IMG/VR virus record: IMGVR_UViG_3300038954_000199
Length of the DNA: 64,000 nt
Reading direction: 5' to 3' (one strand)
DNA from: an uncultured virus (IMG/VR IMGVR_UViG_3300038954_000199)
Lineage: Duplodnaviria > Heunggongvirae > Uroviricota > Caudoviricetes
Shown here: piece by piece, positions 1 to 64,000 of the stretch
How positions within the stretch are numbered: position 1 is the first letter of the stretch
Layout: every line of letters starts with the position of its first letter
Made by a program: the position numbers and the translations under genes
Notes under the pieces: model-generated
Database searches by the model: none
Seen by the model: only the letters and a program-made list of their open reading frames with translations
Told to the model about the DNA's origin: nothing

Positions 1-55
1 CTTCGCACGTTGGCCGGGACGTGTTGTATGAATTTTATTTTTCAAGGAGATAAAA

Positions 56-244
56 ATGGACAATAAAACATGTGATTGGGTACATCAAGGTGAAGGTGAA
101 TTTATTACTCAGTGTAGAAATGAACATCAATTTAGCGGCTTATATTCACCTTTTGAGCTGGAGGAGGATGATTTTAAGATATTGAAGTTTGTTTATTGTC
201 CATACTGCGGTAAAAAAATAAACGTCATACAACAGTCGCTATGA
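56..244 (+). CDS. Small Cys-containing protein (C-terminal YCPYCGKKI zinc knuckle), cargo of a gene cassette
   Basis: SD AAGGAG upstream; CxxC motif; stop codon lies inside the attC-like site. Confidence 0.7.
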   Translation: MDNKTCDWVHQGEGEFITQCRNEHQFSGLYSPFELEEDDFKILKFVYCPYCGKKINVIQQSL

Positions 245-314
245 GGTTCCGAGCCTGACGGCTCTACACCCAGACCTGTTGCACAGGCTTCGCATAGCGG
301 CAAACGTTGGTGTC
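226..314 (+). mobile_element. Integron attC-like recombination site
   Basis: Starts with CATACAAC (226-233) and ends with GTTGGTG (306-312); inner inverted repeat CGCTATG/CATAGCG; two internal hairpins; CATACAAC is the exact reverse complement of GTTGTATG at 23-30, upstream of the ORF. Confidence 0.65.
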
Positions 315-527
315 AATAAATTTAAACAATGAATTATAGGCGGCGGAAAGACAAGAATAATAATGACCCGCCCCTGAAGAAAAATATGCGGCGGCTAAAA
401 ACAGAACAATGAATAAGATGAATACACAGAGTATAAAACTTGCCCGTTGAGTAGGCTCGCCGTTCTTGGGTCGCAATGGGTATTTTTTGATGAATAACAC
501 CCCGGCAATCAAGAAAAAGAGGGAACC

Positions 528-1322
528 ATGAACAAAAACGCGTAACAGCAATTTCTGAACGAACTCGATGATAAGCTGTGGAAAGCGGCTGACAGGTTAC
601 GAAACAGCCTCGATGCAGCCAATTACAAACATGTTGTACTGGGCATAATCTTTCTGAAATATGTCTCGGATGCCTTTGAAGAGCGACAAAACGAGCTGCG
701 TAAGCTTTTCACCGAAGAAGGCACCGAGGACAACATCTACTACATGCCTCGGGAAGACTACGGCAGCGATGAAGAGTACGAAGAGGCCATAAACGAAGAG
801 CTGGAACTTTACGAGTATTATCAGGAAAAGAATGTCTTCTGGGTTCCCAAAAATGCCCGGTGGAACTATCTGAAATCCTCGTCCGCATTGCCGATGAATT
901 CTGTCCTGGGGCACGATGAAAAGGGTAACGACATTACGATGCGTTCAATTTCCTGGCTTATCGATAACGCCTTGGAGTCAATCGAGACATACAAAATTGA
1001 CGGCAAACTTGCAAACCCCAAGCTCAAAGGCATTCTCCCGCGAATCAGACGCTACGAAGTGGACAACCGCAACCTTACCGAGTTGATAAACCGGTTTTCC
1101 GATACCAGCTTCAGCAATCCCGAATACAACGGCCACAGGCTGAATCTGCAAAGCAAAGATATTCTGGGTCATGTGTACGAGTATTTCCTCGGGCAATTTG
1201 CGTTGGCCGAAGGAAAGCAGGGTGGCCAGTATTACACGCCCAAAAGCATTGTCACGCTTATTGTTGAAATGCTCTAGCCCTACAAAGGCCGTGTATACGA
1301 CCCTGCAATGGGATCCGGCGGT
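528..1322 (+). pseudogene. hsdM: Type I restriction-modification methyltransferase subunit, 5' fragment
   Basis: Frame reads [49 protein letters not shown]...[54 protein letters not shown]; in-frame stops at 543-545 and 1275-1277; similarity ends just after motif I. Confidence 0.9.
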
Positions 1323-1336
1323 AGTGCCTTCGTCAT

Positions 1337-1645
1337 TCAGTTAATGTGTATTTTTTTAGGTTTTTCTTTTATTTTTTTAAGATCTATTACCAGAACACCA
1401 TTTTTTAGACGGGCTTCTATGTTTTTAACGTCTCCAACTTTGAAAGATCGGTTTATTTCTCCGCTATATATTTCTGAGTATGGTGCATTGTAACCTTTTT
1501 TATCGGCAAATATTGACAACAATCCGTCTTTTAAAGACACGTTAACATCTTCTTTTTCAATTCCTGGCATTTCCATAACTATTTTGTCTTCTGACAATGC
1601 TACGGGGGCAAGGTTTGATTCGTTAAAAAAACTGTTTAAAAACAT
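1337..1645 (-). CDS. Small heat shock protein (Hsp20/alpha-crystallin)
   Basis: EMPGIEKEDVNVSLKDGLLSI...RSF...IEARLKNGVLVIDL...KKIHIN; GGAGG SD. Confidence 0.9.
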   Translation of the reverse strand: MFLNSFFNESNLAPVALSEDKIVMEMPGIEKEDVNVSLKDGLLSIFADKKGYNAPYSEIYSGEINRSFKVGDVKNIEARLKNGVLVIDLKKIKEKPKKIHIN

Positions 1646-1680
1646 TAGTTCCTCCTATGTTAAGTTCTTATCATTAACAG

Positions 1681-1696
1681 TGCAACTATTATGCCA
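1681..1696 (-). promoter_or_regulatory. Putative sigma54 (-24/-12) promoter of hsp20
   Basis: Minus strand TGGCATAATAGTTGCA, GG-N10-GC spacing, ~35 nt upstream of the start codon. Confidence 0.6.
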
Positions 1697-1794
1697 CATG
1701 TTAAAATAGACTTTTTGTTCGTTTTTTCTTGTTTTGTTGACTCTAATTGTTGTATATTAAAACCGTGTAGTATCATGTTTGAACAGAGGTTTAT

Positions 1795-2280
1795 ATGCAG
1801 TTAAATTTTGGATTTTTCGATGAAGAGTATGAACAAAAAAAATATACGGAAATATTACAGGAACATATGGATTCAGTTTTTAATACGGAACATGGTTGGA
1901 AGAAATGTGTACCGGTTGGTAGTGAAGTGTATTATGATTTAGTAAAGGGTGTGTTTACAATTCGGGTGTATTCATCTATAATTGAGGGGAAATCTAGAAA
2001 ACGTGGTAAAGATGCTATAAGAGTTTGTCTTTTGGCAAATGTAGATAACAAAATGAAGGCTATTCGTAAATATCCTCGTGTAAATAGAATAGCTACGTGG
2101 GAATCTAATCTTAAACGAAGAGTAATGGAAGCCTATAATGATTATAAAACAATTCCAACGTGTCCTCGATGTGGAGCACCAATGTCTAAACGTAAAAACA
2201 AAACTACGGGAGAGGAATTTTTAGGTTGTTCTAGATATCCACTGTGTCGTTCAGTAAGGAGTTTAAATGAAACAGTATAA
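1795..2280 (+). CDS. Protein with C-terminal topoisomerase-type C4 zinc ribbon
   Basis: CPRCGAPMSKRKNKTTGEEFLGCSRYPLC. Confidence 0.75.
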   Translation: MQLNFGFFDEEYEQKKYTEILQEHMDSVFNTEHGWKKCVPVGSEVYYDLVKGVFTIRVYSSIIEGKSRKRGKDAIRVCLLANVDNKMKAIRKYPRVNRIATWESNLKRRVMEAYNDYKTIPTCPRCGAPMSKRKNKTTGEEFLGCSRYPLCRSVRSLNETV

Positions 2281-2428
2281 GTGTAAGATAAAAGGCTGGG
2301 TGACATCCGAAGAGTGTTTTCAATGTTTTAAAAAACAGTCCCCCAAAAAATTTGGTTGTAGGCCATGGTGTAAAAGAGAAAATGTTGTTGATACAATAGA
2401 AATGTCAGAGGATGGTTGTGATTCTTAA
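2267..2428 (+). CDS. Small Cys-rich hypothetical protein, 53 aa (not in the ORF track)
   Basis: AAGGAG SD; MKQYKCKIKGWVTSEECFQCFKKQSPKKFGCRPWC...; fills the gap between neighbours. Confidence 0.55.
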   Translation: MKQYKCKIKGWVTSEECFQCFKKQSPKKFGCRPWCKRENVVDTIEMSEDGCDS

Positions 2429-2434
2429 CATAAA

Positions 2435-2641
2435 TTGGATATATTGGTAATGGTTACGTTAGACTTGATTGGTAGAGATCCACTTAAGTTTAAATTTTCG
2501 TATGAAAAAGAGATGGACTTTTACAATATTTGGGATAAACTACATAGCGAGGCATCTTTTGATAAATGCATGAAAGTCATAACGGATTTTGGTGATCATG
2601 TAATTCCTGTAATGCAAATACGGAATGTTTTTCTTTCGTGA
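2435..2641 (+). CDS. Hypothetical protein
   Basis: ORF in an operon-like run; 4-nt overlap with next gene. Confidence 0.5.
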   Translation: MDILVMVTLDLIGRDPLKFKFSYEKEMDFYNIWDKLHSEASFDKCMKVITDFGDHVIPVMQIRNVFLS

Positions 2642-2934
2642 ATCCAATAATAGAATATCGTAAATTATTGTCTATAATTTCGTCTATATCTGGTGTTCCT
2701 GTGTCAGATGCTGATGCGGAGATTGCCCGGTGGGCGACAGAGTCAGAGTACTATGATGAATGGGAAAAACTTGTTCGTAATGGTAAAATTGTAGAATCTG
2801 CAAAATTGTATCTTAAATGTTATGTTGAGGATAATTTATATAACAAAGAGAATGATAATACCAATACAAACCAAAATTCACTGGAATCGTATTTGGAAAG
2901 TGAACCTTCTGGTGGTATTTTTGATTTAATTTAA
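2638..2934 (+). CDS. Hypothetical protein
   Basis: GTGA overlap with previous gene. Confidence 0.55.
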   Translation: MNPIIEYRKLLSIISSISGVPVSDADAEIARWATESEYYDEWEKLVRNGKIVESAKLYLKCYVEDNLYNKENDNTNTNQNSLESYLESEPSGGIFDLI

Positions 2935-2945
2935 AAGGATTTATT

Positions 2946-3107
2946 ATGACCTCTGTAAGTTTGCCTTATCACATGTCGTCGAAATTAACATGTTATCAAC
3001 GAGAAACTTTAAAAAATTGCAAGGTACTAGTTGATGATTTTTCTCAGAGTTTTATTATATATGGGAAAGATATTACTTTAAACGATTCTCTTGACACTAC
3101 TAATTAA
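2946..3107 (+). CDS. Hypothetical protein, 53 aa (not in the ORF track)
   Basis: AAGGA SD; open frame MTSVSLPYHMSSKLTCYQRE... Confidence 0.45.
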   Translation: MTSVSLPYHMSSKLTCYQRETLKNCKVLVDDFSQSFIIYGKDITLNDSLDTTN

Positions 3108-3119
3108 AAAATATATCTT
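3091..3119 (+). promoter_or_regulatory. Putative sigma70 promoter
   Basis: TTGACA-N17-TATCTT ending 8 nt before ATG 3128. Confidence 0.45.
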
Positions 3120-3127
3120 AACTAATT

Positions 3128-4087
3128 ATGATAAATAAAAATCCTATTGGTGGTGTTTCTGTAGGCGAATACGTAGATGGTTGGGTATTACTTCAGTCAT
3201 TAAAAATTGTACAATCTAAGACCTCTAGAAATTATATAAATTGGAGCGGATTAGATATTAATGGTGTTAAGATTTGGGGCACCTACTTTGGTCCCGATAA
3301 TGCACCGCTTCCTAAATTTGAGAAGGGTTCTGTTATATCGGTGTCTGGTCCTATTGGAGAAGGAAAGGCGGGATTAGCTGTTTGGGCACAGTCCATGACT
3401 AAAGTATTGGATGATAAGGATGTGAAAGAGTTTGAGTACGTGTGTTATCCAAGTGTTCCAGACAATGAACTATCTAACTACGTGTTCGAGTTAGAGACTA
3501 TATCAAAATCATTTACAGGACCCATTTCAAAGCTATCCCTTTCATTATTTGACTATTTTAAACCTTATCTTTATACTATTCCCGCTGGAATAGATATTCA
3601 TGAACCGGTTCGTGGCGGTTTGGCGAAACATACGTGGGATGTTGTTAAGATGTGTGAGGCTGCTCAGGAGATTATGGGCTTGGACCGGCAAGTTTTATTG
3701 TTTTCTGCGTTATATCATGATATTGGAAAAACGCAAGAATATACGGAAAAGATAACGTTTAGTAAAATTCGTGGATTGATAAGTCACACATCAATTGCAA
3801 TACAACTTATTACAGATGCATTGATAACAAAGGACATTTGTGTTTCGTCGAATGAATTGTGTCACATACAACACTGTATATTATCTCATCATGGTGAATT
3901 TTCTGAGATAAATCCCTGTACCAAAGAAGCTAATTGTTTACATTACTGTGATAATTTATGTGCTAAAATAGGGCATATCAGTGAATCTATAAGACGTGGA
4001 GAAATAGGATCGGATGGAAGAGGTAAATGGTCCAAAGTTTTAGGAACTGTTCCTTATGTTCCGGAATTAGATGACAGTGCAAAGTAG
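3128..4087 (+). CDS. YhaM/Cbf1-like 3'-5' exonuclease (OB fold plus HD domain)
   Basis: IHEPVRGGLAKHT, ALYHDIGKTQEY, HCILSHHG, EANCLHYCD; N-terminal OB-like region. Confidence 0.8.
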   Translation: MINKNPIGGVSVGEYVDGWVLLQSLKIVQSKTSRNYINWSGLDINGVKIWGTYFGPDNAPLPKFEKGSVISVSGPIGEGKAGLAVWAQSMTKVLDDKDVKEFEYVCYPSVPDNELSNYVFELETISKSFTGPISKLSLSLFDYFKPYLYTIPAGIDIHEPVRGGLAKHTWDVVKMCEAAQEIMGLDRQVLLFSALYHDIGKTQEYTEKITFSKIRGLISHTSIAIQLITDALITKDICVSSNELCHIQHCILSHHGEFSEINPCTKEANCLHYCDNLCAKIGHISESIRRGEIGSDGRGKWSKVLGTVPYVPELDDSAK

Positions 4088-4322
4088 ATATCAAAAAGCA
4101 GTAGTAACCCGTAGTATTAACCGATATATTAAAAAGGGTCTACTTATTCTTAAGATTTCAGTAGACCCTTATCAAGTTATTATTACCCCTAATTCTAAAT
4201 ATCTATTGGTTACTATTGATAATAATACGGAACGTGTAACACCAAAAACCTTTTCCGATTACGTATCAAAGTCTGGCACCTTTGGTTATTTTATAACTTC
4301 ATTTCGAAAGGCTGTGAAATGA
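4071..4322 (+). CDS. Hypothetical protein
   Basis: Overlaps both neighbours. Confidence 0.5.
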   Translation: MTVQSRYQKAVVTRSINRYIKKGLLILKISVDPYQVIITPNSKYLLVTIDNNTERVTPKTFSDYVSKSGTFGYFITSFRKAVK

Positions 4323-5368
4323 CTAGTATTAGTTTTGTTTCGTTAGATTCATTTTCTGGATTTCCTTTCTATAATAATCCTATTGATTTAACTATAGATT
4401 TAATGGGGTCTTATTGTAGGCCAGAATCTATTATAAAATCATCTGTAGGTGATTTTTATGATGACAGTATGAGATTGTTTTTTAAAACAATACTATTATT
4501 AAAAAACAATGTTCCTCATAAAGACTTGCTTTCGTTATGTCCTATAGGTGTTTTAGTTGGTAATCATATAAACGTAAATCCGGATGAGAACTTGGATTCT
4601 TTAGCATGTCATCCGTTAAAAGAAGTTCGTGATGTGGCGTGTACCTTTGGCGGTAGACCAAACAAATATATTAATCGTAGGGTTGAGGATATAGAAAAAA
4701 TTTCACACAGTCTTTGTGCAGGATATACCCCCCAAGAAGTTGGAGACGTTACAAGATGGATTTCAGATAGCGGATTTTTATCTGAGTCTATGATTGCTAA
4801 TATGTTATATCCCTGGGTGACACAGCCTGTTGGTCAACTGCGTATGCTTGTTCCATCTTTGCCAAATTCTACACGTTCTCATATTATAAAAATACATCTT
4901 GATAGAGAGCGTCTTGGTTATATTCCAAATTCTCTTGATACGGGATATGCTTATACATACGATATCATTTCTGATTTTCTTACATATCAACAATTTGGTC
5001 AGAGTAAGATACATTCTCCTATAAATATTATGAGGCAATTTAGAACACCTTTTCTTAATTTTGACTTGCCAGTGTCGTTGTTACAGCTTGGTGATAAAGA
5101 AAAGAAAATGGTAGATGATTGTGTTCAGAGGTCTAAAAAATTGTACATTGAAATGCTTAAGACGGGTCTTCGGTACGAAGCCCAATATGCTATCCTGTGT
5201 GGATTTCGTACAAGATTTTGTATAAATTGTAATTTAGCTGCAATTATAGAATTGGTAGAAGTGTTAAGTGGAAAAGATAATAAAGTTGATAGAATTATTA
5301 ACGCTATAAAAGAAGATGTTTTGAAATCTCAGACTTGGGCAGAAGGATCTGTAGATTTGTTTAAATAA
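4319..5368 (+). CDS. Degenerate ThyX (flavin-dependent thymidylate synthase)-like protein
   Basis: C-terminal half resembles long-form ThyX (YTYDIISDFLTYQQF; EAQYAILCGFRTRFCINCNLAAIIELVEV) but has no RHR motif. Confidence 0.4.
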   Translation: MTSISFVSLDSFSGFPFYNNPIDLTIDLMGSYCRPESIIKSSVGDFYDDSMRLFFKTILLLKNNVPHKDLLSLCPIGVLVGNHINVNPDENLDSLACHPLKEVRDVACTFGGRPNKYINRRVEDIEKISHSLCAGYTPQEVGDVTRWISDSGFLSESMIANMLYPWVTQPVGQLRMLVPSLPNSTRSHIIKIHLDRERLGYIPNSLDTGYAYTYDIISDFLTYQQFGQSKIHSPINIMRQFRTPFLNFDLPVSLLQLGDKEKKMVDDCVQRSKKLYIEMLKTGLRYEAQYAILCGFRTRFCINCNLAAIIELVEVLSGKDNKVDRIINAIKEDVLKSQTWAEGSVDLFK

Positions 5369-5388
5369 AAAGTAATCCTGGGGAAACA

Positions 5389-5706
5389 ATGGATATTGTT
5401 GTAACGGTACCAAAGAATCTATTAGACAAACATATAAAAAAGGATTATGTTAAAGTTGACAATGAGTTTGTTAAATTTTGGTCTGTTCCGAGAAGAGCAA
5501 AAGCTTTAAATGTGGGTGATCGTGTTTATTTTGTAGAAAATGGATATATGAAATATTACTATATCTTTTTAGGGTATGTTCATGATCCTATTTGTGAAGT
5601 TACTGGTAGAATATGGCCAGGACTTAATTTGCTTCTTAAATGTCCAGAAGTAACTTTGGATACTCCGGTTGAAAAGAATGGATTTCAAGGATTCAGGTAT
5701 TTGTAG
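5389..5706 (+). CDS. PUA-like (ASCH/EVE-type) small protein
   Basis: FW...LNVGDRVYFV and C-terminal PVEKNGFQGFRY. Confidence 0.45.
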   Translation: MDIVVTVPKNLLDKHIKKDYVKVDNEFVKFWSVPRRAKALNVGDRVYFVENGYMKYYYIFLGYVHDPICEVTGRIWPGLNLLLKCPEVTLDTPVEKNGFQGFRYL

Positions 5707-5721
5707 CATGAAAGGTGCATA

Positions 5722-6675
5722 ATGAATATTATATTTGTCGGTGGTATTTATTATTGTGAATTTTCTTTGTTTAAAGAATCACAAAACAATCCGAAAATTA
5801 ATGTTGTCTTTTGTACATCTGGTGAGTCTATGCCGGATGCAGTTGATATTGTAAAACCGAAGATAGTAACATCAAGAGAAGACATAAACAAAGTTAAAGA
5901 TGAGTTTAATCCGGATTTAACTTTATTCCGTACGTGGAATAATACAGAGATCTGGGTTAATGATGATGAACTCTTATGGTCTCAAGAAATAAATCCTACT
6001 CTTGAAGACGGTTCTAAAGAAGATCGGCCACTACCAAAACGAGGTATATTGACATATCAAAATAAAGTTTATGCAAACAATCAGGGAAAGAGGTGGCTTC
6101 CGTATTGTGTTTCTAAATATTGGGGATATAAAAAGGCATTAAAAGATATTCCGGTATTGTTAGCTACGAATTTACCGGACGTTACAAGAGGTGGATTAAA
6201 CAAACGTTGGTCCTTAGATGTATTGTTTAAACCGTTGGTTGATTGGGACAAATCTAAATTGGTTGCTTATCAAGGTTTTTACGGGGGATTAGATACTATT
6301 CCGTATATTAAACCTATTCTTAAACCAACTTATAGATCTATACATGCAATTGACTACATAAACAGAGCAAAAATTTACGTGTCTCCGTCTACGATTTTGT
6401 ATGATGAAGGATCTATATCTCACAAGACGATAGAGGCAATGGCTTGTGGAGTATGTACAATTACAAATAACTATGTGGGGGTAGAAGAAATAGTTGGTAA
6501 AGATCATGATACGATTTTGTATTCAAATAGTCCTGAAGAGACTTTAGACAAGGTAAAATATTACTTAACTCATGATTCTGAACGAGAGGCGTTAGCTAAA
6601 AGGGCATATGAATATGTTCATAAAAAATATAATTGGGAAGACCATTTTAATAGATTAATTAAGGAGATACAGTGA
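5722..6675 (+). CDS. GT-B glycosyltransferase (CgeB/Glyco_trans_1_2-like C-terminus)
   Basis: KTIEAMACG...DKVKYYLTHDSEREALAKRAYEYVHKKYNW. Confidence 0.8.
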   Translation: MNIIFVGGIYYCEFSLFKESQNNPKINVVFCTSGESMPDAVDIVKPKIVTSREDINKVKDEFNPDLTLFRTWNNTEIWVNDDELLWSQEINPTLEDGSKEDRPLPKRGILTYQNKVYANNQGKRWLPYCVSKYWGYKKALKDIPVLLATNLPDVTRGGLNKRWSLDVLFKPLVDWDKSKLVAYQGFYGGLDTIPYIKPILKPTYRSIHAIDYINRAKIYVSPSTILYDEGSISHKTIEAMACGVCTITNNYVGVEEIVGKDHDTILYSNSPEETLDKVKYYLTHDSEREALAKRAYEYVHKKYNWEDHFNRLIKEIQ

Positions 6676-7547
6676 AAATCTCTGTTGTTATCCCTACTTA
6701 TAATAGGGCAGAAATACTTTATAGAACATTATATTCTTTGTGTAGGCAAAAAGACAACAACTACGAATTATTAGTGTCTGTTGATGATGATCAGGATAAA
6801 TATGAAGAGAGTGTATCGGTTTGTAAATCCTTTATAAATGAGGGGGCATCAGTAAGATATTTTTATACAGGACAATATAAACGTGGTGATGGTTGGAGTC
6901 TGGAATCCTACCCTTATAATGTAGGAATACGTCATGCTGTTGGTGAGATTATTATTTTAAATAGCGGTGATGTAATAAGTATTTCTAATACGATTGACCA
7001 ACACCGACAGAGGCACAAAGTAGATTCAGTTTATGTTTCGACTGTTCATGCTCTTATTCAAGAAGTTCAAAATAAAATTGATGATTATGATTGGAAATCA
7101 AATCCAAGTTCTTTATTGTTTAAAGGATCTTGTTATAAAATGTTTACGGGTATAGGTAAGAGTTATACTGCGGCGTATGAGTACGAAGATGCCGGAACAC
7201 CCTACCATTTTCAGATGTCTATTCGTAAAGACTATCTACATAAAATACGTGGATTTGACGAAGACTTTTATGGTATTATGCCTTGTGGCGATGATGATCT
7301 GGCTCACCGAATTAAAAAACTTGGACTTAATTTTGTATACACTCCGGAAATATTAGCGGTTCATCAGTTTCATAAGTGTCCAGAATTAATAACAAATAAA
7401 CAGAGTCGTTCAAATAAATTAGCAGAAAGTGGTCATTCTTTATATAAAGAACGAATGTCAAAGAGTATTATAAGAAATGCAAACCATGAGTGGGGACAAT
7501 ATCCAAGAGATATGATTAACTTACCCGATATGTCAGGAGTTAAATAG
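6672..7547 (+). CDS. GT-A family 2 glycosyltransferase
   Basis: ISVVIPTYNRAEIL; GFDEDFYG...DDDLAHR; HQFH. Confidence 0.9.
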   Translation: MKISVVIPTYNRAEILYRTLYSLCRQKDNNYELLVSVDDDQDKYEESVSVCKSFINEGASVRYFYTGQYKRGDGWSLESYPYNVGIRHAVGEIIILNSGDVISISNTIDQHRQRHKVDSVYVSTVHALIQEVQNKIDDYDWKSNPSSLLFKGSCYKMFTGIGKSYTAAYEYEDAGTPYHFQMSIRKDYLHKIRGFDEDFYGIMPCGDDDLAHRIKKLGLNFVYTPEILAVHQFHKCPELITNKQSRSNKLAESGHSLYKERMSKSIIRNANHEWGQYPRDMINLPDMSGVK

Positions 7548-8185
7548 TGACGTTTAATGATTTATGTGATTTGGTAGTAGAAGTTAATAGTAAAAATACT
7601 TGGAGCTTTCTTACTTCTTTATCTAAGAAACACAACAAAAAACTGTATCCTAATTTGTCTGAGGAGGAATATAATAAATATTGGAACGGTCCGTTACAAT
7701 GTGAAGCGGCTGCTCGTTCATTAGAGAACCGGTTGGAATCATTAAAAGTTCCGTATTGCCCTTTATTTATATATACTAAATTTTTGACGAAACAGGATCC
7801 GTTACAGTTTGCTGGTCTTAATCGATCTTTATTAAATTACGTAGTAGACCATTATGTAAAGGATTTCCCGATTCCTACTTATGGGGAACTTTTACCAGCG
7901 ACTCATGCTTTGGTTGAGGTTTATATTGAAAAAATACAAAAGTATATTGTAGCAGACCCCTATGCTGGAATTGTTTATAAGGATACTAAAGAAAATCTTT
8001 TGAAAGGTGATCAAGATAATAAGAGTACTGATTTTTATAATCACTGGTTAAATACAATTTCTTATTTAAAAAATAGTATACATATTGATAACGCTACATG
8101 GGTGTACGCAACGCCCCAATTTTGGAAAGGTATATATAGAATAACTACACCAAACCCTATTAATGTAAAACTAAATTCGGATTGA
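7547..8185 (+). CDS. Hypothetical protein in the glycosylation cluster
   Basis: Translationally coupled ORF. Confidence 0.6.
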   Translation: MTFNDLCDLVVEVNSKNTWSFLTSLSKKHNKKLYPNLSEEEYNKYWNGPLQCEAAARSLENRLESLKVPYCPLFIYTKFLTKQDPLQFAGLNRSLLNYVVDHYVKDFPIPTYGELLPATHALVEVYIEKIQKYIVADPYAGIVYKDTKENLLKGDQDNKSTDFYNHWLNTISYLKNSIHIDNATWVYATPQFWKGIYRITTPNPINVKLNSD

Positions 8186-8209
8186 AGATTGAAGATTGAA
8201 GAGTAACTA

Positions 8210-10045
8210 ATGTGTGGTATAGCTGGAGGATTTAATAATATTGTAGTATCTAAGATGTTGGAGACATTAAGTCATCGGGGGTCTGATTCTGTAAATATTA
8301 AAGAGTGCGATGGTATTTTTGTAGGACATACTAGATTAGATATTATTGGTGACCAAGGTGATTGTCAACCTATTGTGGTAGATAATGTAACGGTAACATT
8401 TAACGGTGAAATATATAATTACTTGGATTTGAGAACGGATCTTATTCGTAGAGGGTACAGATTTAAAACAAGTAGTGATTCAGAGGTTATCGCTACGGCT
8501 TATAAATATTATGGTTCAGTATTTGTAGAAAAGCTTGATGGTATTTTTGCATTTGCTTTATATGACTCTGCCGAAAAGAAATTATTTTTGTGTAGGGATC
8601 GTGTCGGTGTTAAACCGTTGTATTATACAAATAATAACGGTTTTTATTTTATGTCTGAAATAAAAGCGTACAGCAATTTATTTTCCTGTTCGGTTAATCA
8701 AGATGCGTTATGTGAATATATTACTTTTCAATATTGTTTAAAGGACACTTTATTTGATGGTGTATATAAGGTTAATCCTGGAGAGATGTTGGAGTTTTCT
8801 AAAGACGGTGAGTTATGTAAAACTATTCCATATTGGGATATTTCTGAAAGTATTCTTAAACGTGATTTTGATAAATATTACACCAGTAAATATTATGAGG
8901 ACCATTTGTTATATACCATTCATAAAGCAGTTCGTAATCAAATACCGACTGTTCCCTTTGGGGTATATGTAAGTGGAGGGTTAGATTCCGGCGCTATTGC
9001 TTCTTTGATTTCTGAGTATACTAATGAATTCAAATTATTTACTGGTAGATATGATTTAGCGCATTGCGACGAATCTGGTTATGCTGAAGAGGTGGCGAAA
9101 TTTGTTGATAAACCTTTATGTACTGTAGATATATCTGAAAAAGACGTGGTAGATAATTTAAGTGATGCTATATACCATTTGGATGAACCTGTTGCCGGTC
9201 CGGGTTTGATTGGTCAATATATTTTAGCTAAGAGGGTTAAACAGGAATACCCTGATCTTAAAGTTGTGTTTGGTGGACAAGGTGGGGATGAGTTATTTGG
9301 TGGATATGCCCGATACATTGTTGCCTACCTTGAATGTTGTATTTACGGTTCTATTTATCCTAAAGATCGGGATTATGTTATAAAGTTAAACAGTTTAGCA
9401 CCTATAATGCCGGTTTTGCAGGGATATGAACCTATGATGATCTCGTTTTTTTCCAACAATATGTTTTATGATAAATGGCTTAGATATTTTAGTTTAGTTG
9501 CTCGGTCCGATAACACAGAACTTGATATTGACTTTTATAATTCTGTCTATATTAAACAACTTGATAGGATAAAGGAAGAATTTTTTGATGTGATGAATAA
9601 TAAAGGTTCGGTTTCATATTTTACAAAAATGAGTTATTTTGACTTTAAAAAATCTTTGCCTGCATTATTACAAGTAGATGACCGTGTAAATGGTGCTTTT
9701 TCTATGGAAGGACGATTTCCAATATTAGATGAAAATGTTATTGATTTTGCATTTTCAATACCACCAGAATATAAATTTTCAGGAGGGTATTCCAAAGGAT
9801 TGTTTAGAAAGTCTTTGGCAGGTACGCTTCCCGAATCTGTTTTAACTCGTAGAGATAAGATGGGATTTCCAGTACCGATGAAAGAGTGGTATAATAAAAA
9901 AGGAATTTTTTATAATTTTGTTAATGACACTTTGAAATCCAACGGTTCTACGTTTTCTAATGTTTTTAAGGCACCAAAAGAATTTAACCGATCTACTTGG
10001 GGACACTTAAGTTTATCGTTGTGGTCTAATCTATTTAATGTTTGA
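8210..10045 (+). CDS. asnB: Asparagine-synthetase-family glutamine amidotransferase
   Basis: N-terminal MCGIAG, FNGEIYN, SGGLDSG, GQGGDELFGGY, RRDKMGFPVP. Confidence 0.95.
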   Translation: MCGIAGGFNNIVVSKMLETLSHRGSDSVNIKECDGIFVGHTRLDIIGDQGDCQPIVVDNVTVTFNGEIYNYLDLRTDLIRRGYRFKTSSDSEVIATAYKYYGSVFVEKLDGIFAFALYDSAEKKLFLCRDRVGVKPLYYTNNNGFYFMSEIKAYSNLFSCSVNQDALCEYITFQYCLKDTLFDGVYKVNPGEMLEFSKDGELCKTIPYWDISESILKRDFDKYYTSKYYEDHLLYTIHKAVRNQIPTVPFGVYVSGGLDSGAIASLISEYTNEFKLFTGRYDLAHCDESGYAEEVAKFVDKPLCTVDISEKDVVDNLSDAIYHLDEPVAGPGLIGQYILAKRVKQEYPDLKVVFGGQGGDELFGGYARYIVAYLECCIYGSIYPKDRDYVIKLNSLAPIMPVLQGYEPMMISFFSNNMFYDKWLRYFSLVARSDNTELDIDFYNSVYIKQLDRIKEEFFDVMNNKGSVSYFTKMSYFDFKKSLPALLQVDDRVNGAFSMEGRFPILDENVIDFAFSIPPEYKFSGGYSKGLFRKSLAGTLPESVLTRRDKMGFPVPMKEWYNKKGIFYNFVNDTLKSNGSTFSNVFKAPKEFNRSTWGHLSLSLWSNLFNV

Positions 10046-10051
10046 GGAGTC

Positions 10052-10960
10052 ATGGTATCACTTTGTACCTTGCTTGCACGTAAATGGGATATATCTGATA
10101 TTGCTTATCGATTATCTACACAGACACACAAAGATTTTGAATGGGTAATAATTGATTTTAATTATGAAGAGAATAAAAATATTTTTTCAGAGATAACGTT
10201 AAAACATAATATAAATCTTGTTCACCGTCCTAATATTCGACAAGTATTCCCCTACATTAGAGACATTGCCCGTAATCGTAATGAGGCTCTTCTTCATTCT
10301 AACGGAAAGTATATAATATTTTTGGATGATTACACCATAATTGATAACGATTTTATAGAAAATCATTTAGAAATAGATGGGATTTCGTGTGGAAAGATGT
10401 ATACTATGAAGGACGTGGTGGAGGTAGATAAAACACAAACAGTATCAGATGTATTAAAACTTTCACGCCATGTAAAGGATTCTCGTTTAGCTTTTACGAA
10501 AGATGTTGTATCATTGGTCAAGGGTCCGGAATGGACATACACTGGTAATTTAGGATTCCCAAAAGAAATTGCAAGGCACCTTAATGGTTTTGATCCTAGA
10601 CTATCTGGTCAAGGAGAAGATTCTGATTTTGGATTACGTGCATATAATTTGGGATATAAAGTATTTTATAATCCTACAGCATATAGTATTAATTTGTGTA
10701 CAGATCCTTATCCGTGCAAAACTTTTTTTGACCATGAACATCCGATTAACTTTTTACTTGAGAACAACTCTAAAATAATATCCGATCCGACAATAATATC
10801 TGATTGGGGAGAGGTGATTAAAAAATATGGTGTTAAGTGTGTTGTATGCAAAAAATGTGGAGCAGAATATATACTTAACCCCTCTGATTTCATTTATAGT
10901 AAAATTAATAATAAAGAGTTTATAACTAAAAAAACACTTTTTAATTGGAGGTTATCGTGA
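10052..10960 (+). CDS. GT-A family 2 glycosyltransferase
   Basis: RNRNEAL, IFLDD, NGFDPRLSGQGEDSDFGLR. Confidence 0.85.
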   Translation: MVSLCTLLARKWDISDIAYRLSTQTHKDFEWVIIDFNYEENKNIFSEITLKHNINLVHRPNIRQVFPYIRDIARNRNEALLHSNGKYIIFLDDYTIIDNDFIENHLEIDGISCGKMYTMKDVVEVDKTQTVSDVLKLSRHVKDSRLAFTKDVVSLVKGPEWTYTGNLGFPKEIARHLNGFDPRLSGQGEDSDFGLRAYNLGYKVFYNPTAYSINLCTDPYPCKTFFDHEHPINFLLENNSKIISDPTIISDWGEVIKKYGVKCVVCKKCGAEYILNPSDFIYSKINNKEFITKKTLFNWRLS

Positions 10961-11883
10961 AAATTCTTGTTACCGGTGGAGCAGGGTTTATTGGTAGTAA
11001 TTTAGTAGATCGGATGATTAAAGACGGACATTATGTATATGTTGTTGATAACCTATCAACGGGATCTTTAAGAAATCTTTCTATTGAAGCTAATTTTATA
11101 GAGGGTAGTATTTCTAATTATCAGCTTCTTAAATATATATTTGAATCGTTTACTCCTGAAGTTGTTATTCATGCTGCGGCAAGTTATAAAGATCCCGATG
11201 ATTGGAATGAAGACATAATTACAAACTGTATTGGTGGAGCTACTATTGCGCGGTTATCAAAAGAGTATAATGTAAAACGATTAATTTATTTTCAGACCTC
11301 GTGTGCTTATGGACACGAACCAATGGAACAACCCATAACACCAAAGTGCCCTTTTATTCCGGATACAAGTAGTTATGCTATTACAAAGGCTACTGCGGAG
11401 TTTTTTATTAAAATCAGTGGTGTTGAATATATTTCTTTTAGATTGGCAAACTGCTACGGACCAAGAACTAAAACCGGACCCGTTCCTAATTTCTATAAGA
11501 AATTGGTAGCAGGTGAACAATGTACTGTAATGAATACTCGTAGAGATTACATATATATTGACGATTTATGTAATGTGGTATTACGGGCGGTATATGGTGA
11601 AGGAACTCCAGGAGCATATCATATTTCTACGGGTAGTGACTATGCTATTGAAGAGTTATATAAAACCATGGCAGACATTTTAAATATTAATAAAGAACCC
11701 AGTCGAAAAGAAAAGGGTGCAGACGATACGTATACATTGTTAATATCTCCGGAAAAGACAAAGAAAGATTTCCCTGGGTGGTCTGCGGAAACTACACTTA
11801 GAGAGGGGTTAGAGAAGACCATTAATTATTATAAAAACAATCCTCCTTCCGATGTGTATACTCATTTAAGAATGACAAAGTAA
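10957..11883 (+). CDS. NAD-dependent nucleotide-sugar epimerase/dehydratase (WbmG/WbmH-like SDR)
   Basis: GGAGFIGS, HAAASYKDPDDW, YAITK, FRLANCYGPR; GTG start after GGAGG. Confidence 0.9.
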   Translation: MKILVTGGAGFIGSNLVDRMIKDGHYVYVVDNLSTGSLRNLSIEANFIEGSISNYQLLKYIFESFTPEVVIHAAASYKDPDDWNEDIITNCIGGATIARLSKEYNVKRLIYFQTSCAYGHEPMEQPITPKCPFIPDTSSYAITKATAEFFIKISGVEYISFRLANCYGPRTKTGPVPNFYKKLVAGEQCTVMNTRRDYIYIDDLCNVVLRAVYGEGTPGAYHISTGSDYAIEELYKTMADILNINKEPSRKEKGADDTYTLLISPEKTKKDFPGWSAETTLREGLEKTINYYKNNPPSDVYTHLRMTK

Positions 11884-12515
11884 TGTGGAATTGGCCCAAA
11901 AACCGCAACAAATTTTTATTAGAACTTGAAAGTCTTCCATATAACTATTCAAAAATAGTTGAAAAGGAAGACGAAAATTGGGAATTGTTCAGTAAATATC
12001 CGGAACTGGTTATTCCAGAATTTAAAACTCATCAAGATTTATTTAACTATGCTTTTGGTGTTGGTCATTGTGGGATAGGAGTTTTAGATATTGGTACTGG
12101 AGGAGGCATTTTTTTAGAACGGTATTTGACCGACAATTTCATGCCTCCACGAGTAGGATTAGATGTAATCGATATTAGTACTCCTGATGGTTGGTCTTCA
12201 TATAAAGAAAAGGCGTCGGACTTTGATAAACTAGGTTTTGAATTTGATCATATTCAATGTATTGAAACAATAGAGCACCTTGATGAAGATATAGGTTTGA
12301 AGGTGGCTGAAAAAATGATTAACTCCTGTAATTTGTCTTGTTTAATAACATGTATGGGATTGCCACATCATCTTGGAAGTCTTAATATTACGGCCGTTGA
12401 AAAAAACCCCGCTCTAATATATAAAGGACAACCGAACATTGAGAAATTAATGTCTTTAGGTTACACTGTTAGGCTGTCTAATAATTACCAAGTTGTAGCA
12501 TGGAAGTGTCACTAG
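11883..12515 (+). CDS. Class I SAM-dependent methyltransferase
   Basis: VLDIGTGGG; FDHIQCIETIEHL. Confidence 0.75.
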   Translation: MWNWPKNRNKFLLELESLPYNYSKIVEKEDENWELFSKYPELVIPEFKTHQDLFNYAFGVGHCGIGVLDIGTGGGIFLERYLTDNFMPPRVGLDVIDISTPDGWSSYKEKASDFDKLGFEFDHIQCIETIEHLDEDIGLKVAEKMINSCNLSCLITCMGLPHHLGSLNITAVEKNPALIYKGQPNIEKLMSLGYTVRLSNNYQVVAWKCH

Positions 12516-12540
12516 GAGAACCACCTGAAAGGAAGGGTTT

Positions 12541-13488
12541 ATGAAGTTATCTATTTGTACAGTAACTGCAAGGAAAGGATTTGTTGATGTTTTAGCACAT
12601 ATGCTTGCTAATCAAACATATAAGGATATTGAGTGGGTATTGGTAGACTTTGATTATGAAGCACGGTCTTTGGCTGTTAAACAGTTATCTGAACATCTTA
12701 ATATTAAGATAACGCATTCGCCTAATGTTCGAGATGACAAATTATTTTTTAGAGATATTACTCGGAATAGAAATAAGGCACTGCAATTATCTACTGGTGA
12801 TTCGGTTATCTTTTTGGATGACTATGCAATGATTCCACCGGAATTCTGTGAAGAACATCTTCCTATTTTAAATGAGCGTTGTATAAGTGCTGGGAATATG
12901 TGGAGATTAGAAAAAGACCCCGGAGAGAATCAAATAAGTTGTAATGAAGAGGATGCTACTTTTTATTATAAAAATCCAAAAATTATACTGGACAAATTTA
13001 ATTCTTCTATTGGTAGAGATTATAGAAATAGAGACAAAGTGTATCAGGCAACTGGAATAACTTATACTGGTAATTTAGGAATTCCAAGAGAAATATTTGA
13101 AGTACTAAATGGTTTTGATCCTCGGTTGGAATCTGGACTTGAGGATTGTGATTTTGGTATGAGAGCTACTATTGCTGGATTTAAGACGATGTTTAATCCT
13201 ACTGCATATACCATTAATCTAGATACTGGTAAGTTTCCCTATGTAATACAATATGATCATAGTCATGACGTAGAGCCGTTTATTTGCAACCCTAATAATA
13301 ATTTTGCTGGAGATGATAAACTTAAAGAAAATGGTTTTATGAAGGTTTCATTTATGGAAGGTTATAGAGTGGCAACTTGTAAAATTTGTGGTGCTAAAGG
13401 TGTAATTGATCCAAATGAACTTATGAATCTTAAAGCAAGTAAGAAAGATTTTTGTACACCTATAGGATTACCAGGAGGGTTAAAATGA
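12541..13488 (+). CDS. GT-A family 2 glycosyltransferase, paralog of 10052-10960
   Basis: RDITRNRNKAL, IFLDDY, TYTGNLG, NGFDPRL..EDCDFG. Confidence 0.85.
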   Translation: MKLSICTVTARKGFVDVLAHMLANQTYKDIEWVLVDFDYEARSLAVKQLSEHLNIKITHSPNVRDDKLFFRDITRNRNKALQLSTGDSVIFLDDYAMIPPEFCEEHLPILNERCISAGNMWRLEKDPGENQISCNEEDATFYYKNPKIILDKFNSSIGRDYRNRDKVYQATGITYTGNLGIPREIFEVLNGFDPRLESGLEDCDFGMRATIAGFKTMFNPTAYTINLDTGKFPYVIQYDHSHDVEPFICNPNNNFAGDDKLKENGFMKVSFMEGYRVATCKICGAKGVIDPNELMNLKASKKDFCTPIGLPGGLK

Positions 13489-14297
13489 AGCCCTTTATTA
13501 AATGGGCAGGAGGTAAGAGACAGTCATTGTCCGAGATTAACAAATTAATACCAAAATATAATACGTATATCGAGCCCTTTTTGGGGGGAGGTTCTGTTTT
13601 CTTTTCTATATATCACCCAAAAAATAGTCATTATCTATTTGATATTAATAATGATTTAATACGAACTTATAGATGTATTAGGGATAATGTAGAAGACTTA
13701 ACTTTTGAGCTCACAAAACTGTCGGACTCTTACTATAGTTCAGTAGATAGCAAAGAATATTATTATTTGATTAGAGAACGATATAATAACAAACCTCTTG
13801 ACTCGGTTATGAAATCTGCTTATTTTATATTTCTTAATAAGACGTGTTTTAATGGATTATATAGAGTAAATAAAAAAGGTTCTTTTAATGTACCATTTGG
13901 ATATTATAAAAAACCTTTGATTTATAATTCAAACTTAATTAGTATTTCTTCTGTTTTAAAAAATGCGTTTATAGATATTTTAGATTTTAGGGATTTACAT
14001 AATTATATACGAAAAAACACTTTTATTTATTTCGATCCTCCTTATATGCCTGTAAACAAAACATCCTTCACATCATATACTAACACTTCTTTTTCTGAAA
14101 AAGACCAAACAGACTTGGCGAATATTATAAAGTCTGTTTCAAGTAAAGCTAAAATAATGATGTCTAATTCAAGTTCTCCGTTAGTTTATGAATTATATAA
14201 AGATTTTAATATCTGTGAAATCTACTCTCGGCGTTCAATAAATTCTGATTCTAGTGGTAGATCAAAAATAAAAGAACTTTTAATTACTAATTATTAA
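13485..14297 (+). CDS. dam: Dam-family (D12 class) DNA adenine methyltransferase
   Basis: KPFIKWAGGK, EPFLGGGSV, CFNGLYRVN, YFDPPY, ELLITNY. Confidence 0.92.
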   Translation: MKPFIKWAGGKRQSLSEINKLIPKYNTYIEPFLGGGSVFFSIYHPKNSHYLFDINNDLIRTYRCIRDNVEDLTFELTKLSDSYYSSVDSKEYYYLIRERYNNKPLDSVMKSAYFIFLNKTCFNGLYRVNKKGSFNVPFGYYKKPLIYNSNLISISSVLKNAFIDILDFRDLHNYIRKNTFIYFDPPYMPVNKTSFTSYTNTSFSEKDQTDLANIIKSVSSKAKIMMSNSSSPLVYELYKDFNICEIYSRRSINSDSSGRSKIKELLITNY

Positions 14298-14340
14298 AAC
14301 TTATAAAATGTCAAATTATAACCAATTATAAGGAGGCTAT

Positions 14341-15075
14341 GTGAAAGAGATTGATATAACTACAAGAGAAGATGCAATTAGACAAGCTGCGAATTATTGT
14401 AAGTGTACAAAAAGACCGCAAGTTATTCCAAGTACATCTAATTTATGTTTTGGAATCGCGGGGCTTGTGTTTATTGATGCGGGTATGTCGGAACCAAAAG
14501 AAAGCGTATATTTTCCTATAAAAGATGTTGAGATGACTTCATTACCGATAACAGATAGATTAGATTTTGTAGGATTTTTTGATATGTATGGAAGAGATTC
14601 TTATTTAGATATAAACCGAAACTTTTCTATGTCTTATCTTTCTAATGTAGAAAAGGAGGTTTGTGCCTGTGTTCCGTTTAGTTTAATGGATAATTCTTCT
14701 ACAGTTAATTCGTTAGTTGAACATTGTCGAGAGAACAATAATAAATACTATAAAAGTATTATACATGATATATCTAAAATTGCTTGGCCTAATTCAGATC
14801 CTATTGAACCAGCATCGGAATCTATTGAAGAAAAAAAGAATAAAGTTCCTCTTTTAGATGATTACACGGTGTACGAAGTAAGAGACCGTATAGAATTTGT
14901 TACCTTATTTGACAAATTGAGTTTTATTTGTCCTGAAGATAAAGATAATCCTAATACTATTAAATTGGTTTCTTTCGAGAAGAGACAATTACTTCATATT
15001 CCGATATCGTTATATAGGAAATCCGTAACAGTTCGTACATTGATAAATGCTGCCGATAAAAAATGGACTCTTTAA
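14341..15075 (+). CDS. Hypothetical protein
   Basis: AGGAGG SD, GTG start. Confidence 0.65.
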   Translation: MKEIDITTREDAIRQAANYCKCTKRPQVIPSTSNLCFGIAGLVFIDAGMSEPKESVYFPIKDVEMTSLPITDRLDFVGFFDMYGRDSYLDINRNFSMSYLSNVEKEVCACVPFSLMDNSSTVNSLVEHCRENNNKYYKSIIHDISKIAWPNSDPIEPASESIEEKKNKVPLLDDYTVYEVRDRIEFVTLFDKLSFICPEDKDNPNTIKLVSFEKRQLLHIPISLYRKSVTVRTLINAADKKWTL

Positions 15076-15100
15076 ACATAATATTAACTGAGGAGTTAGA

Positions 15101-15586
15101 ATGTTGACAAAAAAAGTATTAGAACAAAAAATAAATAGTCAGTTAGAAAAAGCAGTAGACCAACCGGAAAAAGAAATTTTTTTATACGGTTTATCATTTC
15201 GAGATTGGCGATTATCCTACGGCATTTTTAGAAAAGGTTTATTTTTTCTATCTATCTATCCGGCTTTTTGTCTGTCTAATCACTTCACGGTTCACTATAG
15301 AAAATTGTCGGATATGGTTTCAGACGTGTTTTTCTTTGTGGATTTTGAATCAGAAGACAGCCGAATTGGGTTACCGGATTTAATAGCTACTGTTTTTTCT
15401 ATTACCAGAAACAAGGAAACTATAGAATTATTTCAAGACCAAAAAGACTTGTTAGACCTAGGTCTTAAACATTATCATCTTGATAATTATTATCAAGATG
15501 TTATTAAGTCATTATGCTTAGAATATTATGAAAAGGGAACTATTTCAGGTAAAAAAATAGACTTAACTTTTTTGGAGATGTTATGA
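15101..15586 (+). CDS. Hypothetical protein
   Basis: GAGGAG SD. Confidence 0.65.
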   Translation: MLTKKVLEQKINSQLEKAVDQPEKEIFLYGLSFRDWRLSYGIFRKGLFFLSIYPAFCLSNHFTVHYRKLSDMVSDVFFFVDFESEDSRIGLPDLIATVFSITRNKETIELFQDQKDLLDLGLKHYHLDNYYQDVIKSLCLEYYEKGTISGKKIDLTFLEML

Positions 15587-16284
15587 TTACTCCAATGGAT
15601 CCAGAATATTATGATAAAGCCTATTTCGATACCGGATCAAAAGAGATGGTTGATAAGACGACAGGAAAGAAAAAAGTATGGGGGTATAAAGGAACCGATT
15701 GGGCAGGAAACTATTTTATTATTAAGGGTTTATTGAAAATCTTTAATGGGGAAATTGGGTCGGTTCTTGATATGGGTTGTGGTCAAGGTTCATTTACCGA
15801 CTACGCTATCCGAATGGGTCTGTTTTCAAAAGGATATGACTTTTCAAAATATGCTATTGAAACTGCACATCATAATGCTAAAGGACACATATTTCAAGCT
15901 GATGTCTGTGACGGAATATCAGAAGACGATAATTCGTTTGATTTAATCTTTTGTAGTGATATGGTTGAGCATATCAAAAAGTCAAAAGAGCCTATTGTAA
16001 TTAAAGAGTTTTATAGAGTTACAAAAAAATGGGTGTTTTTACAGTTTCCAGTAGCGACTAATGAAAGAGAAGTATTTGATGCAGAAACTGACGGGGAGGA
16101 TAATCCTTGCTACTCTCATTATATGATTGCTGGACATCTTAATATGGAACAAAGACCATGGTGGGATAAGTTATTTAAACGTCATGGGTTCAAGATTAGA
16201 GAAGACTTGGTTGTTGACTTTCGTGTTAATACTCCAAAGGAAGTTATCGCAAATTGGCAAAATATTGTTATTTTGGAGAAGTAG
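15583..16284 (+). CDS. Class I SAM-dependent methyltransferase
   Basis: VLDMGCGQG; FDLIFCSDMVEHI. Confidence 0.85.
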   Translation: MITPMDPEYYDKAYFDTGSKEMVDKTTGKKKVWGYKGTDWAGNYFIIKGLLKIFNGEIGSVLDMGCGQGSFTDYAIRMGLFSKGYDFSKYAIETAHHNAKGHIFQADVCDGISEDDNSFDLIFCSDMVEHIKKSKEPIVIKEFYRVTKKWVFLQFPVATNEREVFDAETDGEDNPCYSHYMIAGHLNMEQRPWWDKLFKRHGFKIREDLVVDFRVNTPKEVIANWQNIVILEK

Positions 16285-16288
16285 TTGT

Positions 16289-16954
16289 ATGAAATTAATA
16301 AAATATTGGTCTTTTGATCTTATTTCAGGACTTCTTATGTTTATTTTTGTATTAGGAATTATTTTAATAGATAATTATAATGACAATACTAAATTACAAC
16401 AGATGAAAGAAGTCTACCAAAAGTATAAAGTAATACATGATAGACAGTCCCATCTATCTAAGATCCTATCGACTTATCCATTACATGGTGTAGAACCTTA
16501 TGTATATGCTGTGCTAGTAGATACTCTTAGCCGTAAATATAATATTGATGTTGAGGCTATTATTGCTACTATTGATATTGAGACCGGACGAACATGGGAT
16601 CCGACTCAAACGTCTCATGCTAATTGTAAAGGTATAATGCAGTTGAAGGAAACGACAGCAGAGCTTGAATCTGGTAGAATTGGAATACCCTACAAGAAAC
16701 ATTCTACTGTGTGGTCTGAAATTAAAGCTATTGAGATTGGTTCATCGTATTTGTCAAGAGGTGTTAACAAATATGGTTATAATGAGGGATTTAAATATTA
16801 CGTAGGTGGATCTGGTTTTAGATCCACCGAAAAAGCATTTCGTACCGCAGGGGAAAAAGATAAAACCCGCCTCAAGAAAATTGTTAAATATATGGGGGAT
16901 TATAATAATATGGTCATTCGAGAATATAAACAATTAAAGTTGATGAATGATTAA
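16289..16954 (+). CDS. Lytic transglycosylase (SLT domain) with N-terminal transmembrane segment
   Basis: AIIATIDIETG...SHANCKGIMQL...IGSSYL...YYVGG; hydrophobic stretch LISGLLMFIFVLGIILI. Confidence 0.8.
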   Translation: MKLIKYWSFDLISGLLMFIFVLGIILIDNYNDNTKLQQMKEVYQKYKVIHDRQSHLSKILSTYPLHGVEPYVYAVLVDTLSRKYNIDVEAIIATIDIETGRTWDPTQTSHANCKGIMQLKETTAELESGRIGIPYKKHSTVWSEIKAIEIGSSYLSRGVNKYGYNEGFKYYVGGSGFRSTEKAFRTAGEKDKTRLKKIVKYMGDYNNMVIREYKQLKLMND

Positions 16955-17699
16955 ATTTATTGTTCCTGCTATAGACGTACCTGTTTATACTAAAAAGGGA
17001 AATAAGCGGGTAAAGAAAAAAACCTCTTTTGGAAAGGTTATTACAACTAATAAAATATTGCCGAAGGAACGTCCCCGGTTTTCAAAGACCGGAATATACA
17101 CGTCTACCAATACCGTTCTATTTTCTGAACATATACGAAAATGTTTTTTTGATAAATATGATTATAAAGGTGTGTTTTATAAGGGAGAACCCTTTAAGAC
17201 TTATCAGTTTTTAGGTTGCACATGGTTTGGAGAAGATAAACCTTGTAACCGATATATTGATAAAGATTTTAGAACGTGCTCAAGTTGCAGATATAGAAGA
17301 AAAAACTTATATTTATATTTGCGTGTTTTTCTAAAAAACGAAAGGCATATTGATTTAGATAATATTGTAAAGATAGTTTTAGATTCCTTGGAAAAAACAT
17401 GCTTTTTTAATGATTCGCAGTTTTCTAAGAAAGAGGTGGATCTTATACCGTATTCCGAATCCGAGCGTTTGGAAATCTCTTTATCTGTAATGCCAACTCA
17501 TTTTAAACATGGCAGTTTGGTAGGAGCATACACGTTAAAAAACTTAACGATTGATGATGCTTATAATTATATTAAAAATATTATAACTAATGCTCCTGAT
17601 ATTAAAGAAGATGTTTTAAAGTATGTAAAAAGATGTGATAATAGATTAACCTTAATAAAGAGATTACTTTCAGAAGTAATATCAGTTGAACGATCTTAA
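16947..17699 (+). CDS. RusA-like Holliday junction resolvase with Cys4 insertion
   Basis: PKERPRF; DLDNIVKIVLDSL...NDSQ. Confidence 0.75.
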   Translation: MIKFIVPAIDVPVYTKKGNKRVKKKTSFGKVITTNKILPKERPRFSKTGIYTSTNTVLFSEHIRKCFFDKYDYKGVFYKGEPFKTYQFLGCTWFGEDKPCNRYIDKDFRTCSSCRYRRKNLYLYLRVFLKNERHIDLDNIVKIVLDSLEKTCFFNDSQFSKKEVDLIPYSESERLEISLSVMPTHFKHGSLVGAYTLKNLTIDDAYNYIKNIITNAPDIKEDVLKYVKRCDNRLTLIKRLLSEVISVERS

Positions 17700-17710
17700 G
17701 GATTTAAAAT

Positions 17711-19834
17711 ATGATGCGTGGAGTAATTGACTTAGATTCTGCATTTGAAAAATACCACGGTTTACAAACACCTCGTTCGAAAAAGAAAGTGAGGACTTCC
17801 AATAAACCGTCAGGACCGTGTGATATTGAAAGTCATCGTGAAAAAATACAAGATCCCTCCAAAGCTGAGTGGGTCGAAGAGCCAATAGGATTTAAGACTT
17901 TTTGTGAAGACAAAGAGCATATGGATCTGTTACCTAAAAATTGGGAAGATGATAAAAGCGGTGATGGAGCGTTATCTAAACGTCAATACAAAGATTGTAT
18001 GGCAATTTTAGGAGATGATCCTAAAAAAATGTTTGATCCTGCGACTCGTAAATATGTATTTGGATGTTTTTTATGGTCGAAAGGATCTGGTAAAGATTAT
18101 GTTTGTTCAATACTACACGCTTATATTGTTTATATTATTCTGTGTCTAAGAAATCCGCAAGATTTTTTTGGATTTGCTCCAGGTGAAGCTTGCGATATTC
18201 TTAATGTCGGTAAAAAAGGTCAACAAGCTGAAAGAGTTTATTTTAATAAATTTAGATCTAGGATTTTAAACTGGAAGTGGATGCTTAAAAGATACAATGT
18301 GACAGATGAAGGTAAGCGGGCAAATTTTCTTGGTAGGGATTATCCATATTGTAAAATAGGTACTCGTTCTGCGGAGTGGTCCGATAAAAATGTTCGTGCG
18401 TTTGCAGAAAATTCTGGTAATCCTCAAGCATTTGAAGGATATAATATTATTTTTTATATCTGTGATGAGATATCTGGCTGGATGTCAGATAAAGAAAGAA
18501 CAAAAGCATCTGAAATACTAAGTATTTTACGAACGTCTCAAGGTTCTCGAAATACAAAGACGCTTACAGGTTTAGGAATGGCTATTTCGTATCCTAGACA
18601 AGATGATGATATAATGTTTAAACTCGAAAAAGAAGCCCAAGAAGACGGTTCTACAATGTATTTTTCAAAGGCGTACCAATGGGAAGTGAAACCAAAACGT
18701 TTTTATAGTGGCAATACGTTTAAATTTAATGCTGGTACTGAAGACAAAGAAGATTGGTTTGATATTCCGGTAGAACTGGATAAAGGCTTTTTTGAAAGTA
18801 ATCCTGAAAAAGCTAAAATGATCTATCTTCTTATCCCACCTGCTGTACAGGGAGCATTTTTTGAATATGTTGAAAAAATAGAGGCGGTGTCGTATCCGGG
18901 ACAAACCAGATTATTTAAGACAGAAACAGAATACATTCCAAGCAAAGATGGTAAAGGTAATAGTATATATTATGTGCGTGAAAAAGTAGTTGGGTTAAAT
19001 AAACAACCTGATACGTCGGTAGATTACGTTGCTTGGATAGATGCGGGTGAGACAACGTGTGACGCATCTTTGTCTATTGGCCATTATGCATTAATAACTG
19101 TTGAAGAAGGATCCGAAAAACGAGATGTGCCTGCTGTAATATTAGATGATACGCTAGTGTGGGAACCGGATAAACAAAAAAGACGAATTGTTGATATTGG
19201 TAGTATGACTGCTGCATGTATTGATATGTTACGGTATATTGATTTAAAAGCGGTGTGGTGGGATCAATGGAACTCTGGTACAGGCGTATTTGACCTTCGA
19301 AATGCAGGTATTACGTGCGATAGACATAATTTAGGAGGTTCAGATTACGACTTTTTTAAGTCAATTATATATTCTAACAGGTTTATTGCTCCTGAAATGC
19401 CAGAAACCGATAAAGCCATTGGTCAAATAAAACATTTAATTCGAACACGAACAGGAAATGCAGATACCGGTAGTCCAAATTATAAAAAAGACGTTGCTGA
19501 TACGTGGTGCGGTATTACAACTCTTATTTTAGGTGCTCTATCGTCTAATCTGAATCTTAGAATGGGTAGAGCACCAATATCAATTACAGGAGGTAGATCG
19601 ACTGGTACAAGTGCTCCCAATTCCCATCTATCAGGTAAAAGAAACAACCCCTTTAGTAGTGGAAATTTAGGAAAACAGATAATATCCAATAAACCCGTTT
19701 CTAATCATAACGATATGTTTCCAGGATTGGGTCCATTAGGTGGAAAAAGTCGGTCTATGGTTTCAAATAGATTGAAGAAAACATCCCCAAGTACACCAAG
19801 ACAGAGTAAATTTCCACGTGGCCGTAGGCTTTAA
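17711..19834 (+). CDS. terL: Terminase large subunit
   Basis: Walker A KGSGKD, Walker B YICDE, nuclease WIDAG...WWDQWNS...KDVAD. Confidence 0.85.
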   Translation: MMRGVIDLDSAFEKYHGLQTPRSKKKVRTSNKPSGPCDIESHREKIQDPSKAEWVEEPIGFKTFCEDKEHMDLLPKNWEDDKSGDGALSKRQYKDCMAILGDDPKKMFDPATRKYVFGCFLWSKGSGKDYVCSILHAYIVYIILCLRNPQDFFGFAPGEACDILNVGKKGQQAERVYFNKFRSRILNWKWMLKRYNVTDEGKRANFLGRDYPYCKIGTRSAEWSDKNVRAFAENSGNPQAFEGYNIIFYICDEISGWMSDKERTKASEILSILRTSQGSRNTKTLTGLGMAISYPRQDDDIMFKLEKEAQEDGSTMYFSKAYQWEVKPKRFYSGNTFKFNAGTEDKEDWFDIPVELDKGFFESNPEKAKMIYLLIPPAVQGAFFEYVEKIEAVSYPGQTRLFKTETEYIPSKDGKGNSIYYVREKVVGLNKQPDTSVDYVAWIDAGETTCDASLSIGHYALITVEEGSEKRDVPAVILDDTLVWEPDKQKRRIVDIGSMTAACIDMLRYIDLKAVWWDQWNSGTGVFDLRNAGITCDRHNLGGSDYDFFKSIIYSNRFIAPEMPETDKAIGQIKHLIRTRTGNADTGSPNYKKDVADTWCGITTLILGALSSNLNLRMGRAPISITGGRSTGTSAPNSHLSGKRNNPFSSGNLGKQIISNKPVSNHNDMFPGLGPLGGKSRSMVSNRLKKTSPSTPRQSKFPRGRRL

Positions 19835-19837
19835 TGT

Positions 19838-19867
19838 AAAACGCCCTCCTAAATAGAAGGGCGTTTA
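19838..19867. terminator. Bidirectional intrinsic terminator between convergent terL and DUF932 genes
   Basis: AAACGCCCT...AGGGCGTTT stem flanked by A/T runs. Confidence 0.7.
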
Positions 19868-19890
19868 GAAAAAGTGATATCTTATGTTGA

Positions 19891-20853
19891 CTAGCTTAGG
19901 CTGAGAATGGAATCTAAAGCTGTCTGCTTGAGTTTAGCCGCAGTCGTGAACATAATTGAGGACATTCTACGATTTGCGTCTTTTGATACGCTTCTGCTCT
20001 CGTGGTCGGCATATTGACAGACAGCATTATACAGGCTCCAAGCAGTCCTTTGCATTCCTTCAAGATTGTTTTTGGGATCGTTTTCGAAGTCATTAATAAC
20101 ACAATCAATAGCTTTCTGTTGTTGACCGGTCTCACCTTTTTCCTTATCCACTTTGAAAACTTCATTACACACTTCGTCTACCATCTTTTTGGTGGTAGAA
20201 ATCTGGTGTAACCGTTCAACAATTGCTTCGAAATCAGAATAGTATCTGTGAGCCAGTCCCAACGCATCCTGGGCATATTGTATTTTGGAGGTGACGTTTC
20301 CAATATGCCGGATGGAAACACTTTCAGTTTGCCTGCCCAGGCTTGCTATAAGTGTGTTGTTACAAACAACACGGATAGGAGTAAAGTACATTCTAAGAGC
20401 GGTTGAGCCATCATGGGAATTTACGAGCGTAAGATATTGTTCAATCTTGTCATCTTTCCCAGCGATAATCTCTTTGGGAAGTTTAGCTACCAAAAAAATA
20501 CGTTTTCCCTCGAAGATGGATCCGGCGGTTTCGTAGTATGCTCCGCCCGTACCAATTACTGAGTCAAAGAAGGCAAAGGCATCTGTGTTCTGTACAGGTT
20601 CGTAGTTTTTTGACATGACACTAAGAACTTTTGAATTGTCATTACGGACAATTGCCCGGTGGTTTGGTACATCCACACCATCGACGGTGATAAGTTCTCG
20701 ATTAGACACTTCCCAATCTAAGTGTGCTGCTGTAATAGCTTCTTCGGCGGTAGCCGGTTTATCCAGTTTTTGTCCAAGACCATGCCATGGTTTTTTACCA
20801 GCATAGAAAAATTCTACTTCGCCGTTCATGTTTTGAGTTAGTTCGTGAGACAT
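19891..20853 (-). CDS. DUF932 / TIGR03299 phage-plasmid-like protein
   Basis: PWHGLG, AAHLDWEV, YEPVQN.DAFAFFD, NSHDGS, TPIRVVCNNTL, TAWSLYNAV; AAGGAG SD. Confidence 0.9.
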   Translation of the reverse strand: MSHELTQNMNGEVEFFYAGKKPWHGLGQKLDKPATAEEAITAAHLDWEVSNRELITVDGVDVPNHRAIVRNDNSKVLSVMSKNYEPVQNTDAFAFFDSVIGTGGAYYETAGSIFEGKRIFLVAKLPKEIIAGKDDKIEQYLTLVNSHDGSTALRMYFTPIRVVCNNTLIASLGRQTESVSIRHIGNVTSKIQYAQDALGLAHRYYSDFEAIVERLHQISTTKKMVDEVCNEVFKVDKEKGETGQQQKAIDCVINDFENDPKNNLEGMQRTAWSLYNAVCQYADHESRSVSKDANRRMSSIMFTTAAKLKQTALDSILSLS

Positions 20854-20867
20854 TGTTTCTCCTTTAA

Positions 20868-21053
20868 TTATGATGTTTTCCACACAGCGCCGCATTCTTG
20901 GCACTGTGCACCGACTACGCCGTAATCGTCTCTGATTACGACGTTCCTGCCGCGAGATCCCATCACGACAGAATCACCCCCGATGTCCTCGGGGATCGTG
21001 GTTGTCGTTGCGGGCATCCCGCAACGGTCGCAGTCGGGATACGTTCTTTCCAT
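20868..21053 (-). CDS. Small zinc-ribbon protein
   Basis: CDRC...CQEC; AAGGAG SD; GC-richer than flanks. Confidence 0.65.
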   Translation of the reverse strand: MERTYPDCDRCGMPATTTTIPEDIGGDSVVMGSRGRNVVIRDDYGVVGAQCQECGAVWKTS

Positions 21054-21137
21054 GATATTCTCCTTTGTTTTGCCCCCTGCCTGGGACCGGGGACGGTTTG
21101 TATGTGGCCGGTTATAGTTATCCGTCAACATACCAAT

Positions 21138-21166
21138 AATATAATATACACACCTATAAAGTGCAA
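21138..21166 (-). promoter_or_regulatory. Sigma70-type (early) promoter
   Basis: Minus strand TTGCAC-N17-TATATT with A/T-rich upstream region. Confidence 0.65.
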
Positions 21167-21263
21167 GCACTTTTTTTACTATTTTTAATTATTAATTTTA
21201 ACAGTATGTGCATTAAAACTAATGTAAAAAATAACATAAAAAACTGACTTGTTTAGTGTTTTT

Positions 21264-21282
21264 CTTCTATACTCAATTTAAT
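21264..21282 (+). promoter_or_regulatory. Putative late promoter motif, copy 1
   Basis: CTTCTATACTCAATTTAAT; matches 40544 and 58724. Confidence 0.6.
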
Positions 21283-21324
21283 AGTAAACATTTGTTGAAT
21301 AGGAACTTTTTAGAAAGGATAAAT

Positions 21325-21906
21325 ATGTCTGACCAGAAGTTTGATAACCAGGCTGATCGTAACGAAAAAGATGCACAAATTAATAAATCTGAAGAACTTA
21401 ATGTAAGCTCTGATTTTGTGCAATCAGGATCTCAAAAGGTATACGATCCTGGAGAATCTGTAGTTAATAAAATGAACCGTGAACGTGCGGTATTTAACGT
21501 TCGGGAGTTTTTTCAAGATTTATACGAAAACTGGTTGATGGCGGTAGAGCGAAACGAAGACCGAGTATTGCCAAGCGGTATTGTTATGAAATGGGATATG
21601 TCTACTACTTTTGGTGACTTTATGAGAGATGCGTTAGATAATGTTAATCGTCAGATAGAATCTGTTAAGTTTGCTAAACGGGAAAAACCGCATAAAATAA
21701 GTTCTACGGGTGGTGATTTCTTTTTATCTGAGGCTAAAATTGATCCTGGGTCAAGTGCTGTCACTAAGGATTTTAGTGCAGAAGACTATGATGCCTTGTA
21801 CGAAATTTTAAGTAAAACAAAAGAGTCTATTCGTAATTATCTTAATGGAAATTTAAAAGTAATCATAAATGAAAAAACAGGCGTAGTCCGAACTTGCGAG
21901 GCGTAA
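21325..21906 (+). CDS. Hypothetical protein, first gene of the head block
   Basis: GAAAGGA SD before ATG 21325. Confidence 0.65.
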   Translation: MSDQKFDNQADRNEKDAQINKSEELNVSSDFVQSGSQKVYDPGESVVNKMNRERAVFNVREFFQDLYENWLMAVERNEDRVLPSGIVMKWDMSTTFGDFMRDALDNVNRQIESVKFAKREKPHKISSTGGDFFLSEAKIDPGSSAVTKDFSAEDYDALYEILSKTKESIRNYLNGNLKVIINEKTGVVRTCEA

Positions 21907-21908
21907 AT

Positions 21909-22376
21909 ATGTCAAAACACACTAAGTTAACGGGTAAAGACCTTTCAATGAAGTCACAATTGACGCAGTACAAAAAAATAGGTGGTCGGATTGTAGAACA
22001 ACCGGTTCATCTTGATAATTCTGATGATGATTCGTTTTTAGATGAACTATTAAATGGTCAAGAAGCCATATCTCCCTTAGAAATTGAAGAAGGTAGAGAG
22101 AATCTGATTACGGAAAATCCCGCTATGGCTTCTGCATCTATCCATGATCTTATGAATAGTGCTTCTGATATGAATTTCGATGATTTTAATAACCCTAAAC
22201 GAATGGCTAGTTCAAAACGTGTAGGTAAACTTGCTGATGATCAGGGAGAAACCTTGAGCTTTAAACGTTCACAAGGAAGTATTGAATTAACTACAGACGA
22301 AGGTGAAGTGATTGAAGTTTTGTCTTCGAGAGAGTTCGATTATTTATTAGATACCGGAGAATATAGAGTTCTTTAA
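21909..22376 (+). CDS. Hypothetical acidic protein
   Basis: ORF; contains SSKRVGKLA linker-like motif. Confidence 0.6.
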   Translation: MSKHTKLTGKDLSMKSQLTQYKKIGGRIVEQPVHLDNSDDDSFLDELLNGQEAISPLEIEEGRENLITENPAMASASIHDLMNSASDMNFDDFNNPKRMASSKRVGKLADDQGETLSFKRSQGSIELTTDEGEVIEVLSSREFDYLLDTGEYRVL

Positions 22377-22390
22377 TAAAAGGGGTAGAG

Positions 22391-25300
22391 ATGTTTCTTA
22401 GAGAAAATTCCAGCGCCCATACCGAATTATATAATAAAAATGGTATGGAAGTATATGTAACGAAATCTGGACGATTTGAAGTTAATTGTGGGCGTACTCA
22501 TACTTATGCACATAGTTTATCGGATGTAAAAGAAAAGATAAACTCTTTGGATTTAAATACCTTTCCTGGATCAGGTGATGAAGTGATATCGGATATAAAG
22601 AAAAGGTTGGGTTCACAATATCGTCTTGAAATAAAGTCTTCATTAGATAAAAAAGACGAGACGGTTTTTTCTGCTGAAGGGTCTAAGGATCATTTGATTG
22701 ATAAAATGGCCGGAACAACAGGATTAGATATTAACGAGATGAAACCGGGCACAAAATATTCTATGACAAATAATATGTATGGGGGTCAATATGCAGTATT
22801 GGTTCCTATGGATTCTGTTTTACCGGAAATGAGTCCCTCTTTTGAGCCTCAGTACTATGAGCCACAACCTCTTTCAAAAGGGATGGTTTTGTGGGGGATT
22901 GACCCGGCTTCAGAAAATGTATTTAGTGTTATTGTTGACTATGCTTTTCCGAACGGTACGTTTAGAGATACCGCGTCTAAAATATGGTCTACCGATGATA
23001 TAGAATTATTTCAACTGACGGTTGGTGAGCCTTCTCCGTTAGAGGAAGATTTTAATGATCCTGAAGATTCTCTGTATGATTCTGATGACATCCCATCATA
23101 CAATCCGGTTGGTGATGTTGGGGATTTGGCACCTAACATACAGGATCTTAAGAATTACGATTCAATTATGACGGCTTCTGCTGGTATACTCTCAGATTTT
23201 ATGAAATCTGCTAAAAAATCTGCCTTCATTGATAGGAGTTCTTTAAATAAAGTTAAAGTGTCCGGTATAAACGATGAAGGTCAGGCAACAGACGGTGAGA
23301 TTGAATGGAACGTTAGGATCGGTTCTCCAAAATATAAACGGTCTTCCCAGATAACGATTCCTATGATTATGACCGAAGGTAGTATCGATCTTGGTGAGGA
23401 ATTTATAACGTCTACCGGACAAAAATATCCTTTGACAGTAGAAGCTATTAAAGAACATTTGGGTGACCTGGCTGATGATATTTTTTCTGAAAATCCTAAG
23501 AGGTATAATTCGAAATTTGTATCTACTCTTAAAGCAGATAAAGATGTTGACAATTTGTTGCGGGGTATTGATAAAAAAACGTCAGCTTCCAAGAAAACAG
23601 AAGATGTAAAAGATCCTATTTGGATGGGGGTAACTTTAAACTCAGAAGATTTTAATAGTATATCTCTAATACCTTTTAATAACGAAATGGCTTATCAACA
23701 GTATAAGGAAACCTTAGAAGGTGCTTCTGATAGTAAGGTTTTTGGAATTGATGATTATGGTTCTGCAACATTAGAAGAAGTAAAAGAATACTACTCTGGA
23801 AAATATTCTAATGTTTATGTTGAAAAACCAAATGTTAATATAAAAACTGTTTATGATAAGCTTATGAAATCGGGTTCTAAGAAAAACGCTGAATATATTA
23901 CTGATTATAAACCAGGCGATGAACTTTATGAAGTTACTTTAGACATGGATGGGATGGTAGAACCAGTCCCATTAAATGAAGATGGTGCGGTGTACGTTAG
24001 TACTTTGGAAGAAGCTGTTTCTGAATATAATAAACTTAAGGAAGACTTGGAAACCAATGAAGGTCTTGGTATTTCTAAATTGTTGGTAGATGAAGGTGGT
24101 CATGTTCAGGTTGTGGAAGATGTCAATCCGTCTACCAAAACTAGTACTAAGAAAAACTTGTCTTCAGAAGATTCAGATGAAGGCTTATCAAGTTCTAATA
24201 TTATGGATAATCTTCCTAAAGACTTAACACTGCTTACTGATGAACAACATGAGGCTGTCGTTGACTACTTAAGTAACTTGTCACTTGGAGAACTACGTAA
24301 ACGCCAAGATATTGTGAAACAGCAACGTGAACAAGCATTAAAACAAGGTAATGATCAAGCACTTAGTAACTTTAGTATTAAGGAACAACATCTTATTAGT
24401 GCAATAGATCAAAAAGAGTTTGGTAAAGAATCTTCAAAAGAAATCAGCGCTAAAGTGGAAGATGATTATGATTCGATTTATGGACAATATGATGATGATG
24501 GTAACATTGTTTTATTGTATGAATCGGACGGTACTCCGGTTACTAGATTAGATGCCAATATTTATCCTGTTGGTAGTGATCTTTCTACCCGATACGAGCA
24601 TCCAGAAGGTATTCATATAACAAAAGAAGATGCTTATAAGATTGGGTTAGAAATAAAGTCTTCCAAGAAAACTGCCGGGATTATTGAAGCCGAAACTTTA
24701 GACGAACTTGCCAAAGCCATTTCAGAGGAATATGTTGTAGATTTTGATGATTCTTACAAGGTACAAGATCCTGGTAAGTTTGAAGGAGAACGGATAGCTA
24801 CGATGTATTATTATGATGCTTATATGAATGGCGATTTTGGGGAGGACTCTTTTAATTTTGGTGAGGGAGGCGCATTTTACTTTTACGAAGTTGAATCTAA
24901 AGAATCAAATTTGTTTGAGTCTGATAAACCATATTTTATGCTTTATTTTACGTCAAGCGGTTTTGTACATGGTGACTTTGTGGGGGAAGATAAACTCAAA
25001 AGTGTGCAAGAAGAATATGGGTCCTATGCTGAAGAAGATTTTGACGAATATAATACCGATGTAGAATCTTCCAAGAAAACATCTGGTGAAATCCCTGGAA
25101 AACCTGATGGGACGGGACCATTTTATATGGAAGGAGACAATCCTGGAAAAGGTGCTAGAGGACAGGGTAATTCGGATAACTGTCCGTTGAAGGTTGAAGA
25201 TGCAGAAGAGTCTAATGCAATAACTGAAGGGTCTAATAAACTAATTGGACTTACTTCAGATGAATTATCCGATGTTAGAGATAACCCTAGAGAGTATGGA

Positions 25301-26314
25301 TTGTCTTTAGACATAATAAAGGATATGTCAGATGAAGACCTTGAGCTGTTTTTAGGATCTGATATGTACGATATTGTAACTTATGAAAAAGAACTGACTT
25401 CTAAGAAAGCCACTTCTAATTTGTATGATTCTTATTTTGACTCGGACGGTGATATTATATATAAACTGCCGTTTGACTTTTCTTCTCCTCGGGAATTGTT
25501 ATCAATTGCAAAAGAAAATCCTGAATTAGATGACTTTTTATATTTGGAACTGGGTACAAATTCTGGAGTAGAAAGTAGATCAGGAAATATATTTTGGGGG
25601 GCGGATGTCCAGGATTTTATGAAAAAATCCACTAATAGAACATATAGGGTAAATAGAAAGGGTAGACTTATGAAACAAAAAACTGTGCAAGCTACAGACA
25701 CAAATAAAATTGAGGATATTTATAAAAAACTTAAAGATTCCGGTGTAGAGATGGAAAGTTATCAAAGCGATTTATATGTTCCGGTAAACGAAACGACTAC
25801 AGAAATTTTAGAAGCCTATGAAGTGAAGGACAATGTTTCTACCTTCAGATCTGACATAGATGGTACACGTTGGTACGAGATCCCTTTCGGGTACCTTCCA
25901 TATTGGGAAAAGCGAACAAACAAAAGACTTTACAGTAAAAAAATTAAAGCGGATGAGGAACAACCTTATGGTGCTCCGAAGGCTGGTGAATATACTGCCG
26001 ATGTGGATGATATTATACTTCTTGCCGAAAATGAGAGACAGTTATATGATAGTAAATTGATACCTATGTATAAAAATCTAACCCGGAAAAAGAAACGAGA
26101 TGTATACGATCCGGAGAAGGCACCAAAGTTATTTAGGTATCTGGTAGACGATGCTGCTAATTTATGGTATGACCGGATGGTAGAATGGGCAGATGTTGAC
26201 GGGGATGTTGTTAATAAGGTATCTAAAGAAGTTAAAGAAGAAGCAGCTAAAGAAATGGCAGATCGTTTTGAAGATGTATATGAAAATAAAGAATATTCCT
26301 TTATGGAAGATTGA
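22391..26314 (+). CDS. Large acidic mosaic protein (putative head-packaged polyprotein)
   Basis: About ten modules separated by SSKKTA/SSKKTS/GSKKNA/SKKIKA-type linkers; includes a DUF5320-like PDGTGP module. Confidence 0.65.
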   Translation: MFLRENSSAHTELYNKNGMEVYVTKSGRFEVNCGRTHTYAHSLSDVKEKINSLDLNTFPGSGDEVISDIKKRLGSQYRLEIKSSLDKKDETVFSAEGSKDHLIDKMAGTTGLDINEMKPGTKYSMTNNMYGGQYAVLVPMDSVLPEMSPSFEPQYYEPQPLSKGMVLWGIDPASENVFSVIVDYAFPNGTFRDTASKIWSTDDIELFQLTVGEPSPLEEDFNDPEDSLYDSDDIPSYNPVGDVGDLAPNIQDLKNYDSIMTASAGILSDFMKSAKKSAFIDRSSLNKVKVSGINDEGQATDGEIEWNVRIGSPKYKRSSQITIPMIMTEGSIDLGEEFITSTGQKYPLTVEAIKEHLGDLADDIFSENPKRYNSKFVSTLKADKDVDNLLRGIDKKTSASKKTEDVKDPIWMGVTLNSEDFNSISLIPFNNEMAYQQYKETLEGASDSKVFGIDDYGSATLEEVKEYYSGKYSNVYVEKPNVNIKTVYDKLMKSGSKKNAEYITDYKPGDELYEVTLDMDGMVEPVPLNEDGAVYVSTLEEAVSEYNKLKEDLETNEGLGISKLLVDEGGHVQVVEDVNPSTKTSTKKNLSSEDSDEGLSSSNIMDNLPKDLTLLTDEQHEAVVDYLSNLSLGELRKRQDIVKQQREQALKQGNDQALSNFSIKEQHLISAIDQKEFGKESSKEISAKVEDDYDSIYGQYDDDGNIVLLYESDGTPVTRLDANIYPVGSDLSTRYEHPEGIHITKEDAYKIGLEIKSSKKTAGIIEAETLDELAKAISEEYVVDFDDSYKVQDPGKFEGERIATMYYYDAYMNGDFGEDSFNFGEGGAFYFYEVESKESNLFESDKPYFMLYFTSSGFVHGDFVGEDKLKSVQEEYGSYAEEDFDEYNTDVESSKKTSGEIPGKPDGTGPFYMEGDNPGKGARGQGNSDNCPLKVEDAEESNAITEGSNKLIGLTSDELSDVRDNPREYGLSLDIIKDMSDEDLELFLGSDMYDIVTYEKELTSKKATSNLYDSYFDSDGDIIYKLPFDFSSPRELLSIAKENPELDDFLYLELGTNSGVESRSGNIFWGADVQDFMKKSTNRTYRVNRKGRLMKQKTVQATDTNKIEDIYKKLKDSGVEMESYQSDLYVPVNETTTEILEAYEVKDNVSTFRSDIDGTRWYEIPFGYLPYWEKRTNKRLYSKKIKADEEQPYGAPKAGEYTADVDDIILLAENERQLYDSKLIPMYKNLTRKKKRDVYDPEKAPKLFRYLVDDAANLWYDRMVEWADVDGDVVNKVSKEVKEEAAKEMADRFEDVYENKEYSFMED

Positions 26315-26317
26315 AAC

Positions 26318-26578
26318 ATGTCAAGTTGTGAACCGAGGTCAAGATCTGTTTTGGTTTCTATAAATACTATAAAACAGTCATTAGCATGGGAAGGTAAGCT
26401 TTTATTAGCTAACCGGTTTCTACGCTGGTTGGATAATAAACAAATTGTGGACCCATCTTTTAATCTAACTCATAAAGAACTTTCAAAGTGGTTGATTGAC
26501 AACGGCTACCCGGAAAGTTACGTTGAGGATGTGTGGGGAATTGTAGAAGACAAACTAAGCTGTTTAGAACCGGCTTAA
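26318..26578 (+). CDS. Hypothetical protein
   Basis: ORF in operon. Confidence 0.55.
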   Translation: MSSCEPRSRSVLVSINTIKQSLAWEGKLLLANRFLRWLDNKQIVDPSFNLTHKELSKWLIDNGYPESYVEDVWGIVEDKLSCLEPA

Positions 26579-26591
26579 GAAAGGTAAAATC

Positions 26592-27116
26592 ATGAAAAAG
26601 AAGGCTATGGATAAAGAAGATATCTACCAATTAGGGTTAGAAGCTGGTAGACAAGCTGCGGAATCAGTAAGGGATGTTAATCCGGCAGTTGAGGATAATA
26701 AGGATTTGTGGGTTGAACAGGCAATAGAAACTGAAGAGGACACCAGAAATTTTTCTCCTGTAGAATTTATGGGTACAGAAGAAGGGTCTGAATTTAGTTC
26801 TTATGAACATTTGGATGAATATGAGCGTGGCGTATCTGATGGTATTCATACAATTATTTTTGGTGAAAAAGTTCGTGTTTCTACTAAAAAATACTCTGAT
26901 TATACGCTAGAGGAACAAGACCAAGTGGCTGATGAAATGTACTCAAAACATCCTGTTTTGCGTATTGATACTTATGTAAAAGAGCTTAGAAAACTGATTG
27001 ATAAAGCCCGGAATATTCCTGTTGACGACCCTCTAATTGAAACACCTTCCGGAGAAGAAGCAAGAGAAGATGCGTTATATTTGTTAAATCGTGCTATTGA
27101 GAGACTTAATAAATAA
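26592..27116 (+). CDS. Acidic two-module protein with MKKKA leader
   Basis: MKKKA/MDKED and STKKYS/DYT linkers. Confidence 0.6.
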   Translation: MKKKAMDKEDIYQLGLEAGRQAAESVRDVNPAVEDNKDLWVEQAIETEEDTRNFSPVEFMGTEEGSEFSSYEHLDEYERGVSDGIHTIIFGEKVRVSTKKYSDYTLEEQDQVADEMYSKHPVLRIDTYVKELRKLIDKARNIPVDDPLIETPSGEEAREDALYLLNRAIERLNK

Positions 27117-27129
27117 ATTATAACTATTT

Positions 27130-27753
27130 ATGTTAATAAATACACAAATAAATAAAGAAGCTGTCTCGTCTATTTTAGATTGTGCTAAAGAGTGTAGGGA
27201 ACACAATAATGTATATGGTGTCAAAAGAACTCAGTATGGCACAGTAGTTGATATTAATGACTATAAGAATGACAGGGGCCTTGATCTTATGAACCTTATT
27301 TATTCTTATAGTGAACAAGAAGCTGTCGAGGATTTAAAGCAATTTGATTTTGGTACTTATTCTGAAATTAACGAGGAGCCAAAATATTATGGGTTAGATG
27401 GGTTTAAGATCTATATAGATGAAGATGAAGAATATGTATTAACTTATAAGAATGAGCCGTTTCACAAACATGTTGTCCTTGAACGGATTATCAAAGGAGA
27501 GGGAATGTTTGATCAATACGGCGAGGAAATACCACGGGATTTAGTTACTATACCAAAAATAGAAGAAGTGGGTGAGGAGAAAGCACAGAAGTTATTAAAA
27601 CTTAATTGGTATCTTGTAGATGGTATTCCATATACGGCTTATTCTTATGCTCCTGATATCTTATCTGATGAGGATCCTATTGATCCTGAACTTCTCGAAA
27701 AGGAGATTGTACGAACAACTCCTGCAAGATATTTTGCTGAAGATTTTAGCTAA
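27130..27753 (+). CDS. Hypothetical acidic protein
   Basis: ORF; INKEA near N-terminus. Confidence 0.6.
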   Translation: MLINTQINKEAVSSILDCAKECREHNNVYGVKRTQYGTVVDINDYKNDRGLDLMNLIYSYSEQEAVEDLKQFDFGTYSEINEEPKYYGLDGFKIYIDEDEEYVLTYKNEPFHKHVVLERIIKGEGMFDQYGEEIPRDLVTIPKIEEVGEEKAQKLLKLNWYLVDGIPYTAYSYAPDILSDEDPIDPELLEKEIVRTTPARYFAEDFS

Positions 27754-27804
27754 GGAACACTTTAAAATGTTATTAAAGAACTTAATCGGTTTAAGGAGTT
27801 TGCA

Positions 27805-30363
27805 ATGAAAAAGAAAGCTGGAATTGGTAGATATAGACGCGGGGAAGTACTTCTTAATATTAAAAGTGTTTCTCCAGGACAACTTCTTATATTAGATAAT
27901 ATTAAATACAAATCTACTGACTTAATAAAAGTTACACAGACGTTTAAAGATAAATTTTATGCGGTATTTGTTGATCCTGAAAACCCTAGGGAACTCAAAA
28001 GCAAGGGTGATGAGGAATTTGTTGTGTATCCAACAGACCTTGAAAAAGGAGAATATTATATTGCATTGGAACCTTCTCCAAAAGAAGCAGAACCTGAAGT
28101 GGAAGACGTTGAAACTGGCGTTACGGAACCGGTAGACAATGACCAAGATGTAGAAATGTCTGTTGAGAAAACCGTAGAAACACCTGAACAAGATGTGTCG
28201 GTAGAAAAAACAGTAGAAAAAGAAGATAAGGCAGCCTCTAAGAAGACGGTATCAAGAGATCTTCCAGATAACATATTAGATTCTTATCTTGAAACTGCCT
28301 TATGGTCTTCTCACAACATGGATAAGGAAGAAGAGTTTTTCGATGAAAAGTATAGTATTGAAGATTTTGCACCTGAAGCTATTACACAGGCAAAAAAAGA
28401 TACCAGTACATTTCTTAAAAAAGCAAAAGAAATTGTATTAAACATTGATCCAGAATATGAATTAGATGAAAGTTATGCCGGGCATGATTTTTGGTTAACT
28501 CGTAACAGTCATGGTGCAGGTTTTTGGGATGGGGATTACCCAAAAGAAATTGGTGAATCTTTAACAGAACTAAGTGACCGATTTGGTGAAACTTATATTA
28601 TTGTTGGAGATGATGATAAGTTATACTTTGAAGGCGGTAATAACGTAGAAGCTTCCATAAAAGAAGATATTCAAAGTCCTGTAAGAGACCAAAAAGATTA
28701 TGGTGAAGAACCGGTTTCTGCAAAAAACAAACAAAAAGAATCAGCAGATGTAAGACAGAAAGATTCTGTGGATTCCTCCCTGCCCAATGCGTATGTCTAT
28801 TCTGGTGAAACTGTCAACGTTGTATTAGGGCCAGAAGGTACTGAGTATACCGGTGTTCTTGAGCAAAATGAAGACGGAACCTACGCAGTGTTTGAAACTA
28901 ATGAATCATTTGTTGATGGCGAAAAACCTATTTCTCGTACTTTTACTTATAATGACATTGTAGATATTACTCCTAAAAAGGACGCTTCTAAAAAGGAAGC
29001 TGTTAATGATTTATCTGATGAAGCAGAGGACATTGGAGAGGATGAATTTGTAGAAGAGATAGAACGGGATATACAAGAGTATAAAGAGTCTGGGGTAAGT
29101 AAAGAGACTTTGATAGGAAGCCTGTTACCCATTTTGACTGAAGATATTTCAGAAGAATGGGGAAGTGATCTTATGGTAAGTATGTCCGATAGTGGTGACA
29201 CAATTGAAGGTAAACAGCCCGTTCTTGAAATTAGTACGGGAAGGAAGTCTTATGTACTAACTACCGACGGATCATTATATACCGTTTCAAAAACATCCGA
29301 GGAGACGGGAGATGAGACATTTACCGGTGATGAGTATATTAAAGAAATAGAAATACATTATAATGACCCCGTATTAATGGACTCTGTTGACAATATAAAA
29401 GAGCTTTATACTTTAAGTATAGATGATATTACAGGCCAGAAATTAGAGAGTGCGGCAGCAGAACTTGTCCAGGCTGTCACAGATACTATAGAAAATGAAA
29501 AACGTGCCGTCAAAAAGACTTCGGAAGGTGTTGGTGTAGGTGACGGGGGCGGTGGTGACGAGCCCGGTGTTACGGAATCTCCGGATTATGATGTTATGGT
29601 TCAGACACCTTTTTCAAGATATACAGATAATTCTAAAATAGCGGATTATGATGAAAACGAAGATGGAGGTGAAGATGAAGAAGATGATGACTATCAAGCA
29701 ACAAACGAGTTTGTATCTGTTGAACTAACTGATGATGAATTAGTAGAACCTTCTGATGAAGATATTATTATCAATGAAGATACAGGTTGGAGGAATCAAA
29801 ATAATTATACTGCTCAATATGGTGGTAAAACAATCGCGGAAGCTAACGATATAGATGAATTAGCAGATGATGTCAAACAGTGGATGGAAAAAAATAAATT
29901 TTGGCCATCTATTTATGGTATTAATGAAAGAGGAAATATAATTCCATATGCAATACAGAAGATCGGTGCAGTGGATAACTTTGAGATGGATCCTATATAC
30001 AATAATAAGGAAAATTTATTTGGTTCGCATGTTTCCACAATTAAAAATATTTTTGCTAATACCGAAGTGTTTACTTCTCCAGTAGGAGACTTAGGGGATG
30101 ACGGGTCAGCCTATGACATTTTAGAAGAAGATAGAAACTTTACTGGAGTAAACGAAGAGTTGGCATCATTGACCGTTAATGAATACTTAAATGGAAAGGC
30201 TACATCTCTTGCCTCTTTTGAAGATTTTTGTAATCATATAAAAGATTTTTATGGGATTGATAAGGAGTCATCGTCAAAGGTGGTAGATGCTTGGTATGAT
30301 GATTCTGAAGTAGACTTAGTTTCGTTTATAAAAGAAAATGCAAAAAAAGATCTCCTTAAGTAA
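27805..30363 (+). CDS. Large acidic mosaic protein with MKKKA leader
   Basis: Linkers ASKKTVS, ASKKEA, VKKTS, SKIA; module YLETALWSS...AGHDFWLTRNSHGAGFWDGDY. Confidence 0.65.
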   Translation: MKKKAGIGRYRRGEVLLNIKSVSPGQLLILDNIKYKSTDLIKVTQTFKDKFYAVFVDPENPRELKSKGDEEFVVYPTDLEKGEYYIALEPSPKEAEPEVEDVETGVTEPVDNDQDVEMSVEKTVETPEQDVSVEKTVEKEDKAASKKTVSRDLPDNILDSYLETALWSSHNMDKEEEFFDEKYSIEDFAPEAITQAKKDTSTFLKKAKEIVLNIDPEYELDESYAGHDFWLTRNSHGAGFWDGDYPKEIGESLTELSDRFGETYIIVGDDDKLYFEGGNNVEASIKEDIQSPVRDQKDYGEEPVSAKNKQKESADVRQKDSVDSSLPNAYVYSGETVNVVLGPEGTEYTGVLEQNEDGTYAVFETNESFVDGEKPISRTFTYNDIVDITPKKDASKKEAVNDLSDEAEDIGEDEFVEEIERDIQEYKESGVSKETLIGSLLPILTEDISEEWGSDLMVSMSDSGDTIEGKQPVLEISTGRKSYVLTTDGSLYTVSKTSEETGDETFTGDEYIKEIEIHYNDPVLMDSVDNIKELYTLSIDDITGQKLESAAAELVQAVTDTIENEKRAVKKTSEGVGVGDGGGGDEPGVTESPDYDVMVQTPFSRYTDNSKIADYDENEDGGEDEEDDDYQATNEFVSVELTDDELVEPSDEDIIINEDTGWRNQNNYTAQYGGKTIAEANDIDELADDVKQWMEKNKFWPSIYGINERGNIIPYAIQKIGAVDNFEMDPIYNNKENLFGSHVSTIKNIFANTEVFTSPVGDLGDDGSAYDILEEDRNFTGVNEELASLTVNEYLNGKATSLASFEDFCNHIKDFYGIDKESSSKVVDAWYDDSEVDLVSFIKENAKKDLLK

Positions 30364-30374
30364 ATGAGGATTTT

Positions 30375-30677
30375 ATGAATATTTATCACGAAGAAGCAAA
30401 AGTTTTAGCTATGATTGACAAAGTTTCTGACTATTCTAAAGATGTCTTTGATAATGCTGAAGAGTACATAAATTCAGTAGTAGATTTTTTAGGTGATGGA
30501 CAATCAACTAAAAAACTATTGTCTGAAAAACTACTAACTTATGTTGTAGAACAAAATCCAGATAAGATTATTACGGTGATGGTAGATTTGTTGTCTGATA
30601 AAGAGATTTTTGACATATTAGACTCCATTGTGAAAGATGAAGGTGGGGTAATAACAGAAGAAAAAAGAATTATTTAA
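30375..30677 (+). CDS. Small acidic protein, paralog of next gene
   Basis: EEAKVLAMID N-terminus shared with next gene. Confidence 0.6.
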   Translation: MNIYHEEAKVLAMIDKVSDYSKDVFDNAEEYINSVVDFLGDGQSTKKLLSEKLLTYVVEQNPDKIITVMVDLLSDKEIFDILDSIVKDEGGVITEEKRII

Positions 30678-30691
30678 ACTTGGAGGTTGTA

Positions 30692-31000
30692 ATGAAATAC
30701 AATTGTATTTCTAAAGAAGAAGAAAAAGTTTTAGCTATGATAGATGATAGATCAATAAAAAAACAATCTGAATACGATCAGGAATCAAAAGAGGTATTCG
30801 ATTCTAGGTACAAGTATGTGGAGGCCATAATTGAAGCTTTTGGGGGGGAAGACGTTTCGTATAAAGATCTTTTTGATGCGTTAGTAGCGCAAATGAGTGA
30901 CGATGAAGCCTTTGATGCGTTTGATTATATTTTACGGATGGAAGGGATGAAAGTAAAAAAAGACGGTACAATTGGTGATCTGTCCGAAGAAGATGAATAA
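30692..31000 (+). CDS. Small acidic protein
   Basis: GGAGG SD; EEEKVLAMID. Confidence 0.6.
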   Translation: MKYNCISKEEEKVLAMIDDRSIKKQSEYDQESKEVFDSRYKYVEAIIEAFGGEDVSYKDLFDALVAQMSDDEAFDAFDYILRMEGMKVKKDGTIGDLSEEDE

Positions 31001-31054
31001 TAAGACGACAGTAAATAGAGGATGATAACTGACAATGTTAATAAAGGAAACTAG

Positions 31055-32977
31055 ATGCCATTATTAGACAGCCAAGGTAATCCTGTAAACATAACATCTC
31101 AAAGTGTTAAACATCAGTTTGACAATAAAGGTCCTGATATATCTGCTCCTGGTAAAACAATGCTTTCTCGTTTTGCTGGTAATGGGTCTAAAGATTTATC
31201 TAAGTTTAAAAAGTTGGCATCGGATATAGAATCGGCAAATCCGGCTATTAGAAGTCCGCTGTTAAATCAGTCTAATTTCTATATGCCGGAGTCCGATTCG
31301 TCAACGGGAGAACCTAATAGGTTGTTGAATCAATGGATACTATATTACATGAAATGGCATCCTCTTGTTCCAAATTTAATTAATTTACATGCGGAACTTC
31401 CTTTAAGTAGATTTGCTTTACGAGGTATAGACGATCCTAAAATACTTTCATTCTATGAAGAAATGGTAGAGTCTTGTGAACTACATACGAAAATGGTTGA
31501 ACTTTTAAGACAATACTTTGCATTTGGAGAAGCAATTCCTTATGCTTTTTGGTCAGATACGTATAATTGTTTTACAGATTTGACATTTTTAGATTCGAAT
31601 TATGTTTATGTAAAAGGTCATTATCTTCTTAATTCTGAGGAAGGCGACGATGTAGAGTTCTACGAACTTGAACCAGATCCTCTTTTGATTAATTTGGTTA
31701 ATAATGATAATTACATAAACAATATGCTTAAAGAGTACTTAGACGAAGATTTTATATCGGCGGTAAGAAATAACAAACGACTGTTGTTATCTAATTTCAG
31801 TACGTATATGATTCGTAATCGAGTACGCTGGTCGGACCTTAGAGGTACGTCTATTATTTTACGATGTCTTAAGTCTCTTCTATACGGTGACAAACTAATG
31901 GAAAGTCAATATTCTGTTGCAGACGGACACGTAAATCCAAAATGGATATGGAAAATTGGTCAGGCAGGAGACTTAGCTACTGGCGGCTATATGCCAAGTG
32001 AAGAAGACCTTGATGCTTTTAGAGATTTATTAATAGATGCCAATAATGATCCTATTTTTACTATAATTACTCACTATGCCGTAAATGTTGAAGCAGTTGG
32101 ACTTGCTGGTAAAATTTTACCACTTAAACCCGAATACGACAAAATTGAAGATGATATTTTAACCGCCTTATTTTCAAACAAAGCTATTACAACTGGTCAG
32201 GGACCGAACTTTGCAACTGCTTCGGTAGCTTTTAGAGCCTTAATGTCGAGGTATATTCCGGTTCGTGCTAGACTTGATCGATATTTATATCAAAAAATAT
32301 TTGCACCGGTAGCATATGCCAATAAGTTCTATACAAGAAAAAAAGCGGATATAGTACATAATGTTAGGACAGGTGAAGATACAAATCAATTAATTATACC
32401 TGATATTGATTGGAGATCAAAGGCCAATCTTTTAGATGATGGAAGTATTAAAAGTATTGTGTCCAGTCTTGTTAATTCGGGTAAGATGCCAATGAAAATA
32501 CTATGTGAGGTATTAGATTTAGATTATAGTGAAGTTCGAAATTATCTTTATTCTGAGCAGGGTACAATATTTGATCCTGTTACACAAGAAGCTAGAAAAC
32601 GTATTGGTACTAATATTGGTGATGAAACTATGATGGGTCAACCGTTTGCTCCTAAAACAAATAATCCAGTAAGTACAAAATCTCAAACTGGTACAGGTGC
32701 AGAACCAAATGCTAAAAAGGCATCGCTATTATCTATTAAACCACTAAAGGCAAAGAAGGATCCTATACAAACGGAAGTAGATAAAGGCAAACCGGAAAAA
32801 GGCGGTGATCCTACACCTGTAGATCCAATGAAGGAATCTCTTAAAATTGAAAATCCTATGAAGGCAGGAAAAGTCTTTGATGGATCTACCGCCAAAAATA
32901 GAAAATACCTGAACAATTCTGTTGTGGGGAAAAAGTTTGAAAAACGACATAAGAACAAAATTAGAAAAACTAAATAA
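31055..32977 (+). CDS. Portal protein
   Basis: W..YY..HPLV..LI.LH.ELPLS, YFAFGEA, RGTSIILRCL; size and position between terL and protease. Confidence 0.75.
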   Translation: MPLLDSQGNPVNITSQSVKHQFDNKGPDISAPGKTMLSRFAGNGSKDLSKFKKLASDIESANPAIRSPLLNQSNFYMPESDSSTGEPNRLLNQWILYYMKWHPLVPNLINLHAELPLSRFALRGIDDPKILSFYEEMVESCELHTKMVELLRQYFAFGEAIPYAFWSDTYNCFTDLTFLDSNYVYVKGHYLLNSEEGDDVEFYELEPDPLLINLVNNDNYINNMLKEYLDEDFISAVRNNKRLLLSNFSTYMIRNRVRWSDLRGTSIILRCLKSLLYGDKLMESQYSVADGHVNPKWIWKIGQAGDLATGGYMPSEEDLDAFRDLLIDANNDPIFTIITHYAVNVEAVGLAGKILPLKPEYDKIEDDILTALFSNKAITTGQGPNFATASVAFRALMSRYIPVRARLDRYLYQKIFAPVAYANKFYTRKKADIVHNVRTGEDTNQLIIPDIDWRSKANLLDDGSIKSIVSSLVNSGKMPMKILCEVLDLDYSEVRNYLYSEQGTIFDPVTQEARKRIGTNIGDETMMGQPFAPKTNNPVSTKSQTGTGAEPNAKKASLLSIKPLKAKKDPIQTEVDKGKPEKGGDPTPVDPMKESLKIENPMKAGKVFDGSTAKNRKYLNNSVVGKKFEKRHKNKIRKTK

Positions 32978-33404
32978 GATTAATAGCAACAGTCATGACC
33001 CTACAGATAATAAGGTCTATGATTCTAGTGGGAAAGTTGTAAGAAACACAACGCAAATCCGTAAGGGATTGGTAGAAGATTTTTTGGAACTTTTACAGTC
33101 CTCTTTAAACGATAAACTTGGTATGTCTTATATAAATCAGATAGATATTTTTGAGAACTATCTTTTTGAAATGGAGACATATGTTAACTCTTTAAAAGAT
33201 GCTGCCCAAACAATTACTAGCAATTATCCGTCAAATGAGAATGACCAGCCGTTAAATGATCTATGTGATCTGTCGGACGTTCTTATTGAAGGGATTGGTA
33301 GAGTAAAAGATTATATAGAAGCTATAAAACTTTTTGATAATGATCTTAAAGTTATTAAGAGTGAAATGTATACGCATATTCAAACATTATTTCAGGAGAT
33401 TTAA
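32922..33404 (+). CDS. Hypothetical helical protein (start uncertain)
   Basis: ORF fills the gap after portal. Confidence 0.5.
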   Translation: MWGKSLKNDIRTKLEKLNKINSNSHDPTDNKVYDSSGKVVRNTTQIRKGLVEDFLELLQSSLNDKLGMSYINQIDIFENYLFEMETYVNSLKDAAQTITSNYPSNENDQPLNDLCDLSDVLIEGIGRVKDYIEAIKLFDNDLKVIKSEMYTHIQTLFQEI

Positions 33405-33405
33405 C

Positions 33406-34284
33406 ATGAACTATATAGGAGAACAAGTTTCGGTCGTAAACTCAGACGGTGCACATGTGTTTTCTGGAATAATTATGAAAACTGGTAGTTGTAATGCAAT
33501 GGTTAACGATGTAGAAACTGGCGATAATCATTATATTCCGTATGAGTTTTTGAAATCTGGAAGTGTGAAAAAGACCGCTCAGACAGAAGTTTTAAAAGAA
33601 CAAGAAAAAGATGGTAACGTATTTGTTCTTGAAAAAATAGATGATAATATTGATGGGGAACTTTCTACACAATATAAAATAACAGTTGATGATAATCTTA
33701 TTTGGGAATCTGAAAATATTACGACAAATGTTTATGATGTTGAACAAGGTTGGTCTGCACCAGATGACTTTGATGAAAATAAACTAGAATTAATTGAACA
33801 GTCCGCAGAAAGCGGTTTTGATTTAGTTGTAAACAGTTATACTAATATTGTTCAAAATATAACAGAAGAAGCAGAAGAAGCAGAAGAACCCACGTCGGAA
33901 GAGGGTGAAGATTCGGAGGACGATGTCCCAGAAGGGGAACCTGCATTTGCGCCTGGGGAAGGTCCCGATGAAGAAACAGGTGAAGTTGTTGTAGATGAAA
34001 GTGGAGAAGGGGTAGAAGAACCGGAAGGACCGGAAGAACTGGAAGAACCGGAAAGTGAGGAAGCTCCCTTTGCCGAAGAGGCCTCATTATCACGATCTAT
34101 ATTGAGTTCTAGACTTCATAGAAATCCGGAACACCGGTTAAATCCTGCATTGCGCGAAGAGATGGGTAGACGAGGATTAGATTCATCAGAAATGAATGAT
34201 TTGGAACTTGCTGAAAAACTAAAAGACTTTGATTATTCTAAAATATCTAAAAGAATACAAAATAAACTTAATAATTTGAGGTAA
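33406..34284 (+). CDS. Acidic protein with Glu/Pro-rich region
   Basis: AGGAG SD; VKKTA linker. Confidence 0.6.
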   Translation: MNYIGEQVSVVNSDGAHVFSGIIMKTGSCNAMVNDVETGDNHYIPYEFLKSGSVKKTAQTEVLKEQEKDGNVFVLEKIDDNIDGELSTQYKITVDDNLIWESENITTNVYDVEQGWSAPDDFDENKLELIEQSAESGFDLVVNSYTNIVQNITEEAEEAEEPTSEEGEDSEDDVPEGEPAFAPGEGPDEETGEVVVDESGEGVEEPEGPEELEEPESEEAPFAEEASLSRSILSSRLHRNPEHRLNPALREEMGRRGLDSSEMNDLELAEKLKDFDYSKISKRIQNKLNNLR

Positions 34285-34286
34285 TT

Positions 34287-37181
34287 ATGGAAATTAAAAA
34301 AGGTCAGTTAGTAGAATTATGGAATGGTAACCGTGGCTCTGTTCTTGATGTGTTAAATAAAAAAGCACACTTATTATTAGATAACGGTAAAAGAATATGG
34401 GAACCGGTTACTGCTATAACTTCAACTAAAAACGTGTATTCTGAGAAAGACGCCCGATTTTTACAGGCTAAAGACAAACTTGAGGAATATAAGAAATCAA
34501 CTAAAAAGTTAGCTCCCGGTAAAGTTGATGAAGATAAATGGGATGAAGCGAAACAAACAGTAAAAAAACAGAGAAATAAAAATATAGAAGAATTTAGCGA
34601 CCGTGATTGGGGACTGGTTAACCATATTTATCAAGAAATGGGAGGAGAGTTCGAGTCTGAAGCCTCCTGTGAAAAGGAAAACAAATTAAACCCGAACTAT
34701 AAAGTTAGATATAAAGACAGAGGAAATAAACAATATGTAACGTCCTCAAGCAAAAAAGTAGCTTTTAATAAAGAGCGTTATGAATACTTTGTGTCTGGTT
34801 ATGTAGATCCTGAAAGTCCAATATATGAAGGATCAAAATTTACTGTACGGCAGAATTTAGAAAGTATAATGAAAAACAATCCTTTTGAAGTTGTATTTCC
34901 GAGCGGAGAATTAACATATAAAAATTCTGGTGGTTATCCGCTAAAAACATGGGTAGAAGTATTAGAAGATATGGGATATAACACAGAAATTGGAGAATAT
35001 ACCATGAATGAACATAACGATGAAGGAGACGTAGTCGGAGAGGTTACTTGTAAAGAAGTAAAAGTTTCAAGTAAAAAAGTAGCTGCGCATCCAAATGATT
35101 TTAATACTAAATATCCTATCGGCACTATTTTAGTACCTTCAAATGGTGATAGAACAGAATTTGTTCATGTGTTGGATATTAATGAAGAAACCAAAACATA
35201 CGTTTTGGAAAAACGTCCGGTATCAGAATTTGTTGATAAGGATGATCAGATATATGGTGTTCGTTATGAAGTGCCTGTTTCTAAATTGGATGATGAGAAG
35301 GGATTAAAGGTATTTTCTAATAAGAAAGTATCCGATAATATTATTTCAATCTCCAAAAATGATTTCAAATCTATTAATATAAAAAGTTGCCCTGAAGTTG
35401 TGGACATTGATAAAACAGGATCTCTAATAAAACTTGTTTTTTCTAATGGTACTGCACAATTTAAAGAAGATGGAACATATGTTTGTTCATCCATAAATTT
35501 AAATGGATATGAAGGAGAATTAAGTCAAATGATAAAACATAATAAATATAATAAACTTTCTACCACTGTAGCTAAAAAAAAGATTTATAATAAATTAGCC
35601 AAACTTAAACAAAAATCATATAATAATCCGCGTAAACAGGCCGGTGATGATAGAACTCCTAATTATGTGGTAGACGTAACTCTTTCTGGAAACATTGTAT
35701 CAGATCCTATGGAGTGGAAATCGTCTTATGGTAAGCCGACGGAGGAAAATTTAAAAGAGTTTGTTCGACGAATAAATAAGTCTGTAATGCCTGGCGGAGT
35801 TAATGAACATTTAGGTGAAGATCATATTATTACGAAGGCTGTTATTAGAAAAAACCGTCCGGGAGCAAAACCGATTGTAGAATGGCAACAGGATGATATG
35901 TCTACTAGATCGGCCAAGAAGACTGCACTGACTATTCCAGAACAGCATCAGAAAAAAATTGCTTTGGACACATTAAAAATGTCTGATATGGGGGCATCTA
36001 TTATGGGAGGAATGACTAAAGAAGAAGCCCGTGAATTTTTAAGAACAATTGGTTATTCTGAAGAACGTATAAAGAGAATAGAGGCTACACTAAACAAGAA
36101 TGCAGCAAGAAGATACGCGGTTTATTATGATTTGGGTCCTGAAGAGGCTGAAAAAATCATTTCTGATTTAAAAGAATTAGGAAAAAAGATTGTTGGGGAT
36201 TACGCATACCTGGATTTTGGGTTTGACGATATGTCCGATGATGGATATAAAGGAATCATATTTAATATGATGTATGGAAACACACTTATACCAAATATTG
36301 AATATATACAAACTTTAAAAAATTTAAAAAGACACGATAATTTTAAAATTAACGATAAAAAAGATGAAGAGTACTTTTTAGATATTATTATTCAATGTGG
36401 TGAAGAGTTGCCGGAATCATACTGGGAGTCTAAAGAAACCGTAGATGGAGATATAAGTTCCATTGCTAAAAAGCGAATTTCTGAAAAACTGTCAAAGCTA
36501 AACACATTGTCAGAATACAAGAATATTGATATTGATGGTAAGGAACCGGATATAATACCTGTTTCCAAGTTTACTAAGTTTTATATTAGGCCGGATAAGA
36601 ATGGTTTTGTAGCTTGGGTTTCGGATGAAGTTGAAAACATAAGATCTGAAAAACTACTGTTTCCTACGAAAGAAGAAGCCGAGTCCTGGTATAAAGATAA
36701 ATATCCGAAAGTCATGACACGTCCTTATGGTAAACTTATGTCTTCTAAGTTAAATACTCATAGCTTAAACAAGAATGCTAATGAAGTTAAGCAATCAGAT
36801 GATTATTTGTATGATAGAATAGATAAAATGATGTCGGCTTTTAATGCTGGTAGACCCATTGATAATGAAACGTTTGCAAATGGTTCAGAAGCAATTAAAG
36901 AAATTTATAATGATGAAGTGTGGGAATATATTCGTCAAATGGCTACTAAATATCTTAGAGTGCCATCAAAGCGGTTAGGACAAGAGATAGATAGTGAATA
37001 TGAATTTGCTCTTAATAAGTATTTTGAGTCTACCGGATCTAAACAAGGTTCAAAAACTAAAATTGCAAGTCTTCTTAAGAAAGCAAAACGTTTAGGTAAC
37101 TATGACTTTGACATACATAATGGAAAAACATGGAAGTTAGAAGCTGGAGAGGATGGAAAACAAAAACTGGTTCGACTATGA
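34287..37181 (+). CDS. Large mosaic protein (putative head-packaged polyprotein)
   Basis: Linkers TKKLA, SSKKVA (twice), NKKVS, RKQA, AKKTA, LNKNA (twice), KTKIA between unrelated modules. Confidence 0.65.
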   Translation: MEIKKGQLVELWNGNRGSVLDVLNKKAHLLLDNGKRIWEPVTAITSTKNVYSEKDARFLQAKDKLEEYKKSTKKLAPGKVDEDKWDEAKQTVKKQRNKNIEEFSDRDWGLVNHIYQEMGGEFESEASCEKENKLNPNYKVRYKDRGNKQYVTSSSKKVAFNKERYEYFVSGYVDPESPIYEGSKFTVRQNLESIMKNNPFEVVFPSGELTYKNSGGYPLKTWVEVLEDMGYNTEIGEYTMNEHNDEGDVVGEVTCKEVKVSSKKVAAHPNDFNTKYPIGTILVPSNGDRTEFVHVLDINEETKTYVLEKRPVSEFVDKDDQIYGVRYEVPVSKLDDEKGLKVFSNKKVSDNIISISKNDFKSINIKSCPEVVDIDKTGSLIKLVFSNGTAQFKEDGTYVCSSINLNGYEGELSQMIKHNKYNKLSTTVAKKKIYNKLAKLKQKSYNNPRKQAGDDRTPNYVVDVTLSGNIVSDPMEWKSSYGKPTEENLKEFVRRINKSVMPGGVNEHLGEDHIITKAVIRKNRPGAKPIVEWQQDDMSTRSAKKTALTIPEQHQKKIALDTLKMSDMGASIMGGMTKEEAREFLRTIGYSEERIKRIEATLNKNAARRYAVYYDLGPEEAEKIISDLKELGKKIVGDYAYLDFGFDDMSDDGYKGIIFNMMYGNTLIPNIEYIQTLKNLKRHDNFKINDKKDEEYFLDIIIQCGEELPESYWESKETVDGDISSIAKKRISEKLSKLNTLSEYKNIDIDGKEPDIIPVSKFTKFYIRPDKNGFVAWVSDEVENIRSEKLLFPTKEEAESWYKDKYPKVMTRPYGKLMSSKLNTHSLNKNANEVKQSDDYLYDRIDKMMSAFNAGRPIDNETFANGSEAIKEIYNDEVWEYIRQMATKYLRVPSKRLGQEIDSEYEFALNKYFESTGSKQGSKTKIASLLKKAKRLGNYDFDIHNGKTWKLEAGEDGKQKLVRL

Positions 37182-37402
37182 GAATTTTTCAGGAGTTGTC
37201 TATAATTAAAAATGTTCTTGCTGGAGATTCTATTATAGATATTTCCTATGAACAAGGAGTTGGTAGACTTGACAGGGAACCGGTTTTAATACCAGATAGC
37301 CCGGATAAAAGTCAAGTACAACATCCTCAGTTTCTTATGGACGATGGGCTTCAGTGGAGACCTACAGATTCAGATAGACTGGAACAATTTACAAATTTAT
37401 AG
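37178..37402 (+). CDS. Hypothetical protein
   Basis: ATGA overlap with previous gene. Confidence 0.5.
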   Translation: MRIFQELSIIKNVLAGDSIIDISYEQGVGRLDREPVLIPDSPDKSQVQHPQFLMDDGLQWRPTDSDRLEQFTNL

Positions 37403-37413
37403 AGGAGTTTATT

Positions 37414-38496
37414 ATGAACGGTATGAGAACAAAAGGGATAGATTTTGACATTCCTAAAATTTCTAAGAAGGAAAGTAAGGAAGATTTACCCTTAGCTAGA
37501 CTTTATGAAGGGTTTTTTAGTACTTCTGCATTTGTACGTAAAAAATCTGATTCTAACAACGAACAGACTTCTAAAGACCAATCTGAAATAATTCAGGGAT
37601 ACCTACCAGTAATTTTTAAAGATGGTGAAATATATAAGTATGTTTCATTTTATGGTGGTTTAACAGATGACTATAATGATGCCTACATACAAGAAAGCGT
37701 GGAAGACGCACAGACTATTGCTGAAAAAAATGTGCCAGAAGGCCCATATACATATGAGACAATTCCTGTTAATGGTCTTAATGAGATGATTAAAGATCAA
37801 CTGACATATGCACCCCGCGCATCCAAAAAACACGCTTCTAATGTAGATAACATGGCAGAAGCTATTATGCAAGGGAAAGAGTTTGTGGATACAGGTTTTG
37901 GTAAAAAACGTAAGCAAGGTATTATAGAAATGCTTACAAATGAGAATTATCCTGCTTCTGAAATTACGGAAGCTTTATTGAATGGAAAGTCAAAACTTTC
38001 TACATCTTGGGGTGATAAAACTTCTACTGGTGTAGAAGATATGATTAACAGAGCCAGATCAGAAAAGAACTCTTCCAAAAAACAAGCCGTTATCTATGAC
38101 GGATATTCCTATAGGGTTACAATAGAATCCAAAGCGGGTAATAACAATCAGACCTATGCTATGGTCACCAACATGCTTTCTGCTGCGGATATTCGTTATC
38201 GAGAGGTTCGTAGGTACACAGTAGATCCTGATAGAGTAATGTTGGATATCCTTATTACAGAAGATGATGTAGAGATTATCAAGGAGTTGGATAAAGAAGG
38301 CAAACAATATGGAATTTCTTTTACCTTTAATGATAACATTTCAGAAGAGCTTAGACCTAGAGAAATTGTAACACCGGAAAAGGAAGTTTCTGAAAAGGTT
38401 GCGTCATCTCAGAAGACTGCTACAGTCAATGTAACAAAAGAAGACGTTTATACTGACTTCGAAACCTATCCGGCAGTTACGAGAAAAAATAAGTAA
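37414..38496 (+). CDS. Mosaic protein with ASKKHA, SSKKQA and SQKTA linkers
   Basis: GAGGAG SD; linker motifs. Confidence 0.6.
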   Translation: MNGMRTKGIDFDIPKISKKESKEDLPLARLYEGFFSTSAFVRKKSDSNNEQTSKDQSEIIQGYLPVIFKDGEIYKYVSFYGGLTDDYNDAYIQESVEDAQTIAEKNVPEGPYTYETIPVNGLNEMIKDQLTYAPRASKKHASNVDNMAEAIMQGKEFVDTGFGKKRKQGIIEMLTNENYPASEITEALLNGKSKLSTSWGDKTSTGVEDMINRARSEKNSSKKQAVIYDGYSYRVTIESKAGNNNQTYAMVTNMLSAADIRYREVRRYTVDPDRVMLDILITEDDVEIIKELDKEGKQYGISFTFNDNISEELRPREIVTPEKEVSEKVASSQKTATVNVTKEDVYTDFETYPAVTRKNK

Positions 38497-38533
38497 AGAG
38501 ACATACAATTAAACATTTAGAAAGGACTATAAA

Positions 38534-39337
38534 ATGAAAGATATTTTTACACTTAAAGCCGGTCTTGTTATTTCTCAAGATGAGACTCCTTTGGGTAATC
38601 CTAAAGATGTTATGAGAGAACGGGCACCTTCGAAATTCCCGTATGAAGAATATACCTTAACCGGACCAGAAGATGCTCGGACAATTGTTCCTACTTTAAA
38701 TGCTCTTAAAGAAGCACATGATAAAGTTAAAACTATAGAAACCGAGGCTAAAGAAATCCGTAAACAAGCGGAAGACAAAATAAGAGAATACCAAAAACAA
38801 GAAGGTCTAACGGAACTGCAACAAAAGATGACTGGGTTTTCTGAAAAATTAATAAATGAAGTAGAAGACGTATCGGAGACCATTGGAGATTCTATTTTAG
38901 AACACCATGGTGTTCTTATGGCGGTTCATGATGTGATAAAAAAGGGGACAGTTAAAAATGATGAGGCAGAACAAAAATTAATTGAAGTTATGTCTAAATA
39001 TGTTGAAGAAGATGTGGCAAACAAAATTCTTAAAGAAGCAAATCAAGCGGTAGATGATTTGAAGAAATCTAGGGAACAAGTTAAAAAACAACTTAGTGTT
39101 TGGCCCGCACCAAAAGACATTAGAAAAAAGGTTAAACAGGAAGTTCCTGCTTATAAAACGTCTGGAATATGGGATAAGGTAAAAGAGATCGCATCTAAAT
39201 TATGGGAATCCTTTAAGAATCTTATTAGTTCTGTATCTGATAATCTGTCATCTCTTGTATCTACTATTGATCAATCAGATCCTTTGGTAGCTGATATGAA
39301 GGGAGTTTTATCAGAAATAGGTCAACCAATTAAGTAA
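38534..39337 (+). CDS. Coiled-coil hypothetical protein
   Basis: GAAAGGA SD; heptad-rich sequence. Confidence 0.6.
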   Translation: MKDIFTLKAGLVISQDETPLGNPKDVMRERAPSKFPYEEYTLTGPEDARTIVPTLNALKEAHDKVKTIETEAKEIRKQAEDKIREYQKQEGLTELQQKMTGFSEKLINEVEDVSETIGDSILEHHGVLMAVHDVIKKGTVKNDEAEQKLIEVMSKYVEEDVANKILKEANQAVDDLKKSREQVKKQLSVWPAPKDIRKKVKQEVPAYKTSGIWDKVKEIASKLWESFKNLISSVSDNLSSLVSTIDQSDPLVADMKGVLSEIGQPIK

Positions 39338-39347
39338 CGGAGTTGTT

Positions 39348-39644
39348 ATGATTTACATTTATACTGGGGATGAGCAAAAGTGTCGGCAAATTAACTATTG
39401 GGAATGTCCTGCATGTGGAAGTTTATTTGAATTTGTTGATGGACATTATGAGTTTTCCAATACTTTAGATGATTATGTTTATGTATGTCCAAGACACGAA
39501 CAGTTTAGCTGTGATGAAGAAATTTTTATACAGAATTCTCTAGAAAAAGCAAAAAATCATAATCGAGGTAGAATCTCTAAAAATGGGAAGGACATTAAGA
39601 TTTCTAAACTTGAGGAGATGGAAAAATGCCAGAATTCGAAATAA
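39348..39644 (+). CDS. Zinc-finger protein
   Basis: CPACG...CPRH. Confidence 0.6.
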   Translation: MIYIYTGDEQKCRQINYWECPACGSLFEFVDGHYEFSNTLDDYVYVCPRHEQFSCDEEIFIQNSLEKAKNHNRGRISKNGKDIKISKLEEMEKCQNSK

Positions 39645-39877
39645 CTGGTGATTTATTAACTGATGTTCAAAATGCGATTGATAATAATGCTGTTGTTCAT
39701 ATTAGTTATACAGATAGAAAAGGTAATATGTCTGATAGACAGATTGCTCCTCTTGAAATAAGAGGTGACCGATTATATGGATGGGATTTGTCAAAAAACG
39801 GATTACGGTTATTTATTTTGGATCAAATTGATTCTTATGAGGTCCTAGATGAAACATTTGATCCGGATTCATTTTAA
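39626..39877 (+). CDS. Stand-alone WYL-domain protein
   Basis: VHISYTDRKGNMSDRQIAPLEI...LYGWDLSKNGLRLFILDQI. Confidence 0.8.
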   Translation: MPEFEITGDLLTDVQNAIDNNAVVHISYTDRKGNMSDRQIAPLEIRGDRLYGWDLSKNGLRLFILDQIDSYEVLDETFDPDSF

Positions 39878-39895
39878 TTTAGAAAGGCGGTAATT

Positions 39896-40159
39896 ATGAT
39901 GATTAAACGTGGAACAGGAACACTTAAAGAAGAGATTCAGGTTGAAAAAAACAGATCTACCAACAAAACAAAAGTATCATCAAAATCTTTGGGTGCTAAC
40001 AGTCAGGAAAAGAAAAAAGATCAGTCGGTAGAGGAACCTGTTAAGGAACCTGTTAAGGAACCTGTTAAGGAACCTGTTAAGGAACCTGTTAAGGAACCTG
40101 TTAAGGAACCAGAAAAACCTAAAGTAAGGGAAAAGGCCGATGGCGAACCTCTTATATAA
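39896..40159 (+). CDS. Small protein with (EPVK)6 repeat
   Basis: ORF with SD. Confidence 0.55.
   Translation: MMIKRGTGTLKEEIQVEKNRSTNKTKVSSKSLGANSQEKKKDQSVEEPVKEPVKEPVKEPVKEPVKEPVKEPEKPKVREKADGEPLI
40034..40105 (+). repeat. Perfect tandem repeat, GAACCTGTTAAG x6
   Basis: Read directly from the sequence. Confidence 0.95.
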
Positions 40160-40508
40160 TCAGGTTGAGGAGATGACGAAGAGGATGTCTAAAATGGCAT
40201 CCTCTGGTGTCGATCCTGCGGAAGTAAAACAATACTTGAATTGTGCTATAAAACTTGCTCGACGGGTAGAAGCGCAAAAATCCGTTACGGGGTTTTTAGG
40301 AGGTAGTCTAACAGAAATAATTGAGCAAGTATTAAATATAGCTACACCCTTAGCATCAATGTCTGGTGATTTTGAGCTCTCTAATCTGTTAGGAAGTTTA
40401 AAAGTTTGGTTGGATAAGAAAAAGGCCGAAAAAGCGCAACAGACACAGCAACAAGAAGATATGTTTAATCAAGGTTACAGTGACCTTAATTTTACATATG
40501 CCTTTTAA
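40140..40508 (+). CDS. Hypothetical protein
   Basis: ORF overlapping previous gene. Confidence 0.55.
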   Translation: MANLLYNQVEEMTKRMSKMASSGVDPAEVKQYLNCAIKLARRVEAQKSVTGFLGGSLTEIIEQVLNIATPLASMSGDFELSNLLGSLKVWLDKKKAEKAQQTQQQEDMFNQGYSDLNFTYAF

Positions 40509-40543
40509 AATTTTAACGCTTTTTATAAAAGTTCAGTCTTTTT

Positions 40544-40562
40544 CTTATATATTCAGATTAAT
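40544..40562 (+). promoter_or_regulatory. Putative late promoter motif, copy 2
   Basis: CTTATATATTCAGATTAAT upstream of the protease-scaffold-capsid block. Confidence 0.5.
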
Positions 40563-40607
40563 ATCGTAATTTATGTAGAAAGGCATCCTAAGTTTTAAGG
40601 ATATTTA

Positions 40608-41903
40608 ATGCTAGTTCGTTACGGGTCTTCAAAAATACTAAAAGTTTCTACCACTTTAAGTGGCTTAGACACGTTTTATAGGGCGGGTCTTGTTAAACGA
40701 TCCTCTAAGAATTTAGAGAGTCTTGATTTAGATCCGGAGAATAATGTTTACTTACGTAATCGAGCTGTTTCGGCATTGGAGATTCATGGGCCTAACCAGA
40801 ATTGGGATGCTTTTGAGTATGACGAGTTATCTAATACGTACACTACATTTATTGGTAATCCTATTTCTGTTGATCATGTCGGTGAAAATAGAATAGGTAT
40901 TGTTATTGATTCTGAATTTATTCCTTGTCATCCTCTTAACGAATCGTTAGGTATACCTGTAATGCCTTTTGAAGCAACACTTAAATCTTTAAATAGTTTA
41001 TGTAGGACTAAAGATACGTTTAGCAGAGTATATGAGTTTGCCAGCAAGGCAAACCTTGTTCGTGGTAGTGACGAAAAGCGTATTATTGAGTCGGTTGCAA
41101 AGGCTATGACTAATACAGGTTGGGTAGAAAATATTTGGGCGGTAGATAAAGATTTGGCGGAATCACACAGAACAGGCTTAGTTGACGCTATACTTAGAAA
41201 TGAAATTACAGATACGTCAATGGGGGCTGCTGTTGAAGCATCAATATGTTCTGCTTGTGGACACATAGCTACCGGTGAATTACCCGAACATGAAGATTTC
41301 TGTGATTGTATACGGCTACACAAAGGTTCTCCTATATCTATCGAGGGGGCTGTTGTGATACCTTTTGAGATAAACAGGGACTTTGAATTTTTTGAAGATT
41401 CTCTTATACTTCCCTTCAAGTTTGGTGGCCAAGCTGGAGGTGAGGGTGCTGATAAGGACGCAAAATTATTAGAATCTTTTGGGTCTAAAAAAGCGTACAT
41501 TGAAACGAGTCCTCAAAACCATCTTACTCAGGATCAACCAGATCGGTATGCTTTGGTTGGTGACATGCCTGAAAATGTGAGAGAACATAAAGATGAATTT
41601 CTTTCTGAAAAACGGGAAGAAATGAAGGAATTTGTTGAAGAGCAATCAGCACCAGGAAATTTTCCTGAAGGAACTATTATATCTATAATGTATGAAGATG
41701 ACGAAGTGAGTGCTGTGGTAGTAGATGAATATGAAGATGGGACTTTAAACATTGCTATTGATGATCTTGATGAGCCTTTAGAAATATCGACAGAAGAGGT
41801 ATTAGAAGTTATTACTTATCCGGAAGAGATGTCTTATAAAGACCGTCTTAGTGTGACGGATATCAATACATATGAGATGACTCCGGAATCCAGAGGTGCG
41901 TAA
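40608..41903 (+). CDS. Prohead maturation protease with zinc ribbon and acidic C-terminal extension
   Basis: PNQNWDAF, TFIGNPISVDH, TSMG..V...ICSACG...C, FEIN...FFEDS; upstream of scaffold and capsid. Confidence 0.7.
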   Translation: MLVRYGSSKILKVSTTLSGLDTFYRAGLVKRSSKNLESLDLDPENNVYLRNRAVSALEIHGPNQNWDAFEYDELSNTYTTFIGNPISVDHVGENRIGIVIDSEFIPCHPLNESLGIPVMPFEATLKSLNSLCRTKDTFSRVYEFASKANLVRGSDEKRIIESVAKAMTNTGWVENIWAVDKDLAESHRTGLVDAILRNEITDTSMGAAVEASICSACGHIATGELPEHEDFCDCIRLHKGSPISIEGAVVIPFEINRDFEFFEDSLILPFKFGGQAGGEGADKDAKLLESFGSKKAYIETSPQNHLTQDQPDRYALVGDMPENVREHKDEFLSEKREEMKEFVEEQSAPGNFPEGTIISIMYEDDEVSAVVVDEYEDGTLNIAIDDLDEPLEISTEEVLEVITYPEEMSYKDRLSVTDINTYEMTPESRGA

Positions 41904-41921
41904 ATAAAACAAGGAGATTGT

Positions 41922-43814
41922 ATGAAAAATAAACGTCTTTTGTCTAACCTTGACAGAGTTGGTAAACTTTTGTCTGCCGCCGGAAAAAGGGGTAGACTGG
42001 CTCCAGTTACAGCTAATGTGTGTAGAAAAGTTCTTAAAGATGCTACGAAAGAACTGTTTTCTATAAAATCGTCTATACTTAAAGAATCAAAAAAGTTGTC
42101 TACAAAAAAAGCAGCTCTTGATAAAAGTATAAAAGAATCTCTTATTGATAAAAAGGAAGGTTTTAACGAATCCCGCCATGTTTCCAAAGCGGCTATTAAA
42201 TATCGTGTTAGGCAAAAACAAGTTCAAGCGTCTATTGATGCTGTTAAGCGATTGGCTTCTGAAATAAATAATCTAGACTCAGGGAACTCTAAAACCATGT
42301 CTAACCGTACAAAAAACAGAAGACTTTCGCTTTCCGATAAAAAGAGAATTGCAAAAAGATATAATCGTAAACGTGCTCAAGGGCCGGAAGTTTATGATAC
42401 TACTAAGAAAGCTCGGGCAAAGAGATTGTATCTTAAGGCGGCTTCTTTTCTTGAACAGTCAGAAAAAGAAAAAGATGTTAAGAAAAAAGCATCTCTTAAA
42501 AGGAGATCTGCTGTTATGGAGAAACTTGCTGATAATGTGATAAATACATCGAGCAAACCCTCCCGTAATTCTTCCAAGGTGTCTAAGTCTATTTCTGAAA
42601 GAATGAAACAACGTATTGCACAAAGACGTAAAGCTAGGAAACAAAACAAAACAATGTCTATAAATAAATCTTCAGCGGATGTTAAAGCAATGTATTCGGT
42701 TGATGATTCTGTGCTATTACCTGATGGAGTTGTTGGTAAAATTAATTGTGTTGATAATGACAAACTTACTGTTTCCATTGCGGGAGTAGATAAAGAGGTT
42801 ATGGCAGACACAGTTAAAAAGATATCAGATTATAATAAAGATAAGAAAGAAACAGATAAAAAAGAAAAAGATAAGAAAGAAAAAAACATGAGTATTGCTG
42901 ATAAAGTTAAGGCTGCTACAGAAATTATTCGTAGTGGTAGTAAGAAAAAAGCAGATGCACCTGTTGCAGTAGTAGAGGATGCTCCGGAAGAAACTCAAGA
43001 GATGTCTGAGGAATCTGTTGGGGATACTGTTAGTCAAACCGATAACAAAACCATTAATTATGTAGACGGTTTGGGTTGGACGGTTAATAACACGGATAAT
43101 GAAGTGATTAACTTTGGAGAAGACAAAGAAGCTGCGGAATCCTATGTTAAACAAGCAGGTATTCTTGATAGTGCCGATATGTCTGAACCAGAAGGGCGAG
43201 AAAACCTTCAAAAGAAAATGAAAGGTTTAACGCAGAAATCTAAAGATTATGGTACGACTTCTAAAGATCAGGAAGTTAATCCTCAAACATCTATGGTTTC
43301 TAAAGCTACTTCTATGACAAAAGATTCTCCGGTTGATTCTGCTACGAACAAAGCACCAGAAGACCAACGAGATATTCAAAAGACTCTTAAAGGTCTTGAT
43401 CAGAAGTCTATGGATTACGGTGTTACATCAAAAGAACAAGAAGCGGATCCTCAATTAAGTGTGTATGCCAGAAAAAACAGAATTCTGGCAGATGCAAATA
43501 AAAAGATGAATGAGCGACTAGCCATAGTAGAGGCTAAGTTGTTGGTAGACCGTGCAGTTAAAGTAGGTACAATTTCCGAAGAACAACGGTCAGACCAAGA
43601 GAGAGTATTGTCTGAGCTGCATCTTAACAGTCCAGCAGAATTTAAGGCTTTTAGTAGGTTGGTGGAAACACAAGAAAAAAACAGTAGCACTGTGTCTGTG
43701 GCCTCTAGGAAAGTTCGCAAAGTGAAAAATTCGCTGGAAAATCGTAAATCAGTGATCGTTGATCCAAGTGATACAATTCAAACCTTGGATACCGGTAACT
43801 TTTTTGACGAATAA
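41922..43814 (+). CDS. Scaffold/head-assembly protein
   Basis: Basic coiled-coil N-terminus, internal repeat (KGL.QKS.DYG.TSK.QE..PQ.S twice), helical C-terminus ending FFDE; position. Confidence 0.55.
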   Translation: MKNKRLLSNLDRVGKLLSAAGKRGRLAPVTANVCRKVLKDATKELFSIKSSILKESKKLSTKKAALDKSIKESLIDKKEGFNESRHVSKAAIKYRVRQKQVQASIDAVKRLASEINNLDSGNSKTMSNRTKNRRLSLSDKKRIAKRYNRKRAQGPEVYDTTKKARAKRLYLKAASFLEQSEKEKDVKKKASLKRRSAVMEKLADNVINTSSKPSRNSSKVSKSISERMKQRIAQRRKARKQNKTMSINKSSADVKAMYSVDDSVLLPDGVVGKINCVDNDKLTVSIAGVDKEVMADTVKKISDYNKDKKETDKKEKDKKEKNMSIADKVKAATEIIRSGSKKKADAPVAVVEDAPEETQEMSEESVGDTVSQTDNKTINYVDGLGWTVNNTDNEVINFGEDKEAAESYVKQAGILDSADMSEPEGRENLQKKMKGLTQKSKDYGTTSKDQEVNPQTSMVSKATSMTKDSPVDSATNKAPEDQRDIQKTLKGLDQKSMDYGVTSKEQEADPQLSVYARKNRILADANKKMNERLAIVEAKLLVDRAVKVGTISEEQRSDQERVLSELHLNSPAEFKAFSRLVETQEKNSSTVSVASRKVRKVKNSLENRKSVIVDPSDTIQTLDTGNFFDE

Positions 43815-43840
43815 CAACAATTAAATAATGGAGGTTTTTT

Positions 43841-44260
43841 ATGGCTCTTAACAGAACAAAACAGTTTTCGCTGAAGAATGGGGAATGGCTTGGTAGTATT
43901 GTTGCCCATCAGAGTGGTTATTCCGGTGGTATGCCTGCACGTGTTAACACGGATGGTGAAATTGCCCGTGCGTATAGTGATACCGGCTATGTTGGTATTT
44001 ACGCAAATGGGTCTGATGTAGATCCAAGTGGTGATGCCGTTACTTTTTATGCTGGTCCTGGTATTTTTACGCTTGAAAAAGGTGCCGATGAATCTGCGTA
44101 TCCTTACGATGAAGACCAGACTTATGATGAAGGTGATAGTGTGGGTATTTTAGCCGGTGAATGGACCAATACTGGTTACACAACTGCACGTGCTCGTGTT
44201 ATGAGTGTTGGTAGCGTTTCTGGTGGAAAGACTAGTTCTGTCACACTTCTATTTCTGTAA
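43841..44260 (+). CDS. Capsid decoration/cement-like protein
   Basis: Small Gly-rich beta protein directly before the capsid gene; strong GGAGG SD. Confidence 0.55.
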   Translation: MALNRTKQFSLKNGEWLGSIVAHQSGYSGGMPARVNTDGEIARAYSDTGYVGIYANGSDVDPSGDAVTFYAGPGIFTLEKGADESAYPYDEDQTYDEGDSVGILAGEWTNTGYTTARARVMSVGSVSGGKTSSVTLLFL

Positions 44261-44273
44261 TTAATTTAACGTT

Positions 44274-44328
44274 GTGGGGAAGATATTCTTCCCCACTTTG
44301 TAAGTTACCTGAACCGAAATCGGCAGGT
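44274..44328 (+). other. Two RNA hairpins in the capsid gene leader
   Basis: GTGGGGAAGA-TAT-TCTTCCCCAC-TTT, then ACCTG..CCGA-AA-TCGG-CAGGT. Confidence 0.6.
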
Positions 44329-44360
44329 TAAACATAAACTAAAACTATGGAGGTTTTTTA

Positions 44361-45254
44361 ATGATCACTAAACAAGCATCTATGAAAAGAGAAGCTGCCA
44401 AGGCTTCTATGATGCGAAAAGAAGCCGATTTGCAAGCGGCTATGAAGTCTCCTACAGGTCTTCATAAAATCGCTGCGAATTTAGCTTCTCCTGTTCGCAA
44501 GTATCTCGATTACATTGGCATTTTCCGTAAGTTTGCGGTTTCCGAAGGCTGGCCGGATGGAATGCCTATGATCTATGACAACGATATCGATGAGTTTACC
44601 GCCGTCAAAATAGGCGCGAATGGTACAACTCGTATCGTTGAAGTTGAAGTTGAAAGAACCGAACTAACAGAGTTCGAAATTCTGGTACGTCCTAAAGTTC
44701 CATATGCCGAACTTTACAAAAGATTGTATCAGGTGATGAAGCGTGTTAAAGAACGTCTTGAGCAGGGTATGGCTCTTCGCGAAGACCTGTACGGCTTTTC
44801 TCTTCTTGAAACTGCTTCTCAGCAAGTTAATACAACGATTGCCATTTCTACTTATTTAACTAAAGACGCTCTTGCCAGAGCATTTACTCAGGTAGAACAG
44901 CATCGTCTGCGTGTTAAATCTATTCTTATGAGTCCTTATGGTATCCAGGGTATTCGCCGTTGGCAGTACGAAGATATTGATAATACGGCTCGTGAAGAAA
45001 TTCGTAAATCCGGTTATCTTGGAAGCATCTGGGATGCTGATATTTACATTAACGACCAGGTTACAAGTGGTACGTTCTACATTATTGCAGAACCTGAATT
45101 TACTGCTTGGATGCCTATTCGTCGTGATGTCGATGTTATTCCTGCTGATGATCCTGATAACGTCCTGCTTGGTTTTGTTGGGTACGAGCTTCTTGGAATG
45201 ACCGTACACAATGGCAAAGCAGTTGCGAAGGGTACATTTAACACTTCCGGTTAA
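44361..45254 (+). CDS. Major capsid protein (HK97-type fold inferred)
   Basis: PVRKYLDYIGIFRK...IYD; GYLGSIWDADI; LGFVGYELLGM; strong SD; terminator follows. Confidence 0.8.
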   Translation: MITKQASMKREAAKASMMRKEADLQAAMKSPTGLHKIAANLASPVRKYLDYIGIFRKFAVSEGWPDGMPMIYDNDIDEFTAVKIGANGTTRIVEVEVERTELTEFEILVRPKVPYAELYKRLYQVMKRVKERLEQGMALREDLYGFSLLETASQQVNTTIAISTYLTKDALARAFTQVEQHRLRVKSILMSPYGIQGIRRWQYEDIDNTAREEIRKSGYLGSIWDADIYINDQVTSGTFYIIAEPEFTAWMPIRRDVDVIPADDPDNVLLGFVGYELLGMTVHNGKAVAKGTFNTSG

Positions 45255-45272
45255 TGGCATCCTTTCATATAT

Positions 45273-45315
45273 AAGGTGGGGGATAGACATTAAGTTGTAT
45301 TCCCCGCCTTTCTTT
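45273..45315 (+). terminator. Intrinsic terminator after the capsid gene
   Basis: AAGGTGGGGGA...TTCCCCGCCTT followed by T-rich tail. Confidence 0.65.
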
Positions 45316-45343
45316 ACCAATAACTTTATAGGAGGATTTTACA

Positions 45344-45955
45344 ATGAAGAGTACGAAAAAAGACAATGATCAAACTACGAATCAACCGTATACGATTGAT
45401 TCTGACAAGCTTGATGAAAAGCTTGAAAAAGATCGAAATCTTCAAAAACAATTAGAAGATCGGGTTAAAACCCCAGCGTCTGGCAATCCGCAAGCTACGG
45501 TGGTAGATCCATTTACACCGAATGTTATTCCCCGTTATACTATTGTTCAAAACCGATCAGATAAGTTTTTAGTTATTCCGGATATGAAAACAACAGATGA
45601 AGACATGGGTCTTGTCTTTAATCCTGGAGAAGTTGTTGTTTTAACAGATTTTTACAGTCCTCAGCAGATTAACCGGTCTAAGGGATTACGACACGCAGCT
45701 ACTATTATGAAAGGTGTTGGTGGGAATCCTATGTTGGTTCCTTTAGATTCTGAAGAAGACGCTAAAGAGTTTAAGGTTCCTAAGAAAAAGACGTATGCAA
45801 AGGGTACTACTTTTGAAGACCATGAACCAAATGATTTTGATGATAGATTTTATGAACTGGAACAAAGAGAAGCTAAAAGAGAAGAAAAGCTTCTTAGAAA
45901 AACTTTAGGACACAGAAAAACCAAGAAACACGGTTCTGCTCCCGCTAAAGTTTAG
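45344..45955 (+). CDS. Hypothetical protein
   Basis: AGGAGG SD. Confidence 0.65.
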   Translation: MKSTKKDNDQTTNQPYTIDSDKLDEKLEKDRNLQKQLEDRVKTPASGNPQATVVDPFTPNVIPRYTIVQNRSDKFLVIPDMKTTDEDMGLVFNPGEVVVLTDFYSPQQINRSKGLRHAATIMKGVGGNPMLVPLDSEEDAKEFKVPKKKTYAKGTTFEDHEPNDFDDRFYELEQREAKREEKLLRKTLGHRKTKKHGSAPAKV

Positions 45956-45982
45956 TTCTGGTTTTTTCTTTGATAAACTAAT

Positions 45983-46011
45983 AAGGGGCAGTTTTCGTGA
46001 CTGCCCTTTTT
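45983..46011 (+). terminator. Intrinsic terminator
   Basis: AAGGGGCAGT...ACTGCCCTTTTT. Confidence 0.75.
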
Positions 46012-46028
46012 AACTATGGGTTTAAATT

Positions 46029-46751
46029 ATGCTTAAATTTAGTGATAGTAAACCATCAGCAGATATTGCGTACCTTTCAAGTGCTATTACTAAAGAAGCA
46101 CTGACAAATAAATTTCAAGATTTATTTGGTAGAGACCCGGTGTACGAAGATCCTGATAGTCCCATGAAGGTAACAGATACAAGGGTACCTACTATGATCT
46201 CTAACACGGTTGATCCTCAAATAGCAACCATGCTTAGAGCATCGGCGGTCGAAGATACTCCTAATGCTTCCGGCGAAATAGAAGATGTTGATAATGCTAC
46301 CTTGCTATATACATTGAAAGATACTGAACCGGCACAAATATCTTTAGAGGCTATTTCAGAATACAAAGAACTCGATAGTTCCGCAGTAGACTCTACCCTT
46401 TCTGCAATATCTGAAACAGATGAAATAAATATAGAACAGGGTGTTGCATATTTATCCCCTCAAGAATCAACCATTCAAATTGGTATATTTGTAGACAATA
46501 CTGATTTTGCTGAGGAGTTTCAATATAGATTAGAAAATTCAGGAGGTGATGAGTTATCTCCGGAAGAAAAAGAGTCTGTTTTTACGTCCTTATATGAAGA
46601 CCTTCCTGGTGGGGATAATGTGTTGGTAGAAGGCGTAAGAACGGATTTACTTAAAGTTGTTGGTCTTACAAGCGCATTATCTGAGGATCAACAAGCTGAA
46701 GGAAATGAGGCTCCAGGACCGGAACCGGTGGTAGAAGAACCTGAAAAATAG
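46029..46751 (+). CDS. Acidic hypothetical protein
   Basis: ORF; ITKEA motif near N-terminus. Confidence 0.6.
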   Translation: MLKFSDSKPSADIAYLSSAITKEALTNKFQDLFGRDPVYEDPDSPMKVTDTRVPTMISNTVDPQIATMLRASAVEDTPNASGEIEDVDNATLLYTLKDTEPAQISLEAISEYKELDSSAVDSTLSAISETDEINIEQGVAYLSPQESTIQIGIFVDNTDFAEEFQYRLENSGGDELSPEEKESVFTSLYEDLPGGDNVLVEGVRTDLLKVVGLTSALSEDQQAEGNEAPGPEPVVEEPEK

Positions 46752-46787
46752 AATAATTGTTTATACTATTTCTAGAAAGGACATATT

Positions 46788-48074
46788 ATGAACCATCTAA
46801 AAAATCGATCAGTAATTAATCTCGTTAAAAAGGCAATTAGAGCGGGAAACAAGAATCCGAGCATTCAGCAATTATCAACATTGGCTACTGCTTTAGGTGA
46901 TTTGGAAGCACAGTCTTTTTTACGTAGAGCATCTACTAAAGAACTGTCGCAAGTAAAGACTTGTATTGCGGTTGTAAATGGATCTGCTCCTGAAAGAGTT
47001 TCGGATCAAATTGGGAACTATTTTGGTCTTGATGGAAAAGAAACGGAAATAAAATCTGAAGGTCAGGATAAGATGTACTCGGTTGAAAAATCTGAAAAGA
47101 CAACGGATGATCAAAAGAGTATTACAGAACGTAAGAAGGTTACGATGGAAGAAAAACATCCTGAAACGTCTGATAGAAAAACTGATAAAGGATCTGTTTC
47201 GGAACCGCTAAAAGAAAAAGTTGACCCTAAGATTAAAAAAATTTTGGAAAGAGGAAAAAAAAGTATGAAAGTAAGTTCCAATAGCAAAAATAAAATAATA
47301 ACTGCGGGGTACTACGAGAATGAACTTTCTAGTGTTCTTCCTATAGGAATATATCCGGCTAAGATGCAATTACGATCAGAAAACGGATCTTCTAAGTGGC
47401 TTGATATTAACGAAGAATCTCTCTCGGCATTAGATTCTATAAAAGATCAATTATTACCAAAAGAAGAAACAAATGCTTCTAAGAAAATTGCTAGAGAAGA
47501 AGACAGCTATGAAGAAGGGGACGTTTCTGATGAGAATGATACTGATGAGAATGATACTAATGAAAATGAAGGTGATGAAGAGAGTACAATTGCTACTTGC
47601 TCTGTAGATTCTTGTGTTAATTATGATGAAGATAAAAAAGGAAATTGTGCATTAAACGAAGTCTTAATAAATTGGGATGATAAGAAAAAAGCGTACTGTT
47701 CTAATTACGAAAAACAAAAACAGGACAATAATGAGAATGAAGACAATGAAGAAGATATTGACTTATTTGCAAGCCGAATACAAAAAGGTGAAAACCCAAA
47801 AAGTGTTTTAAGTTCTTTTGTATCTTTTATAACAGGGAAAAAGGAATCTACTAAAAAAACGGTTTCGCGTAATAAAAAAGCAGCCGAGGTGCAACCGGGT
47901 GAATCGGTCCAAATTAAAGATGAGACCGGAAATCCAGTTAATGTTACAGTTGATTCTGTTAGCCCAATGGCAGGATCAAGTGATCAGGCTTTAATTGGTA
48001 GGACAGAAACCGGGGAATCTGTCGTTGTTCCCGGCGGAACGGAAGTTGTTCAAACAACAGAAATGACCGTGTAA
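46788..48074 (+). CDS. Mosaic protein with Cys-rich (DUF1540-like) module
   Basis: Linkers KIITA, ASKKIA, NKKAA; CSVDSCVNY...C...CSNY; 15-nt tandem repeat at 47527-47556. Confidence 0.6.
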   Translation: MNHLKNRSVINLVKKAIRAGNKNPSIQQLSTLATALGDLEAQSFLRRASTKELSQVKTCIAVVNGSAPERVSDQIGNYFGLDGKETEIKSEGQDKMYSVEKSEKTTDDQKSITERKKVTMEEKHPETSDRKTDKGSVSEPLKEKVDPKIKKILERGKKSMKVSSNSKNKIITAGYYENELSSVLPIGIYPAKMQLRSENGSSKWLDINEESLSALDSIKDQLLPKEETNASKKIAREEDSYEEGDVSDENDTDENDTNENEGDEESTIATCSVDSCVNYDEDKKGNCALNEVLINWDDKKKAYCSNYEKQKQDNNENEDNEEDIDLFASRIQKGENPKSVLSSFVSFITGKKESTKKTVSRNKKAAEVQPGESVQIKDETGNPVNVTVDSVSPMAGSSDQALIGRTETGESVVVPGGTEVVQTTEMTV

Positions 48075-48256
48075 TGTTGTATGATGATTTAGATATTAAT
48101 TTAGATGAATTACAAGATTATTCTCTTGAACAGAGAAGAGAAAAACCAGGATTAACAACAGAAGAGGAAGAAAATATAGACTACCATAAAAGCTTAGTTG
48201 ATTTCAATCGGGCGAGCATTAATAAATTGGTAGAACTTGTAAAAAACTGTTTATAA
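48074..48256 (+). CDS. Hypothetical protein
   Basis: TAATG coupling. Confidence 0.5.
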   Translation: MLYDDLDINLDELQDYSLEQRREKPGLTTEEEENIDYHKSLVDFNRASINKLVELVKNCL

Positions 48257-48268
48257 AAAAGGGGGACT

Positions 48269-49120
48269 ATGTCTTCTGATAATTCTCTCTCGACTAACCC
48301 TGGTAATCAACTACAGGGAATAAATACACAAGGAATATCGGTCAATAAAGACCATATTGAGGTTAATATTGATTGGGTAGATCCAACTACTAACCAATAC
48401 TTTGATCCAACTACTTATTCTGTTTCAGTAACAAAAGATGGTTCACCCTATACAGTAGAAAAAGTATTAGTTCCGTTATCAAGAGTAGACGATTCTGTAG
48501 GTGTTTGGCACTATTCGTTTCTTACTTCTGGAATGACTTCTGGAACATATGAGTTTACCTTTTCAGGTTCTACTAGTACTATATCAACTGTAACCCATAC
48601 ACTATCCTTTACTTCTGCCGAAATACCGGTAGAACAATATTTTATTGGTGCCTTGCGTGCAAAGTTATGGGATAAACGTGCAAGCAGATATCTTATTGAT
48701 GATAATCAACGAACTCGATGGACGGATGGTGAATTGTATAGTTTTGTTGATGATTCTCGATTAAGAATTGGTCAGGAACCTCCTAGTCCTGAAAATTTAT
48801 CCTGGCCGGTAGCGTTTTCGGAAGCCCATGACTTAGTTTTGACTGGTGGTTTTATTGGTGCCTTGGAAGCTGCGGGTATATTTTCGCAATGGAACAAGTT
48901 TAATTATTCCGATGAATTAAGTCTTAATGTAGACAGAACACCTTTTTTCCAAAATGCTCAAAGTCTAAAACAACAATGGATGCTATCTATAATGCGTTGG
49001 AAGAGAGACAAACAGTTCCATGCTGTTCGTGGAATAGGTATGCGTTCTGGAAGATTCCCGATGTACTATACGAGAGTTATGAGTCTTTTACCTCACATGT
49101 CCAGAGTCTTTTACGGTTAA
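48269..49120 (+). CDS. Putative head-tail adaptor/neck protein with N-terminal Ig-like domain
   Basis: LRAKLWD...RWTDGELYSFV...N.PP-like segment, FNYSD; position. Confidence 0.5.
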   Translation: MSSDNSLSTNPGNQLQGINTQGISVNKDHIEVNIDWVDPTTNQYFDPTTYSVSVTKDGSPYTVEKVLVPLSRVDDSVGVWHYSFLTSGMTSGTYEFTFSGSTSTISTVTHTLSFTSAEIPVEQYFIGALRAKLWDKRASRYLIDDNQRTRWTDGELYSFVDDSRLRIGQEPPSPENLSWPVAFSEAHDLVLTGGFIGALEAAGIFSQWNKFNYSDELSLNVDRTPFFQNAQSLKQQWMLSIMRWKRDKQFHAVRGIGMRSGRFPMYYTRVMSLLPHMSRVFYG

Positions 49121-49132
49121 CTTGGAGACTTT

Positions 49133-52100
49133 ATGTCGTTAATAGATATTATAACGTCAACCCTTAAAAAACAAGGTGACACGACTACCAAAAAAGTAAC
49201 CTATAAAATAAAATCAAAAGGTAGAAAATATTTTAAAGGTGAAAATGACAAGGGGTATACAAATAATATTGTTATCAACGATGTTAGTAAAGATTTTGAG
49301 GTAGGAGAAACATATACTTTCTCTGCCAATGTTGATTTTGATTATAGTAAATATGGTGTTAAAGTAACGGTAACTCCTATATCTGAAGAAGACGCCCAAG
49401 AAAAAGAGCGCTCCAAAGATATTGAAACTGCTAAAAAATGGTTGGGTTGGGTAGAAGAAAAAGCAGAAGAGGGTTACTTATATGAAAAGGGATTGAATAA
49501 AATAAAGCAGTTAGATGTTTTAGATGTTGAAGAAATAAAAGATAGAGTAGATAAAGCCAAAGAAACAGTAGAGAAAGTAAAAAATGACCGTATAAAAAAG
49601 CTTAAAGAGATACAATCCAAGTCTATTTATTTAAATGTCCCCTATGAAGAAAAGGACTATGCAAGACAATATGGTGCTCGGTGGGATTCCATTAGAAAAA
49701 AATGGTATTACCCCGGTCAAGATTTACCACAAGAACTAGAAAAATATGTTCCTGTATCTCAGGTTCCTCTTAAAGACGGAGAATACCGAATAGGAGGAGG
49801 TTCCGGATATGGATATGAGTATTATTCCCCAGGAACAGTTATCTATAATAAAGGCTTTTTTGAAAATGGTCCTGAATATCTTTATGTAATTAGATCAAGT
49901 AAAACGTACTATAGTGATGATGGTATGTCTTTCGGAGTAGGTGAGGATTCTGGATATTATTACACTTATATTGTTAGAGAAGCCACTCCTGAAGAAGCAA
50001 AAGAAGTAAAGGAAGTAATTGAAAAAGACGTATCTTACAAAGAGTCTAAAAAATCTTTGGATGAGATTAAAGACCGTATTATTTCTCAAGGAGACCGACC
50101 TGAAAAGGCAGATGCTCAGGGGGATATTGTATACGACACATTCAATATTTATGGTGGTGGCGAAAGATTTGTAATTGACAATACTTATATATGGTATATA
50201 CAAAATAATGGTGCTGATGGTGATAATTGGGAACTGAATAATGTGAGTACCGGCGGTGCAGGTGCTATCGGGTGGAGAGTTCCATACGATGAAGAGTTGG
50301 CCGAAAATATACGAGAAAAGTCTAAAAATATAAAAACCGGATCTTATGGAAAACCAATTGTATTCTTAGGTGGAGAAACAAAAACAGATTGGCGCAAAGA
50401 TGTAGTAAAGGAATTTGAAAATACCTTAACACTAATTGACCCGGTAGATCCTGATTGGGATCCAGAAGAAAACATATATGATGAATTAAAAAACATGCTA
50501 CTTTCTAATGATGTTGTATTTTATAATGGTGGTAAAGGTACTGAACATGAGAAAGAGTTTTTAGATTCTTTAGATCTTCCATATGTAAAATTTGACAATG
50601 TTGAAAAATTAAAGGAATATCTTAATAATAAATATGTAACTTCGAGCTATATAAAAGGTTCCTTGGAAGACAACAAGTTTTGGATATCTCCAGAGGGGTA
50701 CATTTTATATTTTGATGAAAATATTGAGCATGTCTATTATACTATTGATAACGATTTATATTATTCCGATGATATAGATGCTATAGAAGACTTTGGTGTT
50801 GTATTTTATAAAACAAAAGAGGGAATGAATAGTACAGGATGGGTACACGGAGGTTTTTCTCCTAAGTATTCTTATTTTTCTTTTGATCCTAATGCTCCAG
50901 TAGCAAAAAACCTGTTAAAAGATTTAGTTTTTGATGCTATATCGGATGGGAAAAAGGTTTTTATAGATGCTGCAAATATAAATGTAGGATTTACTACTGT
51001 TAAAGAAGCAGAAAAAATATTTAGTAATATCTTTGATAATGAACAAACTACAATAGCATCCAAGAACTATAAATTTTGGCTGGATCCTTCTGGTAATATT
51101 TACCAATTTTCTTCTTCAACAGATCATGGAAAATACGCGCACGAACATAATTTATACGATGATTATGCATTAGAAGACTCACCCGAATTAAAATACTATT
51201 CTATAATAACGGACATGCAAGAAAATGGTTGGGTACGGGGGGGATTTACCGGGAATTACCTGTCTTTAGAATATAAGCATAATACCAATTTACCAACACA
51301 ATCTATAAAAGAATTGATCCAGCGGGGGGTAGATGAAGATTTAACAATAATAATTGATACCGATAAGGGTTCGAATAAAATTGAGACCTCTTCACAAGCT
51401 AATGAGGTATTACGTTCTCTTGGATCTCTTGTTACTGCTGATCATAAATATGGCTGTTTATATTGTCCAGTTCCTGAGAATTTGCGAAGAACTATCCTTA
51501 AAGATGTAGTTCCGAATATTCCTCATGACATGCTTTCAGAAGAAAAAGACTTATTTGGAATAGAAGCAGACACACACATAACGACTTTATACGGTATTGA
51601 TAACAATCCGGAAACTGTTGAAGTCATTAAAGAATTTTTTACCGAACCTATTAAATTAAAGACTGGTCATATTGACTATTTTGATAATGAACACACTGTT
51701 GCTTATGTTTCGGTAGAATCAAAACAATTAACAGATCTACATAATAAATTAAAAGATAATCTGTTTAATAAAGATAATTATGATGATTACAAACCTCATA
51801 TAACAATAGCCTATCTAAAACCAGGAAGTAGACTTAATAGTAAAATAAAAACATTTGAATGGGAAACATCAAGATTAATATTAATTAATGAAGGAGATAC
51901 AAAAATCATTGATTTAAATAATGTTGTAGATCCTATAAATGTAATAAAGGGAACATTGAAATTAAGTTTTGATGCTGGTAGCTATGCATATGAAACCCCT
52001 TCTAAAATATTTGATGATGTAAGAGAAAAATTTCCTGGTAATTTAGGTGATAATCTTGATTATTATGACGTTAATTACTTTGACAACGAACAAAATAAAG

Positions 52101-52300
52101 CATTAGTTAAGAAACGTATAGACGATATGTGGAATTTAGATCCAACCGCAGTAGAGGAAGCGGATGTTGGAGATACTATTGAAGAAAAAGGAGAAGATGC
52201 AGATGATTATGGACTGGTCTCCGAGTCTGATGAATTACCCGGTAAGGACTATGAAGATTTTATAACAAAAACTATTGGATCAATAAGGTGTGTTTTGTGA
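49133..52300 (+). CDS. Polyvalent protein: DUF5710-like, deoxyribosyltransferase-like, duplicated FW.xPxG domain, Acb1-like 2H phosphoesterase
   Basis: YLNVPYEEKD.A...GARWD...KKWY; VFLGG...DWR...DP...W; HITTLYG and YKPHITIAY. Confidence 0.7.
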   Translation: MSLIDIITSTLKKQGDTTTKKVTYKIKSKGRKYFKGENDKGYTNNIVINDVSKDFEVGETYTFSANVDFDYSKYGVKVTVTPISEEDAQEKERSKDIETAKKWLGWVEEKAEEGYLYEKGLNKIKQLDVLDVEEIKDRVDKAKETVEKVKNDRIKKLKEIQSKSIYLNVPYEEKDYARQYGARWDSIRKKWYYPGQDLPQELEKYVPVSQVPLKDGEYRIGGGSGYGYEYYSPGTVIYNKGFFENGPEYLYVIRSSKTYYSDDGMSFGVGEDSGYYYTYIVREATPEEAKEVKEVIEKDVSYKESKKSLDEIKDRIISQGDRPEKADAQGDIVYDTFNIYGGGERFVIDNTYIWYIQNNGADGDNWELNNVSTGGAGAIGWRVPYDEELAENIREKSKNIKTGSYGKPIVFLGGETKTDWRKDVVKEFENTLTLIDPVDPDWDPEENIYDELKNMLLSNDVVFYNGGKGTEHEKEFLDSLDLPYVKFDNVEKLKEYLNNKYVTSSYIKGSLEDNKFWISPEGYILYFDENIEHVYYTIDNDLYYSDDIDAIEDFGVVFYKTKEGMNSTGWVHGGFSPKYSYFSFDPNAPVAKNLLKDLVFDAISDGKKVFIDAANINVGFTTVKEAEKIFSNIFDNEQTTIASKNYKFWLDPSGNIYQFSSSTDHGKYAHEHNLYDDYALEDSPELKYYSIITDMQENGWVRGGFTGNYLSLEYKHNTNLPTQSIKELIQRGVDEDLTIIIDTDKGSNKIETSSQANEVLRSLGSLVTADHKYGCLYCPVPENLRRTILKDVVPNIPHDMLSEEKDLFGIEADTHITTLYGIDNNPETVEVIKEFFTEPIKLKTGHIDYFDNEHTVAYVSVESKQLTDLHNKLKDNLFNKDNYDDYKPHITIAYLKPGSRLNSKIKTFEWETSRLILINEGDTKIIDLNNVVDPINVIKGTLKLSFDAGSYAYETPSKIFDDVREKFPGNLGDNLDYYDVNYFDNEQNKALVKKRIDDMWNLDPTAVEEADVGDTIEEKGEDADDYGLVSESDELPGKDYEDFITKTIGSIRCVL

Positions 52301-52977
52301 CTATAAAAGAATATTTTGTTCCAACTTATAATAGAAGCCGAGGACGTATTAAATACGGTGTGATTCATCATATATCGGTAAAGAATATTCCTGGATATAA
52401 ATCAGATCCTTATAACATTGATAGAATACTTAAGTTTTTTGAGGATGAAGGAAGTCAATATAAATTTTCATGCCATTATATAATAGATAGAACCGGGAAT
52501 ATTTATCAATTAGTACGGTTAAAAAATACAGCTTGGCATGCAGGAAAGTCGGTATTAGCTATACCCAATTATGAAGAAAATATAAATGATATTTCTGTAG
52601 GTGTTGAGATGGTTGGTATGACTGGTGATACGTTTACAGATGAACAATATAACTCTTTAGCAGAACTATCTACTCATATTGAAGACCAAGTTAGAGATTT
52701 AAATCTAGGTAATATTGAACATTGGGTTGGTCATGATTGGATAAGTGGGGTGATAGCCCACAAATTAGATATAAGAGACGATATTAAAGTAGACCCAGGT
52801 AATTTTGATTGGTCTAGGTTTAATTATCTACGAATAAAAAATAGAGTCTATAATGAGGTGTGGTCAAAATGTAAAGTTAGGCTTAGACAAGATATAGAAT
52901 CTGATATACGTAGAATATTTAAAAACAAATTAACCATTAAAGAGTTATTATCTCTATTAATTAAAAAAGTAATATAA
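52297..52977 (+). CDS. N-acetylmuramoyl-L-alanine amidase (AmpD/Amidase_2)
   Basis: VIHH, CHYIIDRTG.IYQLV...AWHAG, SVGVE, GHD, KVDPG.FDW. Confidence 0.88.
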   Translation: MTIKEYFVPTYNRSRGRIKYGVIHHISVKNIPGYKSDPYNIDRILKFFEDEGSQYKFSCHYIIDRTGNIYQLVRLKNTAWHAGKSVLAIPNYEENINDISVGVEMVGMTGDTFTDEQYNSLAELSTHIEDQVRDLNLGNIEHWVGHDWISGVIAHKLDIRDDIKVDPGNFDWSRFNYLRIKNRVYNEVWSKCKVRLRQDIESDIRRIFKNKLTIKELLSLLIKKVI

Positions 52978-52978
52978 C

Positions 52979-53821
52979 ATGGATTTTGGATTAGTTGTAA
53001 ATCGTATTTTAACTGGTGCTGGTAATTACGTAGTAGATTTATCCTGGACACATGTACGAAGTGTTAGAGGATACAACGTTTATCGCTCAGAATCACGATC
53101 CGACGATCCTAATGACTGGGCTAAAATAAATACAAAAGAGATCCATGTTAATTATTACCAGGATAAAGGGTTTACTGGGGATCCTGTTGATAATGGTAAA
53201 GTTCAATGGTTTTACAAGGTTATACCAGTTACCCTTGCAGGTGATGAATACCCTTTATCTAAATCTGAATCGGAAACCTTTGCTACCCGCTTAAATGGTA
53301 TTCAACAGTTTGTTGCGCCTACAATAAGAATGCGTACTCATATGATGTTGGATCCTACTCGGTTTTCAGCATCGGAACCGGTTCATTTTTTAGTTCGCAA
53401 ATGGGCCGGAGAATATTGTGATTGTATTGATGTAAGGACAAGGAAAGTAGATGCAAATTGCCCAAATTGTTTTGGTCATGGTTATAAAGGCGGTTTTGAA
53501 CTTATTGAAAGTGTTTATTGTAGAATGAAATCTAACCCAAAAAGGTTAATGGGTAATTCTGGTGGTGTTACTATTGAAGAACGAACAACTGGAACTATTG
53601 AAGCGTACCCAAGATTAACAGAGGGGGATATATTAATACGGTTACATAATGAACGCTTTAGAATACGTAATGTTAAACAAAGAAAGATTCAGGGTTATAT
53701 AACTGCACAAGCATTTGAGCTGGAAAAAATGCAATTGTATGATATGGCTTATAGAGTACCGGCTCCTCCTATTGTGTTACCAACCAGAAGACTTGGGCAA
53801 GAAAACCCTAATACCGTGTAA
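52979..53821 (+). CDS. Putative neck/head-closure protein (FN3-like N-terminus, Cys4 motif)
   Basis: LSW...GYNVYRS; CDC...CPNCFGHGYKGGF; PRLTEGDILI. Confidence 0.5.
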   Translation: MDFGLVVNRILTGAGNYVVDLSWTHVRSVRGYNVYRSESRSDDPNDWAKINTKEIHVNYYQDKGFTGDPVDNGKVQWFYKVIPVTLAGDEYPLSKSESETFATRLNGIQQFVAPTIRMRTHMMLDPTRFSASEPVHFLVRKWAGEYCDCIDVRTRKVDANCPNCFGHGYKGGFELIESVYCRMKSNPKRLMGNSGGVTIEERTTGTIEAYPRLTEGDILIRLHNERFRIRNVKQRKIQGYITAQAFELEKMQLYDMAYRVPAPPIVLPTRRLGQENPNTV

Positions 53822-55800
53822 TGTCTAGTTCATCAAGTTCATACTCTTCAAGTTCATGTTCATCTAGGTCTTGTTCATCATCTAGTCATTCAACATCATT
53901 GTTAAGTCAAAGATCGTTATGGACAAACATAATGCATCGGGAAGAATATAATTCTATTAATCATGGTAGGGGTGGTAGTTGGCCAAGGAACAATATTAAC
54001 GTTTTAGGATATGATCGAAATACACAAACACTTTTTAGAACAGGGGTAGGAACTGGAACAGATTTTACCGGATATCATAATCAATATTCAAGTAGTTCGC
54101 ATAGTTCTAGTTTAAGTTCGTCAAGTTCAAGTTTTAGCAGTTCATCTTCATGCTCACACAGTTTGTCAAGTAGTTCATGTTCCAGTTTTAATTCAGGAGG
54201 AGATGTGGATACAAATGGTGCTGTCTTTGTGACAGATGTGGATGCTACGGGAGCAGGAAACGTTGGCGATAAAGTATTTGATGCTGATGGATTTACACTT
54301 CAAAGTTTCTCTACCGATACGGATTTGTTGACAGTAAGTTTTCTTGCTTTTACGGGTTATACGCACTATAAACCGAGACTTACTATCAATGGTGATAGTA
54401 TACCTCTTGAAAATTACTCGTTATCAGGTGCTGGTCAATGGACAGGAACAGTAGAAATAGATCTAAATGGTTCATCCGAAATTTCGGTTGAACATGAAGA
54501 TAATCCCGAAGCGTATACAGTAGACGTATCGGTTGCTTCTGGAGCAGAAGTTACAGATCTTACCTTTACAGGTGATTATCCAGGATCACAAACTGAACTT
54601 AAATCTGGAGATACATTTGACATTTCATTTACTACTGACGTGGCTTGTGATAGAGTAGAAGTATATGATCATGAGGCTTGTGTATCTGATACAGAAGTAT
54701 TGGTAGCCGGAACGTCTCACACGATATCCGTAACAATCGCTGACCGGGGTTCCGGCACAGTATCTGAACAGACGGTTCGTATTAGGTGTAGAAATGCGTC
54801 AAATTCTTTTTGGGGGGATCCTGCTGTAGCAACTGATTTTCATACCGGTGATGGTACAGGAACAGTTGAACTTAATAATGATTACCCTGTCATATCTTCA
54901 ATTGGGCAAAGTGATATTGACTATCCGGCGTCTCAGGAAGCGCTTAAAGATGCTGAGTCGGCAACGGTTAACCATACAGTCTCATTTCCAACAGGTACTG
55001 GAACAGTTGCTTACGATTCACCAAACAGTCAATTGTCTATTACTAATTCATCTACTTACGAAGCAGCAAAATCCGTTTCAAGAATAGATGGGTCCTATAA
55101 TGTATCAACAAATAACTTTAGAGTGGTAGCAACTAAAACAACTAATGCAGCAGAAACAACTAGACAAGGGGTAGTGTATATTTCCAATGTTGCTCCGACG
55201 ATTAATATTAGTTCGCCAACTAGATTGAGATCAGGTGGTAATCAGGGAACTTCGGCTCAAAACCATACGATAACAATTGTATCTTCTCAAGACTTAATAG
55301 AATCTCCGACATTATCTGCCGATATCGGAACATTTCAGGGTGGTGGATTTACTGGTGGACCAACGAGTTGGACACGATCTTTACAGATTCATGATGATGA
55401 TTCTAAAGGAACTGGAACTTTTTCAAGTCTTGTTGCTACCAGTCTTTCTGGGATTGAACAGAACACAATTAATTCTGGTGATAAATATACTGTAGGGGGA
55501 TTTGTTGAAAGGACACTTACTATTGATTCTTGGCCTAATAGGGAAACCAACATTGGAACTCAAGTATCTGATACAGCAAAACTGGAATGTGAAAACCTAT
55601 CTAAGGGTGGTGATGGTCCTAATGGTGGAACTGTCTTTACTTATGATGCCGACACAGACAACGAAGTAGATAAATTTACTATTACTGAACCGACAGGTGT
55701 TGCTAATCCTACTGGGAATTTATGGTATAATAAAGATGAAGCAAATGCGGTATCAAATACAGGTGGATCTGCTCAAGTAATATTAGAAGAGGTGGTCTAA
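53821..55800 (+). CDS. Virion structural protein with poly-Ser N-terminus and Ig-like beta repeats
   Basis: Two Ser tracts; Thr/Gly/Ser-rich beta sequence. Confidence 0.6.
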   Translation: MSSSSSSYSSSSCSSRSCSSSSHSTSLLSQRSLWTNIMHREEYNSINHGRGGSWPRNNINVLGYDRNTQTLFRTGVGTGTDFTGYHNQYSSSSHSSSLSSSSSSFSSSSSCSHSLSSSSCSSFNSGGDVDTNGAVFVTDVDATGAGNVGDKVFDADGFTLQSFSTDTDLLTVSFLAFTGYTHYKPRLTINGDSIPLENYSLSGAGQWTGTVEIDLNGSSEISVEHEDNPEAYTVDVSVASGAEVTDLTFTGDYPGSQTELKSGDTFDISFTTDVACDRVEVYDHEACVSDTEVLVAGTSHTISVTIADRGSGTVSEQTVRIRCRNASNSFWGDPAVATDFHTGDGTGTVELNNDYPVISSIGQSDIDYPASQEALKDAESATVNHTVSFPTGTGTVAYDSPNSQLSITNSSTYEAAKSVSRIDGSYNVSTNNFRVVATKTTNAAETTRQGVVYISNVAPTINISSPTRLRSGGNQGTSAQNHTITIVSSQDLIESPTLSADIGTFQGGGFTGGPTSWTRSLQIHDDDSKGTGTFSSLVATSLSGIEQNTINSGDKYTVGGFVERTLTIDSWPNRETNIGTQVSDTAKLECENLSKGGDGPNGGTVFTYDADTDNEVDKFTITEPTGVANPTGNLWYNKDEANAVSNTGGSAQVILEEVV

Positions 55801-58299
55801 ATGAGTGCATTTACTGATTTTGTTAATGCCGAACTTCCAAGACGTGTAAATGTTGATGGGTTAACTGCAACGGAAGGAAAGGGACTAAAATTTACGGGGG
55901 TAGGATTACAAGTAGAAGAAGTAGATTTATCAACGGTTGTTCCCGGATCGTTGTTGGTAGGAACGTCTGCACAAGCACAATATTCTAGTATCGTTGATGC
56001 TTATGAATATGCAAAAACAGATGATTCAATATCGAAAATATTTATTGAGCCTGGAACATATAATGAAACGGGTTATTTAGACATTACTTTAATTAACACA
56101 AGATTTAAAGGATTTGAAGGAACAGATCCAGTTAATAGACCCGTTATAAATTTTTCAGATTCGGATAAATCTGTAAAAATAACTGGTAGCGGTAATTTAA
56201 CGTTAATTAATTGCCAATTGCAATCTTGGTTTCCAAGCTCAGATCATACGTTGATATCTATAGAATCTGGTGCTGGAGATAACCCAAACATAACTTTAGA
56301 TAACTCTTTTCTTTTATTATTAAATCCTTTAGTTACATCTAATACGTATAGAATAATTGGTAGGCCATCTGGTATGGAAGGAACCCCTACAGAACCTCAA
56401 ATCCATCTTGAAAATGGCTCAGTAATTACGATGAATGTATTTAATACTCAAGATCCTTCTGGAACAATTTCTGTAATTGATATTCCCTATACCAATAGTG
56501 AAACCGAAGAGAGTGGGTCTAGTTTTTTAAAAATAATAGAAACTAGTACAATTGGATTAATTAGTCATTCAAACAATGATGTTGTTTTTATAAATTGGGA
56601 ATTTCTAAAATCAATTTATATTAAAAACCCTGATAGTTTTGTTGCTCGTGTAAATTCAGGAACACCTGCAAATTCAAACTTAACATGGTTTCGAACCTTT
56701 ACGGACGAGGTAAATATAAATTGTGTAGGAATGACACTTAATTCTCAAGTGGATTCTTCTACTCCTTCTTCGAATAATGAACACATCTATGTATTTGATT
56801 GTGCTACTATAGATTCAGGTTCATTTATTAAAACTAGAAACAATAAGTTCTTTCCTTTTCCTGCCACAGGATCTAATGTAATAACAAAAAATGCACGAAA
56901 TTCTATCGTTTTACAACATGTTTTAGATGAGGTATGTGATGACGTGTCTATCACTTCTGGAGGAGATGGAACTGAAATTCTAACCTATTCGTTATTAACA
57001 GATTCAGGTAAAATAATAATGACTACGGGGTCTACGCCGTTAGTTCCGTCAAGTGTAATAAAAGTAGGTCCTGATGGAACGTGGTCCGATTATACAACGT
57101 TAGAAGAAGGTATTCAAGCTGCAGGAGAGTTATCATCTACAACTGGTAGAACTGTTGAAGTACGAGTTGCTCCGGGATCATATACAATTGATAGTCAAGT
57201 TGATTTAACATATACTAGTGAAACATTTGCTAGTGTAGTTGTAAAAGGTTTATCTCCACACGATTATTTAGAACCGGGAGGTAAAAATCCAGTAGGAACA
57301 ATTTGGACATCTACGGTATTTATACAAATAGACCCAACAACAACAAGCCCCATATTTTCTTTAAGTTATACTCGACTAGAATTTAGAGATTGTGCATTTG
57401 ATTGTAAACCACTCGGGACAGATTTTATACCGGAAGACTTTTCAATTTTTTATGGATCTGGTAATAATTCTACTATTTTTAATAACTGTTCTTTAAGTTT
57501 AATAGATGTTAATCCATCTGAGTCATCTCATCATTTACAACTTATAACAGGTGCCGCAGGAGCGTGTTCTGTAACCTTTAAGGATAGTTTTGTTTCCTGG
57601 AAGGTTCTATATTCAACAGATGGGGGATCGGACAGGTTTTTGATTAACTTCGGAGCAGGTTGTTCTCATCCGTATGTGTATTCTTATAATTCTAGATTTT
57701 TAATGAATAGATTTACCCTTAATTTAACAACAGAAGATTTTGGTTTTTTATTGTTTGAACCAAGTGTGAATGATAATCTCCCACGATTCTATTTTGATAA
57801 TAATATATTTGAAATTGATTCTGGTGGTACTGTCCCGAACTTTCATATAATTAAGTCAACTGTAAATAATCCTGGAGTAAAATCAAATATAATTAAGAAC
57901 AACGACTTCTTATTTTGGTTAGGTGATGATGAGGCTACTCCTAGTAATAATCATCGTGTGTTAACTTTAGATTCACAATCAGATGATTGTAAATTAATAA
58001 GTTTTACTAATAGATTTAATACTTCGGATAATAATTTAGGTAATAAGGCACCCATAGAAGTTTTTTCTATAGGTTCTGGGGATATTATTTATAGTAACTA
58101 TGATCGATTTATAAATATATCCAGTTCTGATAGATCGGTTGGAGCAGGAACGTTAGAATGGAATACAGATATTGAGGATTCACCGTATACTGTGTCAGCA
58201 GCAGGAAATTGGTCAGGAAGTGCGCCGGATACAATAACCGGTGCTATGCAACGAATGGAAGATCTTCTAGTTACTCTTAATGGTGGTGCAATTCCATGA
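55801..58299 (+). CDS. Fibre/spike-like protein with two pectin-lyase-like beta-helix modules
   Basis: VG....QYSSIVDA...IFIEPGTY and KVGPDG...YTTLEEGIQAA...VRVAPGSY caps. Confidence 0.55.
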   Translation: MSAFTDFVNAELPRRVNVDGLTATEGKGLKFTGVGLQVEEVDLSTVVPGSLLVGTSAQAQYSSIVDAYEYAKTDDSISKIFIEPGTYNETGYLDITLINTRFKGFEGTDPVNRPVINFSDSDKSVKITGSGNLTLINCQLQSWFPSSDHTLISIESGAGDNPNITLDNSFLLLLNPLVTSNTYRIIGRPSGMEGTPTEPQIHLENGSVITMNVFNTQDPSGTISVIDIPYTNSETEESGSSFLKIIETSTIGLISHSNNDVVFINWEFLKSIYIKNPDSFVARVNSGTPANSNLTWFRTFTDEVNINCVGMTLNSQVDSSTPSSNNEHIYVFDCATIDSGSFIKTRNNKFFPFPATGSNVITKNARNSIVLQHVLDEVCDDVSITSGGDGTEILTYSLLTDSGKIIMTTGSTPLVPSSVIKVGPDGTWSDYTTLEEGIQAAGELSSTTGRTVEVRVAPGSYTIDSQVDLTYTSETFASVVVKGLSPHDYLEPGGKNPVGTIWTSTVFIQIDPTTTSPIFSLSYTRLEFRDCAFDCKPLGTDFIPEDFSIFYGSGNNSTIFNNCSLSLIDVNPSESSHHLQLITGAAGACSVTFKDSFVSWKVLYSTDGGSDRFLINFGAGCSHPYVYSYNSRFLMNRFTLNLTTEDFGFLLFEPSVNDNLPRFYFDNNIFEIDSGGTVPNFHIIKSTVNNPGVKSNIIKNNDFLFWLGDDEATPSNNHRVLTLDSQSDDCKLISFTNRFNTSDNNLGNKAPIEVFSIGSGDIIYSNYDRFINISSSDRSVGAGTLEWNTDIEDSPYTVSAAGNWSGSAPDTITGAMQRMEDLLVTLNGGAIP

Positions 58300-58688
58300 T
58301 ATCAATAAATATCGATCCAGAAAAATTAAAAAAGGATATATTTAAATACTACTCTAATACTTTAAAGGATCTTAATAATAACCCAAATAAAACATTTAAA
58401 ATTACTGTTGATGATACGGAATATGAAGTAAGGTATGAAGTGTCTGGGGATAGCGTAGATTTATTTGTAAAAATTCCTGATCAAGACCAAGATTTAATTA
58501 TTCCCGATCTTAATCTAAATGTTGGGGAAATATTATTACCGCAATCAATTTCGTTGGATGATGAAAAAGGGTACAATCCTGAAACATCTTACCACCCTCA
58601 TAAAGTACTGGGTGAACTATCAAAAGAAGCGGTGGAAAAAATATACCAACAAATTAAGAAAACAGGCTTGCAAAACTTAATTATATAA
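58296..58688 (+). CDS. Hypothetical protein
   Basis: ATGA overlap. Confidence 0.5.
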   Translation: MISINIDPEKLKKDIFKYYSNTLKDLNNNPNKTFKITVDDTEYEVRYEVSGDSVDLFVKIPDQDQDLIIPDLNLNVGEILLPQSISLDDEKGYNPETSYHPHKVLGELSKEAVEKIYQQIKKTGLQNLII

Positions 58689-58723
58689 AAGTCTTAAAAA
58701 CTTATCTATTCCTTAGCCTAAAA

Positions 58724-58742
58724 CTTCTATACTCAAGTTAAT
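58724..58742 (+). promoter_or_regulatory. Putative late promoter motif, copy 3
   Basis: CTTCTATACTCAAGTTAAT upstream of the tail block. Confidence 0.6.
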
Positions 58743-58787
58743 TATAAAAACAATAGTAGAGGGTTTGTTGTATTTTTTGGAGAGCTT

Positions 58788-59213
58788 ATGGCCTCACGTA
58801 CACGATTCACCGTTTCTATTGAGGATAAGTATACTAGGTATGGTATGACGGATCTAACCTTACATCTGTATGAATATCCGATCACAGTTAATAGTGATTA
58901 TACAGTTACAGGAACGAGAGCTACCGATTCAAGTGGGGATAATATTGTTGCTTCAGAGGATGGTGACGGCCAGTATAGTTTTGCAGATGTTGAATACGGT
59001 ACATATGTGGTAGTAGCCTATAGGGCCGGACTTCGTCCTCAGATAGTTACAGGATATAGCCGATTTGTGGTTATTCCTAAATTAGCCGGTAATGAGATAA
59101 GTTGTTCAGAGACCGACTCTACTACTATAAAAGCTAAACTAAATACGATAATTGAATATATACTTGCAAATGATGATGGTTGGTCAGGAACCTCTCCAAC
59201 GGTAATTACATGA
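58788..59213 (+). CDS. Virion protein with prealbumin/carboxypeptidase-regulatory-like beta domain
   Basis: DGQYSFADVEYGTYVVVA. Confidence 0.5.
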   Translation: MASRTRFTVSIEDKYTRYGMTDLTLHLYEYPITVNSDYTVTGTRATDSSGDNIVASEDGDGQYSFADVEYGTYVVVAYRAGLRPQIVTGYSRFVVIPKLAGNEISCSETDSTTIKAKLNTIIEYILANDDGWSGTSPTVIT

Positions 59214-59899
59214 ACCCTAAAAGTGCAAGCGGATTAGCAGGAGATACTCTTCTTACTCACCTGAACACAACAGGTGATAGTCGAGGGTCTTCAGGTAAAT
59301 ACACAGACAGCACCTTTATTTTTGGATTATCCTACCAAGTATCCGATCTATTAATAAAGGTTTTTCAAGATTATTTTCAGTCTAACTCATTAGTAAAGAC
59401 TCTTAATACTAAGTTGGCGAAAGTAAATAAAGAAGTGAGTATTTTAGATCAGTTTACTCCGGATACCATGAGACTGCCACAGATAGTCGTTACGTCATTA
59501 CCGGTAGATCACATACCGTTAAGTTTTGGTAATCGTATTGAGCAAGTAACTTATGATGATCATGTTTATGATGTTTATGGTGGTCAAGTTAATATTGGAT
59601 CTACCATTGAGATATATGATTCAGGTAAACCCAATGTTCATGAATTGGCAGATCTTGTCTTTTTAGGTCTTATGCAATATGTTCCGATGAGAATGGGTAC
59701 AAGTCAGATAATAGTAGACACTGCAAAAGTTAGATTTGCAAATGCAACTAAAACGACTTCCGGTCTTGGTGGAGATGTATACAGAATAAATTTAACTGTT
59801 CCTTTAATTTCGGAATGGCGTCAATATTTTGAAATAGAAACGGTTGATGTAGAAACTATTAGAAATACAATTACTTGTGAAGAAACTAATTTAAAATAA
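59210..59899 (+). CDS. Putative tail completion/terminator protein
   Basis: Directly before sheath; LPQIVV, ELADLV, EW motifs. Confidence 0.5.
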   Translation: MNPKSASGLAGDTLLTHLNTTGDSRGSSGKYTDSTFIFGLSYQVSDLLIKVFQDYFQSNSLVKTLNTKLAKVNKEVSILDQFTPDTMRLPQIVVTSLPVDHIPLSFGNRIEQVTYDDHVYDVYGGQVNIGSTIEIYDSGKPNVHELADLVFLGLMQYVPMRMGTSQIIVDTAKVRFANATKTTSGLGGDVYRINLTVPLISEWRQYFEIETVDVETIRNTITCEETNLK

Positions 59900-59910
59900 A
59901 AGGAGACTTT

Positions 59911-61749
59911 ATGCCTTATCAAAAACCGGCGGTGTTAACGGAAAGAACAGGGTTACCTGGCACTCCGTTAGGCAATACAAACTTTTTTATTCCTACTGTA
60001 ATTGCAAAAACATTAGGTAAAACTACTGCTGTCAGTAGAACCGCTTCTACATCTGGAGATACTGAAAATATTTATATCAACGGACAAATGGTTGAAGAAG
60101 GCGACACACTGAATTATGACAGAGTTACGTATGATAGTGGAACCTATTTAACAACGGCCATTCCAAGACTCCCTGTTGTTTCTGTATTTTCCGTTTCAAC
60201 AGATCACAATAATCCTAATAAGAGAGAATTTGTAGAAGGTTTAGACTTCTCAATAAATAAGACTACCGGTATTATGGATTTTGCAGATGCGCCTGTATTA
60301 GCGCTTCCTGAAATTGATTCTACAGAAGAAGGAACAGGTGGATCTATTACAGCCGACACCTACGATATTGCGGTGATAGTACGAGATGCAAATGACAACA
60401 CTACAACCGCAGATACAACATCCTTTGTTGTTACCGGTGGTTCAGCGTCAATTACGGTTAAATGGGGTAAGGTTAAAAACGCTTCGTCTTATTTAGTGTA
60501 CGCGAAACCAGACAGTGCAGGATCGTCTGAATGGGCTCTTCAAGAAACCATTTCAAGCGGAACTACCGTATCTACAACTCTTACGTCTGCTATTTCTTCG
60601 GGTTCCGTTACTCTTCCTACAACAAATACTACAAAGCATACTCCAGCGGATTCCGATTACGTTTATGTTACGTATACGTATTCCGTTTACACGTATGACT
60701 CTCCTAAACGGTTTTTTGACACAGAATCTCTTCAGTCTGATCACGGTATAGGATCAGAACTTTCTAATGCGGGGAGACTGGTTATGGGTCCTTCTGGCGT
60801 TGGTAACGGAGCAGGTTCTATGTATGCCGTTGCTCCAAGAACTTCTACTGGTGAAATTAATGGTTACCAAAATGCTATTGAAGCGTGTGAATCTATTCAA
60901 GAGCTTATTCTTATGTCAACAGCATCTGCTAGTGATACTGTTAATGATACATTGGTTTCTCATTGTGAAGATATGAGTGAACCTGAAAATGCTAAAGAAC
61001 GCTTCTGTTTTGTTAGTACAACTTCGGATGTTATGGCAGACTCTGATGTATCCACCTTGACAGACAAGCTTTCGGCATTGAATGGTTCGAACAGGTGTGT
61101 TTATGTTGTGACTGATGGGGGGAAGCCTCATATGGATTCGTGGCAGAATACTCTTGATAAATACAATAGTATTTCATCTACCACGGAAACAACACCCTAT
61201 ACAACTAATCAAGCGGTAGATGGTCCTTGGCACGCTATTGCTACAATGGGTATGGTTGCTAATTTGAGTGATCCTGCTGTTCCGGCTACTAACAAAAGAG
61301 TATATGGAATATCTTCTGGTGAAGCCGGATCTACTGCACTTTGGAACGATACTAGAAAAGATACCCTAGCGGCAAATGGCGGTCTTGTTCTTGAAGACAG
61401 ATTTAATAACTTGTTTGTGCGTCATGGTCTCACTTTGTCACAGGCAAGTGTAGAAGATTCAGAACTGTCTATTGTGATGGCTGAAGCATACATGGCAAAA
61501 AGTTTACGAGACAACAACTCCAAATATGTTGGTAAAAAATTAACTGATACTCTATTATCTGGTGTTTTTAAAACGTCCAAAGGAACACTGGATGGCCTTG
61601 TCAGAGATCAAATGATTCGTAGATATAACGAACCTAATGTGTATCAAGATACAGATCTTCCTACATGGGTTTATGTTACATTTACTTATTATCCAATTTA
61701 CCCAACAAATGTAATTAAGTTTGAATGGGGTTTTGATATTTCAGGTTAA
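59911..61749 (+). CDS. Tail sheath protein
   Basis: MPYQKPAV; SHCEDMS...KER; VRHGLT; VTFTYYPIYPTNVI. Confidence 0.85.
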   Translation: MPYQKPAVLTERTGLPGTPLGNTNFFIPTVIAKTLGKTTAVSRTASTSGDTENIYINGQMVEEGDTLNYDRVTYDSGTYLTTAIPRLPVVSVFSVSTDHNNPNKREFVEGLDFSINKTTGIMDFADAPVLALPEIDSTEEGTGGSITADTYDIAVIVRDANDNTTTADTTSFVVTGGSASITVKWGKVKNASSYLVYAKPDSAGSSEWALQETISSGTTVSTTLTSAISSGSVTLPTTNTTKHTPADSDYVYVTYTYSVYTYDSPKRFFDTESLQSDHGIGSELSNAGRLVMGPSGVGNGAGSMYAVAPRTSTGEINGYQNAIEACESIQELILMSTASASDTVNDTLVSHCEDMSEPENAKERFCFVSTTSDVMADSDVSTLTDKLSALNGSNRCVYVVTDGGKPHMDSWQNTLDKYNSISSTTETTPYTTNQAVDGPWHAIATMGMVANLSDPAVPATNKRVYGISSGEAGSTALWNDTRKDTLAANGGLVLEDRFNNLFVRHGLTLSQASVEDSELSIVMAEAYMAKSLRDNNSKYVGKKLTDTLLSGVFKTSKGTLDGLVRDQMIRRYNEPNVYQDTDLPTWVYVTFTYYPIYPTNVIKFEWGFDISG

Positions 61750-61775
61750 GTTTTTTAATAAAGGAGGATTATTAT

Positions 61776-62384
61776 ATGGCAGGGTTAATTCAAGACGATA
61801 ATAAAGTAGGCGGTGTTCCTCAATCTGCATCTAAGTATGTTGCAATGTCCACTTGCTTTGATATCTTTTTTAATGGGGATACTCACATAGGGTTTATTAA
61901 CTCTTTAACTATTAATCATACCAGAACAGTAACTCAGATCAGACATCTGAATTCTGTAGATGCTGGTATAGCCGTAGATACTGTTGTAACTCCGGATGCA
62001 CCGACATTATCATTTAACGGGTTCTATGTATACGCGAATATTGCTAATGAAGAAGACCTTCTTGAATCAAGAATAGGATCAGAACTTACTGACGGTGAGA
62101 CGGGAGTTGGTTCCTCTGCTGGTAGAATAGCAGGTATTCAATTGTTGATGTCTCTAGACCAGCAAAACATACCGTTTGATATTGTTGTTCGTCATGCATA
62201 CCCCTCTACAATAGGATCTGCTCCAGGACCAAAAGTTTCAAATTCGGATTCTGCTTCTGGTAACATTGTTGGAGCCTATAAAAACTGTACGATTAGTGGA
62301 ATGACGGTTCCTATCAATATAGGTACTGCTGCTATATCGGATAGTGGTAATATTTCGGTAGGTTACGTATCTAGCAAAGCATAA
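61776..62384 (+). CDS. Tail tube protein
   Basis: Follows sheath; IGFINSL...R; LDQQNIPFDI; YKNC.I. Confidence 0.75.
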   Translation: MAGLIQDDNKVGGVPQSASKYVAMSTCFDIFFNGDTHIGFINSLTINHTRTVTQIRHLNSVDAGIAVDTVVTPDAPTLSFNGFYVYANIANEEDLLESRIGSELTDGETGVGSSAGRIAGIQLLMSLDQQNIPFDIVVRHAYPSTIGSAPGPKVSNSDSASGNIVGAYKNCTISGMTVPINIGTAAISDSGNISVGYVSSKA

Positions 62385-62420
62385 TACGTAATTGTTTTTG
62401 AATTTGGAAAGGATGAGCAC

Positions 62421-63098
62421 ATGGCTGGTGAACTTAAGGGTTCTCATAAATCTTCTGATATACTTTTCGATCTGACTCCTGAAGACGACAAAAATCTTCG
62501 GGAGTCCGATCTTCTTGATCTCGTTAATCACGGACAATTAACAGATACTATTGATATTCCTGGTTTACACGGGTCCGTTTATCATGTCAGAGTCTCGTTA
62601 CTTTGGGATGATGATTATATTGATATATTAAAACGCACTACTAATTATTCTAATGATCCTATCTTACGAGTTAAGCTGTTAAGAAAGCTTAAACTTCATA
62701 CGGCAATTTCAGGTATTAACGATAAAGATTACAGTGACAAAAATGATCCTCGTGCACAACGAGAACTGTGGTTGATTTTAAGTCGGTTATCTGACACTCA
62801 TATTGAGTATATAGATAAAAAATATGGTGAGTTAGAATTCACAAGAAATATGGATGTTATGGATGCAATGCAACAGATAACAGAAAAGTTTGACAAGACA
62901 TCCCCAAATAACAAAGAAGAAGATGAACAAGAAACCAACCCGATTGATGAACATGTAGCAATGTTTCAAAATCAGGGTCAATCAGAAAAGAAAAAACCGG
63001 AAGATTTAAAAACAAACAAATCGGATAAACAACAAGATGACTCAGAAATCTCAAAACCCACTAAACAGAAAGTAGTTTCGGCTAAACAAAATGAATAG
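62421..63098 (+). CDS. Putative tail assembly chaperone
   Basis: Between tube and tape measure. Confidence 0.5.
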   Translation: MAGELKGSHKSSDILFDLTPEDDKNLRESDLLDLVNHGQLTDTIDIPGLHGSVYHVRVSLLWDDDYIDILKRTTNYSNDPILRVKLLRKLKLHTAISGINDKDYSDKNDPRAQRELWLILSRLSDTHIEYIDKKYGELEFTRNMDVMDAMQQITEKFDKTSPNNKEEDEQETNPIDEHVAMFQNQGQSEKKKPEDLKTNKSDKQQDDSEISKPTKQKVVSAKQNE

Positions 63099-63486
63099 AG
63101 ATAGGTATAATACTGGTGGAGAATTAGAAACATTAGATCTAAGTGATTTAATTGTTCAGTGGAAAATAATGAGAGGTTTAGGATATAAGAGTTTATTTGA
63201 TCCTGAATTTAGAAGAGAAATAAAGAATCCTATAAGACGCGCAATTTACTATAGAATTGTTTTAGAAGAAGAGTATGAAAATCGTAAGTTTATAACTAAT
63301 CTATTAGACAGCGTATCAGATAAATTAGGTTATTTTTCTGACCCTGAATTGTATAAACAGTATCAAGGCACTAAAAAAAGAAAAGAAAATAAAAAAACGC
63401 AGGACGAGTTTGAGAAGCAACAACGACTACATGATTTCTCAGGTAGGGCAGAAGAGTTATCTCAAATAAAAGAAATACTTAAATAG
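63091..63486 (+). CDS. Putative second tail assembly chaperone
   Basis: Position; 8-nt overlap. Confidence 0.45.
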   Translation: MNRDRYNTGGELETLDLSDLIVQWKIMRGLGYKSLFDPEFRREIKNPIRRAIYYRIVLEEEYENRKFITNLLDSVSDKLGYFSDPELYKQYQGTKKRKENKKTQDEFEKQQRLHDFSGRAEELSQIKEILK

Positions 63487-63530
63487 TAACCTACTACAGG
63501 GTAAGCCTCGGGGCTTTTAAACGTCACAGT

Positions 63531-64000
63531 ATGGCAGAACAAAATTTAGGAAATATGAATGTCGGTCTTGATAAAGATACGGCAAGAATGTTAGAGGATG
63601 TCGTGCAGAGTTCTTTACTTGTTGCGGAATATATGGAAAAGTCCGGAGAGAATGCTAAAAAGATACAGGAGAACTTAACTGATATTAGTAGTGACCAACG
63701 GGCGGTAGTTGAAAGTTTAAGGAATTATCAAAATATTTCTTATTCTATTTTGCAAAGTATGCAAAATGTGAAAGATGTTAATTCTTCGCTATTGGAAGTG
63801 CACAAAGGGATAACAGAAGAGCAGACAAAACAAATTTCAACAACGGAACGTCAAGTTCAACTCGATCAGAAAAAAAGAGAACAGGCTGTTAGAGATGCTG
63901 AAAAAGAAGGACAGAAATTATCAAAGGCTGTGACAAGTCCATTCGATGCTTTATCAAAAGGAGTTATGTCCAAATTGCCAGGTGTAGGTCAAGCTGCAAT
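63531..64000 (+). CDS. Tape measure protein, 5' part (runs off the window)
   Basis: Open frame MAEQNLGNMNVGLDKDTARML... to window end; helical; position. Confidence 0.6.
   Translation, partial: MAEQNLGNMNVGLDKDTARMLEDVVQSSLLVAEYMEKSGENAKKIQENLTDISSDQRAVVESLRNYQNISYSILQSMQNVKDVNSSLLEVHKGITEEQTKQISTTERQVQLDQKKREQAVRDAEKEGQKLSKAVTSPFDALSKGVMSKLPGVGQAA

Follow-up and report, generated by a model that had tools for sequence, protein, structure and literature searches.

A complete mobile gene cassette with integron-style junctions lies at positions 24-306 (283 nt), at the left edge of the 64,000-nucleotide stretch of uncultured virus DNA analysed here (the window; IMG/VR record IMGVR_UViG_3300038954_000199), and the DNA downstream of it has been exchanged exactly at the G^TT crossover of its recombination site. 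An earlier reading made from the letters alone (the sequence-only reading) had proposed such a cassette, and direct reading located every motif that it listed; the cassette start complements its own left box, and neighbouring DNA changes at G^TT. The same reading had expected a bottom-strand fold with extrahelical bases, which was not borne out, as the stem is free of bulges and pairs in another register. The explanation that we favour, at a probability of roughly 0.6, is a non-canonical integron-like mobile cassette, carried by a large tailed phage in its variable early region and served in trans by an Xer-like recombinase.

Cassettes without an integrase have already been published from phages (PMC9892861; this and the other papers cited here were available to us in part). 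The term CALIN denotes two or more attC sites with no integrase, and single sites are a known class (PMC9024848, in the part available); the present locus offers one complete site and the possible tail of another. What it adds is natural evidence of where the crossover falls, a host defence unit that was probably captured and has since decayed, and a tie to a published negative result.

Cassette anatomy and the exchange at G^TT

Features of the cassette and the adjoining DNA, in window coordinates
Feature	Position	Strand	Description
Possible tail of an earlier site	1..22	+	3' end of an upstream family site, either degenerate or carrying a 2-base duplication; 5' arm would lie beyond the window
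Left junction, G^TTGTATGA	23..31	+	cassette starts at 24; complementary to own left box over 9 exact bases, 19/25 in total
Ribosome site and ORF	44..244	+	AAGGAG at 44-49; 62-aa ORF at 56-244, stopping inside the site
attC-like hairpin site	227..312	-	fold; family alignment and pair counts; register test; divergence of a second DNA after 308
Site boxes	227-233; 306-312		left box ATACAAC; right box GTTGGTG; crossover G306^T307
Site stem	235-245; 291-301		11 bp, two mismatches in the window copy
Inner hairpins of the site	251-264; 275-287
Leader of a second, host-derived unit	307..527	+	starts at the crossover; a low-depth contig begins at 314
hsdM fragment, type I restriction-modification	528..1322	+	first 265 of about 580 codons
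HSP20 gene	1337..1645	-	first phage-side gene; Pfam PF00011, E 1e-11

The first bases of the cassette (GTTGTATG, 23-30) recur as their exact reverse complement (CATACAAC) at 226-233, and the complementarity runs further than the sequence-only reading had stated, forming inverted arms at 22-42 and 214-234 (21 nt at 90%) that are the longest among 110 inverted pairs in 1-1500. Exact complementarity of the cassette start to its own left box spans 9 bases, versus 4 for the downstream box; by composition, the chance expectation of a 9-base exact match to either of the two GTT in 1-170 is 0.0009. Complementarity of the start to the cassette's own R'', as in a circular intermediate, is a defining feature of integron cassettes, as are an open reading frame (ORF) that leads into an imperfect palindrome bearing inverse-core and core boxes, and the exchange of neighbours at G^TT; all three are present here. 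The palindrome includes CGCTATG (237-243) and CATAGCG (293-299), and CTTCGCA occurs at both 1-7 and 288-294.

The bottom strand of 226-313 is predicted to fold into an R-box helix, an asymmetric spacer, the 11-bp stem and two terminal hairpins (-17.1 kcal/mol, z -2.18, a value equalled by 6 of 200 shuffles). The top strand folds similarly (z -2.06), and folding taken alone is weak evidence for the site. A model of the circle junction gives a more stable fold than the linear site does (-22.5 vs -17.1 kcal/mol), as expected under the cassette model.

The 62-aa cargo protein has four invariant cysteines in a zinc-ribbon-like arrangement, with weak Pfam zinc-ribbon and PHROG matches that fall below cut-offs (best PHROG matches E 0.002-0.05, one of them Lar-like). 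Its nearest Atlas cluster (0.91) is mostly viral among the 8 members with taxa, and the third-position GC (GC3) of the ORF is 0.31, within the range of four phage genes (0.21-0.34), against 0.60 for hsdM. The suggestion that the cargo is a small zinc-binding gene of phage type stood up; most likely it encodes a zinc-binding early accessory protein, and an anti-defence role would be a guess. A scan of positions 23-56 detected no sigma-70-like promoter. In 50,697 phage records, neither the DNA nor the protein of the cassette had a match, and a viral contig collection gave 0 DNA-pattern matches to the site and no locus for the cassette protein.

A single sequencing run holds this DNA, and five of its contigs were aligned to 1-4500; the run is probably the window's own source, and therefore provides a second assembly rather than independent data. 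A 216-nt contig covers 1-214 at a depth (40.4) that is the sum of two branches (17.3 + 23.6). The first branch, a 39,877-nt contig (39.9 kb, depth 17.3), covers 185-4500 with zero differences and joins cassette and phage in one unbranched contig of even depth. The second, a 1,127-nt contig (depth 23.6), matches 185-308, with 10 differences in 124 aligned bases and the left box itself altered, and then continues into unrelated DNA. This break, at GTT 306-308, falls at the place predicted by a G^TT crossover, and the unrelated DNA beyond 308 completes a GTTRRRY-like box. Positions 1-22 are shared with this second DNA of the sample. That the shared DNA agrees fully over 1-214, yet differs at 10 positions farther along, suggests that homologous exchange acted as well. 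A fourth contig (depth 4.5) begins at 314 and resembles the leader and start of hsdM, with a sense codon at the position of the first hsdM stop, and a fifth overlaps the aligned stretch by no more than 35 bases, within hsdM. On JGI contigs of 1,626 and 19,475 nt, two 101-aa proteins correspond to the cassette protein reading through the site into the second DNA, and a 62-aa member on a 118,393-nt contig, probably the window's own record, is identical to the window's protein.

Positions 1-22 end in GGAC, like other family sites, and resemble the tail that precedes the first cassette of metagenome locus L022. Two bases separate this stretch from GTT, and its CTTCG-to-GTT distance of 22 exceeds that of family sites (18-19) by 3-4 bases; on these letters it is only compatible with having been the end of a preceding family site. 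A custom site finder, in two versions, located one complete site in the 64 kb (227-312) and none in four related phage records, where the looser version, which recovers the same window site, gave 1 weak match in 672,600 bases. A CTTCG...GTT look-alike at 1328-1346 was dismissed, having the wrong spacing and overlapping the end of the HSP20 gene.

The site family and its stem register

A search with the 3' arm of the site recovered one genome locus and seven metagenome loci, in which further family sites occur, often back to back. Two cassettes are each common to a pair of loci (L018 and L021; L019 and L022) with different DNA on both sides, and in both pairs the neighbours change within a few bases of G^TT. 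With the best upstream GTT picked within 2.5 kb of each site, complementarity to the site's own left box extends over 9-10 bases in 10 of 13 sites, and that of the downstream box over 4-6 bases in all 13; in L019 (twice), L022 and L032 the complementing GTT is the preceding site's own right box.

The hairpin is conserved with covariation. Across seven aligned bottom strands (an alignment without the long sites L017 and L020 and two rows with wrong coordinates), 94.5% of cells pair and 12 of 26 pairs show two-sided changes (3 of 11 in the main stem), a level that none of 500 shuffles reaches; as five of the seven share the search 21-mer and the structure is the window's fold, a conserved shape is supported more than measured. 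The custom covariance model built from the family includes the window, whose score of 96.9 bits arises by construction and is not evidence; its independent matches are L017 and L020, both of which contain the search 21-mer, together with a weak match in L066. It matched none of 30 relatives of genome G001, a result that may reflect the narrowness of the model.

The canonical attC register consists of a 5-nt spacer, an 8-nt L'' with base 4 unpaired, and a 5-6-nt spacer. Two sites of the Tetrasphaera phage TJE1 that are active with IntI1 served as controls for this register, and both pair at 7/7 in it. The stem of the window site pairs at 7/7 when the 3' arm is shifted by three bases (hereafter offset-3), with no bulged base, and at 1/7 or 3/7 in the canonical register; five family sites reach at most 2/7 in the latter. 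In canonical attC sites, moreover, two or three bases of the R''-L'' arm are extrahelical, and the first of them sets the strand (PMC2727003, in the portion available). The R''-L'' arm of the window site has no extrahelical base and its L''/L' register departs from the canonical one, so the site at 227-312 falls outside the textbook definition of attC; in three smaller sites of L021 and L022, it is the opposite arm that contains an additional base. For both reasons, the IntI excision assay put forward by the sequence-only reading would probably fail without refuting the cassette. A search of Rfam returned chance matches only, nothing reaching gathering level, and the DUF1874 motif, an attC-like candidate in the available part of PMC5737381, does not match the site.

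A published experiment bears on this geometry. Six phage sites were tested with IntI1 by Qi et al. (2023; PMC9892861, part available), of which five recombined and one, P12002L_attC1, did not. This site pairs at 7/7 at offset 3 and at 1/7 in the canonical register, which on a single data point ties its failure to the offset-3 geometry; P12002L_attC2, from the same source, fits neither register and was nonetheless recombined.

Four of the seven metagenome loci (L018, L019, L021 and L024; 16 proteins scanned) have phage-type genes outside their cassettes, for example a DnaD-like loader with DnaB. Locus L022 carries the methylase cassette of L019 and no flank, and L020 looks cellular. As the phage-type loci are 1.5-3.4 kb long and paired by adjacent identifiers, they represent about three independent contexts, and they could be prophages. 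In L019, L024 and L020, the first cassette is preceded by a site that is not a hairpin. A conserved motif beginning GGAGTGGCG, which forms no hairpin, lies directly before the first cassette in L018 (oriented 168-190) and L021 (858-880) and about 25 bases before it in L019 (2139-2158), and is a candidate attI-like primary site in phage-type DNA.

Cargo ORFs of the family often traverse the whole site, so that the hairpin is translated as a C-terminal tail (L018, L019, L021, L022 and L024; proteins P0001, P0123 and P0134); in the window, one base creates a stop inside the stem. Among the back-translated tails of eight further homologues, one (P0134) can encode both site arms and two more could encode part of a 5' arm, correctly placed, which is weak evidence. 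Sixteen loci related to an ORF at 1795 are distant (29-41%) and yielded no site at E < 0.5.

A candidate recombinase, the decayed hsdM and the phage setting

Genome G001 encodes three identical 281-aa recombinases that match the IntI model at 2-179 and 241-315 only, leaving model region 180-240 unmatched; no match in this genome reaches the IntI cut-off. IntI reportedly requires its extra domain, going by the title of a 2001 paper by Messier and Roy. The G001 enzyme passes the XerA-like model NF040815 (229 vs a cut-off of 220), and all three copies precede same-strand methylase or restriction-modification genes and offset-3 sites. From this proximity, in one genome, we infer that an Xer-like recombinase of the G001 type acts on the family sites. 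No relative of the enzyme is encoded in the window; a Pfam scan of 51 window ORFs detected no recombinase, and PF00589 and PF07508 had no match in any of four partial relatives of the phage. An intI gene, which the sequence-only reading had suggested looking for, was not found in the 64-kb window or these relatives. Of the phage-borne cassette array that it had offered as one option, one complete site is in view in 64 kb. A literature search, thin on subscription journals, found no description of offset-3 sites or their recombinase. At L066 8422-14004, a copy of the Xer-like recombinase and an offset-3 site stand beside genes for an Erm(F)-like methylase, a Sul-like dihydropteroate synthase and an Lnu(D)-like enzyme, all of them among insertion sequences.

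The second unit behind the crossover is a decayed piece of a host-type defence gene; a start similar to its leader (307-527) follows a family site in L017. The hsdM fragment is interrupted by stops at 543-545 (codon 6) and 1275-1277 (codon 250), and is identical to an intact 580-aa protein (P0003) at 248 of 265 residues (94%). The 90% cluster of P0003 includes a Marispirochaeta aestuarii protein, which gives a hint only of a donor like that species. Sequencing error was rejected as the source of the stops, given the 17.3-deep contig without a difference. Recoding of TAA/TAG was set aside, as one stop corresponds to Glu and the other to Gln in intact relatives, and is also disfavoured by phage ORFs that read normally under table 11. 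GC content drops from 0.48 to 0.33 across 1322, and the fragment is probably the remnant of a captured defence cassette.

From about 1337 onward the window is DNA of a large tailed phage (GC 0.35) with terminase-like and tail-like ORFs and an HK97-fold capsid gene at 44361; division of CheckV figures implies a genome of about 185-195 kb. Four IMG/VR relatives have capsids 60-93% identical, and one of them (G003), classed as a provirus, is colinear from 3128 onward. As these four partial relatives have no site or recombinase match, the cassette is not core to the phage group on these fragments.

Several further features of the phage DNA were noted. The stretch 5722-16284 encodes four glycosyltransferases, an asparagine-synthase-like amidotransferase, an epimerase, methyltransferases and a Dam methylase, a cluster possibly concerned with capsid or DNA modification. 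A reverse-strand DUF932/TIGR03299 gene (19891-21250), of higher GC and lower skew and located elsewhere in G003, breaks the plus-strand run after the terminase-like gene. The structural region holds a 1055-aa mosaic ORF (49133-52300) in which an Acb1-like 2H phosphoesterase domain scores below cut-off (E 1e-5), and an ORF at 53821-54200 opens with long serine runs and interspersed cysteines. In another locus (L033, 14595-17947), ORFs resemble what we take to be the reverse transcriptase and Avd of a diversity-generating retroelement, split by other ORFs.

In the mechanism that we propose, the bottom strand of 227-312 would fold into a hairpin that serves as a single-stranded recombination substrate, and a tyrosine recombinase would cut at G^TT, excising the 283-nt unit as a circle or inserting another circle there. 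The enzyme would most likely be a short Xer-like recombinase without the IntI insert, supplied by the host or by another, possibly co-infecting, mobile element. Through recombination of this kind, a type I restriction-modification cassette from the host may have landed directly after the small phage-type gene. As it would have brought the phage no benefit, or even harm, most of it would have been lost to a deletion, which cut it off at 1322 and ended 14 bases short of the HSP20 stop, and the remnant would have acquired its two stops.

Competing explanations and known systems

The sequence-only reading had left the choice between phage cargo and flanking host DNA. Carriage by the phage is the better supported of the two, and we hold it likely. 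It is less probable that positions 1-1322 belong to a bacterial cassette array, with a prophage inserted into hsdM at about 1322. Such a flank would account for the host-like composition of hsdM and its 94% identity to intact bacterial proteins, and restriction-modification cassettes are typical of the family's bacterial arrays; the even depth across the junction would suit a lysogen equally well, and G003 is labelled a provirus. However, no integrase lies near 1322, where the next gene is HSP20, 14 bases off, and none of the four partial relatives matches PF00589 or PF07508. The G003 stretch upstream of the shared genes (80-132 kb) was itself read as phage-type, and the run's contigs have no joint or loose end at 1322 such as would be expected from phage induction or from an intact allele in the host. 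Decay of hsdM beside long structural phage ORFs that stay open, and the phage-like GC3 of the cassette gene, also argue against a host flank.

Two further explanations concern the site itself. An ordinary IntI-type cassette (a SALIN or small CALIN) moved by a host integron integrase, its odd stem being tolerated drift, is improbable. It shares the RYYYAAC and GTTRRRY-like boxes and the G^TT crossover of integrons, and draws some credit from the tolerance of IntI1, which recombined P12002L_attC2, and from the insertion of cassettes by integrases at genomic attG sites (10.1101/2022.09.11.507474, part available); yet the offset-3 register persists across the family with two-sided changes, the canonical register is as poor in five family sites as here while the TJE1 controls fit it fully, G001 has no match over the IntI cut-off, and in the part of PMC9892861 available the offset-3 P12002L_attC1 is the only one of six sites that IntI1 did not recombine. 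An assembly chimera, or a chance palindrome such as a terminator at a contig end, is very improbable: the region does lie at the window edge beside a branch caused by a repeat, and the fold z-score is only -2.2, but the separate assembly of the same run is unbranched over 185-4500, the site has homologues in arrays elsewhere, and no terminator-like site was found in 1-1800.

The favoured reading, a non-canonical phage cassette, describes a locus that works like an integron cassette yet falls outside canonical attC. With class 1 aadA7 and the Vibrio VCR (PMC2727003, as far as available) it shares a promoterless ORF with an imperfect palindrome, R boxes, the G^TT crossover, an unpaired central spacer, a variable terminal structure and complementarity restored in the circle. 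Unlike canonical attC sites as described there, the window site has no extrahelical R''-L'' base and its 3' spacer exceeds the 5' spacer by 3 bases. In further contrast to canonical cassettes, family ORFs enter or cross the site and the linked recombinase is without the IntI insert; the NF040815 model that this enzyme passes is named 'site-specific tyrosine recombinase/integron integrase', and the enzyme is not encoded in the window. SALINs and attG insertions are likewise isolated cassettes far from an integrase, inserted in trans, and provide a precedent for action in trans here; according to the available part of 10.1101/2022.09.11.507474 they involve IntI enzymes and bacterial chromosomes, whereas the present case has another site type and phage DNA. 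Also close are the phage-borne CALINs of Qi et al. (2023), which are likewise attC-type cassettes without an integrase in phages, with methylase and small-gene cargo. In the part of that paper available, all sites are filed as integron attC, and no evidence of crossover exchange between natural DNAs is given; the present locus has such evidence, and its geometry is distinct from the TJE1 type.

A bolder reading, which we suggest only tentatively, has phages and hosts drawing on a common pool of cassettes moved by a non-IntI recombinase, with two-way traffic that includes host defence cassettes. If that were correct, small accessory genes of phages would be packaged as cassettes, their ORFs often running into or through the site, and the locus would be a snapshot in which a phage cassette is common, without a base changed, to two co-occurring DNAs and a host restriction cassette reached the phage by mis-delivery before it was inactivated. 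New cassettes would then derive in part from phage genes, which bears on how cassettes arise; their origin is listed as an open question (PMC8618304, in the part available). Given another site shape, another recombinase in one genome and a published site refractory to IntI1, standard attC detectors may miss a parallel gene-shuffling system of cells and phages, a case that this locus, being small and without the enzyme, supports more than makes. The locus also offers a short, testable substrate with natural evidence of the cut position. Among published phage sites, attC1 of Polaribacter phage P12002L has the same 7/7 offset-3 stem. That phage also contains a second offset-3 candidate at 32220-32284, and the published attC2 sequence occurs in it twice, at 29239 and 37265.

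Follow-up and report, generated by a model that had tools for sequence, protein, structure and literature searches.

The injection of phage polyvalent proteins and the degradation of immune nucleotides by a packaged 2H phosphoesterase have already been proposed by Iyer, Burroughs, Anand, de Souza and Aravind (2017, PMC5512222). Described 2H enzymes include the anti-CBASS enzyme Acb1 (T4 gp57B, FBB1; PF23474; Hobbs 2022, PMC9117128) and PDE-9 (Doherty 2025, bioRxiv 2025.08.21.671373); in the latter study, two structural groups of phage 2H enzymes cut 0 of 18 messengers. The Acb1 homolog of phage G is a stand-alone gene and was not detected in particle proteomics. Orf10 of the Gordonia phage GMA2 was detected in purified virions, including a peptide that spans its second HxT motif. 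For viral DrHyd domains only the ADP-ribosyl-cyclase type is reported in the accessible part of Iyer 2022 (PMC9503650), and that part does not deal with a version such as the present one in head polyproteins.

Here, 64,000 nucleotides of an uncultured Caudoviricetes virus (IMG/VR IMGVR_UViG_3300038954_000199) were analyzed; this whole stretch is called the window. The window represents the virion module of a myovirus of the phage G/Bxz1/Tunturi_5 type, and the 1055-aa ORF located among its neck genes encodes a phage polyvalent protein: several disparate domains are joined in one chain, the gene lies in a late/virion context, and orthologs with known polyvalent domains show a shuffled architecture. 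The original prediction of a polyvalent protein within the head/neck module is supported, and all of its motifs were found at the expected places (Table 1).

Table 1. Coordinates of the polyprotein ORF, its modules and relevant neighbouring genes in the window.
Feature	Coordinates	Strand	Remarks
Polyvalent polyprotein, whole ORF	49133..52300	+	1055 aa
N-terminal module, no assigned function	49175..49612	+	residues about 15-160, behind a short leader ending KKQG
DUF5710 domain	49625..49753	+	residues 165-207; PF18974, E 7.6e-13
Module without assigned function	49769..50326	+	residues about 213-398
Nucleoside 2-deoxyribosyltransferase-like (DrHyd-type) domain	50351..50626	+	residues 407-498; PF15891 28.4 bits; alignment; VFLGG at 50360
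WxxPxG/H/GWxR domain, copy 1	50675..51040	+	KFW at 50675, GWVxGGF at 50837
WxxPxG/H/GWxR domain, copy 2	51071..51430	+	KFW at 51071, GWVxGGF at 51227
VTA-D linker directly before 2H domain	51431..51442	+	
2H phosphoesterase	51440..51922	+	H815/T817 and H889/T891; HIT at 51575 and 51797
C-terminal acidic module, GNLGDN motif	51968..52285	+	found at the C-terminus of P0004 and P0005 as well
Upstream conserved gene, probable head-tail connector	48269..49120	+	name inferred from position; no family match
Downstream conserved neck gene, homolog of Tunturi_5 gp322	52979..53821	+	E 2.4e-18; weak PHROG virion match
Head maturation protease, candidate processing enzyme	40608..41903	+	phrog_18299, E 3.1e-08
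Major capsid protein, short leader ending KQA	44361..45254	+	36.7% identity to phage G gp27

The modules named beforehand, including the DUF5710 domain now recognized by Pfam, all stand; two further ones at residues about 213-398 and 946-1051 had been overlooked, and the 2H domain ends at about 51922 instead of 51900. Over its last 56 residues, the first overlooked module shares 64% identity with the C-terminus of a free-standing protein of Caudoviricetes sp. vir521 (300 aa), and the stop of that protein coincides with the place where the module meets the KTG junction. The C-terminal acidic module is a candidate anchoring or packaging element. The N-terminal module had no Pfam match above cut-off, no PHROG match and no relative among the other proteins gathered; a weak Pfam match to CBM_4_9 was not accepted. 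Comparison of the whole protein with solved structures gave chance matches only, and the ESM Atlas yielded no usable match for residues 505-640 and 210-400. Positions 48200-53000 are spanned in one piece and with zero differences by one contig of run X1, which is possibly the source of the record and hence not independent. GC content varies little along the ORF. A second contig gave two matches of 18 bases, one of them at the KTG junction; both were treated as chance.

Judged from its sequence, the 2H active site is intact. Both HIT motifs of the predicted module were found and the 2H fold was modelled; all of the 35 2H domains that were aligned (35 of 35) keep the two HxT motifs of the superfamily, the second being fixed by the search pattern. 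In isolation, the domain scores above the Pfam cut-offs for both 2_5_RNA_ligase2 (PF13563, 42.9 bits) and Acb1 (PF23474, 31 bits versus a cut-off of 27), yet PF13563 scores higher and the Acb1 score is only 25.7 in the whole protein. The model is confident (pLDDT 92.7) and matches 2H structures with Z up to 16.0 (rmsd 3.0, 152 aligned). The structures that superpose best on it are those of drCPDase, E. coli LigT and TT0787 (Z 15.5-16.0, rmsd 2.4-3.0, 151-152 residues), and Z is 11.5-11.8 for Acb1 versus 15-16 for LigT-type enzymes. Structural closeness to LigT-type enzymes is one half of the outcome that the original prediction had itself set against its assignment. The C-terminus is modelled as two strands forming a beta hairpin and not as an Acb1-type lid, lids being sometimes N-terminal and poorly predicted. 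In a sequence alignment the base-stacking residues Y12 and W147 of Acb1 and its adenine contact E141 are absent; the positions of the other two stacking residues, W74 and F107, are aromatic here (F850, Y883). In a tree of 66 rows this 2H domain falls outside the Acb1 clade (11 rows, support 100/98), LigT/ThpR being represented by a single ThpR row on a long branch.

A family profile ranked Acb1-group structures first, with a slight lean only. The first profile (A3) had included one Acb1-clade row (L038); when it was rebuilt without L038 the Acb1 lead shrank, the Acb1 group (32.5 and 31.8 bits), LigT-like PH0099 (29.2) and YjcG (28.7) being nearly tied. A locus search from the single 2H sequence confirmed 0 of 4 stretches. 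In the proposed comparison with Acb1 and LigT-type proteins, structure favours LigT by Z and the sequence profile leans slightly to Acb1. We place the 2H domain in a phage-polyprotein clade that is neither Acb1 proper nor, by its TIGR02258 score, ThpR and that appears to lie between Acb1 and LigT. The designation "Acb1-like" holds only at the level of fold and superfamily, the domain being outside the T4 Acb1 clade, lacking three Acb1 residues and being nearer in structure to LigT-type enzymes.

The order of the structural matches and the near tie of the rebuilt profile would also suit a packaged cargo whose 2H domain is of LigT/CPDase type and is directed at defences based on ribotoxins or NAD and not at CBASS, either by healing 2',3'-cyclic phosphate ends of RNA or by removing ADP-ribose-1'',2''-cyclic phosphate; a relative (P0006) in which weak KptA/PARP-like domains are joined to the NDT-like and 2H domains points the same way. 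We regard this as possible but rather unlikely, since the ThpR equivalog TIGR02258 scores 27.1 bits versus a cut-off of 65.7, the profile-profile comparison gives 98% for the Acb1 clade (84 columns) versus 85% for E. coli ThpR (a single sequence and hence not a fair pair), and polyvalent-type 2H domains were, according to Iyer 2017 (PMC5512222), never seen beside RNA ligases. A Pfam scan of 56 ORFs of the window, which is about half of a 118-kb contig, detected no RNA ligase.

The motifs of the predicted nucleoside deoxyribosyltransferase-like (NDT-like) module are in place, FLGG, DWR and T470-x-x-E473 being invariant, although its score for Nuc_deoxyri_tr2 (PF15891), 28.4 bits, lies just below the cut-off of 30 (relatives 23.6-27.6). 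The T-x-x-E motif is kept in 7 of 7 aligned domains, and E473 is the putative counterpart of the catalytic glutamate after strand 3 of nucleoside 2-deoxyribosyltransferase-like/DrHyd enzymes. B. subtilis YtoQ is a weak match (E 0.015), and GenBank phages gave no credible one. The domain is a probable base-removing enzyme. At the six loci found with an NDT-like domain, three of which were in the query, a capsid-protein homolog lies within about 8 kb upstream in all six, and the domain shares one ORF with a 2H domain in four. This recurring NDT-like and 2H pair is new.

The predicted tandem copies of the KFW...GWVxGGF domain, here termed WxxPxG/H/GWxR, are borne out by an alignment over 120 columns with a score of 136, far above that of shuffled sequences (mean 30, maximum 55; 500 shuffles). 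Copy 2 keeps every conserved residue, and in copy 1 a His replaces the conserved Arg. Copy 2 is modelled as a confident alpha/beta domain (pLDDT 91.2); its best PDB match (Z 5.0, gelsolin-like domains) is within background, which does not show a new fold. The domain's His is kept in 63 of 63 domains. Sequence searches found no PDB match, scattered and weak PHROG matches, unnamed or uncharacterised viral models, no credible match in GenBank phages and one match among 720 candidates of 58-237 aa. This domain, for which these searches gave no family or fold match and of which related polyproteins carry up to eight copies, is likewise new.

Its copy number of 0 to 8 among related polyproteins, and the nearby head ORFs, many of which are long, acidic, rich in linkers and without known domains, might indicate that the polyprotein is mainly a head filler or scaffold with enzyme domains as passengers of metabolic (nucleotide salvage) or no role. 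The conservation of the HxT motifs (the second fixed by the search pattern), of T-x-x-E and of the WxxPxG His makes this quite improbable.

The ORF occupies a variable slot between two conserved neck genes. In L003, L051 and L052 the gene immediately before the slot encodes a product 58-78% identical to that of the upstream gene; in Tunturi_5, gp322 comes after the 2H polyprotein gp321 (SprT-like, 2H, ART-PolyVal and GNAT domains), which thus lies directly before the homolog of the downstream gene. A polyprotein of different order is found between the same two genes in three of four relatives with full context (L003, L051, L052; not L099): the same modules are reordered and ART or peptidase domains are swapped in, with ART-PolyVal in L003 and L051. 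Unrelated inserts comprise endonuclease-like ORFs (L052, L092, L095) and an amidase (window, L003). A capsid alignment against GTDB genomes gave no host hint because 0 of 71 stretches were confirmed.

For this phage lineage, the sequences bear out the K-x-A linker. [KVIL][TKQ]A precedes 39 of 76 domain starts in relatives but is present in 9 of 239 windows inside domains (mean after shuffling 12.4; 39 reached in 0 of 1000), the 76 windows being from related proteins and not independent. An unguided motif search recovers K-x-A, and the four boundary sites of two held-out loci rank 1 and 9 of 483 and 1 and 2 of 408. KK.[AS] occurs 35 times in head ORFs of the window versus 10.0 in shuffled ones, and 3 times in non-virion ORFs, where shuffling gives 3.5. 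The leader of the capsid protein has KQA/KTA/KNS as its end, at the place that corresponds to the start of the capsid proteins of phage G and Tunturi_5. In the polyprotein ORF, the boundary tripeptides previously read as looser linkers (KTG 50333, VTS 50636, TIA 51050, VTA 51431) are barely above chance (summed score, P=0.085), KTG, VTS and TIA also occur or are matched off boundaries (KTG 843, TIA 891), the top-scoring site (residue 621) lies within a domain, and KK.[AS] is found 0 times versus 1.0 expected. The only canonical linker is VTA-D before the 2H domain, where P0004 and P0014 have VTA-N and VTA-S. The predicted cutting of this particular ORF is weakly supported.

Such degenerate linkers, an insertion site that accepts unrelated genes and the lack of a fused capsid, portal or MuF domain are also compatible with a late virion-operon product that acts in the infected cell without being cut; in that case the slot would be no more than a tolerated insertion site driven by a strong late promoter, and the linkers would have decayed since processing was lost. 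We consider this unlikely: in L003, L051, L103 and L105 the same slot has well-preserved linkers, VTA before the 2H domain is retained in three phages, and a third-position serine is also seen in the window's own head proteins (KKTS).

We favour, with a probability of about one half, a head-associated late cargo polyprotein that is partly cut, delivered and acts on immune nucleotides. The sequences show its domain content, intact catalytic motifs, slot variability and the lineage's linker enrichment, whereas its packaging, cutting, ejection and substrates are inferred. The polyprotein would be made late and loaded into the prohead of a phage G/Bxz1-type myovirus, where the head maturation protease would cut it, at least partly, at sites of the K/V-x-A type, the one preceding the 2H domain being the most credible. 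In the next host, the 2H domain may hydrolyse a cyclic or 2'-5' nucleotide phosphodiester of host immunity, the NDT-like domain may attack the N-glycosidic bond of a nucleotide, probably within the same nucleotide conflict, and the WxxPxG/H/GWxR domains might act through binding, in many copies. Counted against this reading are the weak boundaries, the LigT-nearer 2H model, the apparent lack of the Acb1 lid and of three contact residues, the two phage 2H groups that cut 0 of 18 messengers, the failure to detect phage G's Acb1 homolog in particles, and the fact that GMA2 is a siphovirus of different architecture. Its gene position and, by analogy, the 2H-bearing protein in GMA2 virions (Orf10; related 2H domain, E 5.3e-08) make it probable that the product travels inside the virus particle and serves to blunt host defences. 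It is doubtful that the protein is a protease-released anti-signalling kit with the 2H and NDT-like domains as a two-step pair and the WxxPxG/H/GWxR domains, up to eight per chain, as a nucleotide-binding sponge. In such a pair, a ring might be opened and the base then removed, or an ADP-ribose-derived TIR signal be hydrolysed.

If packaged, signal-degrading enzymes would arrive with the phage DNA, ahead of any gene expression. The slot provides a natural list of swappable counter-defence candidates, the K-x-A rule marks where to cut modules for expression, and the WxxPxG/H/GWxR domain is abundant, predicted to fold with confidence and without known counterpart. The cultured Tunturi_5 makes the strategy, which itself is already in print, testable. 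In the literature covered, which largely excluded subscription journals, no paper was found that deals with K-x-A as a cleavage motif in heads of the phage G type, names PF15891 or describes an activity-tested virion-packaged 2H enzyme.

The polyvalent proteins described in PMC5512222 share with this one the disparate domains in one chain, the late/virion context, a 2H domain without RNA ligase, relatives with ART-PolyVal, GNAT and zincin-like peptidase domains, and a shuffled order among orthologs; unlike them, it has no self-processing metallopeptidase or MuF domain, and its processing would rely on K-x-A linkers of the head-protease type. Neither the NDT-like nor the WxxPxG/H/GWxR domain came up in the accessible text, the paper's set also holding 40 unnamed domains. 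With Acb1 the protein shares the 2H fold, the HxT/HxT tetrad (both also found in PDE-9) and the aromatics, but it is embedded in a polyprotein, is 20% identical to T4 Acb1, lacks Y12/E141/W147 and has a C-terminus modelled as a hairpin and not as a lid. LigT/ThpR and drCPDase RNA 2',3'-cyclic phosphodiesterases superpose best over the whole 2H domain, but identity is 13-18%, the score is far under the TIGR02258 cut-off and the context is that of a phage virion. The NDT-like domain resembles PF15891 and YtoQ of the DrHyd superfamily in its FLGG..DWR start and conserved T-x-x-E, with a score under the Pfam cut-off. Tunturi_5 gp321 and GMA2 Orf10, the latter in virions, carry a related 2H domain in a virion-module polyprotein of a cultured phage, but their other cargo domains differ. 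Overall, the strategy is known already, the combination of domains is new, and the protein is not the anti-CBASS enzyme Acb1 itself.

The polyprotein ORF encodes 1055 amino acids, and all motifs described in the original prediction were found at their places. One contig of run X1, possibly the source, spans the region without a difference. When analyzed as isolated pieces, the 2H phosphoesterase domain matched 2_5_RNA_ligase2 with 42.9 bits and Acb1 with 31 bits (Pfam cut-offs 27), and the nucleoside 2-deoxyribosyltransferase-like (NDT-like) domain matched Nuc_deoxyri_tr2 with 28.4 bits (Pfam cut-off 30). The two KFW-starting repeats are homologous, with an alignment score of 136 versus a maximum of 55 in 500 shuffles. 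Residues 1-400 have no counterpart in the other sequences compared. Their last module ends at the KTG junction where a stand-alone vir521 homolog stops, so that the ORF seems to have taken up an entire gene by fusion.

Features of the polyprotein, the window and related loci (L numbers)
Feature	Position	Observation
Polyprotein ORF	49133-52300 (+)	
DUF5710	residues 165-207	Pfam, E 7.6e-13
Nuc_deoxyri_tr2, weak match	residues 408-447	Pfam, whole protein
2H domain	residues 813-908	Pfam, whole protein
HD-domain protein	3128-4087	possibly another nucleotide phosphohydrolase
Glycosyltransferases, asparagine synthase-like amidotransferase, NAD-dependent epimerase, methyltransferases, D12-class adenine methylase	4319-16284	directly upstream of packaging genes; possibly virion or DNA glycosylation
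DUF932 gene	19891-20904 (-)	after terminase-like gene; sole long minus-strand ORF
Long acidic ORFs (1307, 852, 964, 360 aa)	22391-39337	around portal; many K-K-x-A/S sites, no family match; likely further head cargo polyproteins
Amidase_2 gene	52288-52977	13-base overlap with polyprotein ORF end; found in L003, absent from L051 slot
Downstream neck gene	52979-53821 (+)	
Ser/Cys-rich low-complexity N-terminus of 659-aa ORF	53821-54200	resembled by separate 134-aa ORF in L051
ORFs inserted in same slot	L052 10875-12014 and 14400-15836; L092 2072-2896; L095 1248-2474	presumably homing-endonuclease-like (motifs)
L003 slot polyprotein		2H - NDT - unknown - ART-PolyVal - C-terminal module
L051 slot polyprotein		two ART-PolyVal - WxxPxG - further ART-PolyVal - NDT - 2H
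L052 slot polyprotein		NDT - WxxPxG - HELIH-motif peptidase-like domain; no 2H
Tunturi_5 (cultured) gp321		SprT-like, 2H, three ART-PolyVal stretches, GNAT
GMA2 Orf10 (siphovirus virion protein)	L107 7981-10632	ITA and VTA-A precede domains, one just before 2H

A confident model of the 2H domain (pLDDT 92.7) gave Z scores of 16.0 with drCPDase, 15.5 with E. coli LigT, 14.3 with Usb1 and 14.0 with YjcG, as compared to 11.8 with FBB1 Acb1 (rmsd 3.5, 132 aligned) and 11.7 with PDE-9; in a Foldseek search with this model Acb1 ranked tenth. A 35-row 2H profile, one row of which is an Acb1-clade member, placed Acb1 on top (E 4.9e-08), and a 23-row profile without the Acb1-clade row gave 32.5 bits for PDE-9, 31.8 for Acb1, 29.2 for PH0099 and 28.7 for YjcG. 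The 2H loci were gathered by a pattern containing the second HxT motif, and that alignment column is therefore biased. A tree of 66 rows groups T4 Acb1 with ten relatives in a clade (100/98), and the polyprotein 2H is placed outside it among 53 phage-protein rows (97/92); the deep order is not settled by this tree because ThpR forms one long branch. Among the Acb1 contacts named in sections of Hobbs et al. (PMC9117128), W74 and F107 align with F850 and Y883, and no counterparts of Y12, E141 and W147 were found in the alignment. Thus, the polyprotein carries an intact 2H domain of a separate phage clade, which is Acb1-like in its fold but does not belong to the Acb1 clade. It may work like Acb1; as described in part of Doherty et al. 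(bioRxiv 2025.08.21.671373), substrates differ between phage 2H groups, lids vary, and two groups cut 0 of 18 messengers.

Scanning with the NDT-like alignment gave 81 stretches, of which 6 were confirmed. A capsid homolog lies upstream in all six and a 2H domain in the same ORF in four; three of the six were already in the query alignment, and the other three show a capsid homolog in 3/3 (29-35% identity) and 2H in 2/3. FLGG, DWR and T470-x-x-E473 are invariant in 7/7, and E473 would be the catalytic Glu of NDT/DNPH1-type N-glycosidases. The best solved relative is YtoQ (E 0.015). Sections of Iyer 2022 (PMC9503650) group NDT-type domains with TIR and SLOG and mention, for viruses, cyclase-type domains of this kind only.

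Among 1.84 billion representatives searched, 13 other proteins matched the WxxPxG/H/GWxR domain; 11 of them exceed 700 aa or are multi-copy, seven also contain 2H and one has eight copies. Across 63 aligned copies, duplicates included, His is kept in 63, Pro in 62, Trp in 61 and Arg in 57. The model is confident (pLDDT 91.2), and no fold match above Z 5.0 was found among 48,161 chains. Because the copy number is high and variable, action by binding would fit better than catalysis. Six related polyproteins of 1500-2650 aa (P0015, P0018, P0019, P0022, P0024, P0025) have five to eight copies, most together with 2H; judging from motifs, several presumably start with a nucleotidyltransferase-like domain, and P0018 also carries a low-molecular-weight phosphatase.

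The window, part of a 118-kb contig, contains terminase-like, portal, head protease, capsid, neck and sheath genes. Its capsid protein shares 36.7% identity with phage G gp27, 30.6% with that of Tunturi_5 and about 24% with those of cluster C mycobacteriophages; a capsid alignment search of GTDB genomes gave no host hint. Four relatives have full context (capsid identity 93, 86, 85 and 60%). In three of them the slot between the two neck genes holds a polyprotein with shared modules in a different order; in L099 it is empty, and the ORF after the neck gene is linker-rich and 1651 aa long. The L092 and L095 sequences stop before the slot becomes readable. Tunturi_5 gp321 directly precedes a homolog of the downstream neck gene (E 2.4e-18), and the gene upstream of gp321, annotated as head-tail connector, did not match the connector profile.

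The polyprotein had also been proposed to be processed at linkers between its domains. In 22 other, mutually related polyproteins, [KVIL][TKQ]A, a motif picked after the sequences had been seen, precedes 39 of 76 domain starts versus 9 of 239 in-domain windows (shuffled mean 12.4; 39 reached in 0 of 1000 shuffles). An unguided motif sampler returned K-x-A-[AS], and four boundary sites in the held-out loci L103 and L105 ranked 1, 9, 1 and 2. KK.[AS] is enriched in the head ORFs of the window (35 versus 10.0 shuffled) and not elsewhere in it (non-virion ORFs 3 versus 3.5, neck/tail ORFs 0 versus 0.9). At the position where the phage G and Tunturi_5 capsid proteins begin, the leader of the window's capsid protein ends in KQA, KTA or KNS, which makes the head protease a candidate cutter. 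Head-protease cutting has precedent in T4 and reportedly in SPN3US. In the polyprotein itself, however, VTA before 2H is the only canonical linker, the five boundaries jointly reach P=0.085 and the top-scoring site falls inside a domain; thus, its full processing is uncertain.

Packaging of the 1055-aa polyprotein is putative. GMA2 Orf10 (883 aa), met as a structural neighbour, contains a 2H related to that of the polyprotein (E 5.3e-08); as reported in part of PMC4524720, purified virions yielded this protein, including one peptide that spans the second HxT motif. Two points argue against packaging: the stand-alone Acb1 homolog of phage G is absent from the particle proteomics in the portion of PMC12484599 concerned, and the main text of the Tunturi paper (PMC11924767) contains no mass spectrometry. 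Overall, the observation behind the original prediction was confirmed, and its interpretation is supported in part.

Sections of Iyer et al. 2017 (PMC5512222) already describe 2H-bearing polyvalent proteins of phages, encoded close to virion genes, and propose that they are injected and degrade immune nucleotides; the proposal is repeated in part of Iyer 2021. New is the combination of an NDT-like and 2H pair that recurs within a swappable neck-side slot in G/Bxz1-type phages and the undescribed, amplified WxxPxG/H/GWxR domain.
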